Shown in pieces: positions 1 through 60,966 of a DNA stretch of 60,966 nucleotides. The stretch's first letter is position 1. Every line of letters begins with the position of its first letter. The position numbers and the translations under genes were made by a program. The notes under the pieces were generated by a model. It was not told the DNA's origin. It made no database searches and worked only from the letters and a program-made list of their open reading frames with translations. Source of the DNA: Campylobacterota bacterium (GTDB lineage Bacteria > Campylobacterota > Campylobacteria > Campylobacterales > Hydrogenimonadaceae); the NCBI GenBank assembly GCA_013153475.1, contig JAADEJ010000073.1, forward strand, positions 1 through 60,966, read 5' to 3'.

Positions 1-1
1 A

Positions 2-1606
2 TTCGCGCGGAACCACACCCCCCTTGATCGCGTCGACAAACTCGTAACCGCTACCGGGCTCCATCGGCTCCAGTTTGAGGAAGACATGGCCATACTGGCC
101 GCGACCGCCGGACTGCTTGGCGTACTTGTACTCCTGCTCGACCGGCGTTTTGATCGTTTCGCGGTAGGCAACCTGGGGTTGACCCACCTCGGCTTCCACT
201 TTAAACTCGCGCATCATACGATCAACAATAATCTCCAGGTGCAGTTCACCCATACCGGAGATGATGGTCTGACCGCTCTCCTCGTCGGTGTGAACACGGA
301 AGCTGGGATCCTCTTCGGCCAGTTTCTGCAGCGCGATGGACATCTTCTCCTGGTCGGCTTTGGTCTTGGGTTCGACGGCGACGGAGATAACCGGATCGGG
401 GAACTCCATGCGCTCGAGAATGACCTTCTCTTTCTCGTCACACAGGGTGTCACCGGTCAGAGTCGACTTCAGCCCCACACACGCGCCGATCTCGCCGGCG
501 TAGAGCTCTTTGATCTCCTCGCGCTTATTGGAGTGCATCTTAAGAAGACGTCCGATACGCTCTTTTTTGCCCTTGGTGGAGTTGTAGACGTAGCTACCCG
601 CTTCGATAATACCGCGATAGACGCGAATAAAGGTGAGCTGGCCGACAAAGGGGTCGGTCATGATCTTAAAGGCCAGCGCCGCGAACGGGCCGTCGTCGGT
701 GGATTGGATCTCAACCGGGTTGCCGTCCATATCCTCGCCGCGGATATTCTTAACCTCGGTCGGCGCGGGCAGGTAGTCGACAACGGCGTCAAGCATGGGT
801 TGAACGCCTTTGTTTTTGAAGGCGGTACCGCAGAGCATGGGCACCATACTCATATCCAGCGTCGCGGCTTTGATACCCGCTTTGATCTCCTCAACTGTCA
901 ACTCTTCACCGCCGAAATATTTCTCCATCAGCTCTTCGCTGGTTTCGGCCACCGCTTCGATCAGCTTTTCGCGGTACTCGTTGGCTTTGTCGACCAGATC
1001 GGCGGGGATATCGGTAACCTGGAACTTCTGGCCGTAGCCTTCGTCTTCCCAGATGATCGCCTTCATCTCGACAAGATCGACAACACCCTGGAAATCGTCT
1101 TCGGCGCCGATGGGAATCTGAATCGGCACGGCGTTGGATTTGAGGCGCTCTTTGATCTGGCGCTCTACCTCAAAGAAGTCGGCGCCGACGCGGTCCATCT
1201 TGTTGACAAACGCCATCCGGGGAACACCGTATTTGTTGGCCTGACGCCAGACGGTTTCAGACTGGGGCTGAACGCCGCCGACGGCGCAGAAGACCGCGAC
1301 CGCGCCGTCAAGAACACGCATGGAGCGCTCGACTTCAATGGTAAAGTCGACGTGGCCCGGGGTGTCGATGATGTTGATCTGGTGATTTTTCCAAAAACAG
1401 GTGGTCGCCGCGGAGGTAATGGTGATACCCCGCTCCTGCTCCTGCTCCATCCAGTCCATCGTGGCCGCACCTTCGTGCACCTCGCCGATTTTGTGGGAGA
1501 GTCCGGTATAAAAGAGGATCCGCTCCGTCGTTGTGGTCTTACCGGCGTCGATGTGCGCGGCGATACCGATGTTTCGTACACGTTCAATGGGGGTTTTTCG
1601 TGCCAT
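2..1606 (-). CDS. fusA: Elongation factor G (5' part; runs off window start)
   Basis: Manual translation from ATG 1606: [35 protein letters not shown]; downstream of rpsG. Confidence 0.97.
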
Positions 1607-1642
1607 CTGGTTTCCTTTTGTAAATTGGTAAAATTTGGGGGG

Positions 1643-1651
1643 ATTATAGCA
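1643..1651 (-). promoter_or_regulatory. Extended -10 (TGCTATAAT) upstream of fusA
   Basis: TGCTATAAT on - strand ~37 nt before the fusA ATG. Confidence 0.6.
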
Positions 1652-1662
1652 AATTGCGGTTT

Positions 1663-1695
1663 AAAAATCTCCATCCCGCCAAAGCGGGAGAGGAG
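1663..1695 (-). terminator. Putative intrinsic terminator after rpsG
   Basis: CUCC-UC-UCCCGC-UUUG-GCGGGA-U-GGAG-A-UUUUU on - strand. Confidence 0.5.
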
Positions 1696-1723
1696 GGTAT
1701 AGACAAGTAAAGGTCCGAGTCGC

Positions 1724-2194
<471 letters not shown>

Positions 2195-2204
2195 TTACCT
2201 CTGA

Positions 2205-2579
2205 TTATGATTTGGGGCGTTTCGCACCGTATTTGGAGCGAGAAACGCGGCGATTGGCGACACCGGCGGTATCGAGCGCGCCGCGGACAATGTGGTACTT
2301 CACACCCGGAAGGTCTTTGACCCGGCCGCCGCGAACCAGCACAATGCTGTGCTCTTGCAGGTTGTGACCCTCACCGGGAATGTAACTGATGATCTCAAAA
2401 CCGCTGGTCAGGCGGACTTTGGCAACTTTCCGAAGAGCCGAGTTCGGCTTTTTGGGTGTCGTGGTATAGACGCGGGTACAGACACCGCGGCGCTGCGGGC
2501 ATTTGACCAGTGCCGGCGACTTGGATTTCTTGATGACCTTTTTGCGTTCTTTGCGAACCAATTGGTTGATGGTAGGCAC
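2205..2579 (-). CDS. rpsL: 30S ribosomal protein S12 (GTG start)
   Basis: PTINQLVRK...[10 protein letters not shown]...VKDLPGV. Confidence 0.98.
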
Positions 2580-2713
2580 TCGTTTTTCCTTTCTTGTGAT
2601 TCGATTTTGACGGAATTCTCAAAATTGATGGCAAATCATAGCCAAACAAATATTATATTTAACTTAATTTAAGTGTTTTTTAAAAAATGGGAACCGAAGC
2701 GGGGCGAAGGGGA

Positions 2714-11390
<8,677 letters not shown>

Positions 11391-11467
11391 TCAGTAGTGT
11401 TGCATAAGAAGTATCTGCGACGTGATACGTATAGACGGAAAAGTCTATCAGTGTAGTAAAATATGGA

Positions 11468-11494
11468 TAAAGGGAAGGTTGAACCTTCCCTTTA
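11468..11494 (-). terminator. rplL-rpoB intergenic hairpin (attenuator/terminator-like)
   Basis: Perfect palindrome TAAAGGGAAGGTT-G-AACCTTCCCTTTA. Confidence 0.55.
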
Positions 11495-11512
11495 GAAAAT
11501 CCGTTTAACGAA

Positions 11513-11887
11513 TTATTTAATTTCGACGGTAGCGCCGGCTTCTTCGAATTTCTTCTTAAGCTCTTCGGCTTCGTCTTTGCTGACGGCTTCTTTGATGGTG
11601 GTGGGCGCACCGTCTACCGCCTCTTTGGCCTCTTTCAGGCCCAGGCCGGTTACTTCGCGGACCACTTTGATGACGTTGATTTTCTTCGCACCGGGGCTGG
11701 TCAGAACCACGTCGAATTCGGTTTTCTCTTCCGCACCGCCCGCTTCGCCGCCGGCAGCTGCACCCGCGACAACCATGGGAGTAGCGGAAACGCCGAAGCG
11801 CTCTTCAAACTCTTTTACCAACTCGTTCAGTTCCAGAACAGTCAGACCTTCGATATACTCAAACAGCTCTTCTTTGGTGATTGCCAT
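11513..11887 (-). CDS. rplL: 50S ribosomal protein L7/L12
   Basis: EEKTEFDV...[18 protein letters not shown]. Confidence 0.98.
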
Positions 11888-11953
11888 TTTCTCTCCTTCT
11901 CGGATATTCTTTTAAATCGGTTCGGCGCCGCGCGCCGACCTGAAAGTCCGCGA

Positions 11954-12439
11954 TTAAGCGGCCTCTTCTTCTTTTTTCTTCGCCAGGGCGTCCAGTCCGG
12001 CCGCCATATTGCGCAGAGGTGCCGTCCAGACAGAGAGCAGCATACCGAGCAGCTCTTCTTTGCTGGCCAGTTTGCTGTACTCGATGATCTTGGCCGCGTC
12101 AACCGCCTCTTTGTCGATCACACCGCCTTTGATAACGAATTTGTCGTTCTCTTTGGCGTATTTGGCGACGGTTTTGGACGTGCTGATGGGATCTTCTCCC
12201 CATACAGCCATGTTGGTTTCACGCAGTTCGACACCTTCGATGCCGGCGTTTTTGAAAGCCAGATCGGCCAGGGTGTTTTTGATAACACGCGCACCCAGGC
12301 CCGCTTCGAAGCCGAGCGTACGGAACCCTTCCATCTCTTTGACCGTCATGCCTTTGAAATCGACGATGACGACACAACCGGCGTTCTGGAACGCTTCAGT
12401 CAGTTCCGCGACCAGTTGCTCTTTTTCGTTCCGGGTCAT
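11954..12439 (-). CDS. rplJ: 50S ribosomal protein L10
   Basis: VIKNTL motif; position between rplA and rplL. Confidence 0.96.
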   Translation of the reverse strand: MTRNEKEQLVAELTEAFQNAGCVVIVDFKGMTVKEMEGFRTLGFEAGLGARVIKNTLADLAFKNAGIEGVELRETNMAVWGEDPISTSKTVAKYAKENDKFVIKGGVIDKEAVDAAKIIEYSKLASKEELLGMLLSVWTAPLRNMAAGLDALAKKKEEEAA

Positions 12440-12444
12440 GTTTC

Positions 12445-12525
12445 CTCCTTTCCGACCGAGACTTCAAGAAGGGCGGCAGAGCCGTTTAAGCCACAAGGCC
12501 CCTAACTATCTCCAGTCTAAGATAA
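12445..12525 (-). ncRNA. L10 leader (L10/L12 autoregulatory element)
   Basis: - strand AGACUG-GAGAUAG-UUAGGG-(GCC..GGC)-UUAAA-(CGGC..GCCG)-CCCU-UCUUGA-AGUCU upstream of rplJ resembles the L10-leader layout. Confidence 0.65.
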
Positions 12526-12537
12526 AGGCGCAAAGCC

Positions 12538-13245
12538 TTACTTGATATCCATCAGTTCGGCGGTATCCAGCTTGACCGAAGGGCTCATAGTCAGTGAAAG
12601 CGCCGCATTCTGAATATAACGACCTTTGGCGGCAGCCGGCTTTTGCCGGTTGATGGCGGCAACAAAGGTCTTGAGATTCTCCGCAAGTTTTTCGGCATCG
12701 AAACTCGCTTTGCCGATACCGGCGTGGATATTACCCTTCTTGTCGACGCGGAAGTTGACCTGGCCGCCTTTGGCGTTCTTGACCGCTTGGGCGACATCCA
12801 TGGTTACCGTACCGGTTTTGGGGTTGGGCATCAGCCCCTTGGGTCCGAGAATCCGGCCGATTTTACCGACCTGACCCATCAAGTCGGGGGTCGCAATGAC
12901 AATATCGAAATCGAGGTTTCCGCCCTGAATCGATTCAACCAGGTCCTCGGCGCCTACCACATCGGCACCCGCCTCTTTGGCCTCGTCGGCCTTGGCGCCT
13001 TTGGCAAAGACGGCGACACGAACCTTTTTTCCCGTTCCGTGAGGCAGAACGACCGCGCCGCGAACCATCTGGTCGGCGTGGCGGGGATCGACGTTGAGGC
13101 GCAGGGCCACTTCGACCGTCTCGTCAAATTTGGCGGACTTGAGCTCTTTGACCAGCCCGGTCGCCTCTTCGACAGTATAGTTTTTTTCGGTATCAATCTT
13201 TTCGAGCAGCTTTTGTACCCGTTTGGAAACTTTTTTAGACATCAT
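12538..13245 (-). CDS. rplA: 50S ribosomal protein L1
   Basis: [24 protein letters not shown]; start may be 13242. Confidence 0.98.
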
Positions 13246-13301
13246 TTTCTCCGCAAATGTTTTTTGCTACCGCAAGTTTTCGATCCGGCGGTGAAGATCT
13301 T

Positions 13302-13727
13302 TTAGTCGACGACCTCGACACCCATGCTTCGGCAGCTGCCCTCGATAATTTTGGCGGCCGCTTCTTCGTCGTGCGCGTTCAGGTCATCCATTTTGGTCTT
13401 GACAATGTTCATGATCTGTTCGCGGGTGATCTTGCCCACTTTGTTTTTGAGCGGGTTGTCACTTCCTTTTTGCAAACCGATCTCTTTTTTGATCAGGTCG
13501 GTAACCGGCGGTTTTTTGGTAATGAACGTGAAGCTCCGGTCACTGTAGACAGTGATAACGACAGGAATGTTGTATCCCATCATATCTTTTGTCTTCTCGT
13601 TGAACGCTTTACAGAACTCCATAATGTTCACACCGCGTTGACCCAGCGCAGGACCTACCGGCGGCGAGGGGTTCGCCTTGCCGGCAGGAATCTGCAATTT
13701 GAATTCATCGACAACTTTTTTTGCCAT
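13302..13727 (-). CDS. rplK: 50S ribosomal protein L11
   Basis: [16 protein letters not shown]. Confidence 0.98.
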
Positions 13728-13754
13728 TGCTCTTCCCTTCCTGTTGGTTTAAAT

Positions 13755-14285
13755 TTAGATGATTTTCTCTACCTGCGAGTAGAGGATCTCAACCGGCGTG
13801 CTCCGGCCGAAGATCGAAACGTTGAGTTTCAGTTTGCCGTGTTCGAGATCGTACTCTTCCACCATGCCGGTGAAGTTGGCGAACGGGCCGTCCACGATCC
13901 GAACCATCTCTCCGGTTTCGAAAGAGATTTTCGGTTTGGGCGCGGCACGGTTGAGAACCTTGTCAAGAATATTTTTGACATCTTTCTCGCTCAAAGGGGT
14001 CGGTTTTTTGCTCTCGCCAATGAAGCGTGAGACCCTGGGCAAAGACTGTATCTTGTGCCACAGATCGGTATCCAGATCCATCTTCGCGAAAACATAACCC
14101 GGATACAATGAGCGCTCGGTGATCTTTTTCTTTCCGTTCTTGACCTCGATCACGTCCTCGGTCGGTACCACGATCTCTTCGATCTTGTCGCTGAAGCCCA
14201 GCTGCTCCGCCATGGTTTCGATGGCGTTTTTGACACTGCGCTCACTGCCGGCGTACGTTTGAATGGCATACCATTTGGCTGACAT
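13755..14285 (-). CDS. nusG: Transcription termination/antitermination factor NusG
   Basis: WYAIQTYAG, LYPGYVF, KOW GPFANFTG, IFGRSTPVE. Confidence 0.98.
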   Translation of the reverse strand: MSAKWYAIQTYAGSERSVKNAIETMAEQLGFSDKIEEIVVPTEDVIEVKNGKKKITERSLYPGYVFAKMDLDTDLWHKIQSLPRVSRFIGESKKPTPLSEKDVKNILDKVLNRAAPKPKISFETGEMVRIVDGPFANFTGMVEEYDLEHGKLKLNVSIFGRSTPVEILYSQVEKII

Positions 14286-14298
14286 ACTCTTCCTTCCC

Positions 14299-14478
14299 TC
14301 AAATCAGCGTAGAAAGAAGTGAAGACATGATCAGATCGATCAACGCCAGAAAGAGCGACACGACACTCACGACAACAAACACCGCGAAAAAAGCCTGTCG
14401 AACCTGCAGTTTGGTCGGAAAAATGACTTTGGACAATTCTATTTTTGCATGGTTGACATAGTTGACAAGTTTTTCCAT
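14299..14478 (-). CDS. secE: Preprotein translocase SecE
   Basis: MEKLVNY...ELSKVIFPT plus a single TM; between tRNA-Trp and nusG. Confidence 0.95.
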   Translation of the reverse strand: MEKLVNYVNHAKIELSKVIFPTKLQVRQAFFAVFVVVSVVSLFLALIDLIMSSLLSTLI

Positions 14479-14496
14479 GATTTCTTTTCCTTCGCG

Positions 14497-14572
14497 TGGC
14501 AGGGCAGGAGGGACTCGAACCCACAACCTACGGTTTTGGAGACCGTTGCTCTACCATTGGAGCTACTGCCCT
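14497..14572 (-). tRNA. tRNA-Trp (CCA)
   Basis: AGGGCAG...GGTCT-CCA-AAACC...GTTCGAGT...CTGCCCTGCCA. Confidence 0.97.
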
Positions 14573-14600
14573 GTATAAAAAGCCAACCCGAGAGACGGGT

Positions 14601-14759
14601 TTAGCTTTTGAGTTTCACCTCTTTGTGAAGCGTGTGTTTGTTGCAACGCGGACAATGCTTACGCGTCTCAAATTTCTCCGTGTGCGTCTTGGAGTTTTTG
14701 GTGGTCGAATAGTTGATCTCACCGCACTCGCTGCACTTCAGGCCTATTTTGATCGTCAT
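14601..14759 (-). CDS. rpmG: 50S ribosomal protein L33 (Zn-ribbon type), 52 aa; not in ORF track
   Basis: Manual translation [52 protein letters not shown]. Confidence 0.97.
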
Positions 14760-14811
14760 ATCTTCTTACCCTTCCCAAACGGGGCCAAAAAGCCCCGTCG
14801 TTGTCGTTTTG

Positions 14812-16011
14812 TTACTCGATGATTTTGGAAACGACACCGGCACCGACAGTACGTCCACCTTCGCGGATTGCGAAGCGGGTACCTTCTTCCAGTGCGATCG
14901 GCGCGATCAGCTCGGCGGTAATTTTTACGTTGTCGCCGGGCATAACCATTTCGGTACCTTCGGGCAGGGTAATGGCACCGGTTACGTCAGTCGTACGTAC
15001 GTAGAACTGCGGGCGATAGCCGTTGAAGAACGGTGTATGGCGTCCGCCTTCCTCTTTGGTCAAAACGTAGATTTCCGCTTCGAACTTGGTGTGAGGCGTG
15101 ATAGAACCGGGTTTACAGAGAACCATACCGCGCTCAACTTCCTCTTTTTTGGTACCGCGAAGCAGAACGCCGCAGTTGTCGCCCGCTTCACCGCAATCCA
15201 TCTCTTTGCGGAACATTTCAACACCGGTAACGGTGGTTTTTTGCGTATCGCGGATACCGACAATCTCAACTTCGTCACCCACGCACACTTTACCGCGCTC
15301 GATACGACCGGTTACAACGGTACCGCGGCCGGAGATTGAGAAGACATCCTCGATGGGCATCAGGAAGTCTTTGTCGGTTTCGCGCTCGGGAGTCGGAATG
15401 TACTCGTCAACCGCATCCATCAGCTCAAGAATCTTTTGGCTCCACTCACCCAGGTTGCCCGCTTTCGCTTCTTCCAGAGCTTTCAGCGCGGAACCGGCTA
15501 CGACCGGCGTATCGTCACCGGGGAAGTCATACTCGTTGAGCAGTTCGCGAATCTCCATCTCAACCAGTTCCAGCAGCTCTTCATCGTCTACCATATCGGC
15601 TTTGTTCATGAATACGACGATGTAGGGTACACCGACCTGGCGAGAGAGCAGGATGTGCTCGCGAGTCTGAGGCATCGGGCCGTCAGCCGCGGAAACAACC
15701 AGAATCGCGCCGTCCATCTGAGCGGCACCGGTAATCATGTTTTTGACGTAGTCGGCGTGGCCGGGGCAGTCAACGTGCGCATAGTGGCGCTTGTCGGTTT
15801 CGTACTCGACGTGAGAGGTCGCGATGGTAATACCGCGCTCGCGCTCCTCGGGCGCGTTGTCGATTTGATCGTAATCCATCAGTTCCGCTTCGCCTTTGGT
15901 GGCGAGAACCGCGGTGATGGCAGCGGTCAGAGTGGTTTTACCGTGGTCAACGTGACCGATGGTACCGATGTTGACGTGCGGCTTGGTACGTTCGAATTTT
16001 TCCTTAGCCAT
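14812..16011 (-). CDS. tuf: Elongation factor Tu
   Basis: [25 protein letters not shown]. Confidence 0.99.
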
Positions 16012-16102
16012 TGTGTTCCTCCGTAAGAAATTTAAATAGGGTACCTCTGCAAACAGGCCGCTGAGTCGGTTTACAGAGGCACCCTGCCGTTTTGTGCGCC
16101 GT

Positions 16103-16108
16103 ATTATA
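16103..16108 (-). promoter_or_regulatory. -10 box of an internal tuf promoter
   Basis: ggTATAAT between tRNA-Thr and tuf, AT-rich upstream. Confidence 0.55.
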
Positions 16109-16152
16109 CCAGAAAAAACGTGAAATTATCTTTATTATCGAAAATTTTGACG

Positions 16153-16227
16153 TGGAGCCCAGAAGCGGGATTGAACCGCCGACCTCTTCCTTACCAAGGA
16201 AGTGCTCTGCCACTGAGCTATCTGGGC
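16153..16227 (-). tRNA. tRNA-Thr (GGT)
   Basis: GCCCAGA...CTTCCTT-GGT-AAGGAAG...TCTGGGCTCCA. Confidence 0.97.
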
Positions 16228-16347
16228 GTATGCGTCGTTGCCAGGAGTGAAAATGAGGTGTTTGCCGCTGAAAAAGTGCTTTGAATGGTACAAAGCGGCA
16301 AACCTGCCAGAAGGCGTGACTCAAAAAATATTCAGCTCCCAGATTCA

Positions 16348-16424
16348 TGGAGCGGGAAACGGGACTCGAACCCGCGACCCTCAGCTTGGAAGGCTGATGC
16401 TCTAGCCAACTGAGCTACTCCCGC
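16348..16424 (-). tRNA. tRNA-Gly (TCC)
   Basis: GCGGGAG...TCAGCCT-TCC-AAGCTGA...TCCCGCTCCA. Confidence 0.97.
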
Positions 16425-16445
16425 GTCACAATTCGACAAGTCAGA

Positions 16446-16531
<86 letters not shown>

Positions 16532-16570
16532 GGATTCTCTGTCTCTCTGGTACAAGCACTGACATTTTGG

Positions 16571-16647
16571 TGGAGCCGGTGATGGGACTCGAACCCGCGA
16601 CCTGCTGATTACAAATCAGCTGCTCTAGCCAGCTGAGCTACACCGGC
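16571..16647 (-). tRNA. tRNA-Thr (TGT)
   Basis: GCCGGTG...GCTGATT-TGT-AATCAGC...CACCGGCTCCA. Confidence 0.97.
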
Positions 16648-16665
16648 GACCAAAAATGGAGTGCA

Positions 16666-16694
16666 ATTGTAATATTTTTTCACTCCCTTGTCAA
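16666..16694 (-). promoter_or_regulatory. Sigma70 promoter of the tRNA-tuf operon
   Basis: TTGACA-17 nt-TACAAT. Confidence 0.8.
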
Positions 16695-16711
16695 GGGTTT
16701 TGGGGAGATTT

Positions 16712-17065
16712 TCAAAATTCCTCTCCCTTTTGCTCTTTCGCTTTGCGGTTGTAGCTTCGTATTCGGCGGCTTTTTCTAATTTGGTTGGCTTCTTTGAGTA
16801 TCGCTTCACACTTCTGTTCACAACTCTCACGCTTTTGCGTCAGCATCAACGCTTTGTTCACAAAGCTCTCCAGCCGTTTATAGTAATCCTGGTGCAGCAC
16901 GCTCTTTTCCGTCTCTTCCAATCTGGCGGCTATATTGGCCACATAGACCTCAAAGGTGACATCTTTTTTTTGCGAACGGCAAAAATTGACCAGGCGGTTC
17001 AAAAAACGTTCAAGCTCCCGCCTGTAACGGGTTTGCAGATACTTCTCACGCCGCTCGTCCCGCAT
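16712..17065 (-). CDS. Hypothetical basic helical protein (117 aa)
   Basis: MRDERREKY start overlaps the upstream stop (TGATG); K/R-rich C-terminus. Confidence 0.7.
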   Translation of the reverse strand: MRDERREKYLQTRYRRELERFLNRLVNFCRSQKKDVTFEVYVANIAARLEETEKSVLHQDYYKRLESFVNKALMLTQKRESCEQKCEAILKEANQIRKSRRIRSYNRKAKEQKGEEF

Positions 17066-18771
17066 CAGCGACTCCGCCGTTTCGCGGGATCGACATGATA
17101 GACCGTCGCGATCTTTTCGGCGTGCCAAAGCTTGGCGACAATGGCGTCACTGGCCTTTTGCCACCCCTCGCTCAACGCTTTGTCGACATAGGGTTTTTCT
17201 CCAAACGCCCGGGCGATCTCGGCCATCTCGCGCGACGGGTCAAGCGTGGGCGCTCTACCGCTTTCATAGCGGGCCAGGAAATAGAACTCCACGAAACGCT
17301 CGTCAAACCGGTTGAGCACCTCGGCGACAAACGTCTCAAAATCTCTCTTGCCGCTCTCCTCGAAAGCCGTTATCAACAGCAAAACCATCCGCTCGAGGGC
17401 TTTGACGGGCACACTGCGCAAAACCGCCTCCCCCACCCGTTTGCCGCGGGTATACTCACACCCCAAAAAGATACGGGCGGAGCGGTCTTCCCGTCCGAAT
17501 TTGGCATTTCTGAGCCCCACGATCCCGATATCGGTGTGTTTATGACGCCCGCACCCTTTCATACAGCCCGAAAAACCGACCCTGATATCGTGCTCAATCA
17601 GCTTCTCGACCGGCAGGTAACGGGCCTCCTCTTTGATACTCCAATAGGAAAAAGGGCAATACTCGCTTCCCGCGCAGGCCACAACCGTCGGCGATGTCCG
17701 GCGTTTCGCAAAGCTCGGGCGCGCTTCGCCCACACCGACGATATAGAGTTGCTGATCGATCCCGATTCTCAGTTCCCCGCCCTCCTGAAGGGTCCAGTCG
17801 GCGATCTTTTGGGCTTCAGAGGGTTCAATAACGCCGTAATCGGTGCGATAGCGGTGTCCCCATTTTCCATCTTTGAGCGGCTCTTTGTCGGCAAAATGGC
17901 GTTTTTGCAGTAGCAATTTCCCCTCGCTTTGCCACGGTTTGCCGTAGAATTCGGCCACAAAACGCTTCACCTCTTCCATGCCGTAATGCTCTATCATATG
18001 AAACAGACGGCTCTTCATCCGCTTCTCCCGCAGACCGTGGCGGTCAAACGCCATAATCACCGCCATGACAAAATCGACCGCCTCTTCGGGGGGTATGAAG
18101 ATGTCGGCGCTTTGGGAGATTTCGGTATTTTTGCCGCCCATGTAGACGTTAAACCCTTTGACCCCCTCTTTTTCGGCCAGGCCGAGGAAAAGGTCGTTGC
18201 TAAAAAGGGGCCAGGCGTTTTCGCGCATTCCCGTGATACCCACGCTGATACGCCGGGGCAACATGCCTACCAGCTCGGGGTTTTTATGAAAGCGCTCATG
18301 CAGGGCGTCAATGATGGGAAACGCCTCGATCTCACAACTCTCTCCCACCCCGTCGTAAGGGTCGGTGACAATATTGCGCACGTTGTCGCCAAAGGTTTGC
18401 CAGGTGCTTAAGCCCTCCAGGGCGTTGACGGTTTCAAAAAGTTCCAGAATGTTTTCGGGCTCAATGCCGTGAATCTGCATACCGGAGCGGGCGGTCAGAA
18501 GGAGTGTCAGGTCATATTTTTGTGCCAACTCGGCGATGGTTTTAAAGTTTCGCGCCCCGACCCGGCCGCCGGGCACGCGAACACGCAACATAAAGGTCTC
18601 TTCCTCCAGTTCGGAGTTAAAAACCCCAAAATCCTGCAGATAGACCCTGTCGCTCTCGGCCAGGCTCTCGAAATCGAGGGTTTTGATCTGGGGAAACCAG
18701 TCTGCGGGCCGCAAAGCGGCTTTATACTTCTCATAACGTTTTTCGGCCAGGTGCTCGGGCGCGTACATCAT
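17065..18771 (-). CDS. Siroheme/[4Fe-4S] nitrite/sulfite reductase (ferredoxin-dependent NirA/Sir family)
   Basis: FMLRVRVPGG, LTARSGMQIHG, GDNVRNI, LPRR, ACAGSEYC...SGCMKGCG ligands. Confidence 0.88.
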   Translation of the reverse strand: MMYAPEHLAEKRYEKYKAALRPADWFPQIKTLDFESLAESDRVYLQDFGVFNSELEEETFMLRVRVPGGRVGARNFKTIAELAQKYDLTLLLTARSGMQIHGIEPENILELFETVNALEGLSTWQTFGDNVRNIVTDPYDGVGESCEIEAFPIIDALHERFHKNPELVGMLPRRISVGITGMRENAWPLFSNDLFLGLAEKEGVKGFNVYMGGKNTEISQSADIFIPPEEAVDFVMAVIMAFDRHGLREKRMKSRLFHMIEHYGMEEVKRFVAEFYGKPWQSEGKLLLQKRHFADKEPLKDGKWGHRYRTDYGVIEPSEAQKIADWTLQEGGELRIGIDQQLYIVGVGEARPSFAKRRTSPTVVACAGSEYCPFSYWSIKEEARYLPVEKLIEHDIRVGFSGCMKGCGRHKHTDIGIVGLRNAKFGREDRSARIFLGCEYTRGKRVGEAVLRSVPVKALERMVLLLITAFEESGKRDFETFVAEVLNRFDERFVEFYFLARYESGRAPTLDPSREMAEIARAFGEKPYVDKALSEGWQKASDAIVAKLWHAEKIATVYHVDPAKRRSR

Positions 18772-18806
18772 GGTCGAATCCTTCCTAACGAAAAAATTGC
18801 GCCATT

Positions 18807-19619
18807 TTACCTTTTTTTGGCCCGTTTGTCAGGCAGAAAGATCATGGGGTCCACATAGACCCCCCTTATCAGCACCCCAAAATGCAGATGCGGCCCCGTG
18901 GCGCGGCCCGTGTGACCGACATAACCGATGATCTGCCCCTTTTTGACCCGCTCTCCCGGTTTGACGACATAACGCGAAAGGTGGGCATAGAGCGTCATCA
19001 CCCCTTTGCCGTGCTCCAAAAAGAGCAGGTTGCCGCTGAAAAAGAAGTTGCCCGCATCCGCCACCACGCCGTCCGCGACCGCCCGTACCGGCCTCCCCTC
19101 TTTGGCGGCGATATCTATGCCCCGGTGAGGGGCGCGTGGTTTGCCGTTGAAAAAACGGCGCAGACCGAAAAGTGAACTGATATGTCCCTTGAGAGGCCAG
19201 ATAAAATTCAGATCGGGGTTACGGTCACGGTGAAACGCCTTGGCCCGCCGTTTGCGGGGCGCCTCTTTGCGGATACGCCGGATATCGGCGGGGTTGGGGA
19301 TGACTTTGCGACGGTTTTTGATACGCAGATGCTGTTGGGGATAACGGTAATCGCGCACCTTCACCAGCTTGCGCCATACCTCTTTGCCTCGCCGGTAAAA
19401 GCGCAGGGTATAGGTACCCATCCCCACATCCAGCGGGATCGGCGCCAACGCCCACCAGCGCCCCTCACCAAAAAAAACGATCCCTTCACGATTGACAAAC
19501 CGTACCGATGTAACCGTAAGGTTGGAGGGGAGAGGTTCTATCACCACCCCGCCGGGACGGGGATCGGAAGAGGGCAGCGCATAAAGCAGCCAGGGAAGAA
19601 AAAGAAGCACCCATCGCAT
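18807..19619 (-). CDS. M23 family metallopeptidase with signal peptide
   Basis: HRGIDIA, YAHLS, TGRATGPHLHFG; start MRWVLLF. Confidence 0.92.
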   Translation of the reverse strand: MRWVLLFLPWLLYALPSSDPRPGGVVIEPLPSNLTVTSVRFVNREGIVFFGEGRWWALAPIPLDVGMGTYTLRFYRRGKEVWRKLVKVRDYRYPQQHLRIKNRRKVIPNPADIRRIRKEAPRKRRAKAFHRDRNPDLNFIWPLKGHISSLFGLRRFFNGKPRAPHRGIDIAAKEGRPVRAVADGVVADAGNFFFSGNLLFLEHGKGVMTLYAHLSRYVVKPGERVKKGQIIGYVGHTGRATGPHLHFGVLIRGVYVDPMIFLPDKRAKKR

Positions 19620-19626
19620 GGGTGCT

Positions 19627-19632
19627 ATTATA
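19627..19632 (-). promoter_or_regulatory. -10 box; probable leaderless M23 transcript
   Basis: gcTATAAT 7 nt before ATG 19619, no SD. Confidence 0.55.
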
Positions 19633-19638
19633 GCCGAG

Positions 19639-20874
19639 TCAGCTCCGTCTGGCAAATCCGCCCCGGCCTCGGGGCTTGTGACTGCCGAAATTTTGGCGAC
19701 GACGCCCGCCGCGAGCCTTGACGGGTTCGGGCTTGATGGAAGGGTCGGGGTGATACCCTTCGACCAAAACCTTCTCGATGCGCGCGCCGGTCAGCTTTTC
19801 GATTCGCTGCAACAGATGCCGCTCATCGATGCAGACCAGCGAGCAAGCCTCTCCGGCGTTTCCGGCTCTACCGGTGCGGCCGATACGGTGCACATAATCT
19901 TCGGCCACTTCGGGCAGGTCGAAGTTGACGACCTGACCCAGTTTGTCGATGTCGATGCCCCGGGCCGCCACGTCGGTAGCCACCAGCACGCGGACACGCC
20001 CATCTTTGAAGGCTTTAAGCGCTTTCATCCGCGCCGCCTGGGTCTTGTTGCCGTGGATGGAAGTGGCCGGCAGGCCGTCGGCGCTGAGCCTTCTGCTCAG
20101 TTTGTCGGCGCCGTGCTTGGTACGGGTAAAAACCAGCACCTGCTTCCAGTTGCGATCGCCGATGAGGAAGCTGAGCAGATCCGCCTTTTTGGCCTTGTCG
20201 ACAGGGTGGACCGTCTGCTTGATCCGTTCGGCGGCAGTGTTGTCCGCCGCGACGCTGATAAGCCTGGGATCATGCAAAATCGTGGCGCTAAGACGTTTGA
20301 TCTCCTTGGAAAAGGTGGCCGAAAAGAGCAGCGTCTGACGCTTATGCGGCAGGGCGGCGATGATCTTCTTGATGTCATGGATAAAGCCCATATCAAGCAT
20401 CCGATCCGCTTCGTCAAGCACCAGCATCTCCACATGGCTCAGGTCCAAATGACCCTGATTCAGGTGATCGAGCAGCCGGCCGGGGGTGGCGACGACGACG
20501 TCCACGCCGCTACGCAGCGCTTTGGTCTGGGGATAGATATTGACCCCGCCGTATATCTCGACGCTACGAATCCCCACATGACGGCCGTAGGACTTGAGAC
20601 TGGCGTGTACCTGTGCCGCCAATTCCCGGGTAGGGGTAAGCACCAGCGCGCGGATTTTTCGTTTGCCCTCACGTTTATGCGTAAAAAGCTTTTGCAGCAT
20701 CGGCAGGGTAAAGGCGGCGGTCTTGCCGGTACCCGTCTGGGCGGCGGCCATCAGGTCGTGCCCTTCAAGTACGGCGGGAATCGCTTCGGCCTGAATGGGT
20801 GTGGGTTCGGTATAGCCCTCCTCTTCGATAGCGCGAAGAATCGGTTGGGCAAGATGCAGTTGGGTAAATGTCAT
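19639..20874 (-). CDS. rhlE: DEAD-box RNA helicase (RhlE-like)
   Basis: [31 protein letters not shown]; basic tail. Confidence 0.9.
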
Positions 20875-21049
20875 GGTATTGCTTTCTATGGCTCACCCGC
20901 CAACAGGTTCGGTCCCGGGCAAGACAGGGTGATAAATTTTGGGTGAGTATTCTTTTTGTATAGAGGGTAGTTGTGACGTACGCTTACTGAAGTCTACTCG
21001 CTCGGTTTGAGCATCAAAAGAGAGACCGAAAGTCTCAATTGGTAAGCGG

Positions 21050-21090
21050 AGTATAGCCCAATTGCTTCCAAATAGCAAGCCCGCTATAAT
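21050..21090. promoter_or_regulatory. Overlapping divergent sigma70 promoters (rhlE / FAH operon)
   Basis: - strand TTGCTA-17-TATACT (21078-21050); + strand TTGCTT-17-TATAAT (21062-21090). Confidence 0.7.
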
Positions 21091-21096
21091 ACGGCC

Positions 21097-21708
21097 ATGC
21101 AAACCGTTACCTTTCTTGATCAGACCCTCACCCCTTCCAAAGTCGTCTGCGTGGGCAGAAACTATGTCGCCCACATTGAAGAGCTGGGCAATGAGATGCC
21201 TGAAAGTATGGTGCTTTTTTGCAAACCCAACTCCGCCGTCACCCGGAAATTGCGCCACTTTACGCCCCACACCCGCTTTGAAGGCGAGATCTGCCTGCTG
21301 ATGGGCGAAGCCGGCCGGGTGGCGGGCGTGGGGTTCGGGTTTGATCTGACCCACGCCCATATCCAGCAATACCTCAAAACAAAGGGCCTGCCGTGGGAAC
21401 GGGCCAAGGCCTTTGACGGCAGTGCCGTCTTCACCGCTTTTGTTTCAGCCCCGAAAAACTTTGAGCGCCTGGGCTTTCGCCTCTGGCAAAACGACACCCT
21501 TGTGCAGGAGGCCCATACCGGCCTGATGATCCACAAACCGCCCGCCATCATAAAAGAGATCCAAAGCTTCATGCGTCTTCTACCCGGCGACATCGTCATG
21601 ACCGGCACCCCCAGGGGGGTGGGCACCTATGAGAAAGGAGATCGGTTCAGGGTGGCGCTTGTTGACGGGGATGCTATACTTATTGAAAAAGAGTGGACCG
21701 TTAGATGA
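21097..21708 (+). CDS. Fumarylacetoacetate hydrolase family protein
   Basis: KVVCVGRNYVAH, FEGE, DLT, WERAKAFD, GDIVMTGTPRGVG. Confidence 0.93.
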   Translation: MQTVTFLDQTLTPSKVVCVGRNYVAHIEELGNEMPESMVLFCKPNSAVTRKLRHFTPHTRFEGEICLLMGEAGRVAGVGFGFDLTHAHIQQYLKTKGLPWERAKAFDGSAVFTAFVSAPKNFERLGFRLWQNDTLVQEAHTGLMIHKPPAIIKEIQSFMRLLPGDIVMTGTPRGVGTYEKGDRFRVALVDGDAILIEKEWTVR

Positions 21709-22112
21709 TAGACAAAAGCCGACTGCCCCGGGTAGCCAAAGCGCAGATGAACACCGTGCACGAAGAGGAACTTGAACGCATCAACACCCTGCTGACTGCC
21801 TTGAAAGAGAGCGACGACAACGCGATAACCAAAGCCGTGGAGTCACTGCTGGCGCACATGAAAGAGCATTTCGATTATGAAGAGGGGATGCTGAAAAACC
21901 GGGGATTTGGGATGTTCGAGATTCACCGAAGCGACCATACCCGCATCATGAACGAAACCCGCATGGCTTATATGAACTGGCGGAATTTTCGTGACAGGGA
22001 GGCGTTACGGGAATTTATAAAGGAGGATTTTATGGAGTGGCTTGATTTTCATATTCAGGCCATGGACAGCGTGGCGGCCGACTTTCTGGTGCAACAAGAG
22101 AGGGCGCGATGA
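21705..22112 (+). CDS. Single-domain (bacterio)hemerythrin
   Basis: H...HFDYEE...HRSDH...WLDFHIQAMD: complete di-iron ligand set. Confidence 0.88.
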   Translation: MIDKSRLPRVAKAQMNTVHEEELERINTLLTALKESDDNAITKAVESLLAHMKEHFDYEEGMLKNRGFGMFEIHRSDHTRIMNETRMAYMNWRNFRDREALREFIKEDFMEWLDFHIQAMDSVAADFLVQQERAR

Positions 22113-22855
22113 CCGTTCTGTTTGCCCCCAGCGAGAGCAAACGCCCCGGCGGCGACCTCCCGCCGATCAATCGGGAAGCCTTCTGCCTTCCCCCACTGTT
22201 TCCCAGGCGGCTTGAAGCCCTCAAAGCCTACGACACTTTCATCAAAAAGGCCGATACCGCCGGGCTTAAAAAGCTCTTTGGCCTCAAAAAAGCGGAAGAG
22301 ATCGCCCGCTATCGCGCCATCGACATTTTCAGCGCCCCCACCATGAAGGCCGTGGCGCGCTACAACGGGGTCGCTTATACCCACCTGGCGTACGAGACGC
22401 TTGACAAGCGGGCCCAAACCTATGTGGATGACAACCTCATCATCTTCTCCAACCTCTTTGGCCCGGTCTGCGCCAAAGACTCTCTTCCCGATTACAAGCT
22501 CAAACAGGGTGAGCGCCTCGGCGATTTTGTGCCGGAGCGGTTCTATCGGGCGCACTTCACCGACGCGTTGACGGCGTATCTCAAGGCCCGGGGCCCGGTG
22601 GTGGATCTTCGGGCGGGCTTTTACGAAAAGTTCTACCGCATCCCATTGCCCCATATCACCATGAAGTTTCTCAAAAACAACAAAGCCGTCAGCCACTGGG
22701 CCAAAGCCTACCGGGGAATCGTTTTGAAAGAGATGGCCGACAATAATATTCAAAACGAAGCGGATTTAAAAGCCATGGATATAGAGGGCCTTGCCGTCAA
22801 AGAGATCAGGGAGGGGGCGTTAAAAAAAGAGATTGTCTACGAGATTGTCTCATGA
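22109..22855 (+). CDS. yaaA: YaaA (UPF0246) peroxide stress/DNA-binding protein
   Basis: LFAPSESK, AVARYNGVAY, SNLFG, YKLK, VSHWAKAYRG. Confidence 0.88.
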   Translation: MTVLFAPSESKRPGGDLPPINREAFCLPPLFPRRLEALKAYDTFIKKADTAGLKKLFGLKKAEEIARYRAIDIFSAPTMKAVARYNGVAYTHLAYETLDKRAQTYVDDNLIIFSNLFGPVCAKDSLPDYKLKQGERLGDFVPERFYRAHFTDALTAYLKARGPVVDLRAGFYEKFYRIPLPHITMKFLKNNKAVSHWAKAYRGIVLKEMADNNIQNEADLKAMDIEGLAVKEIREGALKKEIVYEIVS

Positions 22856-23616
22856 GTTGCGAAACCCTTCCTGCCGATTCCATAGATTTTTGTATGCTCG
22901 ATTACGCATGCAGTTACCTGCCCGAGCAGAAGACCCGTATGTACTACCGCTATATGCGCCACGCTTCCAAAACAGAGGCAAGTGCGTTGGTGCGCCGGGG
23001 GTGGCGGCGGTTCGGGTGTTACTTTTTTCACCCCATCTGCGCCCGCTGCAACGCCTGCAAAAACCTGCGAATCGACGCGCAAAACTTTCATCCCAGCCGT
23101 TCCCAGAAACGGGTGATGAAAAAAAACCGCGCCACCATGCTCTATATCCGCAAGCCCTCCATGACCAGGGAACACCTTGAGCTCTACAACCGTTTCCATG
23201 AGTACAAAAGCGGGGTTTCGGGATGGAAATATACCCCCATCACCCCGCAACACTACTATGAAAACTTCGTAGACGGCGCCCATGATTTCGGCAAAGAGGT
23301 GCTCTACTTTATTGATGACAGACTGGTGGGCGTGGACCTGATCGACCTGACCGACGACGGGATCAGTTCGGTCTATTTTTTTTACGATCCCGACTACGCC
23401 AAATTCTCCCTGGGGGTCTACTCACTCTTGATGCAGATCCACTTTGCCCGCCAGATGGGCCTGCGCTGGATCTATCTGGGCTACTGGGTGGACGGGTGCG
23501 GGAGCTTTGCTTATAAGATGGATTACAAACCGATGCAGATACTGGAAGGGTTTCCCCCATTGGAGGAGGAGCCGGCGTGGCGGCCTATTGGGCCAACGCC
23601 GTACGAATCGTCTTGA
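22852..23616 (+). CDS. Arginyl/Asp-Glu-leucyl tRNA-protein transferase (Ate/Bpt)
   Basis: CSYLP, GWRRFG, PICARCNAC, SSVYFFYDPD, SLG, YLGYWV. Confidence 0.92.
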   Translation: MSCETLPADSIDFCMLDYACSYLPEQKTRMYYRYMRHASKTEASALVRRGWRRFGCYFFHPICARCNACKNLRIDAQNFHPSRSQKRVMKKNRATMLYIRKPSMTREHLELYNRFHEYKSGVSGWKYTPITPQHYYENFVDGAHDFGKEVLYFIDDRLVGVDLIDLTDDGISSVYFFYDPDYAKFSLGVYSLLMQIHFARQMGLRWIYLGYWVDGCGSFAYKMDYKPMQILEGFPPLEEEPAWRPIGPTPYESS

Positions 23617-24100
23617 AAATTGTCTCAAACTCGCTTGGGGGAATCTTGCCCGCTTTGTAGTAGAGCACTTTACCCTCTTTGGAGATGACGGCAAAGTTGG
23701 CGTCATCGTCGGCCATACCCCATACCTTGACCCCCTTTTTGTGGAGATCTTTGACATAAACGGTATCGGGAAACTTTTTCTGTTTCGACTTCAACGCCGC
23801 GGCAATGGCAAAATTGGGCATCCAGGTCGCCGCCATATTCACAATCGCCACACTCCGGTAACCGCGACGGTCAAAGTGTTGGGCATGAAGGGCGTCGGCA
23901 AAGGCTTCGTTGAGATCTTTCTTATCGGGGTCCATATAAAAGATAACGGTCACCTTGCCAAGCAGTGTAGAAGAGTCAAAGGGCGTGCCGTCGGCTTTTC
24001 CCCCCTCATCTTGGGCAAGGGTCAACCGGGGAAGGGGTGCCCCGGTCTCCAGCGCATAGAGCGATAATGTCAACAGCAAAGCGCCAATCAGAGCCCTCAT
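23585..24100 (-). CDS. YtfJ-family / redoxin-fold exported protein
   Basis: Signal peptide, GKVTVIFY.DPD..DLN, AIVNMAATW. Confidence 0.7.
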   Translation of the reverse strand: MRALIGALLLTLSLYALETGAPLPRLTLAQDEGGKADGTPFDSSTLLGKVTVIFYMDPDKKDLNEAFADALHAQHFDRRGYRSVAIVNMAATWMPNFAIAAALKSKQKKFPDTVYVKDLHKKGVKVWGMADDDANFAVISKEGKVLYYKAGKIPPSEFETIFKTIRTALAQ

Positions 24101-26037
24101 GACGCTGAAATCTCCAGCGCTCTTTCGACCACCGCGTCGATGGTAAAGCCGAAGTGTTTAAAGAGATCGCCCGCCTTGCCGCTGGCGCCAAAACTCTCCA
24201 TACGCATCACCGCGTCGGCCAGCCGGTACCACTCCAAGCCGCTGGCGGCCTCGACGGCCAGGACTTTGGTGGCGGGATCGATGACCGCGTCGATATAGGA
24301 GCGGGGTTGCTCCAAAAAGAGTTCAAAACAGGGCACGCTCACCACGTTGGCCATCACCCCCTTCTCTTCCAGGTGACAACCGGCTTTGAGCGCCGTCATC
24401 ACCTCGCTTCCGGTGGCTACCAGCGTCAGGGTCGCGCCTTCGCGCCGTTTGATCAGGTAACCGCCCTTTTCGGGCGCGCCGTAGTCAACCTCTTTTTTGA
24501 GGGTTTTGAGTTTCTGGCGGCTGAGCACAAACCCGCAGGGGCGATCGGCTTGAAGTGCCACCTTCCAGCAGGCAACGTTTTCGCTCGCGTCGGCCGGGCG
24601 GAAGGTGTAAAAGCCCGGCAGGGCCCGGAACTGGCTGAGATGTTCGATCGGCTGGTGGGTCGGGCCGTCCTCGCCCACGCCGATACTATCATGCGTCCAG
24701 ACAAAAAAGTGCTTCAATCCCGACAGCGCCGCCACGCGTACCGCCGGTTTGAGGTAGTCGCTAAAGACAAAGAAGGTGGCGGTAAAGGGCAACAGCGGGC
24801 CGTAGGCGGCCATGCCGTTACCGATCGCCGCCATGGCGTGCTCACGGATACCGAAGTGGATATTCTTACCCTTCGGAAACTCGCCCATGCCTTTGAGCTC
24901 GGTCTTGTTGGAAGGGGCCAGGTCGGCACTGCCGCCCAGAAAGCCGGGCAGGGCTTTGGCGATGGCGTTGAGGATCTTGCCGTTACTGTCGCGGGTGGCC
25001 ACTTCGGCGCCCTCTTCAAACTCAGGCCAGACAATGGCGTCAAAATCAGGGTTTTCCAGCCGCGCCAGGGCTTCGTTTTGCTCAATGTAGGGGGTCTGCT
25101 TGAGCAGGTGGCGCCACTCCCTTTCGGCCAGCTCACCCTTTTCAACCGCACAGCGAAAACGCGCCAGCACGTCGTCGGGAACGTAAAAGCTCTCCTTCGC
25201 AGGAAAGCCCGCTACCTCTTTGGCCCGGGCAATCAGCTCTTCCCCCAGAGGCGCCCCGTGACTCTCATGAGAGCCCTGCATCTCCAGCGCCCCTTTGGCG
25301 ATCATGGTATGGGCGATAATGAGCACCGGCTTGTCCGCTGTTTTGGCCTCTTTGAGCGCGTTGTCGATCTGCGTATAGTCGTGGCCGTCAATCTCCAGCA
25401 CCTTCCAATCCTGCGCCTCGAACCGCAGTCGCACATCCTCGGTCCAGGCCAGCGACGTATCCCCCTCAATGGTGATACGGTTGGAGTCATAGATCAAAAC
25501 CAGGTTATCCAGGGCGTAACGGCCCGCCACGGCGCACGCCTCGTAGCTGATACCCTCCATCAAATCGCCGTCGCCGCAAAGGCAGTAGACGGTATGGTCG
25601 ATGATTTTGGCGGTTTCGGTATTGACCAGATTGGCGCAATATTTGGCGGCCATGGCCATACCCACGGCATTGGCCACCCCCTGCCCCAACGGCCCGGTGG
25701 TGATCTCCACCCCCGGCGTGTGGCCGTACTCGGGGTGGCCCGGGGTTTTGGATCCCAGCTGGCGGAAGTTTTTCAGATCTTCCAGGCTGACATCATACCC
25801 CCACAGATACAACAGCGAGTAGACCAGTCCCGTGGCGTGCCCGCCGCTAAAGACCAGCCGGTCACGGTTGAGCCACTTGGGGTTATTGGGGTTGTGTACC
25901 ATATGCTCGGAGAGCACCGTAGCGATATCGGCCAGTCCCATCGGCGCGCCGGGGTGCCCGCTGTTTGCCTTTTGAATCATATCCGCCGCCAAAAAGCGGA
26001 TCGTATCCGCCATCTTTTTCATCATTGCACTGTCCAT
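24097..26037 (-). CDS. tkt: Transketolase
   Basis: SGHPGAPMG, GDGDLMEG, HDSIGVGEDGPTHQP; start MDSAMMK. Confidence 0.97.
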   Translation of the reverse strand: MDSAMMKKMADTIRFLAADMIQKANSGHPGAPMGLADIATVLSEHMVHNPNNPKWLNRDRLVFSGGHATGLVYSLLYLWGYDVSLEDLKNFRQLGSKTPGHPEYGHTPGVEITTGPLGQGVANAVGMAMAAKYCANLVNTETAKIIDHTVYCLCGDGDLMEGISYEACAVAGRYALDNLVLIYDSNRITIEGDTSLAWTEDVRLRFEAQDWKVLEIDGHDYTQIDNALKEAKTADKPVLIIAHTMIAKGALEMQGSHESHGAPLGEELIARAKEVAGFPAKESFYVPDDVLARFRCAVEKGELAEREWRHLLKQTPYIEQNEALARLENPDFDAIVWPEFEEGAEVATRDSNGKILNAIAKALPGFLGGSADLAPSNKTELKGMGEFPKGKNIHFGIREHAMAAIGNGMAAYGPLLPFTATFFVFSDYLKPAVRVAALSGLKHFFVWTHDSIGVGEDGPTHQPIEHLSQFRALPGFYTFRPADASENVACWKVALQADRPCGFVLSRQKLKTLKKEVDYGAPEKGGYLIKRREGATLTLVATGSEVMTALKAGCHLEEKGVMANVVSVPCFELFLEQPRSYIDAVIDPATKVLAVEAASGLEWYRLADAVMRMESFGASGKAGDLFKHFGFTIDAVVERALEISAS

Positions 26038-26080
26038 CCGGTCAATCCTTGTTTTTATAAACGGTAAAGAGTAGATGCCC

Positions 26081-26950
26081 TTAACACCCACTCTTTGCCG
26101 TTTGACGATGCCGCGTAAGGTAGGGTGCCAGCAAACGCGCCAGCCCCTCCCTCAACGCAGGCGAGAAACGGGCCAACCGCTTTTCGATCTTCTCCACCAA
26201 CCCGTCGGCCCGCCGACAGCTCTCTTGGAGCCCAAACAGGTTCACGTAGCTGTTTTTCTGCCCGTCAACCCCGGTGGTTTTGCCCGCCTCCTCGGCGCTT
26301 TGGGTCGCGTCCAGGATGTCATCTTGAATCTGAAAAAGCAGGCCCACATCCAGGCCAAAATCGTACAGCTCCGCCTGAATCTCGGTGGAGAGCCCGGCGA
26401 TCACGCCCCCCATCTTCAGAGACACGGCGATCAGGCGACCCGTTTTGTACTCGTGCAGAAAATCGACCTGCTCGGGCGTCAGGCGCTCTCCTTCAAAACG
26501 GCAGTCGATCGCCTGTCCCAGCACCATGCCCCCGATGCCGCCGTTATAGGCCAGCTCACGCACCAGTGCCGTTTTCACGTCATCACGCAGTGGGGCCGTG
26601 GCGATCAGGTAAAAGGCGTGGGTATTGAGCGCGTCACCCACCAGCACCGCCGTCACCTCGTCAAAGCGCTTGTGCAGTGTCGGCTCTCCCCGGCGCAGAT
26701 CGGCGTTGTCCATCACCGGCAGATCGTCATGAATCAGCGAGTAGGTATGAAACATCTCCACCGCCAGCGCCACCGGGTAGGCCCCTTCAACCAGCAGGGG
26801 CGCGCAACTTCGCACCACCGTCAGCAAAAGCCCGGGACGAAACCGCTTGCCGCCCGCTGTCAGCATCGTTTTGAGCGCCGTGTCGAAGGTGGGGTGGAAG
26901 CTGGGGGCTTCGGGAAGGTGGGATTGCAGATAGGCTTCAAAATCTCTCAT
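26081..26950 (-). CDS. ispA: Geranyltranstransferase / polyprenyl synthetase
   Basis: GGKRFRP, SLIHDDLP.MD, RRG, FQIQDDILD. Confidence 0.93.
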   Translation of the reverse strand: MRDFEAYLQSHLPEAPSFHPTFDTALKTMLTAGGKRFRPGLLLTVVRSCAPLLVEGAYPVALAVEMFHTYSLIHDDLPVMDNADLRRGEPTLHKRFDEVTAVLVGDALNTHAFYLIATAPLRDDVKTALVRELAYNGGIGGMVLGQAIDCRFEGERLTPEQVDFLHEYKTGRLIAVSLKMGGVIAGLSTEIQAELYDFGLDVGLLFQIQDDILDATQSAEEAGKTTGVDGQKNSYVNLFGLQESCRRADGLVEKIEKRLARFSPALREGLARLLAPYLTRHRQTAKSGC

Positions 26951-26976
26951 GGCACCGGCTTTGAAATTTTGGGCGA

Positions 26977-27960
26977 TTATAGCCTAAAGGGACGCAAAAA
27001 AAACTGAAAACCCGCCCGCTCCCAAAGGAGTTTTCGGGGTTTTTTGCCCGCGACGGCCAGACGGCTCATCACCTTGCGCACCGCTTCGGCGTTGTCTACC
27101 CGCTCACCCTCCACCGCCAACAGTCGATCACCCGCCTTCAGCCCCGCCTTTTGCGCCTCTGAACCGGGCAGGAGGCTTTGAACGCGCAATCGGTCGTCAA
27201 AGCGGATGCCAAAACGCTCCAAAAAGGTATCGCTCACCCGGCCGCCGCCAAAACGGCGCATACAGCGGGCCGATATTTTAAGCGCCTTATCCCGGCGCGC
27301 CACCAGCACCCCTATGCGCTCCCCTTCCCGGCACCGGTCGATCCGGTCCATCGCCTCATAGGTATTGGGCGCTTTCATGGTCGCCAACCCCACCAGGCGG
27401 TCGCCCGGCAAAAAGCGGGTCTCGGCGAAGGGATCGACCCATTTGATCGTCGGTCGGCTCTTTGAGGCGTCCAGCCGCATCCCCAATGTGCCGTGGAAAG
27501 TGTCGTTTTTGAGCAGTCGGCGAATCATGGCGGCGTCATACCAGCGCCCTTTCGCGTCGCTGATGCCTGCCAGTCGGCAACAAAGCGCCATCAACGCCCC
27601 CTCTTCGCCCGGTTTGCCGGCCAGCTTTCCGGGCAGTAGCGCCACGGGGTAGGTACGCACCCTGGCCGGCTCCCTCTTGCCGCCCGCACAAAGCGCCAGC
27701 GGCGCCTCCCGCTCTTTTGCCAGCGGCAAAGGGCGTCCGCCGGGGGCGCGAAAAAGCACCAATCCCAGCATGATATCCCGCGCCTCGGCCGATTTGCCCG
27801 CCGGCAGATGGAGCGAAACAAAACGCCCCTTCGCCACCTCATAGGCCCAATGGCCGTCAAATAACTGAATACTTTTTGGGAAAAAACGGCTACACGATTC
27901 TGCCCACAGCGCAGAAAGAAAAAAGAGAGAAAAAGCGAGAAAGCGAAGGGGTCGCATCAC
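26977..27960 (-). CDS. Exported PDZ-domain protein
   Basis: Signal peptide, [26 protein letters not shown]; sits between ybaB and ispA. Confidence 0.8.
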
Positions 27961-28283
27961 CCCTGCCCGCCGCCGGCAAAGGGATTCATGCCGCCCAACG
28001 CGCTCATGGCGGCGTTTTTGCGGTTATCCTCCACCATCTTCATCACATCGTTGACGGCGGAGATCAGAAGAATCTGCAAAGCCTCTTTGTCCTCGAGCAA
28101 AGAGTCGTCAATCTCAATGTCAACCACCTCACCCTTGCCGTTGGCGGTCACTTTCACCAATCCGCCGCCGCTCTTGGCGGTAAGCTCGACCGACTCGGCC
28201 CGCTCTTCGATCTCCCTGGCCTTCTTCTGCGCCTCTTCCAGCAGTTTGGCCAGATCGCCCATACTGCCGAGTTCCTCGAACAT
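27957..28283 (-). CDS. ybaB: YbaB/EbfC nucleoid-associated protein
   Basis: [12 protein letters not shown]...[17 protein letters not shown]. Confidence 0.93.
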
Positions 28284-28651
28284 TACAGCTCCTCGTGCAC
28301 GGCTGCGATGGTGTTTTCGTGCTCGTTCATCAGCACGATGGTGGGCTTGTAGCTCTTTAGCTCTTCTTCCTCATAGGAGGCGTAGGCGACAATGATGATC
28401 TTGTCGCCCGGATGGGCCTTGCGCGCCGCCGCGCCGTTGAGACAAATATCGCCCTTGCCCCGCTCACCCCGGATGATGTAGGTGCTAAAGCGCTCCCCGT
28501 TGTTGATATTGAGAATCTCCACCTTCTGCCCTACCCGCATCCTGGCGGCGTCAAGCAGATCCTCGTCGATGGTGATGGAGCCGACATAGTTGAGGTTGGC
28601 GTCCGTCACCGTGGCGCGGTGGATTTTGGCATACAGCATCTCAATGCGCAT
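28283..28651 (-). CDS. panD: Aspartate 1-decarboxylase
   Basis: [31 protein letters not shown]. Confidence 0.97.
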
Positions 28652-28654
28652 GGT

Positions 28655-29032
28655 TTAGATCGCTCCGCTCATCTTCATGGCCTGCTCGGGAGAGAGGGGC
28701 TCATCCCAGGCTTCCGCCTCGATCATGAACTCCTCCACCGGCCGTCCGCCGATAATGTGTTCGTCGATAATGCGGTCGATTTTTTCTTTGGTCAGGTGCG
28801 CGTACATCACGTGTCCCGGCTCTACCAGCATCACCGGACCGTATTGACAGCGGTTCAGACACCCCGTGCGCACCGGCTGAACGGTAGCGATGAGCCCCTT
28901 TTCCATCAGCCGCTGGGCCAGGTGCTGAAAAATGTCACGGGTCTCGTTGGTGACACAACTGGGGCGAGGCATACCCGGAGGGGCCGATTGCTCGCACTTG
29001 AAGATGTAAAACGCCGGTTGAGGAATACCCAT
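28655..29032 (-). CDS. Thioredoxin-like [2Fe-2S] ferredoxin
   Basis: C-x12-C ... TGCLNRCQYGP, MY, IIDEHIIGG. Confidence 0.88.
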   Translation of the reverse strand: MGIPQPAFYIFKCEQSAPPGMPRPSCVTNETRDIFQHLAQRLMEKGLIATVQPVRTGCLNRCQYGPVMLVEPGHVMYAHLTKEKIDRIIDEHIIGGRPVEEFMIEAEAWDEPLSPEQAMKMSGAI

Positions 29033-29112
29033 ACCATGCTCCTTAATTCAGATAAATTTTCTCCAAATTATAATCTTCCCCTCTTAAGGGGTCTTGATAC
29101 CGATATTTTACC

Positions 29113-30405
29113 CTATTTTGACAAGCCTAACAGCTCGCGTATCACTTCCCTGTCATCAAACGGGATCTTTTGGCCGCCAATCTCCTGGTAGGTCTCATCC
29201 CCTTTGCCCAGCACCAGCAAAGCTTCCCCGGGTTGCAGGTCTGCCAACGCCTGCCTGATCGCCTCCCGCCGATCCACAATCTTAACCACCTTCTCCTTTT
29301 CATGGATCCCTTCGGCAATCTCGTCAATGATGCGGACCGGATCCTCGCTGCGGGGGTTGTCGCTGGTGAGGTAGATCTTTTTGGCCAGGCCCGCGGCGGC
29401 TGCGCCCATCTTCGGGCGCTTGGTGCGGTCCCTGTCGCCGCCGGCACCGAACACCACCCGCAATTCCTTCTCTTTCAGCGAGTCCAGCACCTGCCGAATA
29501 CCGTCTTCGGTGTGGGCGAAATCGACAATCACCAGCGGATCGTCGCTGATCTTTTCCATCCGTCCCGCCACGCCGCCGAAATTTTCGGCCGCCTCACAGA
29601 TATCGCCCAGATCCTCACCGGTGAGCAGATGAACCGCGGCGATGGCGGCGGTGATGTTGTAGAGGTTAAAGTGGCCCTGTAGCGGCGTCTCAAAGGTCGC
29701 CACCTCGTTAAAATGCTGAATCACGCCGCTGACCCCTCCGCCCAGGGTATAGGCCATCACCTTGTAGGTGGCAGGATTTTCAAGGGCGTAACCGTAGGCG
29801 TTTTTGGGGTTGAACTTCAGCGCTTCGTCATCCCGGTTGATCAGCTTTCTGCTCTCGTCGGAAAAGAAACGGCTCTTGACGGCCCGGTAGTTCTCCACCG
29901 TCTTGTGGTAATCAAGATGATCGCTGGTGACGTTGGTGTGCACTTTCAGTGAAAAGCGCAATCCGTCGATACGGTTTTGGTCAATGGCGTGGGAGCTCAC
30001 CTCCATCACAAAAAACTCCGCCCCGCGCTGTTTGGCCTCCCACAGATTGCGAATCGTCGCCAACACAGGCGGCGTGGTCAGCGACTTTTCCTCCAGCTTC
30101 TCGTCGTTGACAAAAAAGCCCCGTGTCCCCTGGAGCGCCGCCTTGTAATCCAGGTCAAGCAGTAACGAATAGATGGCCGCGGCGGTGGTGGTTTTGCCGT
30201 TGGTACCGCTGACGCCCACCACCTCCACATCCTCCAGTCCCAGCGAACGGATCAATTGGGCCGCTTCCACCAACCGCGCGCCCGCTTTGGCCGCCTCGTC
30301 GTGATAGGCGCGGTTGAGTTTGGTCGCCAAAAAGGCCCGATCCGGGCCCGCAGAGCGGCTGTCGTCGGTGACCACGCCGACATCACCCCCAAAATCGACG
30401 GTCAC
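29113..30405 (-). CDS. murE: UDP-MurNAc-tripeptide synthetase
   Basis: GTNGKTT, MEVSSH, DHLDYH, DFAHT, GAGGDRD, DNPR (DAP type). Confidence 0.96.
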   Translation of the reverse strand: MTVDFGGDVGVVTDDSRSAGPDRAFLATKLNRAYHDEAAKAGARLVEAAQLIRSLGLEDVEVVGVSGTNGKTTTAAAIYSLLLDLDYKAALQGTRGFFVNDEKLEEKSLTTPPVLATIRNLWEAKQRGAEFFVMEVSSHAIDQNRIDGLRFSLKVHTNVTSDHLDYHKTVENYRAVKSRFFSDESRKLINRDDEALKFNPKNAYGYALENPATYKVMAYTLGGGVSGVIQHFNEVATFETPLQGHFNLYNITAAIAAVHLLTGEDLGDICEAAENFGGVAGRMEKISDDPLVIVDFAHTEDGIRQVLDSLKEKELRVVFGAGGDRDRTKRPKMGAAAAGLAKKIYLTSDNPRSEDPVRIIDEIAEGIHEKEKVVKIVDRREAIRQALADLQPGEALLVLGKGDETYQEIGGQKIPFDDREVIRELLGLSK

Positions 30406-30983
30406 TTGCTCTCCTTCAGCTTATCGATCAGCTCCCTGATCTTCTCCTCGGCCGGAAAAGCCACCGCCGCCCCCTCGATGTAACGCAGCGCCATCTCGTC
30501 AAACCCGTTGTCCACCAGCCGGTTGATGAAATCGAGCAGATCCTCTTTTTCCGTGATCACCACGCGGGTAGAGAACATAATATCCTCAAAGGCACGCCGA
30601 AAACTGCCCCGCAGGGCCACCAACTCCTTGAAATCCTCGTAACCGATCCCCTCCGTCGGCTCCTCTTTCAAGTTGAGCGCCCCTTCAAGAATCTGTGAAA
30701 TCTTCTCCAACGTCCCGTCAAAGGAGTCGATCATCGACTCGATAATCGCTTCGGCCTCCTCGTTCTCTTCGCTCTTGAGCACCTGGTAATACTCAAAAAG
30801 CGCCTGTCCCTCTTCATCGTTTTCAATCGCGATATCGGTCAAAATGGCGCCGATTTTGGCCTCTTTGGAATCGGGATGGTCTTTCAAAACCAGCCCGTAA
30901 TGGCGCATCGCCTCTTCATACTCGCCTCTGTAAAAAGAGTTCTCGGCCAACTCCAGACGTTTTTGCAGTTGCGTCTCTTTCAT
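30402..30983 (-). CDS. Conserved hypothetical TPR-like acidic protein
   Basis: N-terminal TPR-like AENSFYRGEYEEA; between nifU and murE. Confidence 0.75.
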   Translation of the reverse strand: MKETQLQKRLELAENSFYRGEYEEAMRHYGLVLKDHPDSKEAKIGAILTDIAIENDEEGQALFEYYQVLKSEENEEAEAIIESMIDSFDGTLEKISQILEGALNLKEEPTEGIGYEDFKELVALRGSFRRAFEDIMFSTRVVITEKEDLLDFINRLVDNGFDEMALRYIEGAAVAFPAEEKIRELIDKLKESK

Positions 30984-30997
30984 CCTCTCTTTGACTC

Positions 30998-31276
30998 CTA
31001 ACCGATCTGGTCCCAACGATCTTCCATCCCAGACGGCACGTTCACCACCTCGATCTCGGGATGGATCTCAATCCGAATCTGCCGCTCCACACCGTACTTG
31101 AGCGTCTCTTGACTGCTGGCGCAACCCACACACGCGCCCTGTAACTGCACATAGACGCGTCCCTCCTTCACCCCAAGCAGTACGATACCGCCGCCGTCAA
31201 GGGCAAGGGAAGGACGAATCTTGTCAATCACCGCCGCCACGGCCGAAAAGAGTTCGTCGTCGGAAAACGGGATCAT
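30998..31276 (-). CDS. NifU/Nfu family Fe-S carrier
   Basis: IRPSLALDGG, LQGACVGCASS. Confidence 0.92.
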   Translation of the reverse strand: MIPFSDDELFSAVAAVIDKIRPSLALDGGGIVLLGVKEGRVYVQLQGACVGCASSQETLKYGVERQIRIEIHPEIEVVNVPSGMEDRWDQIG

Positions 31277-31385
31277 GGCGCGCTCCTCGTTGGGATGGGA
31301 AATCGCGCTAATCATAACAAAAAAGCGCTACTTTGGCAACAAAAAAAATTCAGGAAAGAAGAAGGTAGAAAAGGAGGGGATATTT

Positions 31386-31403
31386 CTTCCCCCGAAGGGG
31401 AAG
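31386..31403 (-). terminator. Hairpin at the end of the alpha operon
   Basis: CTTCCCC-TTCG-GGGGAAG just after the rplQ stop; no immediate U-tract. Confidence 0.4.
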
Positions 31404-31411
31404 CGAGAGGA

Positions 31412-31762
31412 TTATACCAGCTCGATAATCGCCATCTCCGCGGAGTCTCCGCGGCGCTGGCGTGTTTTGATGATACGGGTATATCCACCGTTGCGATCGG
31501 CATACTTGGGCGCGATCTCTTCCACCATCTTTTTGGTGGCTTTTTTGTCTTGCAGTTTGGCAAAAACGGCGCGATGCGCGTTAAAATCGCCTGCTTTGGC
31601 CCGGGTGACCATCTTCTCGAATACGCTGCGAAGCGTCTTGGCCTTGGCCAGCGTCGTTTCGATCCGACCGTGCTCGATCAGAGCGATCGAAAGGTTTTTA
31701 AGCAAAGCAGCGCGATGAGAGGAGGTACGGCTCAGTTTGCGATATCCATGTCGATGTCTCAT
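31412..31762 (-). CDS. rplQ: 50S ribosomal protein L17
   Basis: [24 protein letters not shown]. Confidence 0.98.
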
Positions 31763-31767
31763 CGTCT

Positions 31768-32784
31768 TTATCCTTCGTTGGTTTGGTTTTTATGCGATTC
31801 GATGCGGTTTTTGAGTTGCTCGGCCGCCTCGTCGTCCAGTTCGGTATCGACGGGGAAACCCGCCTCTTCCAGTTTCGCTTTGATCTCTTCCAGCGATTTT
31901 TTGCCCAGGTTCTTGATCTCTTTGAGTTCGTTTTCGCTCATCAGAACCAGTTCACCGATAAACTTGATACCGGCACGCTCCAAAGAGTTGAAGCTTCTGG
32001 CGCTCAGGCCCAGGGCGTCGAGGCCTTGCATCAGTTTTTTGACAATCGGCGCCTCTTCGGTCTTGGCCGCGGTATCGGCGGCCACGTCGATGTCAAGAAT
32101 ATTGTTGAAGACACTCATCTGGCGATACATCACCTCGATGGTGTGTTTAAACGCCGTCACCGGGTCGATCTGCCCGTCGGTCTCGATATCGAAAACGATC
32201 TTCTCGTAGTTGGGATTGTCCTCAACCAGCATATTCTCGATGGTGTAGTTGGCGGCACGCACCGGCGTAAAGAACGCATCCAGCGCGATGTAGCCTTCCG
32301 GTAACGCGTCGCGCAGATCTTCACTGGGCACATAGCCGATACCCTGATGAATGAGAATACTGAAGTTGAGTTCGGCGTCTTCGTTGAGGGTGGCCAGAAA
32401 ACCGTCGGGCGTAACCACTTCCACCTGGTCGTTGGCCAGGTCGGCGCCGGTAATCTCCATCGGGCCGCTGAAGCTGTAGCTCACTTCCACCTCTTTCTCA
32501 TCTCCCTTGATTTTAAATCGCAGGTTCTTGAGATTGATGATGAAAACCGCCACATCCTCAAGCATACCGCGGATGGAATCAAATTCGTGCGAGGCCCCTT
32601 CGATTTTGATGCCGATCGGCGCGTATCCGATGGTGCTGCCCAACAGCAGCCTGCGGATCGGATGGGCCAAAGAGACCGCGTACCCCGTCTCGAAGGGGTA
32701 GGCGACAATGCGCATCCGGTTCTCTCCGGTCTGCTCGATCTCGACCTCGCTCGGCATAAAGGGTGATGTTTTGATTCGTTTCAT
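31768..32784 (-). CDS. rpoA: RNA polymerase alpha subunit
   Basis: [31 protein letters not shown]. Confidence 0.97.
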
Positions 32785-32804
32785 GGGCAACTCGCTTATG
32801 GGTT

Positions 32805-33431
32805 TTATTTGCTGTAAAGCTCGACGATCAGACGCTCTTCTACAGGAATAACGACCTCTTCACGTTCGGGGATCCGGGTAAAGATGCCGAATACTTTGTC
32901 GTGATCCACGTCAACCCACGGGGCGATACCGGTTTGACGGGTCAACTCCATGGCCCGCTGGATCTGCGGATTGTTTTTACTCTTTTCGCGAATCTCGATC
33001 TTCTGACCGGGTTTGACGCGGTAGGAGGGAATGTTGACCCGTTTGCCGTCAACAAGCACGTGACCGTGGGTTACCAATTGGCGTGCAAACGCGCGGGTCG
33101 TGGCAAATCCCATCCGATAAACCACGTTGTCCAGCCGGCGCTCCAGCAGGGCGATCAGGTTCTCCCCGGTGTTGCCGTCCATGCGGCTGGCGTCTTTGAA
33201 AAGTCGGCGGAATTGCTTCTCCGCGACACCGTACATATACTTGGCTTTCTGTTTCTCGCGCAGTTGCAGGCCGTACTGGCTGATTTTCGCGCGTCTTTGT
33301 CCATGCTGACCGGGTGCGTAGGGGCGTTTGTCCAGGGCGCTCTTGCCCGCCAGACGTCTTTCACCCTTGAGTCCGAGACTCACACCCAGGCGGCGTTCGA
33401 TCTTCTCTACAGGTCCTCTATATCGTGCCAT
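32805..33431 (-). CDS. rpsD: 30S ribosomal protein S4
   Basis: [18 protein letters not shown]. Confidence 0.98.
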
Positions 33432-33440
33432 CTCGTCCCC

Positions 33441-33833
33441 TTATACTCGTCGTCGTTTCGGCGGTCTACAGCCGTTATGCGGAAGCGGTGTGATATCTTT
33501 GAACCACATCACGCGAATGCCCTCAATAGCGCCGACACTCTTTACAGCCGTTTCGCGGCCGCTGCCGGGGCCCTGCACTTTGATGCCCACCTCTTTGATG
33601 CCGTGTTCCATCGCTTTGGCCATGGCGTCTTCCACTGCCTGCTGGGCGGCGTAAGGGGTCGATTTTTTGCTACCTTTGAAACCGAGTGAACCGGCACTGC
33701 TCCAGGCAATGACGTTACCGGCTTCGTCGGTGACGGTAATGACCGTGTTGTTATAGGTTGCCGTAATATAGACAACGCCACGGGCGATATTCTTTTTGAC
33801 GACCTTTTTTCTGGTTGCTTTACGTTTTGCCAC
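33441..33833 (-). CDS. rpsK: 30S ribosomal protein S11
   Basis: [29 protein letters not shown]. Confidence 0.98.
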
Positions 33834-33843
33834 GTGCTACTCC

Positions 33844-34212
33844 TTACTTGCTTGCCGCGCCGACGGTTTTACGCTTACCCTTGCGGGTGCGGGCGTTGGT
33901 CTTGGTTTTCTGACCCCGTACGGGCAGTCCGCGCCGATGGCGAAGGCCGCGGTAGTTCCCCAGGTCCATCAGAGCTTTGATGTCCATGGCCACTTTTTTC
34001 CGCAGATCCCCTTCCACCATGTAGTTTTCCTGGATCTCTTTGCGGATGGCCGCCGCCTCTTCTTCGCTCAGTTCATAGACGCGCTTGTCATAGCTGATAC
34101 CGGTCGCGTCCAGAATTTTGCGGGATGTGGTGAGGCCGATGCCGTAGATGTATGTCAGCGCATACTCCATCCGTTTCTTCTTGGGAAGATCAACACCTGC
34201 AATACGTGCCAT
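33844..34212 (-). CDS. rpsM: 30S ribosomal protein S13
   Basis: [25 protein letters not shown]. Confidence 0.98.
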
Positions 34213-34215
34213 CTT

Positions 34216-34329
34216 TTATCCTTGTCTCTGTTTGTGTTTGGGGTTGACACAGATGACGCGAACAATGCCTTTGCGTTTGATGATCTTGCATTTGTCGCAC
34301 ATCTTCTTAACCGAAGGTCTGACTTTCAT
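34216..34329 (-). CDS. rpmJ: 50S ribosomal protein L36 (Zn type), 37 aa; not in ORF track
   Basis: Manual translation [37 protein letters not shown]. Confidence 0.98.
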
Positions 34330-34746
34330 TATTGACTCCTTTACACGCCAAAACGGCAAAGCCGCTTTGACTACGATGACTCTGCGTCCGCTTCGGCAGC
34401 GGGCCCGCCGCGCTGGCGCGGCTTCGATGAAAGGCGCTTCGCTTTTTCATCAGTAGAGGCGAAACATGCCTCTTATGGGACAGACACAGAGCAACGCATA
34501 CCTGTAAACCTTGAGCGACTGTAAAGAAACAGCAAGAAGCGGTACATACGCCGTGAAAGCGACGGTCTGCCCGCTCCCCGCTACCTGTTACCCGCTCAAA
34601 AAACCGCCTTCGCGGTTTTGCACTGAACAACAAACCCAAAATTTTGGAATTTGTCCCCGAAACAGGTTTGGCGAATGTCTGCCAAACCGACCCTTGCATA
34701 AGCAGTGCGCCTTATGCAAAACTCCTTCACGTAGATGGAAAAGGGG
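34330..34746 (-). ncRNA. Putative large structured leader RNA of the rpmJ-alpha operon
   Basis: About 10 stems, including a 16-bp G.U-rich helix and an 11-bp long-range helix; no credible ORF; promoter just upstream. Confidence 0.6.
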
Positions 34747-34751
34747 ATGGA

Positions 34752-34763
34752 ATGATACCTTAA
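34752..34763 (-). promoter_or_regulatory. Promoter (ttaaggTATCAT) just downstream of the infA stop
   Basis: -10-like TATCAT at 34757-34752 with an epsilonproteobacterial-type TTAAG upstream. Confidence 0.55.
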
Positions 34764-34776
34764 GCCAACTTACAGG

Positions 34777-34995
34777 TCACTTATACCGATAGGTTATGCG
34801 ACCTTTGTCGAGGCTGTAGGGCGTCAACTCCACTTTCACCCTGTCACCGGGAAGGATTCGGATATAGTGCATACGCATCTTGCCGGCGATATGACACAAA
34901 ATCACGTGCCCGTTGTCCAACTCCACCCGAAAGGTCGCGTTGGGCAGGGCTTCGATCACCTTGCCGTCAATCTCGATTACATCATCTTTTGCCAT
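34777..34995 (-). CDS. infA: Translation initiation factor IF-1
   Basis: [27 protein letters not shown]. Confidence 0.98.
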
Positions 34996-35004
34996 TTTCT
35001 CTCC

Positions 35005-35763
35005 TTAGGGTTGCGAAAGTATTTCCGCTTTGCCGTCAATGACGGCCACCGTATGTTCATAGTGGCTGGTGCGTTTGCCGTCTTCGCTCACCACCGACCA
35101 CTTATCCTCCAAAATCCTGGGCACGCCGCTCTTTTGGCAGATCATCGGCTCAATGCAAAAGACCATGCCGTTTTTGATTTTGGGCCCGCTCTTGGGTGAG
35201 CCGTGTTCAAGATAGTTGGGGATCTCCGGCTCCTCGTGGGGCTTGCGCCCGATACCGTGCCCGCAAAAGTTGAGCAAAGGCTTATATCCCCGCCCTTCGA
35301 TAAAACGCTGAAGTTCCAGGCTGAGCTCTTTGAAGCGCAATCCGGGTTTGATCACGTCAATGGCGTGATAAAGGGCCTCTTTGGCGCACATGATCAGTCG
35401 TTCATCTTCCTCGCTGACACCGCCGATCGGCATGGTGACGGCCGCGTCACCGTACCAGCCGTTTACCTCGGTACCGATATCCAGCCCCAGGATATCGCCC
35501 TCTTTGACAACCGTATCGTCGGGAATACCGTGGATAATCACTTCGTTCAAAGAGGTGCAGACGGCGGCGGGAAAACCGTAGAGGCCTTTGAAGGAGGGGC
35601 GGGCACCCTGTTTGCGCAAAAAGGCCTCACCCATGGCGTCGATCTCTTTGAGTGTCATGCCGGGTTTGACACTCTCTTGCAAATAGGCGAGGGTCTCGCC
35701 CACAATGCGGTTGGCGACACGAAGTTTTTCGATGTCGCCCCGCTTGCGGATGGCAATACCCAT
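35005..35763 (-). CDS. map: Methionine aminopeptidase type I
   Basis: HGIP, D...D, CGHGIG..PHEEP, IEPM, HYEHT. Confidence 0.97.
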   Translation of the reverse strand: MGIAIRKRGDIEKLRVANRIVGETLAYLQESVKPGMTLKEIDAMGEAFLRKQGARPSFKGLYGFPAAVCTSLNEVIIHGIPDDTVVKEGDILGLDIGTEVNGWYGDAAVTMPIGGVSEEDERLIMCAKEALYHAIDVIKPGLRFKELSLELQRFIEGRGYKPLLNFCGHGIGRKPHEEPEIPNYLEHGSPKSGPKIKNGMVFCIEPMICQKSGVPRILEDKWSVVSEDGKRTSHYEHTVAVIDGKAEILSQP

Positions 35764-37025
35764 CAGAGCCCTACCGCGCTGAGCGTTTCATATTTGCTCA
35801 TGTAGATCTGGGCTTCGATCTTTCGCATGGTATCCAGGGCCACCTGCACCACGATCAGCACCGCGGTGCCGCCGAAGTAGAAGGGAACCCCCATGCTCTT
35901 GACCAAAACCCAGGGAAGCGTGGAGATGATGGCCAGGTAGATCGCCCCCCAGAAGGTCAGGCGACTGGCCACTTCGTTCAAAAACTCCGCCGTACTCTCA
36001 CCGGGCCGTACGCCGGGAATAAAGCCGCCCTGGCGTTTGAGGTTGTCGGCGATATCCTTGGCGTTAAAGACAATGGAAGCATAGAAGTAGGCAAAGAAGA
36101 TTACCAACAGGAACATCATGATGTTGAAGGTGTAACTGTTGGGGTTGAGAAAATCGGAAATTTTCTGGATGATCGGGTTGGTCGATGCCTGCAGAATAGT
36201 GCTGGGGAACATCAAAATCGCTGAGGCGAAGATGGGCGGAATAACGCCTGAGAGGTTCAGCTTGATGGGAATATAGTTCATCACCCGCTTGTTCTGGTTT
36301 TGCATCATCACCTTGCGCGAATAGCTCACCGGCACCCGCCGTTCCCCCAGTTCCACATAGATAATGAAGCCGACGGTGGCGATGATGATGGCAAGAATCG
36401 CCAACACGACCAGGAAGTTGAGCTCACCGGTGTTGACCAGGTTGATCGTTCCGCCGATGGCGGTAGGAATGGAGCTCACAATTCCGGCGAAGATAATGAG
36501 CGAGATACCGTTGCCCACACCCCGCTGGGTGATCTGCTCACCGATCCACATCAAAAGCATTGTACCCGTCAACATCGAAAAGGCCGCCATAATGATGAAT
36601 GTGGTCGAGTCGATCATGATGGCGCTCTCACCGCCCCGGCCTGTCAGGCTTTGCAGTCCGATGGCCACACCCACGGCCTGAACCAGCGTAATGGCGATGG
36701 TGGCGTAGCGGATGATCTGCATATACTTGGTCATACCGTCACGCTCTTTTTTCATTTTGGCCAATTCGGGAAAGGTTGCGGCGAGAAGTTCCATAATAAT
36801 GGAGGCGGTGATATAGGGCATGATACCCAGGGAGATGATACTCAGGCGCCGGACGGCGTTACCGCTGAACATATTGACCATGCCCAGGGCGTTGTTGGCG
36901 TTGGAATCGAAAAACTCTTTGATGACATCCACGTTGACACCCGGAACCGGCACGTAGGCCAGAATCCGGTATGCCAACAAAAATCCCAGCGTAATGAGGA
37001 TTTTGTTGACCAATGACTTTGTCAT
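35763..37025 (-). CDS. secY: Preprotein translocase SecY
   Basis: LGIMPYITASII, GVGNGISL, IPGVRPG. Confidence 0.98.
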   Translation of the reverse strand: MTKSLVNKILITLGFLLAYRILAYVPVPGVNVDVIKEFFDSNANNALGMVNMFSGNAVRRLSIISLGIMPYITASIIMELLAATFPELAKMKKERDGMTKYMQIIRYATIAITLVQAVGVAIGLQSLTGRGGESAIMIDSTTFIIMAAFSMLTGTMLLMWIGEQITQRGVGNGISLIIFAGIVSSIPTAIGGTINLVNTGELNFLVVLAILAIIIATVGFIIYVELGERRVPVSYSRKVMMQNQNKRVMNYIPIKLNLSGVIPPIFASAILMFPSTILQASTNPIIQKISDFLNPNSYTFNIMMFLLVIFFAYFYASIVFNAKDIADNLKRQGGFIPGVRPGESTAEFLNEVASRLTFWGAIYLAIISTLPWVLVKSMGVPFYFGGTAVLIVVQVALDTMRKIEAQIYMSKYETLSAVGL

Positions 37026-37027
37026 GG

Positions 37028-37426
37028 TTATTTTCCGCTGGTGGTGATTCGCTCGTCTTTGATTTTGGCGGCAAGCTCGCGGGCTGCTTTGCCGATCAAT
37101 TTAACGCGCTTGTGCTGGCCCTTGATCTTGTGAACGGTCGCAAGGGTCTCCATGGTGATCTCGTCCAGCTCGGCAATGGCGGGAAAGCGCTCGACGTTGA
37201 TAACGTAGGGCTTTTCCACCTTGGAGCGGAAGCCGACCTTCGGAAGACGGCGCTGGATGGGCTGCTGACCGCCCTCGAAACCGCGCTTTTGCTTGTAGCC
37301 GGTCCGCGCTTTTTGGCCTTTGTTGCCGCGGGTGGCCGTTTTGCCCATCCCGCTGCCCTGACCGCGACCGACACGTTTGCGGTTTTTGGTACTGCCGGGT
37401 GCGTTGGTAAGATTGTGCAGTGACAT
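37028..37426 (-). CDS. rplO: 50S ribosomal protein L15
   Basis: [18 protein letters not shown]. Confidence 0.97.
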
Positions 37427-37429
37427 CGC

Positions 37430-37876
37430 TTATCCTTTGATGCGGCTCAACGCCTCAACCGTGGCGCGAACCAGGTTGTTGGGATTGTTGGAGCCGAGAG
37501 ATTTGGCCAGAATATCCTTCACGCCGGCCAGTTCCAAAACGGGACGCGCGGCACCACCGGCGATAACCCCGGTACCTTCGCTGGCCGGTTTGAGCAGGAT
37601 GCGGCTGGCGTTGTATTTGTGCTCGATATCGTGGGCGATGGTCGAACCCTTGAGGTTCACCTTCACCAGGTTTTTGAACGCCTCGTCGATCCCCTTGCGA
37701 ATCGCGTCGGGCACCTCTTTGGCTTTACCCATACCGAAACCTACCGTTCCGTTGCGGTCGCCCACAACAACCAGAGCGGTAAACCGGAAGCGGCGACCGC
37801 CCTTGACGACTTTCGTGACACGGCCGATGTTGACGATGACCTCTTCGAAGTCTTCTCTGTTAATATTTTCCATCAT
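37430..37876 (-). CDS. rpsE: 30S ribosomal protein S5
   Basis: [20 protein letters not shown]; start 37876 or 37873. Confidence 0.97.
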
Positions 37877-37883
37877 GCTACCC

Positions 37884-38240
37884 TTACACCTTGATTCCGT
37901 TTTCACGCAAAGCGTCGGCGAATGCCGCGACCACACCGTGATAGATATAACCGTTGCGATCGAAAACCGCTGTCTCCAGACCCTTCTCTTTCATCTTGGA
38001 AGCCAGAGCCTCGGCCACTTTGGCCGCCGCCTCTTTGTTGGCTTTCAGCCCCATGGCGCGTCCGTCCGCGGCGGCCAGCGTGTGGCCGGCCGTATCGTCG
38101 ATCGCCTGGGCATAGATGTGTTTGTTGGAGCGGAAAATGGTGACGCGCGGCTTTTCGGCGGTACCGAAAATCTTGCCGCGTACGCGGGCTTTCCGTTTGG
38201 CGCGCTGCGCGTTTTTCTTCAAAAGCAGTGTTCTGTTCAT
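37884..38240 (-). CDS. rplR: 50S ribosomal protein L18
   Basis: [19 protein letters not shown]. Confidence 0.97.
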
Positions 38241-38249
38241 TTTCTACCC

Positions 38250-38783
38250 TTACTTACCTGTTTTACCGGCTTTGCGGAGAATCACTTCATCCACATACTT
38301 CACGCCCTTGCCTTTGTAGGGCTCCGGCGGACGGAAGGCGCGAATCTCGGCGGCTACCTGACCGACTTTCTGTTTGTCGGTACCCTTGACGCTGATGATG
38401 TTCTTCTCCACGGCGATCTCGATACCGTCGGGAATGTTGTAGATAACCGGGTGCGAAAAGCCCAGTTGAAGCTCCAGCGTCTTGCCTTTGACAGCCGCGC
38501 GATAACCGACCCCGTTGATCTCCAGTTTCTTTTCAAAACCCTGGGTCAGGCCGATGATCATGTTCTGCGTCAGCGCCCGGTAGGTTCCCCAGAAAGCGCT
38601 ACTGGCTTTGTCCTCACCTTTGCGGTGAAAGATGATCTCTTTATCCGTAACCTCGATCGCCACGCGGCCGTGGGTATCGAGCCGCTTGACATCTTTGCCT
38701 TTGGAAACGACAACTTCTGTACCCTCGACCTTCACGTCCACGCCGGCCGGGATATCAATCGGTTTCTTTCCTATACGTGACAT
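38250..38783 (-). CDS. rplF: 50S ribosomal protein L6
   Basis: [18 protein letters not shown]. Confidence 0.98.
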
Positions 38784-38792
38784 TTTCTTTCC

Positions 38793-39188
38793 TTACCAGA
38801 TGCTACAAAGCACTTCGCCGCCGATGCCGCGCTTGTACGCCTCATCATTGGCCAGTACGCCCTGAGATGTGCTGACGACAATGGTGCCGTAGCCGTTTTT
38901 GAAGCGTTTGATCTCCTCTTTACCCTTGTAGACACGGCGGCCGGGTTTGGAGATACGCTTGACTTCGTTGATGACGCTGCGGCCGTCTTCATCGTACTTG
39001 AGTACCACATTGATACTCTTTTTGCCGTCGTTGTCAACCACTTTGTAACTTTCGATGTAACCTTTTTCCTGAAAAATCTTCATGATCGCTTCGATCATTT
39101 TGCTGTACATCAGGTTGGTCACTTCCAGCCGCCGCATTGATGCGTTTCTGATACGCGTCAAAGAGTCTGCAATCAGATCGTTCACCAT
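38793..39188 (-). CDS. rpsH: 30S ribosomal protein S8
   Basis: [22 protein letters not shown]. Confidence 0.98.
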
Positions 39189-39197
39189 GCTATCTCC

Positions 39198-39383
39198 TTA
39201 CCAGCTTGCTTTTTTGACGCCAGGAAGAAGACCTTCGCTAGCCATTTTGCGCAGACAGACCCGGCAGATGCCGAAGTCCCTGTACACCGAGTGCGGACGG
39301 CCGCAGATGTTGCAGCGCGTATAGGCACGGACTTTGAATTTGGGTTTTCGCTGTTGCTTGGCAATCATCGATTTTTTAGCCAT
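39198..39383 (-). CDS. rpsN: 30S ribosomal protein S14 type Z
   Basis: MAKKSMIAK...RCNICGR...ICRVCLR...KASW. Confidence 0.97.
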
Positions 39384-39927
39384 TTTGTCGTCCTTTTGCA
39401 AAAGGCATACCCAGCTTCTCCAGAAGCGCGAATGCCGCTTTGTCACTGTCGGTCGTGGTAACGATGGTGATATTCATACCGTGCTGTTTGATGATGTCGT
39501 CATACTCCACTTCCGGGAAAATGAGCTGCTCATCCAGACCGAAGTTGTAGTTACCGCGACCGTCGAATCCGTTGCGGGAAACTCCGCGGAAGTCCTTCAC
39601 GCGCGGCAGCGCGATGGAGATGAGTTTATCCAGAAAGTTGTACATCATGTTACCGCGCAGGGTCACTTTGACGCCGACGGGCATTCCTTCACGGACTTTG
39701 AATCCGGCGACCGATTTGCGGGCCGGCACCACCACCGCTTTCTGGCCGGCGATAATGCTGATGGTATCGGCGATATTCTGAATCACCTTGCTGTCTTTGG
39801 CATCGTCGCCGCAACCGACGCTGATGACGATCTTTTCGATCGCCGGAATCAGCATGGGGTTTTCCAGTCCCAGCTCTTCCATCAGGGCCGGTTTGAGCTC
39901 TTTGTATTTCTCTTTGAGTCTGAACAT
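39376..39927 (-). CDS. rplE: 50S ribosomal protein L5
   Basis: [21 protein letters not shown]. Confidence 0.97.
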
Positions 39928-39928
39928 C

Positions 39929-40165
39929 TTATTCACCTTCTACTTTGCGAACGTTGGAGATGTGAATGGGCATCTCCTTGTTGACAAATCCGCCTTCGGG
40001 ATTCTGCTCGCTCGGCTTGATTGCTTTCTTGGCGACTTTGCACCCTTCGACGATCACGGCCTCTTTCTTGGGCAGAACCTGCAGGACGGTGCCGGTTTTG
40101 CCCTTGTCATCACCGGCGATAATCTCGACGGTATCGCCCTTTTTGATCTTGAATTTCGTTGCCAT
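39929..40165 (-). CDS. rplX: 50S ribosomal protein L24 (short form)
   Basis: [27 protein letters not shown]. Confidence 0.96.
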
Positions 40166-40533
40166 TACAGAACCTCCGGTGCGAGGGAGACGATCTTCAT
40201 GAAGTTGGCATAGCGTACTTCACGGCTGACAGGCCCGAAGATACGGGTACCGATCGGCTCACGTTTGTTGTCCAGGATGACCGCCGCGTTATCGTCGAAG
40301 CGGATCAAAGAGCCGTTTTCACGCTGAATCTCTTTTTTGGTCCGCACGATAACCGCTTTGACCACCTGGCCTTTTTTCACTTTGCCGTTGGGCAGCGCTT
40401 TCTTGACGGAAGCGACGATGACATCGCCCACGCTGGCGTAACGCCGCTTGCTGCCGCCCAGCACTTTGATACACATGATCTCTTTGGCGCCGCTGTTGTC
40501 CGCGACGTTGAGGCGGGTGAAGCTCTGAATCAT
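40165..40533 (-). CDS. rplN: 50S ribosomal protein L14
   Basis: [21 protein letters not shown]. Confidence 0.98.
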
Positions 40534-40787
40534 GATCCGACTCCTCTGCTCACGATCTCTTTGAGGCGGAACGATTTACGCTTGGAGATCGGCCGGCACT
40601 CAATGGCGGATACCACGTCGCCGACGTTGGTTTCGTTGCGCTCGTCGTGAATGAGATATTTTTTAAAGCGTTTGACCGTTTTGTGATAGCGGGGGTGCAT
40701 GATGCGACGCTCGACCAGAACGGTCGCCGTCTTCTCACCCGCTTTTTTAATGACGGTTCCTTGAATGATACGTTTATGTGACGCCAT
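40530..40787 (-). CDS. rpsQ: 30S ribosomal protein S17
   Basis: [15 protein letters not shown]. Confidence 0.97.
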
Positions 40788-40796
40788 GATAAATCC

Positions 40797-40988
40797 TTAT
40801 GCTTCTCTTTGCGCGTTGATGGCCGTCTTGATCCGCGCGATGTCCTTGCGGCAAGCGCGAATCTCGTTCGGATTGGAAAGCTGCATCGTTTTGAGCTTGA
40901 GTTTGAGCTCAAACAGCTCCATCTTCTTCTCTTTCAACATCTTCTCGAGCTCTTCGCGGCTCTTTTCTGCGATCTCAGTATATTTCAT
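40797..40988 (-). CDS. rpmC: 50S ribosomal protein L29
   Basis: RKDIARIKT; position in the operon. Confidence 0.95.
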
Positions 40989-41400
40989 TGCTCGCCTCTT
41001 GCGTTACGATTTTGGTTTTGAAAGGCAATTTGTGCATTGCCAGCGTCAACGCCTCGCGGGCCAGCGCTTCGTTCACGCCCGCCATTTCGTAAATGATGCG
41101 GCCGGGCTTGATATTCATGACCCACTTGTCTACGCCGCCTTTACCTTTACCCATCCGGGTTTCAAGGGGCTTGGCGGTAATGGGTTTGTCCGGGAAAACA
41201 CGAATCCAGACCTTACCGGTCCGCTTGACGTGACGGGTCATCGCAACCCGCGCCGCCTCAATCTGGCGGCTGTCGATGCGACCGTGCTCAATGGCCTTGA
41301 TTCCGATGCTTCCGAAAGCCAGCTGATTGCCGCGATAGGCTTTGCCGCGGTTGCGGCCTTTTTGCTGCTTGCGGTACTTGGTACGTTTGGGCATCAACAT
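40975..41400 (-). CDS. rplP: 50S ribosomal protein L16
   Basis: [18 protein letters not shown]. Confidence 0.98.
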
Positions 41401-41403
41401 AAC

Positions 41404-42096
41404 TTAACTCCTTCGGCGCGGCGCGCGGCGTCCGCGTTTCTCTTCGACGGGCTCGGGCTGAATGCCCTTTTGCAGAACCTCACCTTTGAAGATCCAGACT
41501 TTCACCCCGATGATGCCGTAGGTGGTATAGGCCTGGGCAAAACCGTAGTCGATCTTGGCGCGAAGGGTATGCAGCGGCACACGACCCTCCAGATACCACT
41601 CGGTGCGGGCCATTTCGGCACCGCCCAGACGACCGGCCACCTGAACCTTGATTCCCTTGACGCCCGCTTTCTGGGCGGCTTGGATTGTCTTTTTCATGGC
41701 GCGGCGGAAAGCGATACGGCGCTCCAGCTGCGTGGCGATGTTTTCGGCCGCCAATTGGGCGTTGGCCTGGGGCCGCTTCTCTTCACGGATATTCAGAGAG
41801 ACCGGCTTTTGCACCATGTTTTGCAGGCGGGTTTTGAGCTTCTCGATATCCGCGCCTTTTTTTCCGATGATAATACCGGGGCGCGCCGCGACGATCGTGA
41901 CGCGCAGTCTCTTGGCGGTTCGCTCGATGATGATATCGGCGATACCCGCATAATAGAGCTCTTTTTTCAGGAACTTGCGGATTTTGTCATCCTCGGCAAC
42001 AAATGCCGGGACACGCTGCCAGTTGGGATACCAGCGGCTTGACCAGTTGCGGTTGATGCCGAGGCGCAAACCAATCGGATTGACTTTCTGACCCAT
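41404..42096 (-). CDS. rpsC: 30S ribosomal protein S3
   Basis: [29 protein letters not shown]. Confidence 0.98.
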
Positions 42097-42422
42097 TACT
42101 TATCCTTCGCTTCAGTAACTTCGACCATCACGTGCGATGTCGGTTTCATGATCCGTGACGCGCGGCCCCGTGCGCGGGGTTTCCAGCGCTTGAGAACCGG
42201 CCCTTTGTCAACGCGGCAGGAAGAGATGACGCACTCTTCGGGCTCGTAACCGCCGTTGGCGACGGCGGAAGCGATCACTTTGGCGATCACTTTGGCCGCC
42301 TTATTGGGCATGAACTCCAGGCTGGCAAGTGCCAGTTCCGCGTTCATTCCCTGCACTTCACGGGCGATCAGACGGGCTTTGGTCGGGCTGAGGCGGATGA
42401 ATTTCAGTACTGCTTTACTCAT
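42096..42422 (-). CDS. rplV: 50S ribosomal protein L22
   Basis: SPTKARL, PRARGRA. Confidence 0.97.
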
Positions 42423-42432
42423 GCGCTACCCC

Positions 42433-42714
42433 TTACTTCCCGATCTTTTTCTGTACCGAGCCTTTGTGGCCGCGGAAGGTGCGGGTGGGGGCGAATTCGC
42501 CCAGTTTGTACCCGACGTGGTTCTCCGTGATATATACGGGAACGAACTGCCGTCCGTTGTGGACGTTGATGGTCAAACCGATCATCTCCGGGAAGATGGT
42601 GCTTCGGCGTGACCAGGTCTTAATCGGTTTGTTATCACCGGTCTCTTTCGCTTTAAGCACCTTTTTCATCAGGTGCTCGTCGATAAAAGGACCTTTTTTA
42701 ATCGATCGTGCCAT
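42433..42714 (-). CDS. rpsS: 30S ribosomal protein S19
   Basis: [16 protein letters not shown]. Confidence 0.98.
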
Positions 42715-42728
42715 GTCTACCTATCCTC

Positions 42729-43559
42729 TTATTTTTTCTTGCGTCGAGAAATGATCAGTTTGTCACTGGCCTTCTTGCGACGGGTCTTGAAGCCTTTGGT
42801 CGGCATACCCCAGGGGGTGACGGGATGGCGACCGGAGTTGGTCTTGCCTTCACCACCGCCGTGGGGGTGGTCAACCGGGTTCATCGCGGAACCGCGGGTT
42901 TGCGGACGAATACCGCGATGGCGGTTACGGCCCGCTTTGCCGATGACCATGTTGGCGAACTCTTCATTGCCCACGGTACCGACAGTGGCCATGCACTCAC
43001 CCAGGATTTTGCGCATCTCGGAACTGGGCATACGGATGATGACATACTTGCCTTCCCGACCCATGATCTGCGCGTAACCGCCGGCGCTGCGAACCAGTTG
43101 GCCGCCTTTGCCCGGTTTCATCTCGATGTTGTGCACCAGGGTACCGACAGGGATGTTTTTGAGTTTCATCGCGTTGCCGGGCTTAATATCCAGACCCGCT
43201 TCGGCGGCCTGAACTTTGTCACCCACCTTCAGTCCGCTGGGCTGAAGGATATAGCGTTTGTCGCCGTCCGCGTAGTGCACCAGGCAGATGCGGCAGTTGC
43301 GATACGGATCGTACTCGACGGTCGCGACGGTGCCTTCGACACCGAATTTGTTGCGCTTGAAGTCAATGACACGGTAAAGCTTCTTCGCGCCCGCCTCTTT
43401 GTGGCGGCTGGTGATACGGCCGCGGTTGTTCCGTCCCGCTTTGGCCGGCAGCTTTTTCAGAAGCTTGCGAACCGTCGGTTTGCTGGTGATGTCACTGCTC
43501 TCGATGACGCTCATAAAGCGTCGGCTCGGAGTGTACGGTTTGAATGTTTTGATTCCCAT
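42729..43559 (-). CDS. rplB: 50S ribosomal protein L2
   Basis: [19 protein letters not shown]. Confidence 0.98.
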
Positions 43560-43569
43560 CTTCTCTTCC

Positions 43570-43851
43570 TTACGCGCTCAGGCTCTCGATGTTGGCGCCT
43601 TCCGGCAGCTTCACATAGAACTTTTTAAAGTCGGGGCGCTTGCCTTCACGTCCGCGGAAACGCTTGACCTTGCCGCTCTGGCGAAGGGAGTTGACCTTCA
43701 GCGGGTTGACGCCGAAATACTCCTTGAAGATCGCCTTGAGCTGGTTTTTGGTCACTTTCGGCGAAGTTTGCACCACGATGACGCCCTCTTCCTGAAGGCC
43801 CAGACTCTTTTCCGTATATACGATTGATTTAATATCGGTAATATCAGCCAT
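43570..43851 (-). CDS. rplW: 50S ribosomal protein L23
   Basis: [13 protein letters not shown]. Confidence 0.96.
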
Positions 43852-43852
43852 C

Positions 43853-44467
43853 TCAGCCCTCTTTCGTCAAATTGTCCCAAACCGCTTTCTCGATAACCAC
43901 CGCGCGGTAGGCGGCGGCCAGATAGCCGTTGAGCTCGTTCTCTTCGATCAGATAGCAGTCGGGAAGGTTTCTAAACGCCAGGTAGGTCTTCTCGTCAATC
44001 AATGACTTGACCCACAGCGCGTCGCGCGCGCCCAGTTTTTTCATCATGGCCGCCGCGTCTTTGGTTTTGCCGCTGGCTACTTCGATGGCGTCTACCACAA
44101 AGAGCTGGCCATTGGCCGCTTTTTCCGCCAGGGCGTGCATCAGCGCCAGGCGCTTCTGCTTTTTGTTGACCTTCTGGTTATAGTTGCGGTTGGCTTTGGG
44201 GCCGAACGCCACGCCGCCGCCGACAAAGAGCGGAGAGCGGATGGAGCCGGCGCGGGCGCCGCCGCGACCCTTTTGGCTCCAGGGCTTCTTGCCGCCGCCG
44301 CTGACCGCGGAACGGTTTTTGGTGTGGGCGGTATTGGCCCGCAGCGCCGCCTGATAGGACTTGACGTACAGATACAGGTTGTGGGCGCTCGCCTCAAGAA
44401 AAGCGGCGGGCAGTTCCGCCTCACCCGCTTTGTCCAGGTTTTCGTTCAAAACTACTGCTTTGCTCAT
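43853..44467 (-). CDS. rplD: 50S ribosomal protein L4
   Basis: [15 protein letters not shown]. Confidence 0.97.
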
Positions 44468-45042
44468 TTACTGATCCTTACACGTCCCATTCCGCCGTTG
44501 GGGCCGGGTACGGCACCCTTGACGACGAGGATCCCGTTTTCGGGATCGAAAGAGACGATTTCGTTTTTGACGGTCACTTTGGCGTTGCCGTACTGACCGG
44601 GCATCTTTTGTCCGGGTTGTACGCGGCCGGGCCATTCACAGTTACCGATGGAACCGGGCGCACGGTGGAAACGTGAACCGTGGCTGCGGGGACCGCCGGC
44701 AAAGTTCCAGCGTTTCATGACACCGCTGAAACCGCGCCCCTTGCTGGTAAAGGTACACTTGACCTTTTTGGCTTCGCTCAAAGGCGAAAGATCCAGGTCG
44801 CCCGCTTCGGTATTGGCCACTTTGAGGGTGGCGAAACGGTTGAATTCGGGGCTGAGGCCATACTTTTTCTGCTGACCCTCAACCGCTTTGTTGCGTTTTT
44901 TGCCGTCGGCATAGGCGACGATGGCGCGGCCGTCTTCGCCCACCTCACACACTTTGACCTCCCGTACTTTCAGGAGCGTCACCGGCGTGCTCGGTACGCT
45001 GATCGTTCGGCTCATACCGATTTTTTCTACGATAAATTCCAT
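44464..45042 (-). CDS. rplC: 50S ribosomal protein L3
   Basis: [22 protein letters not shown]. Confidence 0.97.
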
Positions 45043-45047
45043 AACTT

Positions 45048-45365
45048 TTACCCCTTGTTACCCATAGATCGGACTTCGACATCCACTTCCGGCGCCAGGT
45101 CGAGTTTCATCAGCGAATCGACGGTATCCGGCGTCGCGGAAACGATATCGATCATACGCGCATGGATACGAATTTCAAACTGTTCACGAGAATCTTTGTT
45201 GATGTGAGGCGATCTGAGCACGGTATAGCGTCGGATCTTGGTAGGCATAGGAATGGGTCCGCGAATTTCCGCGCCCGTCCGTTTAACCGCTTCGACAATG
45301 GCGGCAACTGAGCGATCAAGCACACGGTGGTCGTACGCTTTGAGCTTAAGTCGAATTTTTTCCAT
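45048..45365 (-). CDS. rpsJ: 30S ribosomal protein S10
   Basis: [26 protein letters not shown]. Confidence 0.98.
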
Positions 45366-45422
45366 AGGTTTTTCCCTTAAAAGAACTTGTTGGTTTTGGC
45401 ACCAACGCTTTTTGGAGCCAAG

Positions 45423-45451
45423 ATTATACATAAAGAAAATCGCAAAGGCAA
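45423..45451 (-). promoter_or_regulatory. S10 operon sigma70 promoter
   Basis: TTGCCT-17 nt-TATAAT. Confidence 0.75.
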
Positions 45452-45590
45452 GTATTTCCGGGGTTTTCTCCTTTGTGTTCTGAAAAATATTTCCTTATTA
45501 GAAGGAAAAGTTTCTCAAAAATTGAAGAGGCATAGGCAAACCTGCTACAATTACGACACGCAAAAAATCAGGAAGGACTCCAAACCGGCA

Positions 45591-45932
45591 ATGGAAAGCA
45601 ACACGACCACCTCATTCGCCCAACAACTCCCGGATCTTCCCTACCTCAATATGGGTTCCGGATTTCTGATCGGCCTGGCGGTAGGCTATTTTTTGAAAAA
45701 GAGCTTCAAAATTCTCCTTTTCCTTATGGGTGCCGCCATCGCCCTGACCTTCGCGCTCAGCCAGATCCACGTGGTGGAGTTGCATCCCGATCAGCTGGAG
45801 CACACCGTCACCACCGGATCCGGCTATTTCAAACAATTCGCCCTTTTCCTCAAAGACCGGCTCTCCGCTTTCGGCGCGGCGGGTAGCGGCTCGGCCGTCG
45901 CCGGATTCTTTGTGGGACTGAAAATGGGCTGA
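45591..45932 (+). CDS. FUN14-family membrane protein
   Basis: GSGFLIGLAVGYFLKKSFKI...GFFVGLKMG; TGCTACAAT upstream. Confidence 0.75.
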   Translation: MESNTTTSFAQQLPDLPYLNMGSGFLIGLAVGYFLKKSFKILLFLMGAAIALTFALSQIHVVELHPDQLEHTVTTGSGYFKQFALFLKDRLSAFGAAGSGSAVAGFFVGLKMG

Positions 45933-45939
45933 CCGGCCC

Positions 45940-47016
45940 ATGCACCAACTGGAAGCGTTCTACGAACTCGCCCCCCGACCGGTGGGCTTCGTGGAGCGCA
46001 AATACGAGATTCCCTCCTACTCTCTCAATCTTCACGGCCCTCCGCTTTGCGGCAAAACCTGGCTGGCCCTCGACCACCTGCAGCGTCTGCCCGGACGGCG
46101 TTCCCTCTATATTGATCTTTCCGATCCCCGTATCGACGAGAAGAGCCTCTATGCCAACCTTCAGGATTTCATCGACACCCATGGAATCGAGACGGTAATA
46201 CTCGACCACTGTCTTGACACACCCCCTTTTCTGCCCAAATGCCGTCAGGTACTTCTGCTTTCTCAGCAACCGCTGGAAGGCTTTCCGCTTTTGCCGAAGC
46301 TCCCGGTCTCCCCTCTCGATTTCGAGGAGTTCCTGGCCTTCGAGACACGCCATCTTCAACCCCAACACTCCTTCTCTCTCTACCTCAAAACCGGCCGATT
46401 GCCCCATATGGCCAAAACCGCTGAATCTCTCATCACTCTGCGCCTCCACGAAACCGTCAGGCGGCTCTTTCCCGATCCTCTCGAACGGCAACTTTTCAAA
46501 GTATTGGCCGCGTTCAACGGCAAAAGCGTCACACCGCACCATATCTACACCCTGCTCAAAAGAGATCACGCCCTATCCAAAGACAGGCTCTACGCTACCC
46601 TGAAGCGGTGGGAGATGCGGGGCATCCTGCAATGGGTCGCCAAAACGGACCGTCCCAAAGCCGCCCGTCGTCTTCTGCTTTTCGATTTTGCGCTCCCGGC
46701 ATCCATGTATTTTGAAAAATCCCTGATGGGACAGCTTTATACCATCGCCGCCCAACGTCTGCACCATTTGACACCCGAAATGACATGGAGCGACGGCATC
46801 GACCTTTTCGATCCGCTCGAACGCCACGCCTATCTTCTCTCACCTTTTGCCAATCCGGAGGGAACCGCCCAGAAAATCGCGAAGGCGGGGTCGGAACTGG
46901 ATCGACTCAAAGCCCGTAAAATCACGGTTTTGACCATTGCCAACACGTTTGAGTTTCGATTCGACCACATACGGGTCCAGGCCAAACCTTTTTACGAATG
47001 GGTAGTTGAAGAATAA
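45940..47016 (+). CDS. AAA+ ATP-binding protein (AAA_14/DUF4143-like)
   Basis: Walker A GPPLCGKT, PLDFEEF, YLKTG.LP, wHTH-like SKDRLY. Confidence 0.8.
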   Translation: MHQLEAFYELAPRPVGFVERKYEIPSYSLNLHGPPLCGKTWLALDHLQRLPGRRSLYIDLSDPRIDEKSLYANLQDFIDTHGIETVILDHCLDTPPFLPKCRQVLLLSQQPLEGFPLLPKLPVSPLDFEEFLAFETRHLQPQHSFSLYLKTGRLPHMAKTAESLITLRLHETVRRLFPDPLERQLFKVLAAFNGKSVTPHHIYTLLKRDHALSKDRLYATLKRWEMRGILQWVAKTDRPKAARRLLLFDFALPASMYFEKSLMGQLYTIAAQRLHHLTPEMTWSDGIDLFDPLERHAYLLSPFANPEGTAQKIAKAGSELDRLKARKITVLTIANTFEFRFDHIRVQAKPFYEWVVEE

Positions 47017-47095
47017 AAGGTTTCAGCCCTCTTTCATCCATCGCACAATAGAATAAGCTTGAACGTCACGCAAAATCACATCAACGGAAACAGTC

Positions 47096-49609
47096 ATGTC
47101 AAAAAGATTTTTCTGGAGCCTTATCCTGCTTTGCCTCGGCGCATATTCCCTTTCGGCCGAAGCCTTCTACCGAAGCGTCATTTTCGCCACAGGCACCTCT
47201 TTGCCGGAGTGCAGCCTGTACGCCAAACAGATGGGCGAGAAGTTTCAGAAAGATCCGAAAATGCGCCGTCTGCAGAAAGAGAAGGGGTTCTCGGTTCTCA
47301 GCCGTCCATCCGGCCGCTACTACGTGGCGGCGGTGGAACCGCTGTACGACGACAACACGACCCTGGTTGTGCTCGATTTTGTCAAAAAGAGCTTTCCCGA
47401 CGCTTTCGTCTACCATCATAAAGGGGCCTACAAACCCGTCAAACCCGCTTTTTACACCATAAAATCCGCACCACACGTCCAATCCGCGCCCGCCGCAAAA
47501 CCTCACGACAAACCGGTTCGTCCCGCACGCCATGCCGCTCAAAAGAGTGAGGAGAGCTCGGTTCTCGTCTATCTGCTCGGGTTCGTGGCGCTGCTTCTGC
47601 TGATAGGTTTTCTCAGACACCGCATCAAAAGCGAATCGATGCGTCGCCATCTTGAGGAGAAACACGAAAACGTAGAGGATCTTCTGGTCGATGTCGGCAA
47701 GCAGATTCACACCCCCGCCCAGGAGATCATCCAAAGCAGCGAAAAAATTCTGCAAACTCCCCTGACCCCCGATCAGGCCAAAGAGATCGAGAAGATCCGC
47801 CACTCCGATATCCGCGTCCTCGGCGTGGCCACCGAGCTAATCGAGTATATGCGGATCAAGGCCGATGAAATCACTTTGCGAAAAGAGTGCTTTTATCTTG
47901 ACAACGTACTGGACGAAGTGGCGGGAAACGTCGCCCACGCTTTTGAGGGTGAAGGCGTCCGGCTCATCTATGAAATTGACAAAGAGGTACCTTCCCGCCT
48001 CAAAGGCGACCCGGACAATCTGGGCAAAATCATTCGCAAACTGATTGAAAGCGCCATCCGGCGAAGCGGCGAAGGGGATATCTACCTTGGCGTTCATCTG
48101 GACGGAACCGCCAAAAAACCGATTATCAGCTATACGGTTGTCGATGCCGCGCCGCCGCTCTCCCAGGAAAACCTCGACGGTATTTTCGAACCTTTTGCCG
48201 CGACGGAAGAGCGACACGGATCGGGACTCTCCCTCTATATCGCCCAATCCCTGGCCAAGAAGATGGGCGGATGGGTCGAAGCCAAAAACGACGGGGCGGG
48301 AGGCAACCGCTTCACGGCCGTTCTGCCTTTTGAACCGGTCGATGAAGACCGCCGTTTCTACCCGCTACCGGCCAAAGCCTATACCGGGCGGAGCGTTCTG
48401 ATCGTCGATCCGCACACCCCTTCGGCCGAAGCCATGGAAAAAATGTTCGGCTACTTCAAAAGCCGGGTAGAGATCAATCCCGATATCGACCTGCAAGAAG
48501 CGGATGCCTGGAAAGGGTACGATATGGTGGTCATTGCCCCGGAAGCGCTCTGTGCCGAAACAAGAGATGCGCTTAGAAGAGAGCGGGGACGCGCGAAAGC
48601 CAAACTGGTTCTGGCGGTGGATATGCTGATGCCCCACCCCGATGCCCAGACGTTACGGCCCCTTTTTGACGCCCAGATCGCCAAACCTCTCGACAGGCAA
48701 CGGGTATACGACCTGCTTGTCGACCTTTTCAAAGAGGAGATTCCGCCCGAACGGAAAACGGCACGAACCCAGACCCAGCCGACAACCGAAGGAGCCGTCT
48801 ATCCCGACGTGGAAGAGGCGGAAGGGATTACCAAAGAGAGTTTCGCCATCTTCTCGGGCGCCTCTTTGCTGGTGGTGGAAGACAACAAGATCAACCAGAA
48901 GGTACTATTGAGCCTGTTGGGTTCCAGCGGTATTCGAATTGTCGTCGCCGAAGACGGCAAAGAGGCGCTTGAGAAACTCGAAAGCGAAGGACCTTTCGAT
49001 CTGGTTCTGATGGATATCAACATGCCTGTCATGGACGGATACGAAGCGACGCGTCGTATCCGCAAGCAGGAGAAATATGCCGATCTGCCCGTCGTGTCTC
49101 TCACCGGGCTCGGTTTGCCCGAGGAGATCGCGAAAATGTACGCGATCGGCATGAACAGCCATCTTCTCAAACCTCTGAAAATCGGTCAGCTCTATACGAT
49201 ATTCAAACGTTTCCTGCCCCACTCCGAGACCGAGATCCGGCCATCAAAAACCTCACAGGAACCCCTTCCCAACGATGCCGTCGACTTTCGCCGGGGTATC
49301 GCGTTGGCCAACGGGGACCGTGCCCTCTATACAGAAGTTCTTTCCGAATTCACCCATCTGTATGAGAATCTTCCCGAAAGCCGTCTCAACCCCTCCGACC
49401 CGCGGGAACTTTACCGTACGGCCATCGACCTCAAAGGCGTCGCATCCAACCTGGGAGCATTCCTGCTTACCGACGCGGCCGACAGGGTTGTCGCCAATAT
49501 CCGCAACGGGAAAGCCGTTCCCCAGGAGGATCTGCAAAATCTCAAAACGGCTCTCGAGGAGACCCTCCGGGCCATTAAAATGTTTTTGAAAAAAGAGCGG
49601 GGCGCGTGA
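47096..49609 (+). CDS. Hybrid sensor / response regulator (degenerate HK-REC-REC-Hpt)
   Basis: Signal peptide, TM, HisKA/HATPase-like region, intact REC (VEDN..LMDINMPVMDG..KP), Hpt-like LKGVASNLGA. Confidence 0.85.
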   Translation: MSKRFFWSLILLCLGAYSLSAEAFYRSVIFATGTSLPECSLYAKQMGEKFQKDPKMRRLQKEKGFSVLSRPSGRYYVAAVEPLYDDNTTLVVLDFVKKSFPDAFVYHHKGAYKPVKPAFYTIKSAPHVQSAPAAKPHDKPVRPARHAAQKSEESSVLVYLLGFVALLLLIGFLRHRIKSESMRRHLEEKHENVEDLLVDVGKQIHTPAQEIIQSSEKILQTPLTPDQAKEIEKIRHSDIRVLGVATELIEYMRIKADEITLRKECFYLDNVLDEVAGNVAHAFEGEGVRLIYEIDKEVPSRLKGDPDNLGKIIRKLIESAIRRSGEGDIYLGVHLDGTAKKPIISYTVVDAAPPLSQENLDGIFEPFAATEERHGSGLSLYIAQSLAKKMGGWVEAKNDGAGGNRFTAVLPFEPVDEDRRFYPLPAKAYTGRSVLIVDPHTPSAEAMEKMFGYFKSRVEINPDIDLQEADAWKGYDMVVIAPEALCAETRDALRRERGRAKAKLVLAVDMLMPHPDAQTLRPLFDAQIAKPLDRQRVYDLLVDLFKEEIPPERKTARTQTQPTTEGAVYPDVEEAEGITKESFAIFSGASLLVVEDNKINQKVLLSLLGSSGIRIVVAEDGKEALEKLESEGPFDLVLMDINMPVMDGYEATRRIRKQEKYADLPVVSLTGLGLPEEIAKMYAIGMNSHLLKPLKIGQLYTIFKRFLPHSETEIRPSKTSQEPLPNDAVDFRRGIALANGDRALYTEVLSEFTHLYENLPESRLNPSDPRELYRTAIDLKGVASNLGAFLLTDAADRVVANIRNGKAVPQEDLQNLKTALEETLRAIKMFLKKERGA

Positions 49610-50157
49610 GCCTTTGCGGCATAGACGAAGCGGGACGCGGACCGCTGGCCGGCCCACTGGTGATGGCGGGCGTTATTTTAAACGGGCCGATCGAAGGGCT
49701 GGACGACTCCAAGCGTCTGAGCGAAAAAAAGAGAGAGGCGCTTTTTACGATCATTCAACAATCTGCCCGCTGGCATCTGGTGCACTTTGGGCCCGAAGAG
49801 ATCGATCAAAAAGGGATGGCCGCCTGCCTGGCTCTGGGGTTGGAGGCGATCAAAGCCGGCCTTGCCGCCCAACGCTACCTCTTTGACGGCCCCACCGCCT
49901 TTGGCGTCGAGGGTATTGACACTCTCGTAAAAGCCGACCAAAGCGTGCCGGAGGTTGGCGCCGCCAGTATTTTGGCCAAGGTGACGCGCGACCGGCTTAT
50001 GGTTGAAGCGGCCCGCCTCTACCCCGGTTACGGCTTTGAAAAACACAAAGGCTACGGCACCCCGTCTCACATCAAAGCGCTAAGACGGCTGGGTCCTTCA
50101 CCCATTCATCGCCGAAGTTTCCGCGTCAAAGCCCTCGAACAACCCTCTCTCTTTTAA
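49606..50157 (+). CDS. rnhB: Ribonuclease HII
   Basis: GIDEAGRGPLAGP, DDSK, AASILAKVTRD, HKGYGT. Confidence 0.96.
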   Translation: MSLCGIDEAGRGPLAGPLVMAGVILNGPIEGLDDSKRLSEKKREALFTIIQQSARWHLVHFGPEEIDQKGMAACLALGLEAIKAGLAAQRYLFDGPTAFGVEGIDTLVKADQSVPEVGAASILAKVTRDRLMVEAARLYPGYGFEKHKGYGTPSHIKALRRLGPSPIHRRSFRVKALEQPSLF

Positions 50158-50721
50158 AAGCCTCTCCACCGTATCGGGCAAAAGCGTGTGTTCCAGGGTG
50201 TGAATACGCGCCTCGAAATCCTCCAACCTGTCATCCTTAAAGATCGGCACACATTTTTGAGCCAGAATCTCGCCGCCGTCCACTTCCGTCACCACCCTGT
50301 GTACCGTCACGCCGCCTACCTTCATGCCGCTTTTAAAACTGCGGGCGATGGCGTTGGCCCCTTTAAAAAGAGGCAGTAAAGAGGGATGCAGGTTGATCGC
50401 TTCCACCTTTTCGGTAAACACGGGAGTAAGAATGCGCATAAACCCCGCCATCACCACCAGCACCGGCCGGTACGCCGCAATCTTTTCAACCAGGGCCGCG
50501 TCGAACGCCTCACGGCTTTTAAAACGGCGGTGATCCAAAATCTCACTCGTCACACCGTAACGGGCCGCCCGGACAATCCCCCCGGCGTCCGGACGGTTGG
50601 TAACGGCCACGACCCTGATACGCCCCTCCCGGCAGGGCATCCCGTCAAAGCGTTGGATCAACCTCTCCAGGTTGCTCCCTTCGCCGCTAAAGAGCACCAC
50701 AAGGTTTACGACGCGATCCAC
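50098..50721 (-). CDS. purN: Phosphoribosylglycinamide formyltransferase (folate-dependent)
   Basis: [30 protein letters not shown]. Confidence 0.95.
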
Positions 50722-52103
50722 CGGATCTCCTCAATCATATCTTCCGCGGTGGCGCTGAAATCGGCACCCCGATACCGCCGCGCCGCCAGCGCCAACGCCA
50801 ACGACCCCTGCATTGCCGCCTGCAACGGACCGAACCCCTGGGCCAGCAAGCCCCCGATAAGGCCGTCCAGCACATCGCCGCTGCCACCTTGAGAAAGCAC
50901 CGGCGTACCCAGGGGATTGACATAGAGCAAATGCCGGTGGGCAATAACGGTATGGGCCCCTTTGAGCACCAACACCGCTTCGGGATAGGCCCGCGCAAAC
51001 CGCCCGGCCCATCCGAAACGGTCCGCCTGCACCTCTTCCACCGTCACCTCCGCCATACCGACCGTATGCAAAAGGGCGGCAAACTCTTTGGGATGGGGCG
51101 TAATGACACACGATTTGGCAAGCAGTTTCTCCACAAGAGGAGAACGGCAAAGATCGGCGTCGATCACCATGGGAAGAGGGCGGTTCGCAAGCTCTTCGAT
51201 CAAAGCCGCGTCCGCCTCTCCCAATCCCATACCGACGGCTACGGCACTCGCTCCTTGCGGCAACCCATCCCGTTGCATCAACGAGGCTTCCAACCCCGCC
51301 AGCTTCTTTCGGGTCACCAGTGTCACCAGCCCCGCACCCATCCGTTGGGCCGCCCTGGCGCAGAGTCGGGCCGCTCCCTCCATCTGTCCGACCACCACCG
51401 CCAAATGCCCAAAGTGCCCTTTGTGCGAAGCCGGATCAAGCCGATAGGGAGGACGAAAATCTCCGATCTCCAACAAAAAGCTCTCGGCATGATCTTCGTA
51501 AAGCGTTCTGGAAACCCCCAGATCCACCACTTCGATCTCCCCCGTATGCCGTTTGGCCGCATCGGAAAAGAGGGCTTCTTTGAGCGCGCCCATCGTCAAC
51601 GTCACATCCGCCTCGAACGCGACGGGATTGGGTATCCCTTTGGAATCCAGACCACTGGGAATGTCACAGGCGATCCGCAACCCTTTCATCGCCGACAGCC
51701 GCTCGACAAGCCGCACCGATTTCTCGTCCAAAGGACGGTCGAACCCCGCACCGAAAAGCGCGTCTACCACCACATCGGCCCGATCCGGCAAAAATGTCTC
51801 GCACCCTCCGCCTACCGCCTCAAAACGCGCAAGCTGCGTCTTGGCCATATCGGACTTCGCCCCGTAGGGCAGATGCAGCATCACCTCATAATCGCTCCAG
51901 AGCAGTCGGGCCAACGTCACACCGTCGGCCCCGTTGTTGCCCGGCCCCGCCGCAATCAGTACGCGCGCGCCCTTCTCAAAACGGGCCCGGATATAACGGG
52001 CCATTCCGTCGGCCGCATGCTCCATCAGAATATCCTCGTTCAACCCGTAAACATCATAACAGCGTTTATCAAGATCGTAGCAGTGCGCAAAAATTTTTTG
52101 CAT
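50706..52103 (-). CDS. nnr: Bifunctional NAD(P)HX epimerase/dehydratase
   Basis: [37 protein letters not shown]. Confidence 0.93.
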
Positions 52104-52137
52104 TCCAGACCTCCCGCTCCCGTTTTGATTTTTTCAA

Positions 52138-52160
52138 ATCATAGCAAAATATGCTATAAT
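52138..52160. promoter_or_regulatory. Bidirectional extended -10 promoter (nnr / rpsU)
   Basis: ATCATAGCA-AAATA-TGCTATAAT: TGCTATGAT on -, TGCTATAAT on +. Confidence 0.65.
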
Positions 52161-52199
52161 CCGCTTCTCGAAATTTTACCGAAAGGGGGTGATGTCAGT

Positions 52200-52412
52200 A
52201 TGCCTGGCATCCTCGTACGAGAAAACGAGTCGTTCGATGAGGCCTACCGCCGCTTCAAAAAGCAGGTAGACCGTAACCTCATCGTCACCGAGGCGCGCGC
52301 CCGCCGGTTCTATGAACCGCCGACGGAAAAGCGCAAAAAGCAGAAAATTGCGGCCCGCAAAAAACTGCTCAAGCGCCTCTATATGCTTCGACGCTACGAA
52401 GCGCGGCTCTAA
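52200..52412 (+). CDS. rpsU: 30S ribosomal protein S21
   Basis: [22 protein letters not shown]...[12 protein letters not shown]. Confidence 0.96.
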
Positions 52413-52520
52413 TCGGCCCGCCTTCGGGCGGTCCTCTTCTTACACATCTTCACGCTTTTAATCGGTTTTTGGATATATTACTCTTTAAAAAGACCTCAAA
52501 GAACATTGTAAGGATTGTCT

Positions 52521-53792
52521 ATGCAGTTTTCGGCTCCGCTAAAATCTGACGCCATCAAGATCATGCTGCTGGGTAGCGGTGAACTGGGCAAAGAGGTGGC
52601 CATCGAAGCCCAACGCCTGGGGCTGGAGGTGATCGCCGTGGATCGTTACCCCAACGCGCCGGCCCACCAGGTGGCCCACGAGGCGCACGTGATCAATATG
52701 CAGGATAAAGCCCAGGTACTTGACCTCATTCGCCGTGTCCGGCCCGACTACATTCTGCCCGAAATCGAGGCCATCAGCATCGATGCGCTTTTCGAGGCCG
52801 AGAAGGAGGGCTTTACCGTCATTCCCAACGCCGAAGCGGTCAACAAGACCATGAACCGCAAAAACATTCGCCGCTTCGCCGCCGAAGAGCTTGGGCTCAA
52901 AACCAGCGCCTACCGCTTTGTCAGTACCCTGGAAGAGCTGGAAAAGGCGGCCGAGGAGCTGGGTTTTCCCTGTGTCATCAAACCGGTGATGAGCTCTTCG
53001 GGCCACGGTCAGAGTATCGCCCGAAGCGCCACGGATATCCAAAAGAGCTGGGAGATCGCCAAAGAGGCCAGAGGAGACGCCAGCGAACTGATTGTCGAAG
53101 AGTTTGTCCGGTTCGATTACGAGATCACGCTTCTTACCGCCCGCACCGAAAACGAAACCGTTTTTTGCGAACCCATCGGCCATGAGCAAAAAGACGGTGA
53201 CTATATCTTCAGTTGGCAACCCATGCCCATGTCCCCCGCAGCCTTGCAAAAGGCCAAGGAGATCGCCAAAGCCGTCACCGACGGCCTGGGCGGCCGGGGG
53301 ATTTTCGGCGTGGAGCTTTTTGTCAAAGGGGATGAAGTCTACTTCTCAGAAGTGAGTCCCCGCCCCCACGATACGGGCATGGTTACACTCATTACCCAAA
53401 GCCAGAGCGAATTCGCCTTACACCTTCGGGCCGTGCTGGGCCTTCCGCTGGACTTCGCCTTTTTCACACCCGGCGCCAGCGCCGCCTTCAAAGCGACCCA
53501 AGAGAGTGTCACCCCTCATCTTTATGTCGATCCAAAAGCTTTCGGAGCGGACTCTTTCGTGCGGATTTTCGGCAAACCAGAGAGCCACAAAGGACGACGT
53601 ATGGCGGTATTGCTGACCATGGCGGCCAGCGAAAAGGAGGCGCTGCAAAAAGCGAAAGAGCGGATTGCCCATCTCTCCGACACACCGCCGCAACCGAAAC
53701 AAACACAAACCGAATCTCCCCAATCGAAAGAGGACGAAACGGAAGAGGCAGAGCCCTCCAAAGGCTTTTTGAAACGGCTGTTTGGAGCATGA
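52521..53792 (+). CDS. purT: Formate-dependent GAR transformylase with C-terminal extension
   Basis: [39 protein letters not shown]. Confidence 0.96.
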
Positions 53793-54221
53793 ATGGAAAT
53801 TTTTCAAGCCACATTGCGACTTGAACCAAAACGGCGTGGGGTCCACCTGGTAACGCGTGAGATCCTCTCTCAACTGCCTGAACTTTCCCACATCCAAAGA
53901 GGAACACTGCACCTCTTTTTGCAACACACCAGCGCCGCTTTGAGCCTGAACGAAAACGCCGATCCCGATGTACGCCGGGACACGGAAGCGTTCATGCGCC
54001 GTCTCATTCCCGACGGCGATCCCCTCTTTTCCCATACCCTTGAGGGGCCTGACGATATGCCCGCCCACCTCAAATCGATGCTCTTTGGCCCTCAGCTCAC
54101 CCTGCCCGTCACCGACGGCCGGCCGGCGCTGGGAACCTGGCAGGGCATCTACCTCGTTGAAGCCAGGGCGCACGGCGGAAGCCGCCAAATCGTAGCCACC
54201 CTGACAGGAGTGACGCGATGA
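53793..54221 (+). CDS. yjbQ: YjbQ/UPF0047 family protein
   Basis: HTSAALSLNENADPDV, PAHLKS, LGTWQGIY. Confidence 0.92.
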   Translation: MEIFQATLRLEPKRRGVHLVTREILSQLPELSHIQRGTLHLFLQHTSAALSLNENADPDVRRDTEAFMRRLIPDGDPLFSHTLEGPDDMPAHLKSMLFGPQLTLPVTDGRPALGTWQGIYLVEARAHGGSRQIVATLTGVTR

Positions 54222-54571
54222 AGCGGTTATACCTGTCTCTTTTGCTTCTTGTTCCATCTCTACATGCCGACAAAGTGCAGTGCGAGATCCGTTCGGAAAA
54301 AATCTACTGCACCTATATCCTGGACCGCTCCGACACCTACAAAGAGCGTGCCGTCGCTTTTCACTGGCTGTCGCCCCGCTCACCCGAAGACGATAGAATC
54401 CGGCACTTTCGCATCCCACCCGGCTACGGGTCGGTCTATGACTACCGTTTTCTTCCCGGGCGGGCCAAAGGGAAATGGCGTGTCGTCGTGGTAAACGCGG
54501 AAAACAACCAAAGCGTAGAGACAACCTTTGATATCAATACAACGGATGAAACGATTTTTGAAGAGGATTGA
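54218..54571 (+). CDS. Hypothetical exported beta-rich protein (DUF2914-like)
   Basis: Signal peptide MKRLYLSLLLLVPSLHA, Cys pair, F.W...YDYR..GKWRVVV; ATGA overlap with yjbQ. Confidence 0.7.
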   Translation: MKRLYLSLLLLVPSLHADKVQCEIRSEKIYCTYILDRSDTYKERAVAFHWLSPRSPEDDRIRHFRIPPGYGSVYDYRFLPGRAKGKWRVVVVNAENNQSVETTFDINTTDETIFEED

Positions 54572-54572
54572 G

Positions 54573-54660
54573 TGGCAGAGGGGAAGGGATTCGAACCCTC
54601 GGTAGCTTGCGCTACACACGCGTTCCAGGCGTGCTCCTTCGACCGCTCGGACACCCCTCT
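54573..54660 (-). tRNA. tRNA-Ser (GGA)
   Basis: AGAGGGG...CACGCCT-GGA-ACGCGTG, long variable arm, GCCA end. Confidence 0.96.
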
Positions 54661-54672
54661 ATAGCAGTATGG

Positions 54673-54760
54673 TGGCCGGGGGACAGGGATTCGAACCCTG
54701 GGTAGCTTGCGCTACAACGGTTTTCAAGACCGCCGCTTTCGACCACTCAGCCATCCCCCG
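54673..54760 (-). tRNA. tRNA-Ser (TGA)
   Basis: CGGGGGA...GCGGTCT-TGA-AAACCGT, long variable arm, GCCA end. Confidence 0.96.
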
Positions 54761-54792
54761 AAAGTGTTTCCGTCAATATATTCTGAAGAGTT

Positions 54793-54866
54793 TGGAGGCG
54801 ACACCCGGATTCGAACCGGGGATCAGGGCTTTGCAGGCCCGTGCCTTACCACTTGGCTATGCCGCC
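54793..54866 (-). tRNA. tRNA-Cys (GCA)
   Basis: GGCGGCA...GGGCCT-GCA-AAGCCC...TCCA. Confidence 0.96.
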
Positions 54867-54869
54867 GTC

Positions 54870-54956
54870 TGGTGCCCGGAGCCGGACTTGAACCGGCACG
54901 AACAGATGTTCGAGGGATTTTAAGTCCCTTGCGTCTACCGATTCCGCCATCCGGGC
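54870..54956 (-). tRNA. tRNA-Leu (TAA)
   Basis: GCCCGGA...AGGGACT-TAA-AATCCCT...ACCA. Confidence 0.96.
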
Positions 54957-55028
54957 CAAAACCTCTTATTTTCCGTAAAAATAAGGATTGCGTTTTTGAC
55001 GGATGAGAAAGATCTTTACCAAAAATAA

Positions 55029-55103
55029 TGGAGCGGGAGACGGGATTCGAACCCGCGACCCCAACCTTGGCAAGGTTGTGCTCTACCCCTGAGCTACTCC
55101 CGC
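55029..55103 (-). tRNA. tRNA-Gly (GCC)
   Basis: GCGGGAG...CAACCTT-GCC-AAGGTTG...TCCA. Confidence 0.97.
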
Positions 55104-55119
55104 GTCTTTTGGGATCGGT

Positions 55120-55148
55120 ATTATAGCCCAAATTTTTTTGGATGTAAA
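55120..55148 (-). promoter_or_regulatory. Promoter of the Gly-Leu-Cys-Ser-Ser tRNA operon
   Basis: TTTACA-17 nt-TATAAT. Confidence 0.75.
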
Positions 55149-55195
55149 GGGCTTTTGCGATAGAATCGTTTGAAATTTTTCTCCAAAGGTTTGCC

Positions 55196-56875
55196 ATGCG
55201 AAGCGACATCATCAAAAAAGGGTTCGAGCGGGCCCCCCACCGCTCACTGCTAAGAGCCACCGGACTCAAAGACGAGGATTTCGACAAACCCTTCATCGGA
55301 ATCGCCAACAGCTATATCGACATTATTCCCGGCCACTTCTTTTTGCAGGAGTACGGCCGCATTGTCAAAGAGGCGATCCGCGAAGCGGGCGGCGTGCCCT
55401 TCGAGTTTAACACCATCGGCGTCGACGACGGCATCGCCATGGGGCATGACGGGATGCTCTACAGCCTCCCCAGCCGCGAGATCATCGCCGACTCCATCGA
55501 GACGGTGATGAACGCCCACAAGCTTGACGCGCTTATTTGCATCCCCAACTGCGACAAGATCGTGCCGGGCATGGTAATGGGCGCCTTGCGGGTCAACGTG
55601 CCCACCATCTTCGTCTCCGGCGGCCCCATGCGCGCGGGCCATCTCAAAGACGGCACCCCCATCGACCTGGCCACGGCCTTTGAGGCGGTGGGCCAACGGG
55701 CCAAAGGAGAGATCACCGACGAGCAGCTCTATGAGATCGAGTGCGAGGCGTGCCCCAGCGGCGGATCGTGCTCGGGGATGTTCACCGCCAACTCCATGAA
55801 CACGCTCTGCGAGGCGATGGGGATCGCCCTGCCGGGCAACGGCACGGTGCTGGCCATGACCGAAGAGCGGCTGGAGATGGTCCGCACGGCGGCCAAACGG
55901 ATTGTTGAGATGGCCAAGGCACAAGGCCCCAATATCCGCGACATCCTCAACGAAGACGCCGTCAACAACGCCTTTGTCGTCGATATGGCCATGGGCGGCA
56001 GTACCAACACCGTCTTGCACATGATGGCCATCGCCCATGAAGCGGGTGTCGACTACGACCTCAAAAAGATCAATGAGCTGAGCGACAAAGTGGCCAACAT
56101 CGCCAAAATTTCCCCCTCGTTATCGACCGTTCACATGGAGGATATCAACCGCGCCGGCGGCGTAAGCGCCGTGATGAAAGAGATCTCCAAACGGGGTGAT
56201 GTACTAAGGCTTGATGCCAAAACCGTCACCGGCGAAACGATCGGTGAGCGGATCCAAAACGCCGAGATCAAAGACCCCGAGATTATCCACCCCATCGACA
56301 ATCCCTACTCCCAGGTAGGCGGCCTCTCCATTCTTTACGGTAATCTGGCTGAGGAAGGCGCGGTGGTTAAAAGCGCGGGCATCGCCCCGCATATGCGAAA
56401 ATTTAAAGGCAAAGCGGTCTGTTTTGACAGCCAGCCCGAAGCGATTGAGGGGATCATGGGCGGCAAGGTCAAGGCCGGCGACGTGGTAGTGATTCGCTAC
56501 GAGGGGCCCAAAGGGGGCCCCGGTATGCAGGAGATGCTGGCCCCCACCAGTCTCATCATGGGGATGGGGCTTGGCGACAAAGTGGCCCTCATCACCGACG
56601 GCCGCTTCAGCGGCGCTACCCACGGCGCCTCCATCGGACACGTCAGCCCCGAAGCGGCGGAGGGGGGCGTCATCGGCCTGCTTGAAGACGGCGACATCAT
56701 TGAACTGGATGTCGACGCCCACATCCTGCGGGTGAAGCTGAGCGACGAAGAGATCGCCGAGCGCCGCAAACGGTGGCAACCCAAGAAAAAAGAGGTGCCC
56801 GGAAGCTGGCTCAAGCGCTACAGCCTGCTGGTTAGCAACGCCGCCCACGGCGCGGTGCTCAAAACGGAACTTTAA
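55196..56875 (+). CDS. ilvD: Dihydroxy-acid dehydratase
   Basis: [40 protein letters not shown]. Confidence 0.97.
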
Positions 56876-56878
56876 TCT

Positions 56879-57868
56879 TTGTCCTCCACGTGGCTTTTGG
56901 GAACAGCGGCGCTGCTGCTCTCCTGGGTAACGCAACGCCTGGTCGCGACCCATTCACTCCAAAGAGGGTGGATGGTAGACTCCCATCAGACCGACAAGCC
57001 CCAACGCCTGCATCAACATCCCGTTCCCAGAGCCGGGGGGATCGGCCTTTTTGCAGGGGCCCTGCTGCTTTGGTTCAACCCTATCGGCAAAACCGTACTG
57101 TTCTGTATGCTTCCCGCCCTTTTAAGCGGACTGATCGAGGATCTTTACCAAAAACTCTCACCGGGCATTCGGCTGGTCATGCAGGCTTTTGCCGCATTGA
57201 CGGCCATTCTGTTTGCCGACGCTGTCGTGACCTATCTGGGACTTGGCATCCATCTGCCTTACAGTTTGGGAATTCTTTTCAGCCTTGTCGCCATTGCCGG
57301 TTTCATGAACGCCATGAATCTCATCGACGGACTCAACGGCCTGGCTGCCGGTATCGGCCTTTTGATTCTGGCCTCTTTCGCCTTCACCGCCTGGCGCGTG
57401 AATGACGAAGCGATACTGGGCTACACCGTTATTGTCGGCGGCGCCGTATTGGGCTTTCTTTTGAACAACTTTCCCAAGGCCCGTATCTTTCTCGGGGACG
57501 GCGGGGCTTATCTGCTGGGCTTTTTGATCGCATTGCCGGGCATTTATCTGGCGGGGCACCATGAGGATGTCAGCCCCTGGTACATCCTGGCCGTCCTGAT
57601 CTATCCGGTCTGGGAGGTACTCTTTTCCGTCACGCGCAGGCGGCTGAACGGTCGGTCGGCCACCGAAGCGGACTCATTGCACCTGCACACCCTTTTGTAC
57701 AGGAAACTGGGCAAAAAAAACGCCCAAACCACTCTTTTGCTCTGGCTCTTCTACACGCCGTTTCTTGTAACGGCCACGCTGATTTCCCACCACTCTTTGG
57801 GGTGCATATTGGTGGCCTTCTCTTTTATTCTGTCCTATGCTTTCTTTTATAGAAGACTTAAATCCTGA
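56879..57868 (+). CDS. WecA/TagO-like polyprenyl-phosphate HexNAc-1-P transferase (GT4/MraY family)
   Basis: PVPRAGG, GLIEDL, NAMNLIDGLNG, IFLGDGGAY, DSLHLH; multi-TM; TTG start uncertain. Confidence 0.88.
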   Translation: MSSTWLLGTAALLLSWVTQRLVATHSLQRGWMVDSHQTDKPQRLHQHPVPRAGGIGLFAGALLLWFNPIGKTVLFCMLPALLSGLIEDLYQKLSPGIRLVMQAFAALTAILFADAVVTYLGLGIHLPYSLGILFSLVAIAGFMNAMNLIDGLNGLAAGIGLLILASFAFTAWRVNDEAILGYTVIVGGAVLGFLLNNFPKARIFLGDGGAYLLGFLIALPGIYLAGHHEDVSPWYILAVLIYPVWEVLFSVTRRRLNGRSATEADSLHLHTLLYRKLGKKNAQTTLLLWLFYTPFLVTATLISHHSLGCILVAFSFILSYAFFYRRLKS

Positions 57869-59960
57869 GACGATAGATACGGGTATAGGGCGAGACAACG
57901 ACCGGCTCGAAATAGTCCGGATCATACCGGCCCATCACGAACATCTGAATAAAGGTGGAACGGAAAGTTTTTGGATCCATAACCAAAAAGAGACCGTAGT
58001 TTTTCATAAAAACACCCACCAACCCCTCTGTACGAAGAGACTCCGAAGAGACCTGTACCTTTCCATCGGGAAGCAGCTGCGTCACATAAATGGTTGAAAG
58101 CGGCAGCGTCCCGTTGTTTACCAGCAATCTACCCTCGGCAAGATTCAACACCAGTCCCTCGGCAAATCGTACGGTTCTTCCCTTCTGACCGACCGGATGC
58201 AGCCGCATAAACACGGTTTTACGCAACGGTTTACCGGTTGTGAGATCAATGTTGCCAAAAAGCATGACCGTCGGAAAGATACTTAGCATCCGGTAGGGAA
58301 GATAAAAATAGATCTCCCTGCTTTTGGCGGGCAGCGGATAAGTACCGTCAGCCAGTTTTTTCAACACCGCATTGGGATCTTTATGCGCGGCGCCTTTTCC
58401 AAAGATTTTGTCCGCCACCACCAAAAACTCCCGTTTGCCTCCGGCGTAGGTCTCAACGGCCAGACGGGCCAGGCGGGCGGCCAGGGCGGGAGAGTCGGTC
58501 TGAAAAATTTTGGAGACAATAAAGTTGTCGTTTTGGTGTTTTCCACCGTCAATCAGCGTATTCGTATCACTGTAAAACCAGAGCGGATAGCCGTAATCCC
58601 ACCAGGCGACGGTATAATCCTTCGAATCGGCAACCTTATTGAGTCTGGCCATATCCCCTACTTCCGTACGATTGAGTACGGTAGGTACTTTGTACTCGAC
58701 AATATGCACCAGGTTGGGCAAAAGCACGGCAGCTGTCAAAACACCTGCCGTCACCACTCTGAACTTCGGTTTTTTCGACGCCATTCGAGCCAACTCACAC
58801 AATAAAAATACCGCCCCCATTGCCGCCACCGGTACGGCATAGACAGTAAAACGCAAACCGCCCCACCAGGCAAAAAGCCCGATTGCGGCCAACGGCAAAG
58901 AGAGCAGAAAGAGGCGTTGACGGTAAAGAAGATATCCATACCCGATAGCGGCGATCACGAACCCGGGCACCGAGCCGGCAATACGCTTGGCAAATATCTC
59001 AAATGGAATATGCCCTGCCTCCCGAATGGTCTGAAATACCGAATAGTAATGCAGGCCGCTACCTACCGTTCCCCGATCGACATACTGGGCAATCCGATCC
59101 AGCACCATGGTAATGACGCTGCCAAAATAGAGATAACCGACAAACAGGACAAACGCGGCAATCATCAACCCCCTGACCGAAGGGGAGCGGGAAAGAAAAT
59201 AGCCGTACAAAACCGTCACCAGCAACAAACTGACCAGATAACTCCACGGCGCGGCGACGGGGAGAGGCAAAAGCGCCGCGAAAACCAGTACGATAGACTG
59301 CCACGCCACCCGCTCTTTGCGATGAAACCAGACGGTATAGAGCGCATAAAGCGTCCCCATGGCATACACCACGGTTTTGCCCGCGTCATACAAAAACGGG
59401 TACACGGCAATAAAGAGGGCGGCAAACCAGGCCGCCTTGAGCGTCTTCTCCTCACAGCTCTTCATCAAAAAGTAGAGAATAAAAACCGGCGCCATGGCCG
59501 AAAACATATCGGTATCGTAATAGCCGGCCATTGTGCGGTTGTAGTAGCTCCACCCCACCACCGCCAGCAAAGCGGAGAAAAAGCCCCACCAGGGTCGCCC
59601 AAATAACTGCCCGATCAGCATGATGGGCACCACTACCAGCGAAGAGACAAAGACCGGCAGGTACAAAATAACCGTCTCCAGCGAAAAAGGTGTCCACTTC
59701 GCCAATAGCGTCGTCAGCGCCACGGTACCGTAGCGCCAAACATCGGGGATGCGGAAGTTTTCCGGATGCAGCCCCCACAACGCTTTCTGCGCCCCCGAAG
59801 CGAAGTAGTAGCCGTCATTGGTGTTGATCATGAGCTGCCCGTTATAGAAAAAATCGGGCACCCCCTGGGCATAATAGATCCAGATATAACGGGCTGCAAT
59901 GCCGAAAAGATAGGCAAATATCATCAATCCCAAAAACCTCGCTCGGGTCATTTCACGCAT
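57858..59960 (-). CDS. pglB: Oligosaccharyltransferase (STT3/PglB)
   Basis: TNDGY, YYDTD, TIRE, LRF, WWDYG, DGGKH, MLSIFPTV; start 59960-59975. Confidence 0.93.
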   Translation of the reverse strand: MREMTRARFLGLMIFAYLFGIAARYIWIYYAQGVPDFFYNGQLMINTNDGYYFASGAQKALWGLHPENFRIPDVWRYGTVALTTLLAKWTPFSLETVILYLPVFVSSLVVVPIMLIGQLFGRPWWGFFSALLAVVGWSYYNRTMAGYYDTDMFSAMAPVFILYFLMKSCEEKTLKAAWFAALFIAVYPFLYDAGKTVVYAMGTLYALYTVWFHRKERVAWQSIVLVFAALLPLPVAAPWSYLVSLLLVTVLYGYFLSRSPSVRGLMIAAFVLFVGYLYFGSVITMVLDRIAQYVDRGTVGSGLHYYSVFQTIREAGHIPFEIFAKRIAGSVPGFVIAAIGYGYLLYRQRLFLLSLPLAAIGLFAWWGGLRFTVYAVPVAAMGAVFLLCELARMASKKPKFRVVTAGVLTAAVLLPNLVHIVEYKVPTVLNRTEVGDMARLNKVADSKDYTVAWWDYGYPLWFYSDTNTLIDGGKHQNDNFIVSKIFQTDSPALAARLARLAVETYAGGKREFLVVADKIFGKGAAHKDPNAVLKKLADGTYPLPAKSREIYFYLPYRMLSIFPTVMLFGNIDLTTGKPLRKTVFMRLHPVGQKGRTVRFAEGLVLNLAEGRLLVNNGTLPLSTIYVTQLLPDGKVQVSSESLRTEGLVGVFMKNYGLFLVMDPKTFRSTFIQMFVMGRYDPDYFEPVVVSPYTRIYRLRI

Positions 59961-60720
59961 CTTCACAATCCTCAAACCGATATTTTTTTAGGCCGTGGTA
60001 GGCATAATGGAAAAAATAGTATAGCGAAGAAAAGAGATTCAGGTTCTCTACCTTCCTGTAAACCCGCCACTGGTAGTAGGCGGTACGCCACTTGCCGGCC
60101 GAAAGGGAAGCGGCATGCAGCCGATAAGCCCCCAGCGGCTCGGCCATGCCCCTGGCCTCTTTGGTCGATTTGAGCAGATCGAGCCAAAGCACATAGTCCT
60201 GACGGTTTCGCATGGCGGGCATATAGCGCTTACCGAACACCGCCGTATCAAACACCGCCGTCAGGCAGCCGATGCTGCAGGTTTTGAGCAGATCACGGTA
60301 GGTGACACGCAAAGGCGGGCAGTAGCGCCCCGTCACACGGCCGCTTTCATCTATAAGGTCGTAGGTGCCGTAGCTGAAGGCCACCCCTTCCTGGCGCATA
60401 AAACCGATCTGCCGCTCAAGCTTTTGGGGATACCACACATCATCGGCATCCAAAAAAGCGATATAGCGCCCCCTGGCCTCTTTGATGGCCCGGTTCCTGG
60501 CCGCCGCCGCCCCCAACGCGCGGGGGTGGCGAAAGAGACGGATACGCGCATCCGTTTCGGCCGCGCGGATGATGATATCGGCGGTGGCGTCCCGGCTGCC
60601 GTCATCGACAATGACCATCTCCCACGATGTCAGCGTCTGGACGCGCACCGAATCAATCGCCGCCTGAAGAAAGGCGGCGGCGTTGTGGGCCGGGGTGATA
60701 ACCGAAACAAGCGGCTTCAT
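59953..60720 (-). CDS. Glycosyltransferase family 2 (TuaG-like)
   Basis: VSVITPAHN, VDDGSRD, ARN, FLDADD, QDY. Confidence 0.92.
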   Translation of the reverse strand: MKPLVSVITPAHNAAAFLQAAIDSVRVQTLTSWEMVIVDDGSRDATADIIIRAAETDARIRLFRHPRALGAAAARNRAIKEARGRYIAFLDADDVWYPQKLERQIGFMRQEGVAFSYGTYDLIDESGRVTGRYCPPLRVTYRDLLKTCSIGCLTAVFDTAVFGKRYMPAMRNRQDYVLWLDLLKSTKEARGMAEPLGAYRLHAASLSAGKWRTAYYQWRVYRKVENLNLFSSLYYFFHYAYHGLKKYRFEDCEDA

Positions 60721-60965
60721 ACCCGATTCCTTTGGGCGTGCCACACGCTAAGCACCAATGCGGCGTAGAGTTGCGGGGCGTAGTCGCCGCCGCGGCCGAA
60801 GAAGCGGCCGACCAGTTCACGGGTGCTGCCGGGGGGCGTGAGGCGATCCAGCAGTGCCAGATCGAGCCGCTTTAAAAGAGCCGCTTCACCCATATGGCGC
60901 AGCCACCGCTCCACGGGGGCCACGAATCCCTGCTTGCGCCGGTAGACCAGACGCTCAGGCAGATG
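60717..60965 (-). CDS. Asparagine synthase-like amidotransferase (3' end; starts outside window)
   Basis: LPERLVYRRKQGFVAPVERW...LYAALVLSVW. Confidence 0.75.
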   Translation of the reverse strand, partial: HLPERLVYRRKQGFVAPVERWLRHMGEAALLKRLDLALLDRLTPPGSTRELVGRFFGRGGDYAPQLYAALVLSVWHAQRNRV

Positions 60966-60966
60966 G

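What the first reader, a model, noticed from the sequence alone, without database searches (positions are those of the whole stretch)
34330..34776. ~415-nt highly structured non-coding RNA between infA and rpmJ: candidate large cis-regulator of the alpha operon or independent ncRNA
Seen: this is a 447-nt gap in a superoperon whose other junctions are overlapping or under ~25 nt. A -10-like ttaaggTATCAT lies just after the infA stop (TSS about 34746). On the mRNA (-) strand the sequence folds into many stems. 5' junction: UCCCC/GGGGA closes UUGCAUAAG/CUUAUGCAA (9 bp) and GGUUUGGC/GCCAAACC (8 bp). Next come CCAAAAUUUUGG and AAAACCGC-GAAG-GCGGUUUU. A long arm UUGAGCG/CGCUCAA (34599-34593/34517-34511) encloses a continuous 16-bp helix AGGUAGCGGGGAGCGG/CCGCUUCUUGCUGUUU (34586-34571/34542-34527). 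Its six G.U pairs would be A.C mismatches on the + strand, which points to selection on the transcribed strand. An 11-bp long-range helix CUCUGUGUCUG/CGGACGCAGAG (34491-34481/34390-34380) encloses AGAGGC/GCCUCU, GAUGAAA/UUUCAUC and GCCGCG/CGCGGC hairpins. It lacks RNase P (GAGGAAAGUCC), tmRNA and SRP signatures. Inference: a lineage-specific r-protein-responsive leader (S4 represses the E. coli alpha operon through a much smaller pseudoknot) or an undescribed large ncRNA.
Basis: partly seen in the sequence, partly recalled or inferred. Interest (0 to 1): 0.8.

Follow-up and report, generated by a model that had tools for sequence, protein, structure and literature searches.

The report
Pseudoknotted alpha-operon leader with repeat tail
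The gap is not one 415-base RNA: its first ~125 bases are a pseudoknotted mRNA-leader motif shared across Campylobacterales (absent from Rfam) that likely lets a ribosomal protein, probably S4, control its own operon, and the remaining ~290 bases are a genus-variable patchwork of repeat-like hairpins.

Summary
It covaries across 11 families (21 of 24 pairs change on both sides), occurs once per genome (77 of 151 searched), follows rpmJ even where infA is absent, and fills the mapped 132-nt rpmJ 5' UTR of Campylobacter jejuni. In an independent scan 86 of 88 rpmJ-adjacent matches had the pseudoknot partner, which the pattern did not ask for. (2) A 290-nt tail that is 20-439 nt and mostly non-homologous across the genus, built from a degenerate 7-mer-repeat hairpin and a dispersed ~90-nt repeat. 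Best reading: an undescribed ribosomal-protein leader of the alpha operon, ligand most likely S4 (untested; no rRNA mimicry shown), pushed away from its ribosome-binding site by repeat insertions. This scan found the same core before in another Hydrogenimonas genome (e1-2635171).

The parts
34777..34995 (-). infA (IF-1), upstream gene; not needed for the motif
   Evidence: motif found upstream of rpmJ in 20 loci where no infA end lies within 900 nt
34752..34757 (-). -10 box (TATCAT) of the inferred alpha-operon promoter; start site inferred at about 34746
   Evidence: same offset after the infA stop in 17 of 17 genus genomes; C. jejuni primary start site lies 6 nt after its TAAAAT box, 132 nt before rpmJ (PMC3656092 supplement rows)
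34620..34746 (-). conserved ~125-nt pseudoknotted leader core (candidate ribosomal-protein leader)
   Evidence: model match 34615-34748; 94% mean identity in the genus against 52% at infA third codon positions
34654..34747 (-). closing stem P1, UCCCC 34747-34743 with GGGGA 34658-34654; partner and register differ between families
   Evidence: CCCC and GGGG kept in all 17 genus spacers; other families use other P1 pairings, covariation not counted
34725..34728 (-). nearly invariant GAAG linker before P2
   Evidence: G 71, A 87, A 85, G 85 of 87 anchored sequences (the anchor was chosen on this word, so the figures are inflated)
34689..34724 (-). stem P2 (34724-34711 with 34702-34689), fixed length, frequent G.G at pair 3
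   Evidence: 12 of 12 counted pairs change on both sides, 98.2% cells paired; span 36-37 nt in 65 of 87
34620..34708 (-). pseudoknot: P2 loop GCACUG 34708-34703 with CAGUGC 34625-34620
   Evidence: 4 of 5 pairs covary, 97.7% paired; 86 of 88 in an independent scan
34665..34688 (-). stem P3 (GGUUUGGC with GCCAAACC), stacked directly on P2, invariant GG/CC base
   Evidence: 5 of 7 pairs covary, 95.3% paired
34630..34654 (-). variable hairpin P4, genus-specific, absent in G017
34598..34619 (-). short hairpin with a U run right after the pseudoknot (terminator-like by eye, not called by the scan)
   Evidence: 0 terminators called; similar hairpin in 5 of 16 relatives
34511..34599 (-). long G.U-rich arm: degenerate 7-mer tandem-repeat hairpin
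   Evidence: lag-7 self-match 17 of 25 against 5-10 at other lags except 14; cleaner 7-mer arrays at this place in G008 and G004; pairs not kept in register beyond G012
34380..34491 (-). 3' multibranch domain closed by the 11-bp helix; its 3' strand lies inside the dispersed repeat
   Evidence: 11/11 in G012, 10/11 in G008, 5/11 and 4/11 in register in G004 and G003 (a shifted 7-9 bp pairing is visible there by eye)
34339..34430 (-). dispersed ~90-nt intergenic repeat of the genus, often ending just before a ribosome-binding site
   Evidence: 3 further copies in this genome (E<=0.01); dozens of matches to query 340-440 in relatives; contexts
34336..34341 (-). Shine-Dalgarno AAGGAG of rpmJ
   Evidence: sequence
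31412..34329 (-). downstream operon rpmJ(L36)-rpsM(S13)-rpsK(S11)-rpsD(S4)-rpoA-rplQ(L17)

Best explanation
The first ~125 nt are a conserved, covarying, pseudoknotted RNA motif in the 5' leader of the rpmJ-rpsM-rpsK-rpsD-rpoA-rplQ operon that likely binds surplus ribosomal protein (S4 most likely) and would then damp expression of the operon, while the other ~290 nt are repeat-like insertions that vary across the genus. Shown: motif, covariation, single copy, position upstream of rpmJ, location inside a mapped 5' UTR in C. jejuni, and the mosaic tail. Inferred: a promoter after infA starts the mRNA at about 34746; P2 stacks on P3 and its loop docks on the CAGUGC strand to form a compact protein-binding body; in the common compact form this body ends 20-24 nt before the start codon, at the edge of the initiating ribosome's footprint, so bound protein would hinder or trap 30S initiation on rpmJ, with coupling passing the effect downstream. 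In this genus the tail moves the body 290 nt from the ribosome-binding site, so here repression must work at a distance (through folding, or through polarity and decay) or be weakened. Odds: composite anatomy 0.9; core is a functional RNA structure 0.97; r-protein leader 0.72; S4 the ligand about 0.5 overall.
For: Covariation on a 61-sequence, 11-family alignment: 97.3% cells paired, 21 of 24 pairs with changes on both sides, 0 of 500 shuffles as high, slid controls 34-51%. Independent test: a pattern without the 3' pseudoknot strand gave 119 loci; 88 have rpmJ within 250 nt, all titled Campylobacterota, and 86 of 88 carry the 4-bp partner against 1 of 22 non-Campylobacterota matches; in the 70 with GUG 17-27 nt before the start the variable pair is C-G 34, G-C 29, A-U 6, G-U 1. 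Whole-helix swaps in families f4, f6, f21. One match per genome in 77 of 151, directly upstream of rpmJ in all 25 whose rpmJ I had placed, and in 20 loci without infA. C. jejuni primary start site gives a 132-nt UTR in 4 of 4 strains, and genomes with that exact promoter sequence carry the motif in a 132-nt leader. Core 94% identical in the genus against 52% at infA third positions. S4 is the only operon protein with validated leaders elsewhere, the rule used in PMC7247131. Tail: 20-439 nt, no homology in 7 of 16 relatives; repeat copies elsewhere.
Against: No binding or repression data. No rRNA mimicry shown: GAAG, AACU, GCAC and GUGC occur in the 16S S4 region of a same-genus genome, but so do 37% of all 4-mers, and CCAC, ACUG and GUUGG do not; the GUAA word of Firmicutes and Fusobacteria S4 leaders is at no fixed column (at most 7 of 61). 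The Shine-Dalgarno is not part of any covarying helix, so no switch is visible. The core stays highly conserved while up to 439 nt from the start codon, which fits a steric block poorly, and folded tails do not bring the ends closer than shuffled tails do. rpsD follows rpmJ also in families that lack the motif, so gene order does not pick the ligand. Related genomes are not independent, many pattern hits are near-identical Campylobacter, and alignment A1 was trimmed using the pseudoknot complement and built from sequences that showed the motif. Tails do fold better on the mRNA strand in 15 of 16 genomes by z-score, so some selection on tail structure is possible.
Confidence: 0.7

Rival explanations
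1. The core is a regulatory RNA that acts on transcription or mRNA fate (Rho-dependent or intrinsic termination, 5'-end stability) and so does not need to be near the ribosome-binding site; the ligand may still be S4 or may be another factor or small molecule.
For: Core conserved at 94% though 20-439 nt from the start codon; leaders lengthened by up to about 140 nt also in other genera; a hairpin with a U run follows the pseudoknot here and in 5 of 16 relatives; S4 also acts in antitermination (PMC10931766 passage).
Against: The terminator scan calls nothing; compact leaders leave no room for a terminator and hold the pseudoknot at a tight 20-24 nt from the start codon, which points to translation initiation; an RNA-library contig runs across the hairpin (34514-34735), though it may be DNA-derived.
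Confidence: 0.14
2. The core is a constitutive structure (translation enhancer, mRNA stabiliser or processing signal) with no feedback by ribosomal proteins.
For: No alternative fold or Shine-Dalgarno pairing seen; no mimicry shown; the motif was not found in several families (f26 0 of 53, f16, f7, f15).
Against: Strict single-copy placement before a ribosomal-protein operon, invariant unpaired bases and fixed stem length suggest a binding surface; r-leaders are known to be patchily distributed (PMC7247131).
Confidence: 0.1
3. The whole ~415 nt is one large structured RNA, with the tail as functional domains.
For: z -6.6 with strand bias; tail z -5.7; the 11-bp closing helix and two inner hairpins persist in the 2-4 closest relatives.
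Against: Spacer 174-598 nt in the genus; G009 has the core and a 20-nt tail; tail non-homologous in 7 of 16; its parts are a 7-mer array and a dispersed repeat; the 16-bp helix keeps only 6-11 of 16 pairs beyond the nearest relative.
Confidence: 0.06

Closest known systems
E. coli alpha-operon leader, the S4 translational operator (Rfam RF00140 Alpha_RBS)
   Same: Pseudoknot in the 5' leader of the S13-S11-S4-alpha-L17 operon; S4 is encoded downstream.
   Different: There the pseudoknot includes the ribosome-binding site of rpsM (PMC10931766 passage); here it lies upstream of rpmJ and ends before the Shine-Dalgarno. No model match on the gap; a 17.1-bit sub-threshold match (cut-off 38) falls on the rpmJ-rpsM junction only.
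Predicted S4 r-leaders of Fusobacteriales and Clostridia (PMC7247131)
   Same: Also directly upstream of the L36 gene of the same operon; the Fusobacterial one has a three-stem junction, the Clostridial one a 5' GAAA word.
   Different: No conserved GUAA here, no Rfam match, a covarying pseudoknot not described for them in the text read, and a different phylum; that paper's table has no Campylobacterota motif and its supplements do not contain the words Campylobacter, Epsilonproteobacteria or rpmJ.
Mycobacterial rpsO (S15) pseudoknot leader
   Same: A leader pseudoknot sitting upstream of, not over, the initiation site, proposed to block ribosome binding (PMC10931766 passage).
   Different: Different operon, protein and sequence; a mechanistic analogy only.
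Intergenic heptamer repeats and small dispersed repeats (e.g. TAACTGA arrays, PMC4679880, abstract only)
   Same: 7-mer arrays and short repeats lying just upstream of start codons, also of ribosomal-protein genes.
   Different: Different unit sequence; here a degenerate purine-rich/pyrimidine-rich pair forms a hairpin, beside a ~90-nt genus-specific repeat. Likeness to REP or cyanobacterial small dispersed repeats is recalled, not tested.

Membership tests
ribosomal leaders (r-leaders), criteria of PMC7247131 | consistently upstream of ribosomal-protein genes, same strand | tested here: met
   25 of 25 placed model matches; 88 of 97 Campylobacterota pattern matches have rpmJ within the 250-nt flank, the other 9 could not be placed
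ribosomal leaders (r-leaders), criteria of PMC7247131 | secondary structure supported by covariation | tested here: met
   (no phylogeny-aware test such as R-scape was available)
ribosomal leaders (r-leaders), criteria of PMC7247131 | lies inside the 5' UTR given mapped start sites | tested here: met
   C. jejuni 132-nt UTR; for this genome only inferred from the -10 box
ribosomal leaders (r-leaders), criteria of PMC7247131 | binds an encoded r-protein and lowers expression | not testable with these tools
   needs binding and reporter assays
E. coli alpha-operon S4 operator (RF00140) | match to the Rfam model | tested here: not met
E. coli alpha-operon S4 operator (RF00140) | pseudoknot encloses the ribosome-binding site of rpsM | tested here: not met
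   pseudoknot ends 20-24 nt (here 290 nt) before rpmJ
Firmicutes / Fusobacteriales S4 leaders | conserved GUAA mimicking 16S rRNA 5' of a stem | tested here: not met
   GUAA at most 7 of 61 at any one column
Clostridia S4 leader | conserved GAAA near the 5' end, upstream of the L36 gene | tested here: inconclusive
   position matches; the word here is GAAG; figures of that motif could not be seen; no Rfam match (that the family is in Rfam is recalled)
large independent ncRNA (~415 nt) | conserved length and structure over the whole element | tested here: not met
REP / MITE-like dispersed repeat (34430-34339 only) | multiple dispersed intergenic copies | tested here: met
   4 copies in this genome, many in relatives, some in tandem
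REP / MITE-like dispersed repeat (34430-34339 only) | terminal inverted repeats, target-site duplication or a cognate transposase | not tested
   not examined

The most novel reading that the evidence does not exclude
The pseudoknotted core is a distance-independent switch: because it stays 94% conserved while repeat insertions push it up to 440 nt from the ribosome-binding site, it controls the alpha operon (four small-subunit and large-subunit proteins plus RNA polymerase alpha) at the level of transcription or mRNA fate, sensing S4 in its antitermination role or a small molecule, which would be a new control logic coupling ribosome and RNA-polymerase supply in Campylobacterales.
Probability: 0.12. 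Interest if true: 0.78.

Novelty: new variant of a known kind. Interest (0 to 1): 0.5.

Why it matters
No regulator of the alpha operon was found described for Campylobacterota in the searches made, although the group includes C. jejuni and dominant vent bacteria. A covarying, pseudoknotted leader with a mapped start site gives a direct target for binding and reporter tests, adds an independent structural solution for (probably) S4 recognition, and the genus offers a natural series of leader-to-start distances (20-439 nt) that can separate steric from long-range repression. It also corrects the size: high folding scores of long spacers in this genus come largely from repeats.

Tried and rejected
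Rfam: no family on the leader in the window or in 22 other loci. Hidden ORF: the 130-aa frame 34699-34307 matches no NCBIfam family and long frames are not kept in G012, G008, G004. 16S mimicry by shared words: not above chance; a kink-turn reading of P1/GAAG fits families f23 and f24 by eye only, dropped. End-to-end shortening by folded tails: no better than shuffles, shorter than the shuffled mean in 5 of 16. Ligand from gene order: rpsD lies about 0.8-0.95 kb after rpmJ with or without the motif. Expression: three vent metatranscriptomes hold contigs over parts of the gap (34514-34735 with 1 difference; 34371-34517; 34346-34467), but contigs of 97% or more are scattered over the whole 18001-38000 control stretch, are unstranded and may be DNA, so they show neither start, strand nor level. 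A 70% look-alike of the repeat at 57640-57676 lies in what reads as coding sequence, not counted. Literature: 9 searches found no description; unseen supplements could hold one: the motif table of PMC8632094, which analysed C. fetus and A. nitrofigilis, and the whole supplement of PMC11109978. Rows left out of alignment A1: families f9, f13, f15, f18, f20, f21, f25, f6, genome G087, seven near-duplicates and all genomes without the motif.

Full report
Observation. The gap between infA (34995-34777) and rpmJ (34329-34216) is 447 nt, in a cluster whose other junctions from map to rplQ are 3-14 nt; the genes are map, IF-1, L36, S13, S11, S4, RNA polymerase alpha and L17. The mRNA strand folds at -185.3 kcal/mol, z -6.6, the other strand at z -3.1. 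Rfam 15 has no family on the gap. The organism is most likely a Hydrogenimonas: three of the four pattern matches most like the core are records with that genus name, the fourth is an unnamed Campylobacterales.

The gap is composite. A DNA search of 61 genomes matched 20 of 21 genomes of the same genus and 1 of 39 others (a 26-nt hit). Only three relatives matched most of the length; fourteen others matched only the first 113-205 nt, and query positions 340-440 matched many places per genome. The infA-rpmJ spacer is 174-598 nt in the 17 genus genomes where both genes were in the locus. The first 65 nt of the core are 94.4% identical on average, against 51.9% at infA and 80.2% at rpmJ third codon positions; the tail after the core is 20-439 nt, and BLAST covers 100%, 63% and 46% of this genome's tail in three relatives, 14-33% in six (mostly the repeat) and nothing in seven.

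The core. Upstream of rpmJ in 120 genomes of the order one motif recurs: a -10 box, a variable closing stem, CU-N3-GAAG, a stem P2 of fixed length, then with no spacer a stem P3 starting GG and ending CC, and further down a strand complementary to the P2 loop. In the window these are GAAG 34728-34725, P2 34724-34711/34702-34689, P3 34688-34681/34672-34665 and the pseudoknot GCACUG 34708-34703 with CAGUGC 34625-34620. On a sequence-only alignment of 61 leaders from 11 families RNAalifold finds P2 and P3 unaided; with the pseudoknot added, 97.3% of cells pair, 21 of 24 pairs change on both sides, 0 of 500 shuffles reach this and slid controls give 34-51%; the pseudoknot alone has 4 of 5 covarying pairs. 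These 61 were picked because they showed the motif and were trimmed at the pseudoknot strand, so I ran an independent test: a pattern holding P2, the loop CAC and P3 but not the 3' strand. The scan stopped at 119 loci (about 390 estimated). Of these 88 have rpmJ within 250 nt, all titled Campylobacterota (Campylobacter, Sulfurovum, Sulfurospirillum, Nitratifractor and unnamed ones), and 86 of 88 carry the 4-bp partner; of the other 31, nine are Campylobacterota (8 with the partner) and 22 are not (1 with it). Among the 70 with GUG 17-27 nt before the start codon, the variable pair is C-G 34 times, G-C 29, A-U 6, G-U 1 and never a mismatch. Many of the C-G cases are near-identical Campylobacter records. 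Families f4, f6 and f21 swap the whole helix for other complementary words.

Distribution. A covariance model of the nested stems found exactly one match in each of 77 of 151 genomes of the phylum: f11 59 of 60, f17 6 of 6, f23 4 of 4, f5 3 of 3, but f26 0 of 53, f13 0 of 6, f15 0 of 6, f9 1 of 6 (seed members included). All 25 matches whose rpmJ I had placed lie just upstream of it. With filters off, 46 of 90 rpmJ-upstream loci matched at E<=0.01, 14 of them outside the seed and 20 where no infA end lies within 900 nt, so the motif travels with rpmJ, not infA; none matched in f2, f6, f7, f8, f14, f15, f16, f22 or f26. Families f9, f13, f20 and f25 carry P2-P3 mostly without a clear pseudoknot. 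Published start-site maps give C. jejuni rpmJ a primary start with a 132-nt UTR in 4 of 4 strains, 6 nt after a TAAAAT box (PMC3656092, supplement rows); genomes with that exact promoter sequence have a 132-nt leader holding the motif, its pseudoknot ending 21 nt before the start codon.

The tail. After the pseudoknot comes a short hairpin with a U run (34619-34598), similar in 5 of 16 relatives but not called by the terminator scan. The long G.U-rich arm has a 7-base period (17 of 25 at lag 7) and is a cleaner 7-mer array in G008 and G004; 7-mer arrays also sit in or next to rpmJ leaders of families f8, f13 and f17. Its 16 pairs are kept 14 times in the nearest relative and 6-11 times in the next three. 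Positions 34430-34339 are a ~90-nt repeat with three more copies in this genome and many in relatives, some in tandem and often ending just before a ribosome-binding site. Tails of relatives, though unrelated in sequence, also fold well and better on the mRNA strand by z-score in 15 of 16 when ties are read as printed, with G015 and G005 the reverse cases being 2 of 16, so 14 of 16 strictly; this suggests that insertions survive when they fold on themselves, not that they form one RNA.

Mechanism. Shown are the structure, its place and the mosaic. Inferred is the function. A single-copy structured motif in the 5' UTR of a ribosomal-protein operon meets the comparative criteria for an r-leader (PMC7247131). 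S4 is the best guess because it is the operon's only protein with validated leaders elsewhere; S13, S11, L17 and L36 stay open, and gene order does not help. I found no mimicry of the S4 site (helices 16-18; key bases in PMC2665224 passages): several conserved words occur there, but so do 37% of all 4-mers. In compact leaders the pseudoknot ends 20-24 nt before the start codon, at the edge of the 30S footprint (general knowledge), which suggests hindrance or trapping of initiation, like the mycobacterial rpsO pseudoknot. Against this, the core stays conserved in this genus at up to 439 nt from the start codon, and folding does not bring the ends closer than in shuffled tails; this is the main open point and the basis of the transcription-level rival.

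Expression here is not shown: RNA-library contigs cover parts of the gap, but equally scattered contigs cover the 20-kb control.

Novelty. Not in Rfam; fails the defining tests of the E. coli and Firmicutes/Fusobacteria S4 leaders; not found in nine literature searches. Papers seen: PMC7247131 abstract, three of six parts of the body, supplement search and one supplement part; PMC6429828 passages and supplement search; PMC3656092 supplement rows, files 13-15 not searched; PMC4679880 abstract; PMC2665224 and PMC10931766 passages; PMC11109978 passages, supplement unreadable; PMC8632094 passages and part 1 of its supplement, which lists C. fetus and A. nitrofigilis among the genomes analysed but not the motif table. 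The motif could stand in those unseen tables. An earlier agent of this scan reached the same reading of the core in another Hydrogenimonas genome (e1-2635171), after I had formed mine; that is not independent support. Verdict: a real, probably undescribed leader of a known functional kind, a third the size claimed, with a repeat tail. Interest 0.5.

Noticed in passing
G000:C69:14358-14454, C55:3175-3267, C89:6798-6866; L019-L032: A ~90-nt genus-wide dispersed repeat (hairpin, constant middle, closing hairpin with a GGCUUUGCC-type loop), sometimes in tandem, often ending just before a ribosome-binding site; no description found in one search.
   Followed up: partly
L053, L074, L084, L146, L147, L124 (rpmJ leaders of families f17, f13, f8): Paired purine-rich and pyrimidine-rich 7-mer arrays forming long hairpins inserted in or beside the same leader in several families.
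   Followed up: partly
L006 (G001 spacer): The last 98 nt of the spacer, repeat plus Shine-Dalgarno, are duplicated in tandem.
   Followed up: no
L130-L135, L137, L140, L143-L149, L136, L129, L117, L121, L123, L128, L132 (families f9, f13, f20, f25): Variants with P2-P3 but mostly no pseudoknot; in f13 P3 shrinks to a few pairs and P2 can take a long insertion. Family f15 has a more distant look-alike that the model misses.
   Followed up: partly
L057, L060, L061, L071, L077, L078, L080 (f26); f7, f14, f16, f22 loci: Motif not found; many of these keep the -10 box at the same offset after infA with a 63-103 nt spacer, so the promoter outlasts the leader. Two f26 genomes have a different ~215-nt leader.
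   Followed up: no
window 34180-34254: Sub-threshold Alpha_RBS match (17.1 bits, E 0.35) at the rpmJ-rpsM junction, driven by the rpsM coding start.
   Followed up: no
window 14500-16647 and 54576-55103: Two tRNA clusters, 10 tRNAs; the assembly holds no 16S rRNA match.
   Followed up: no
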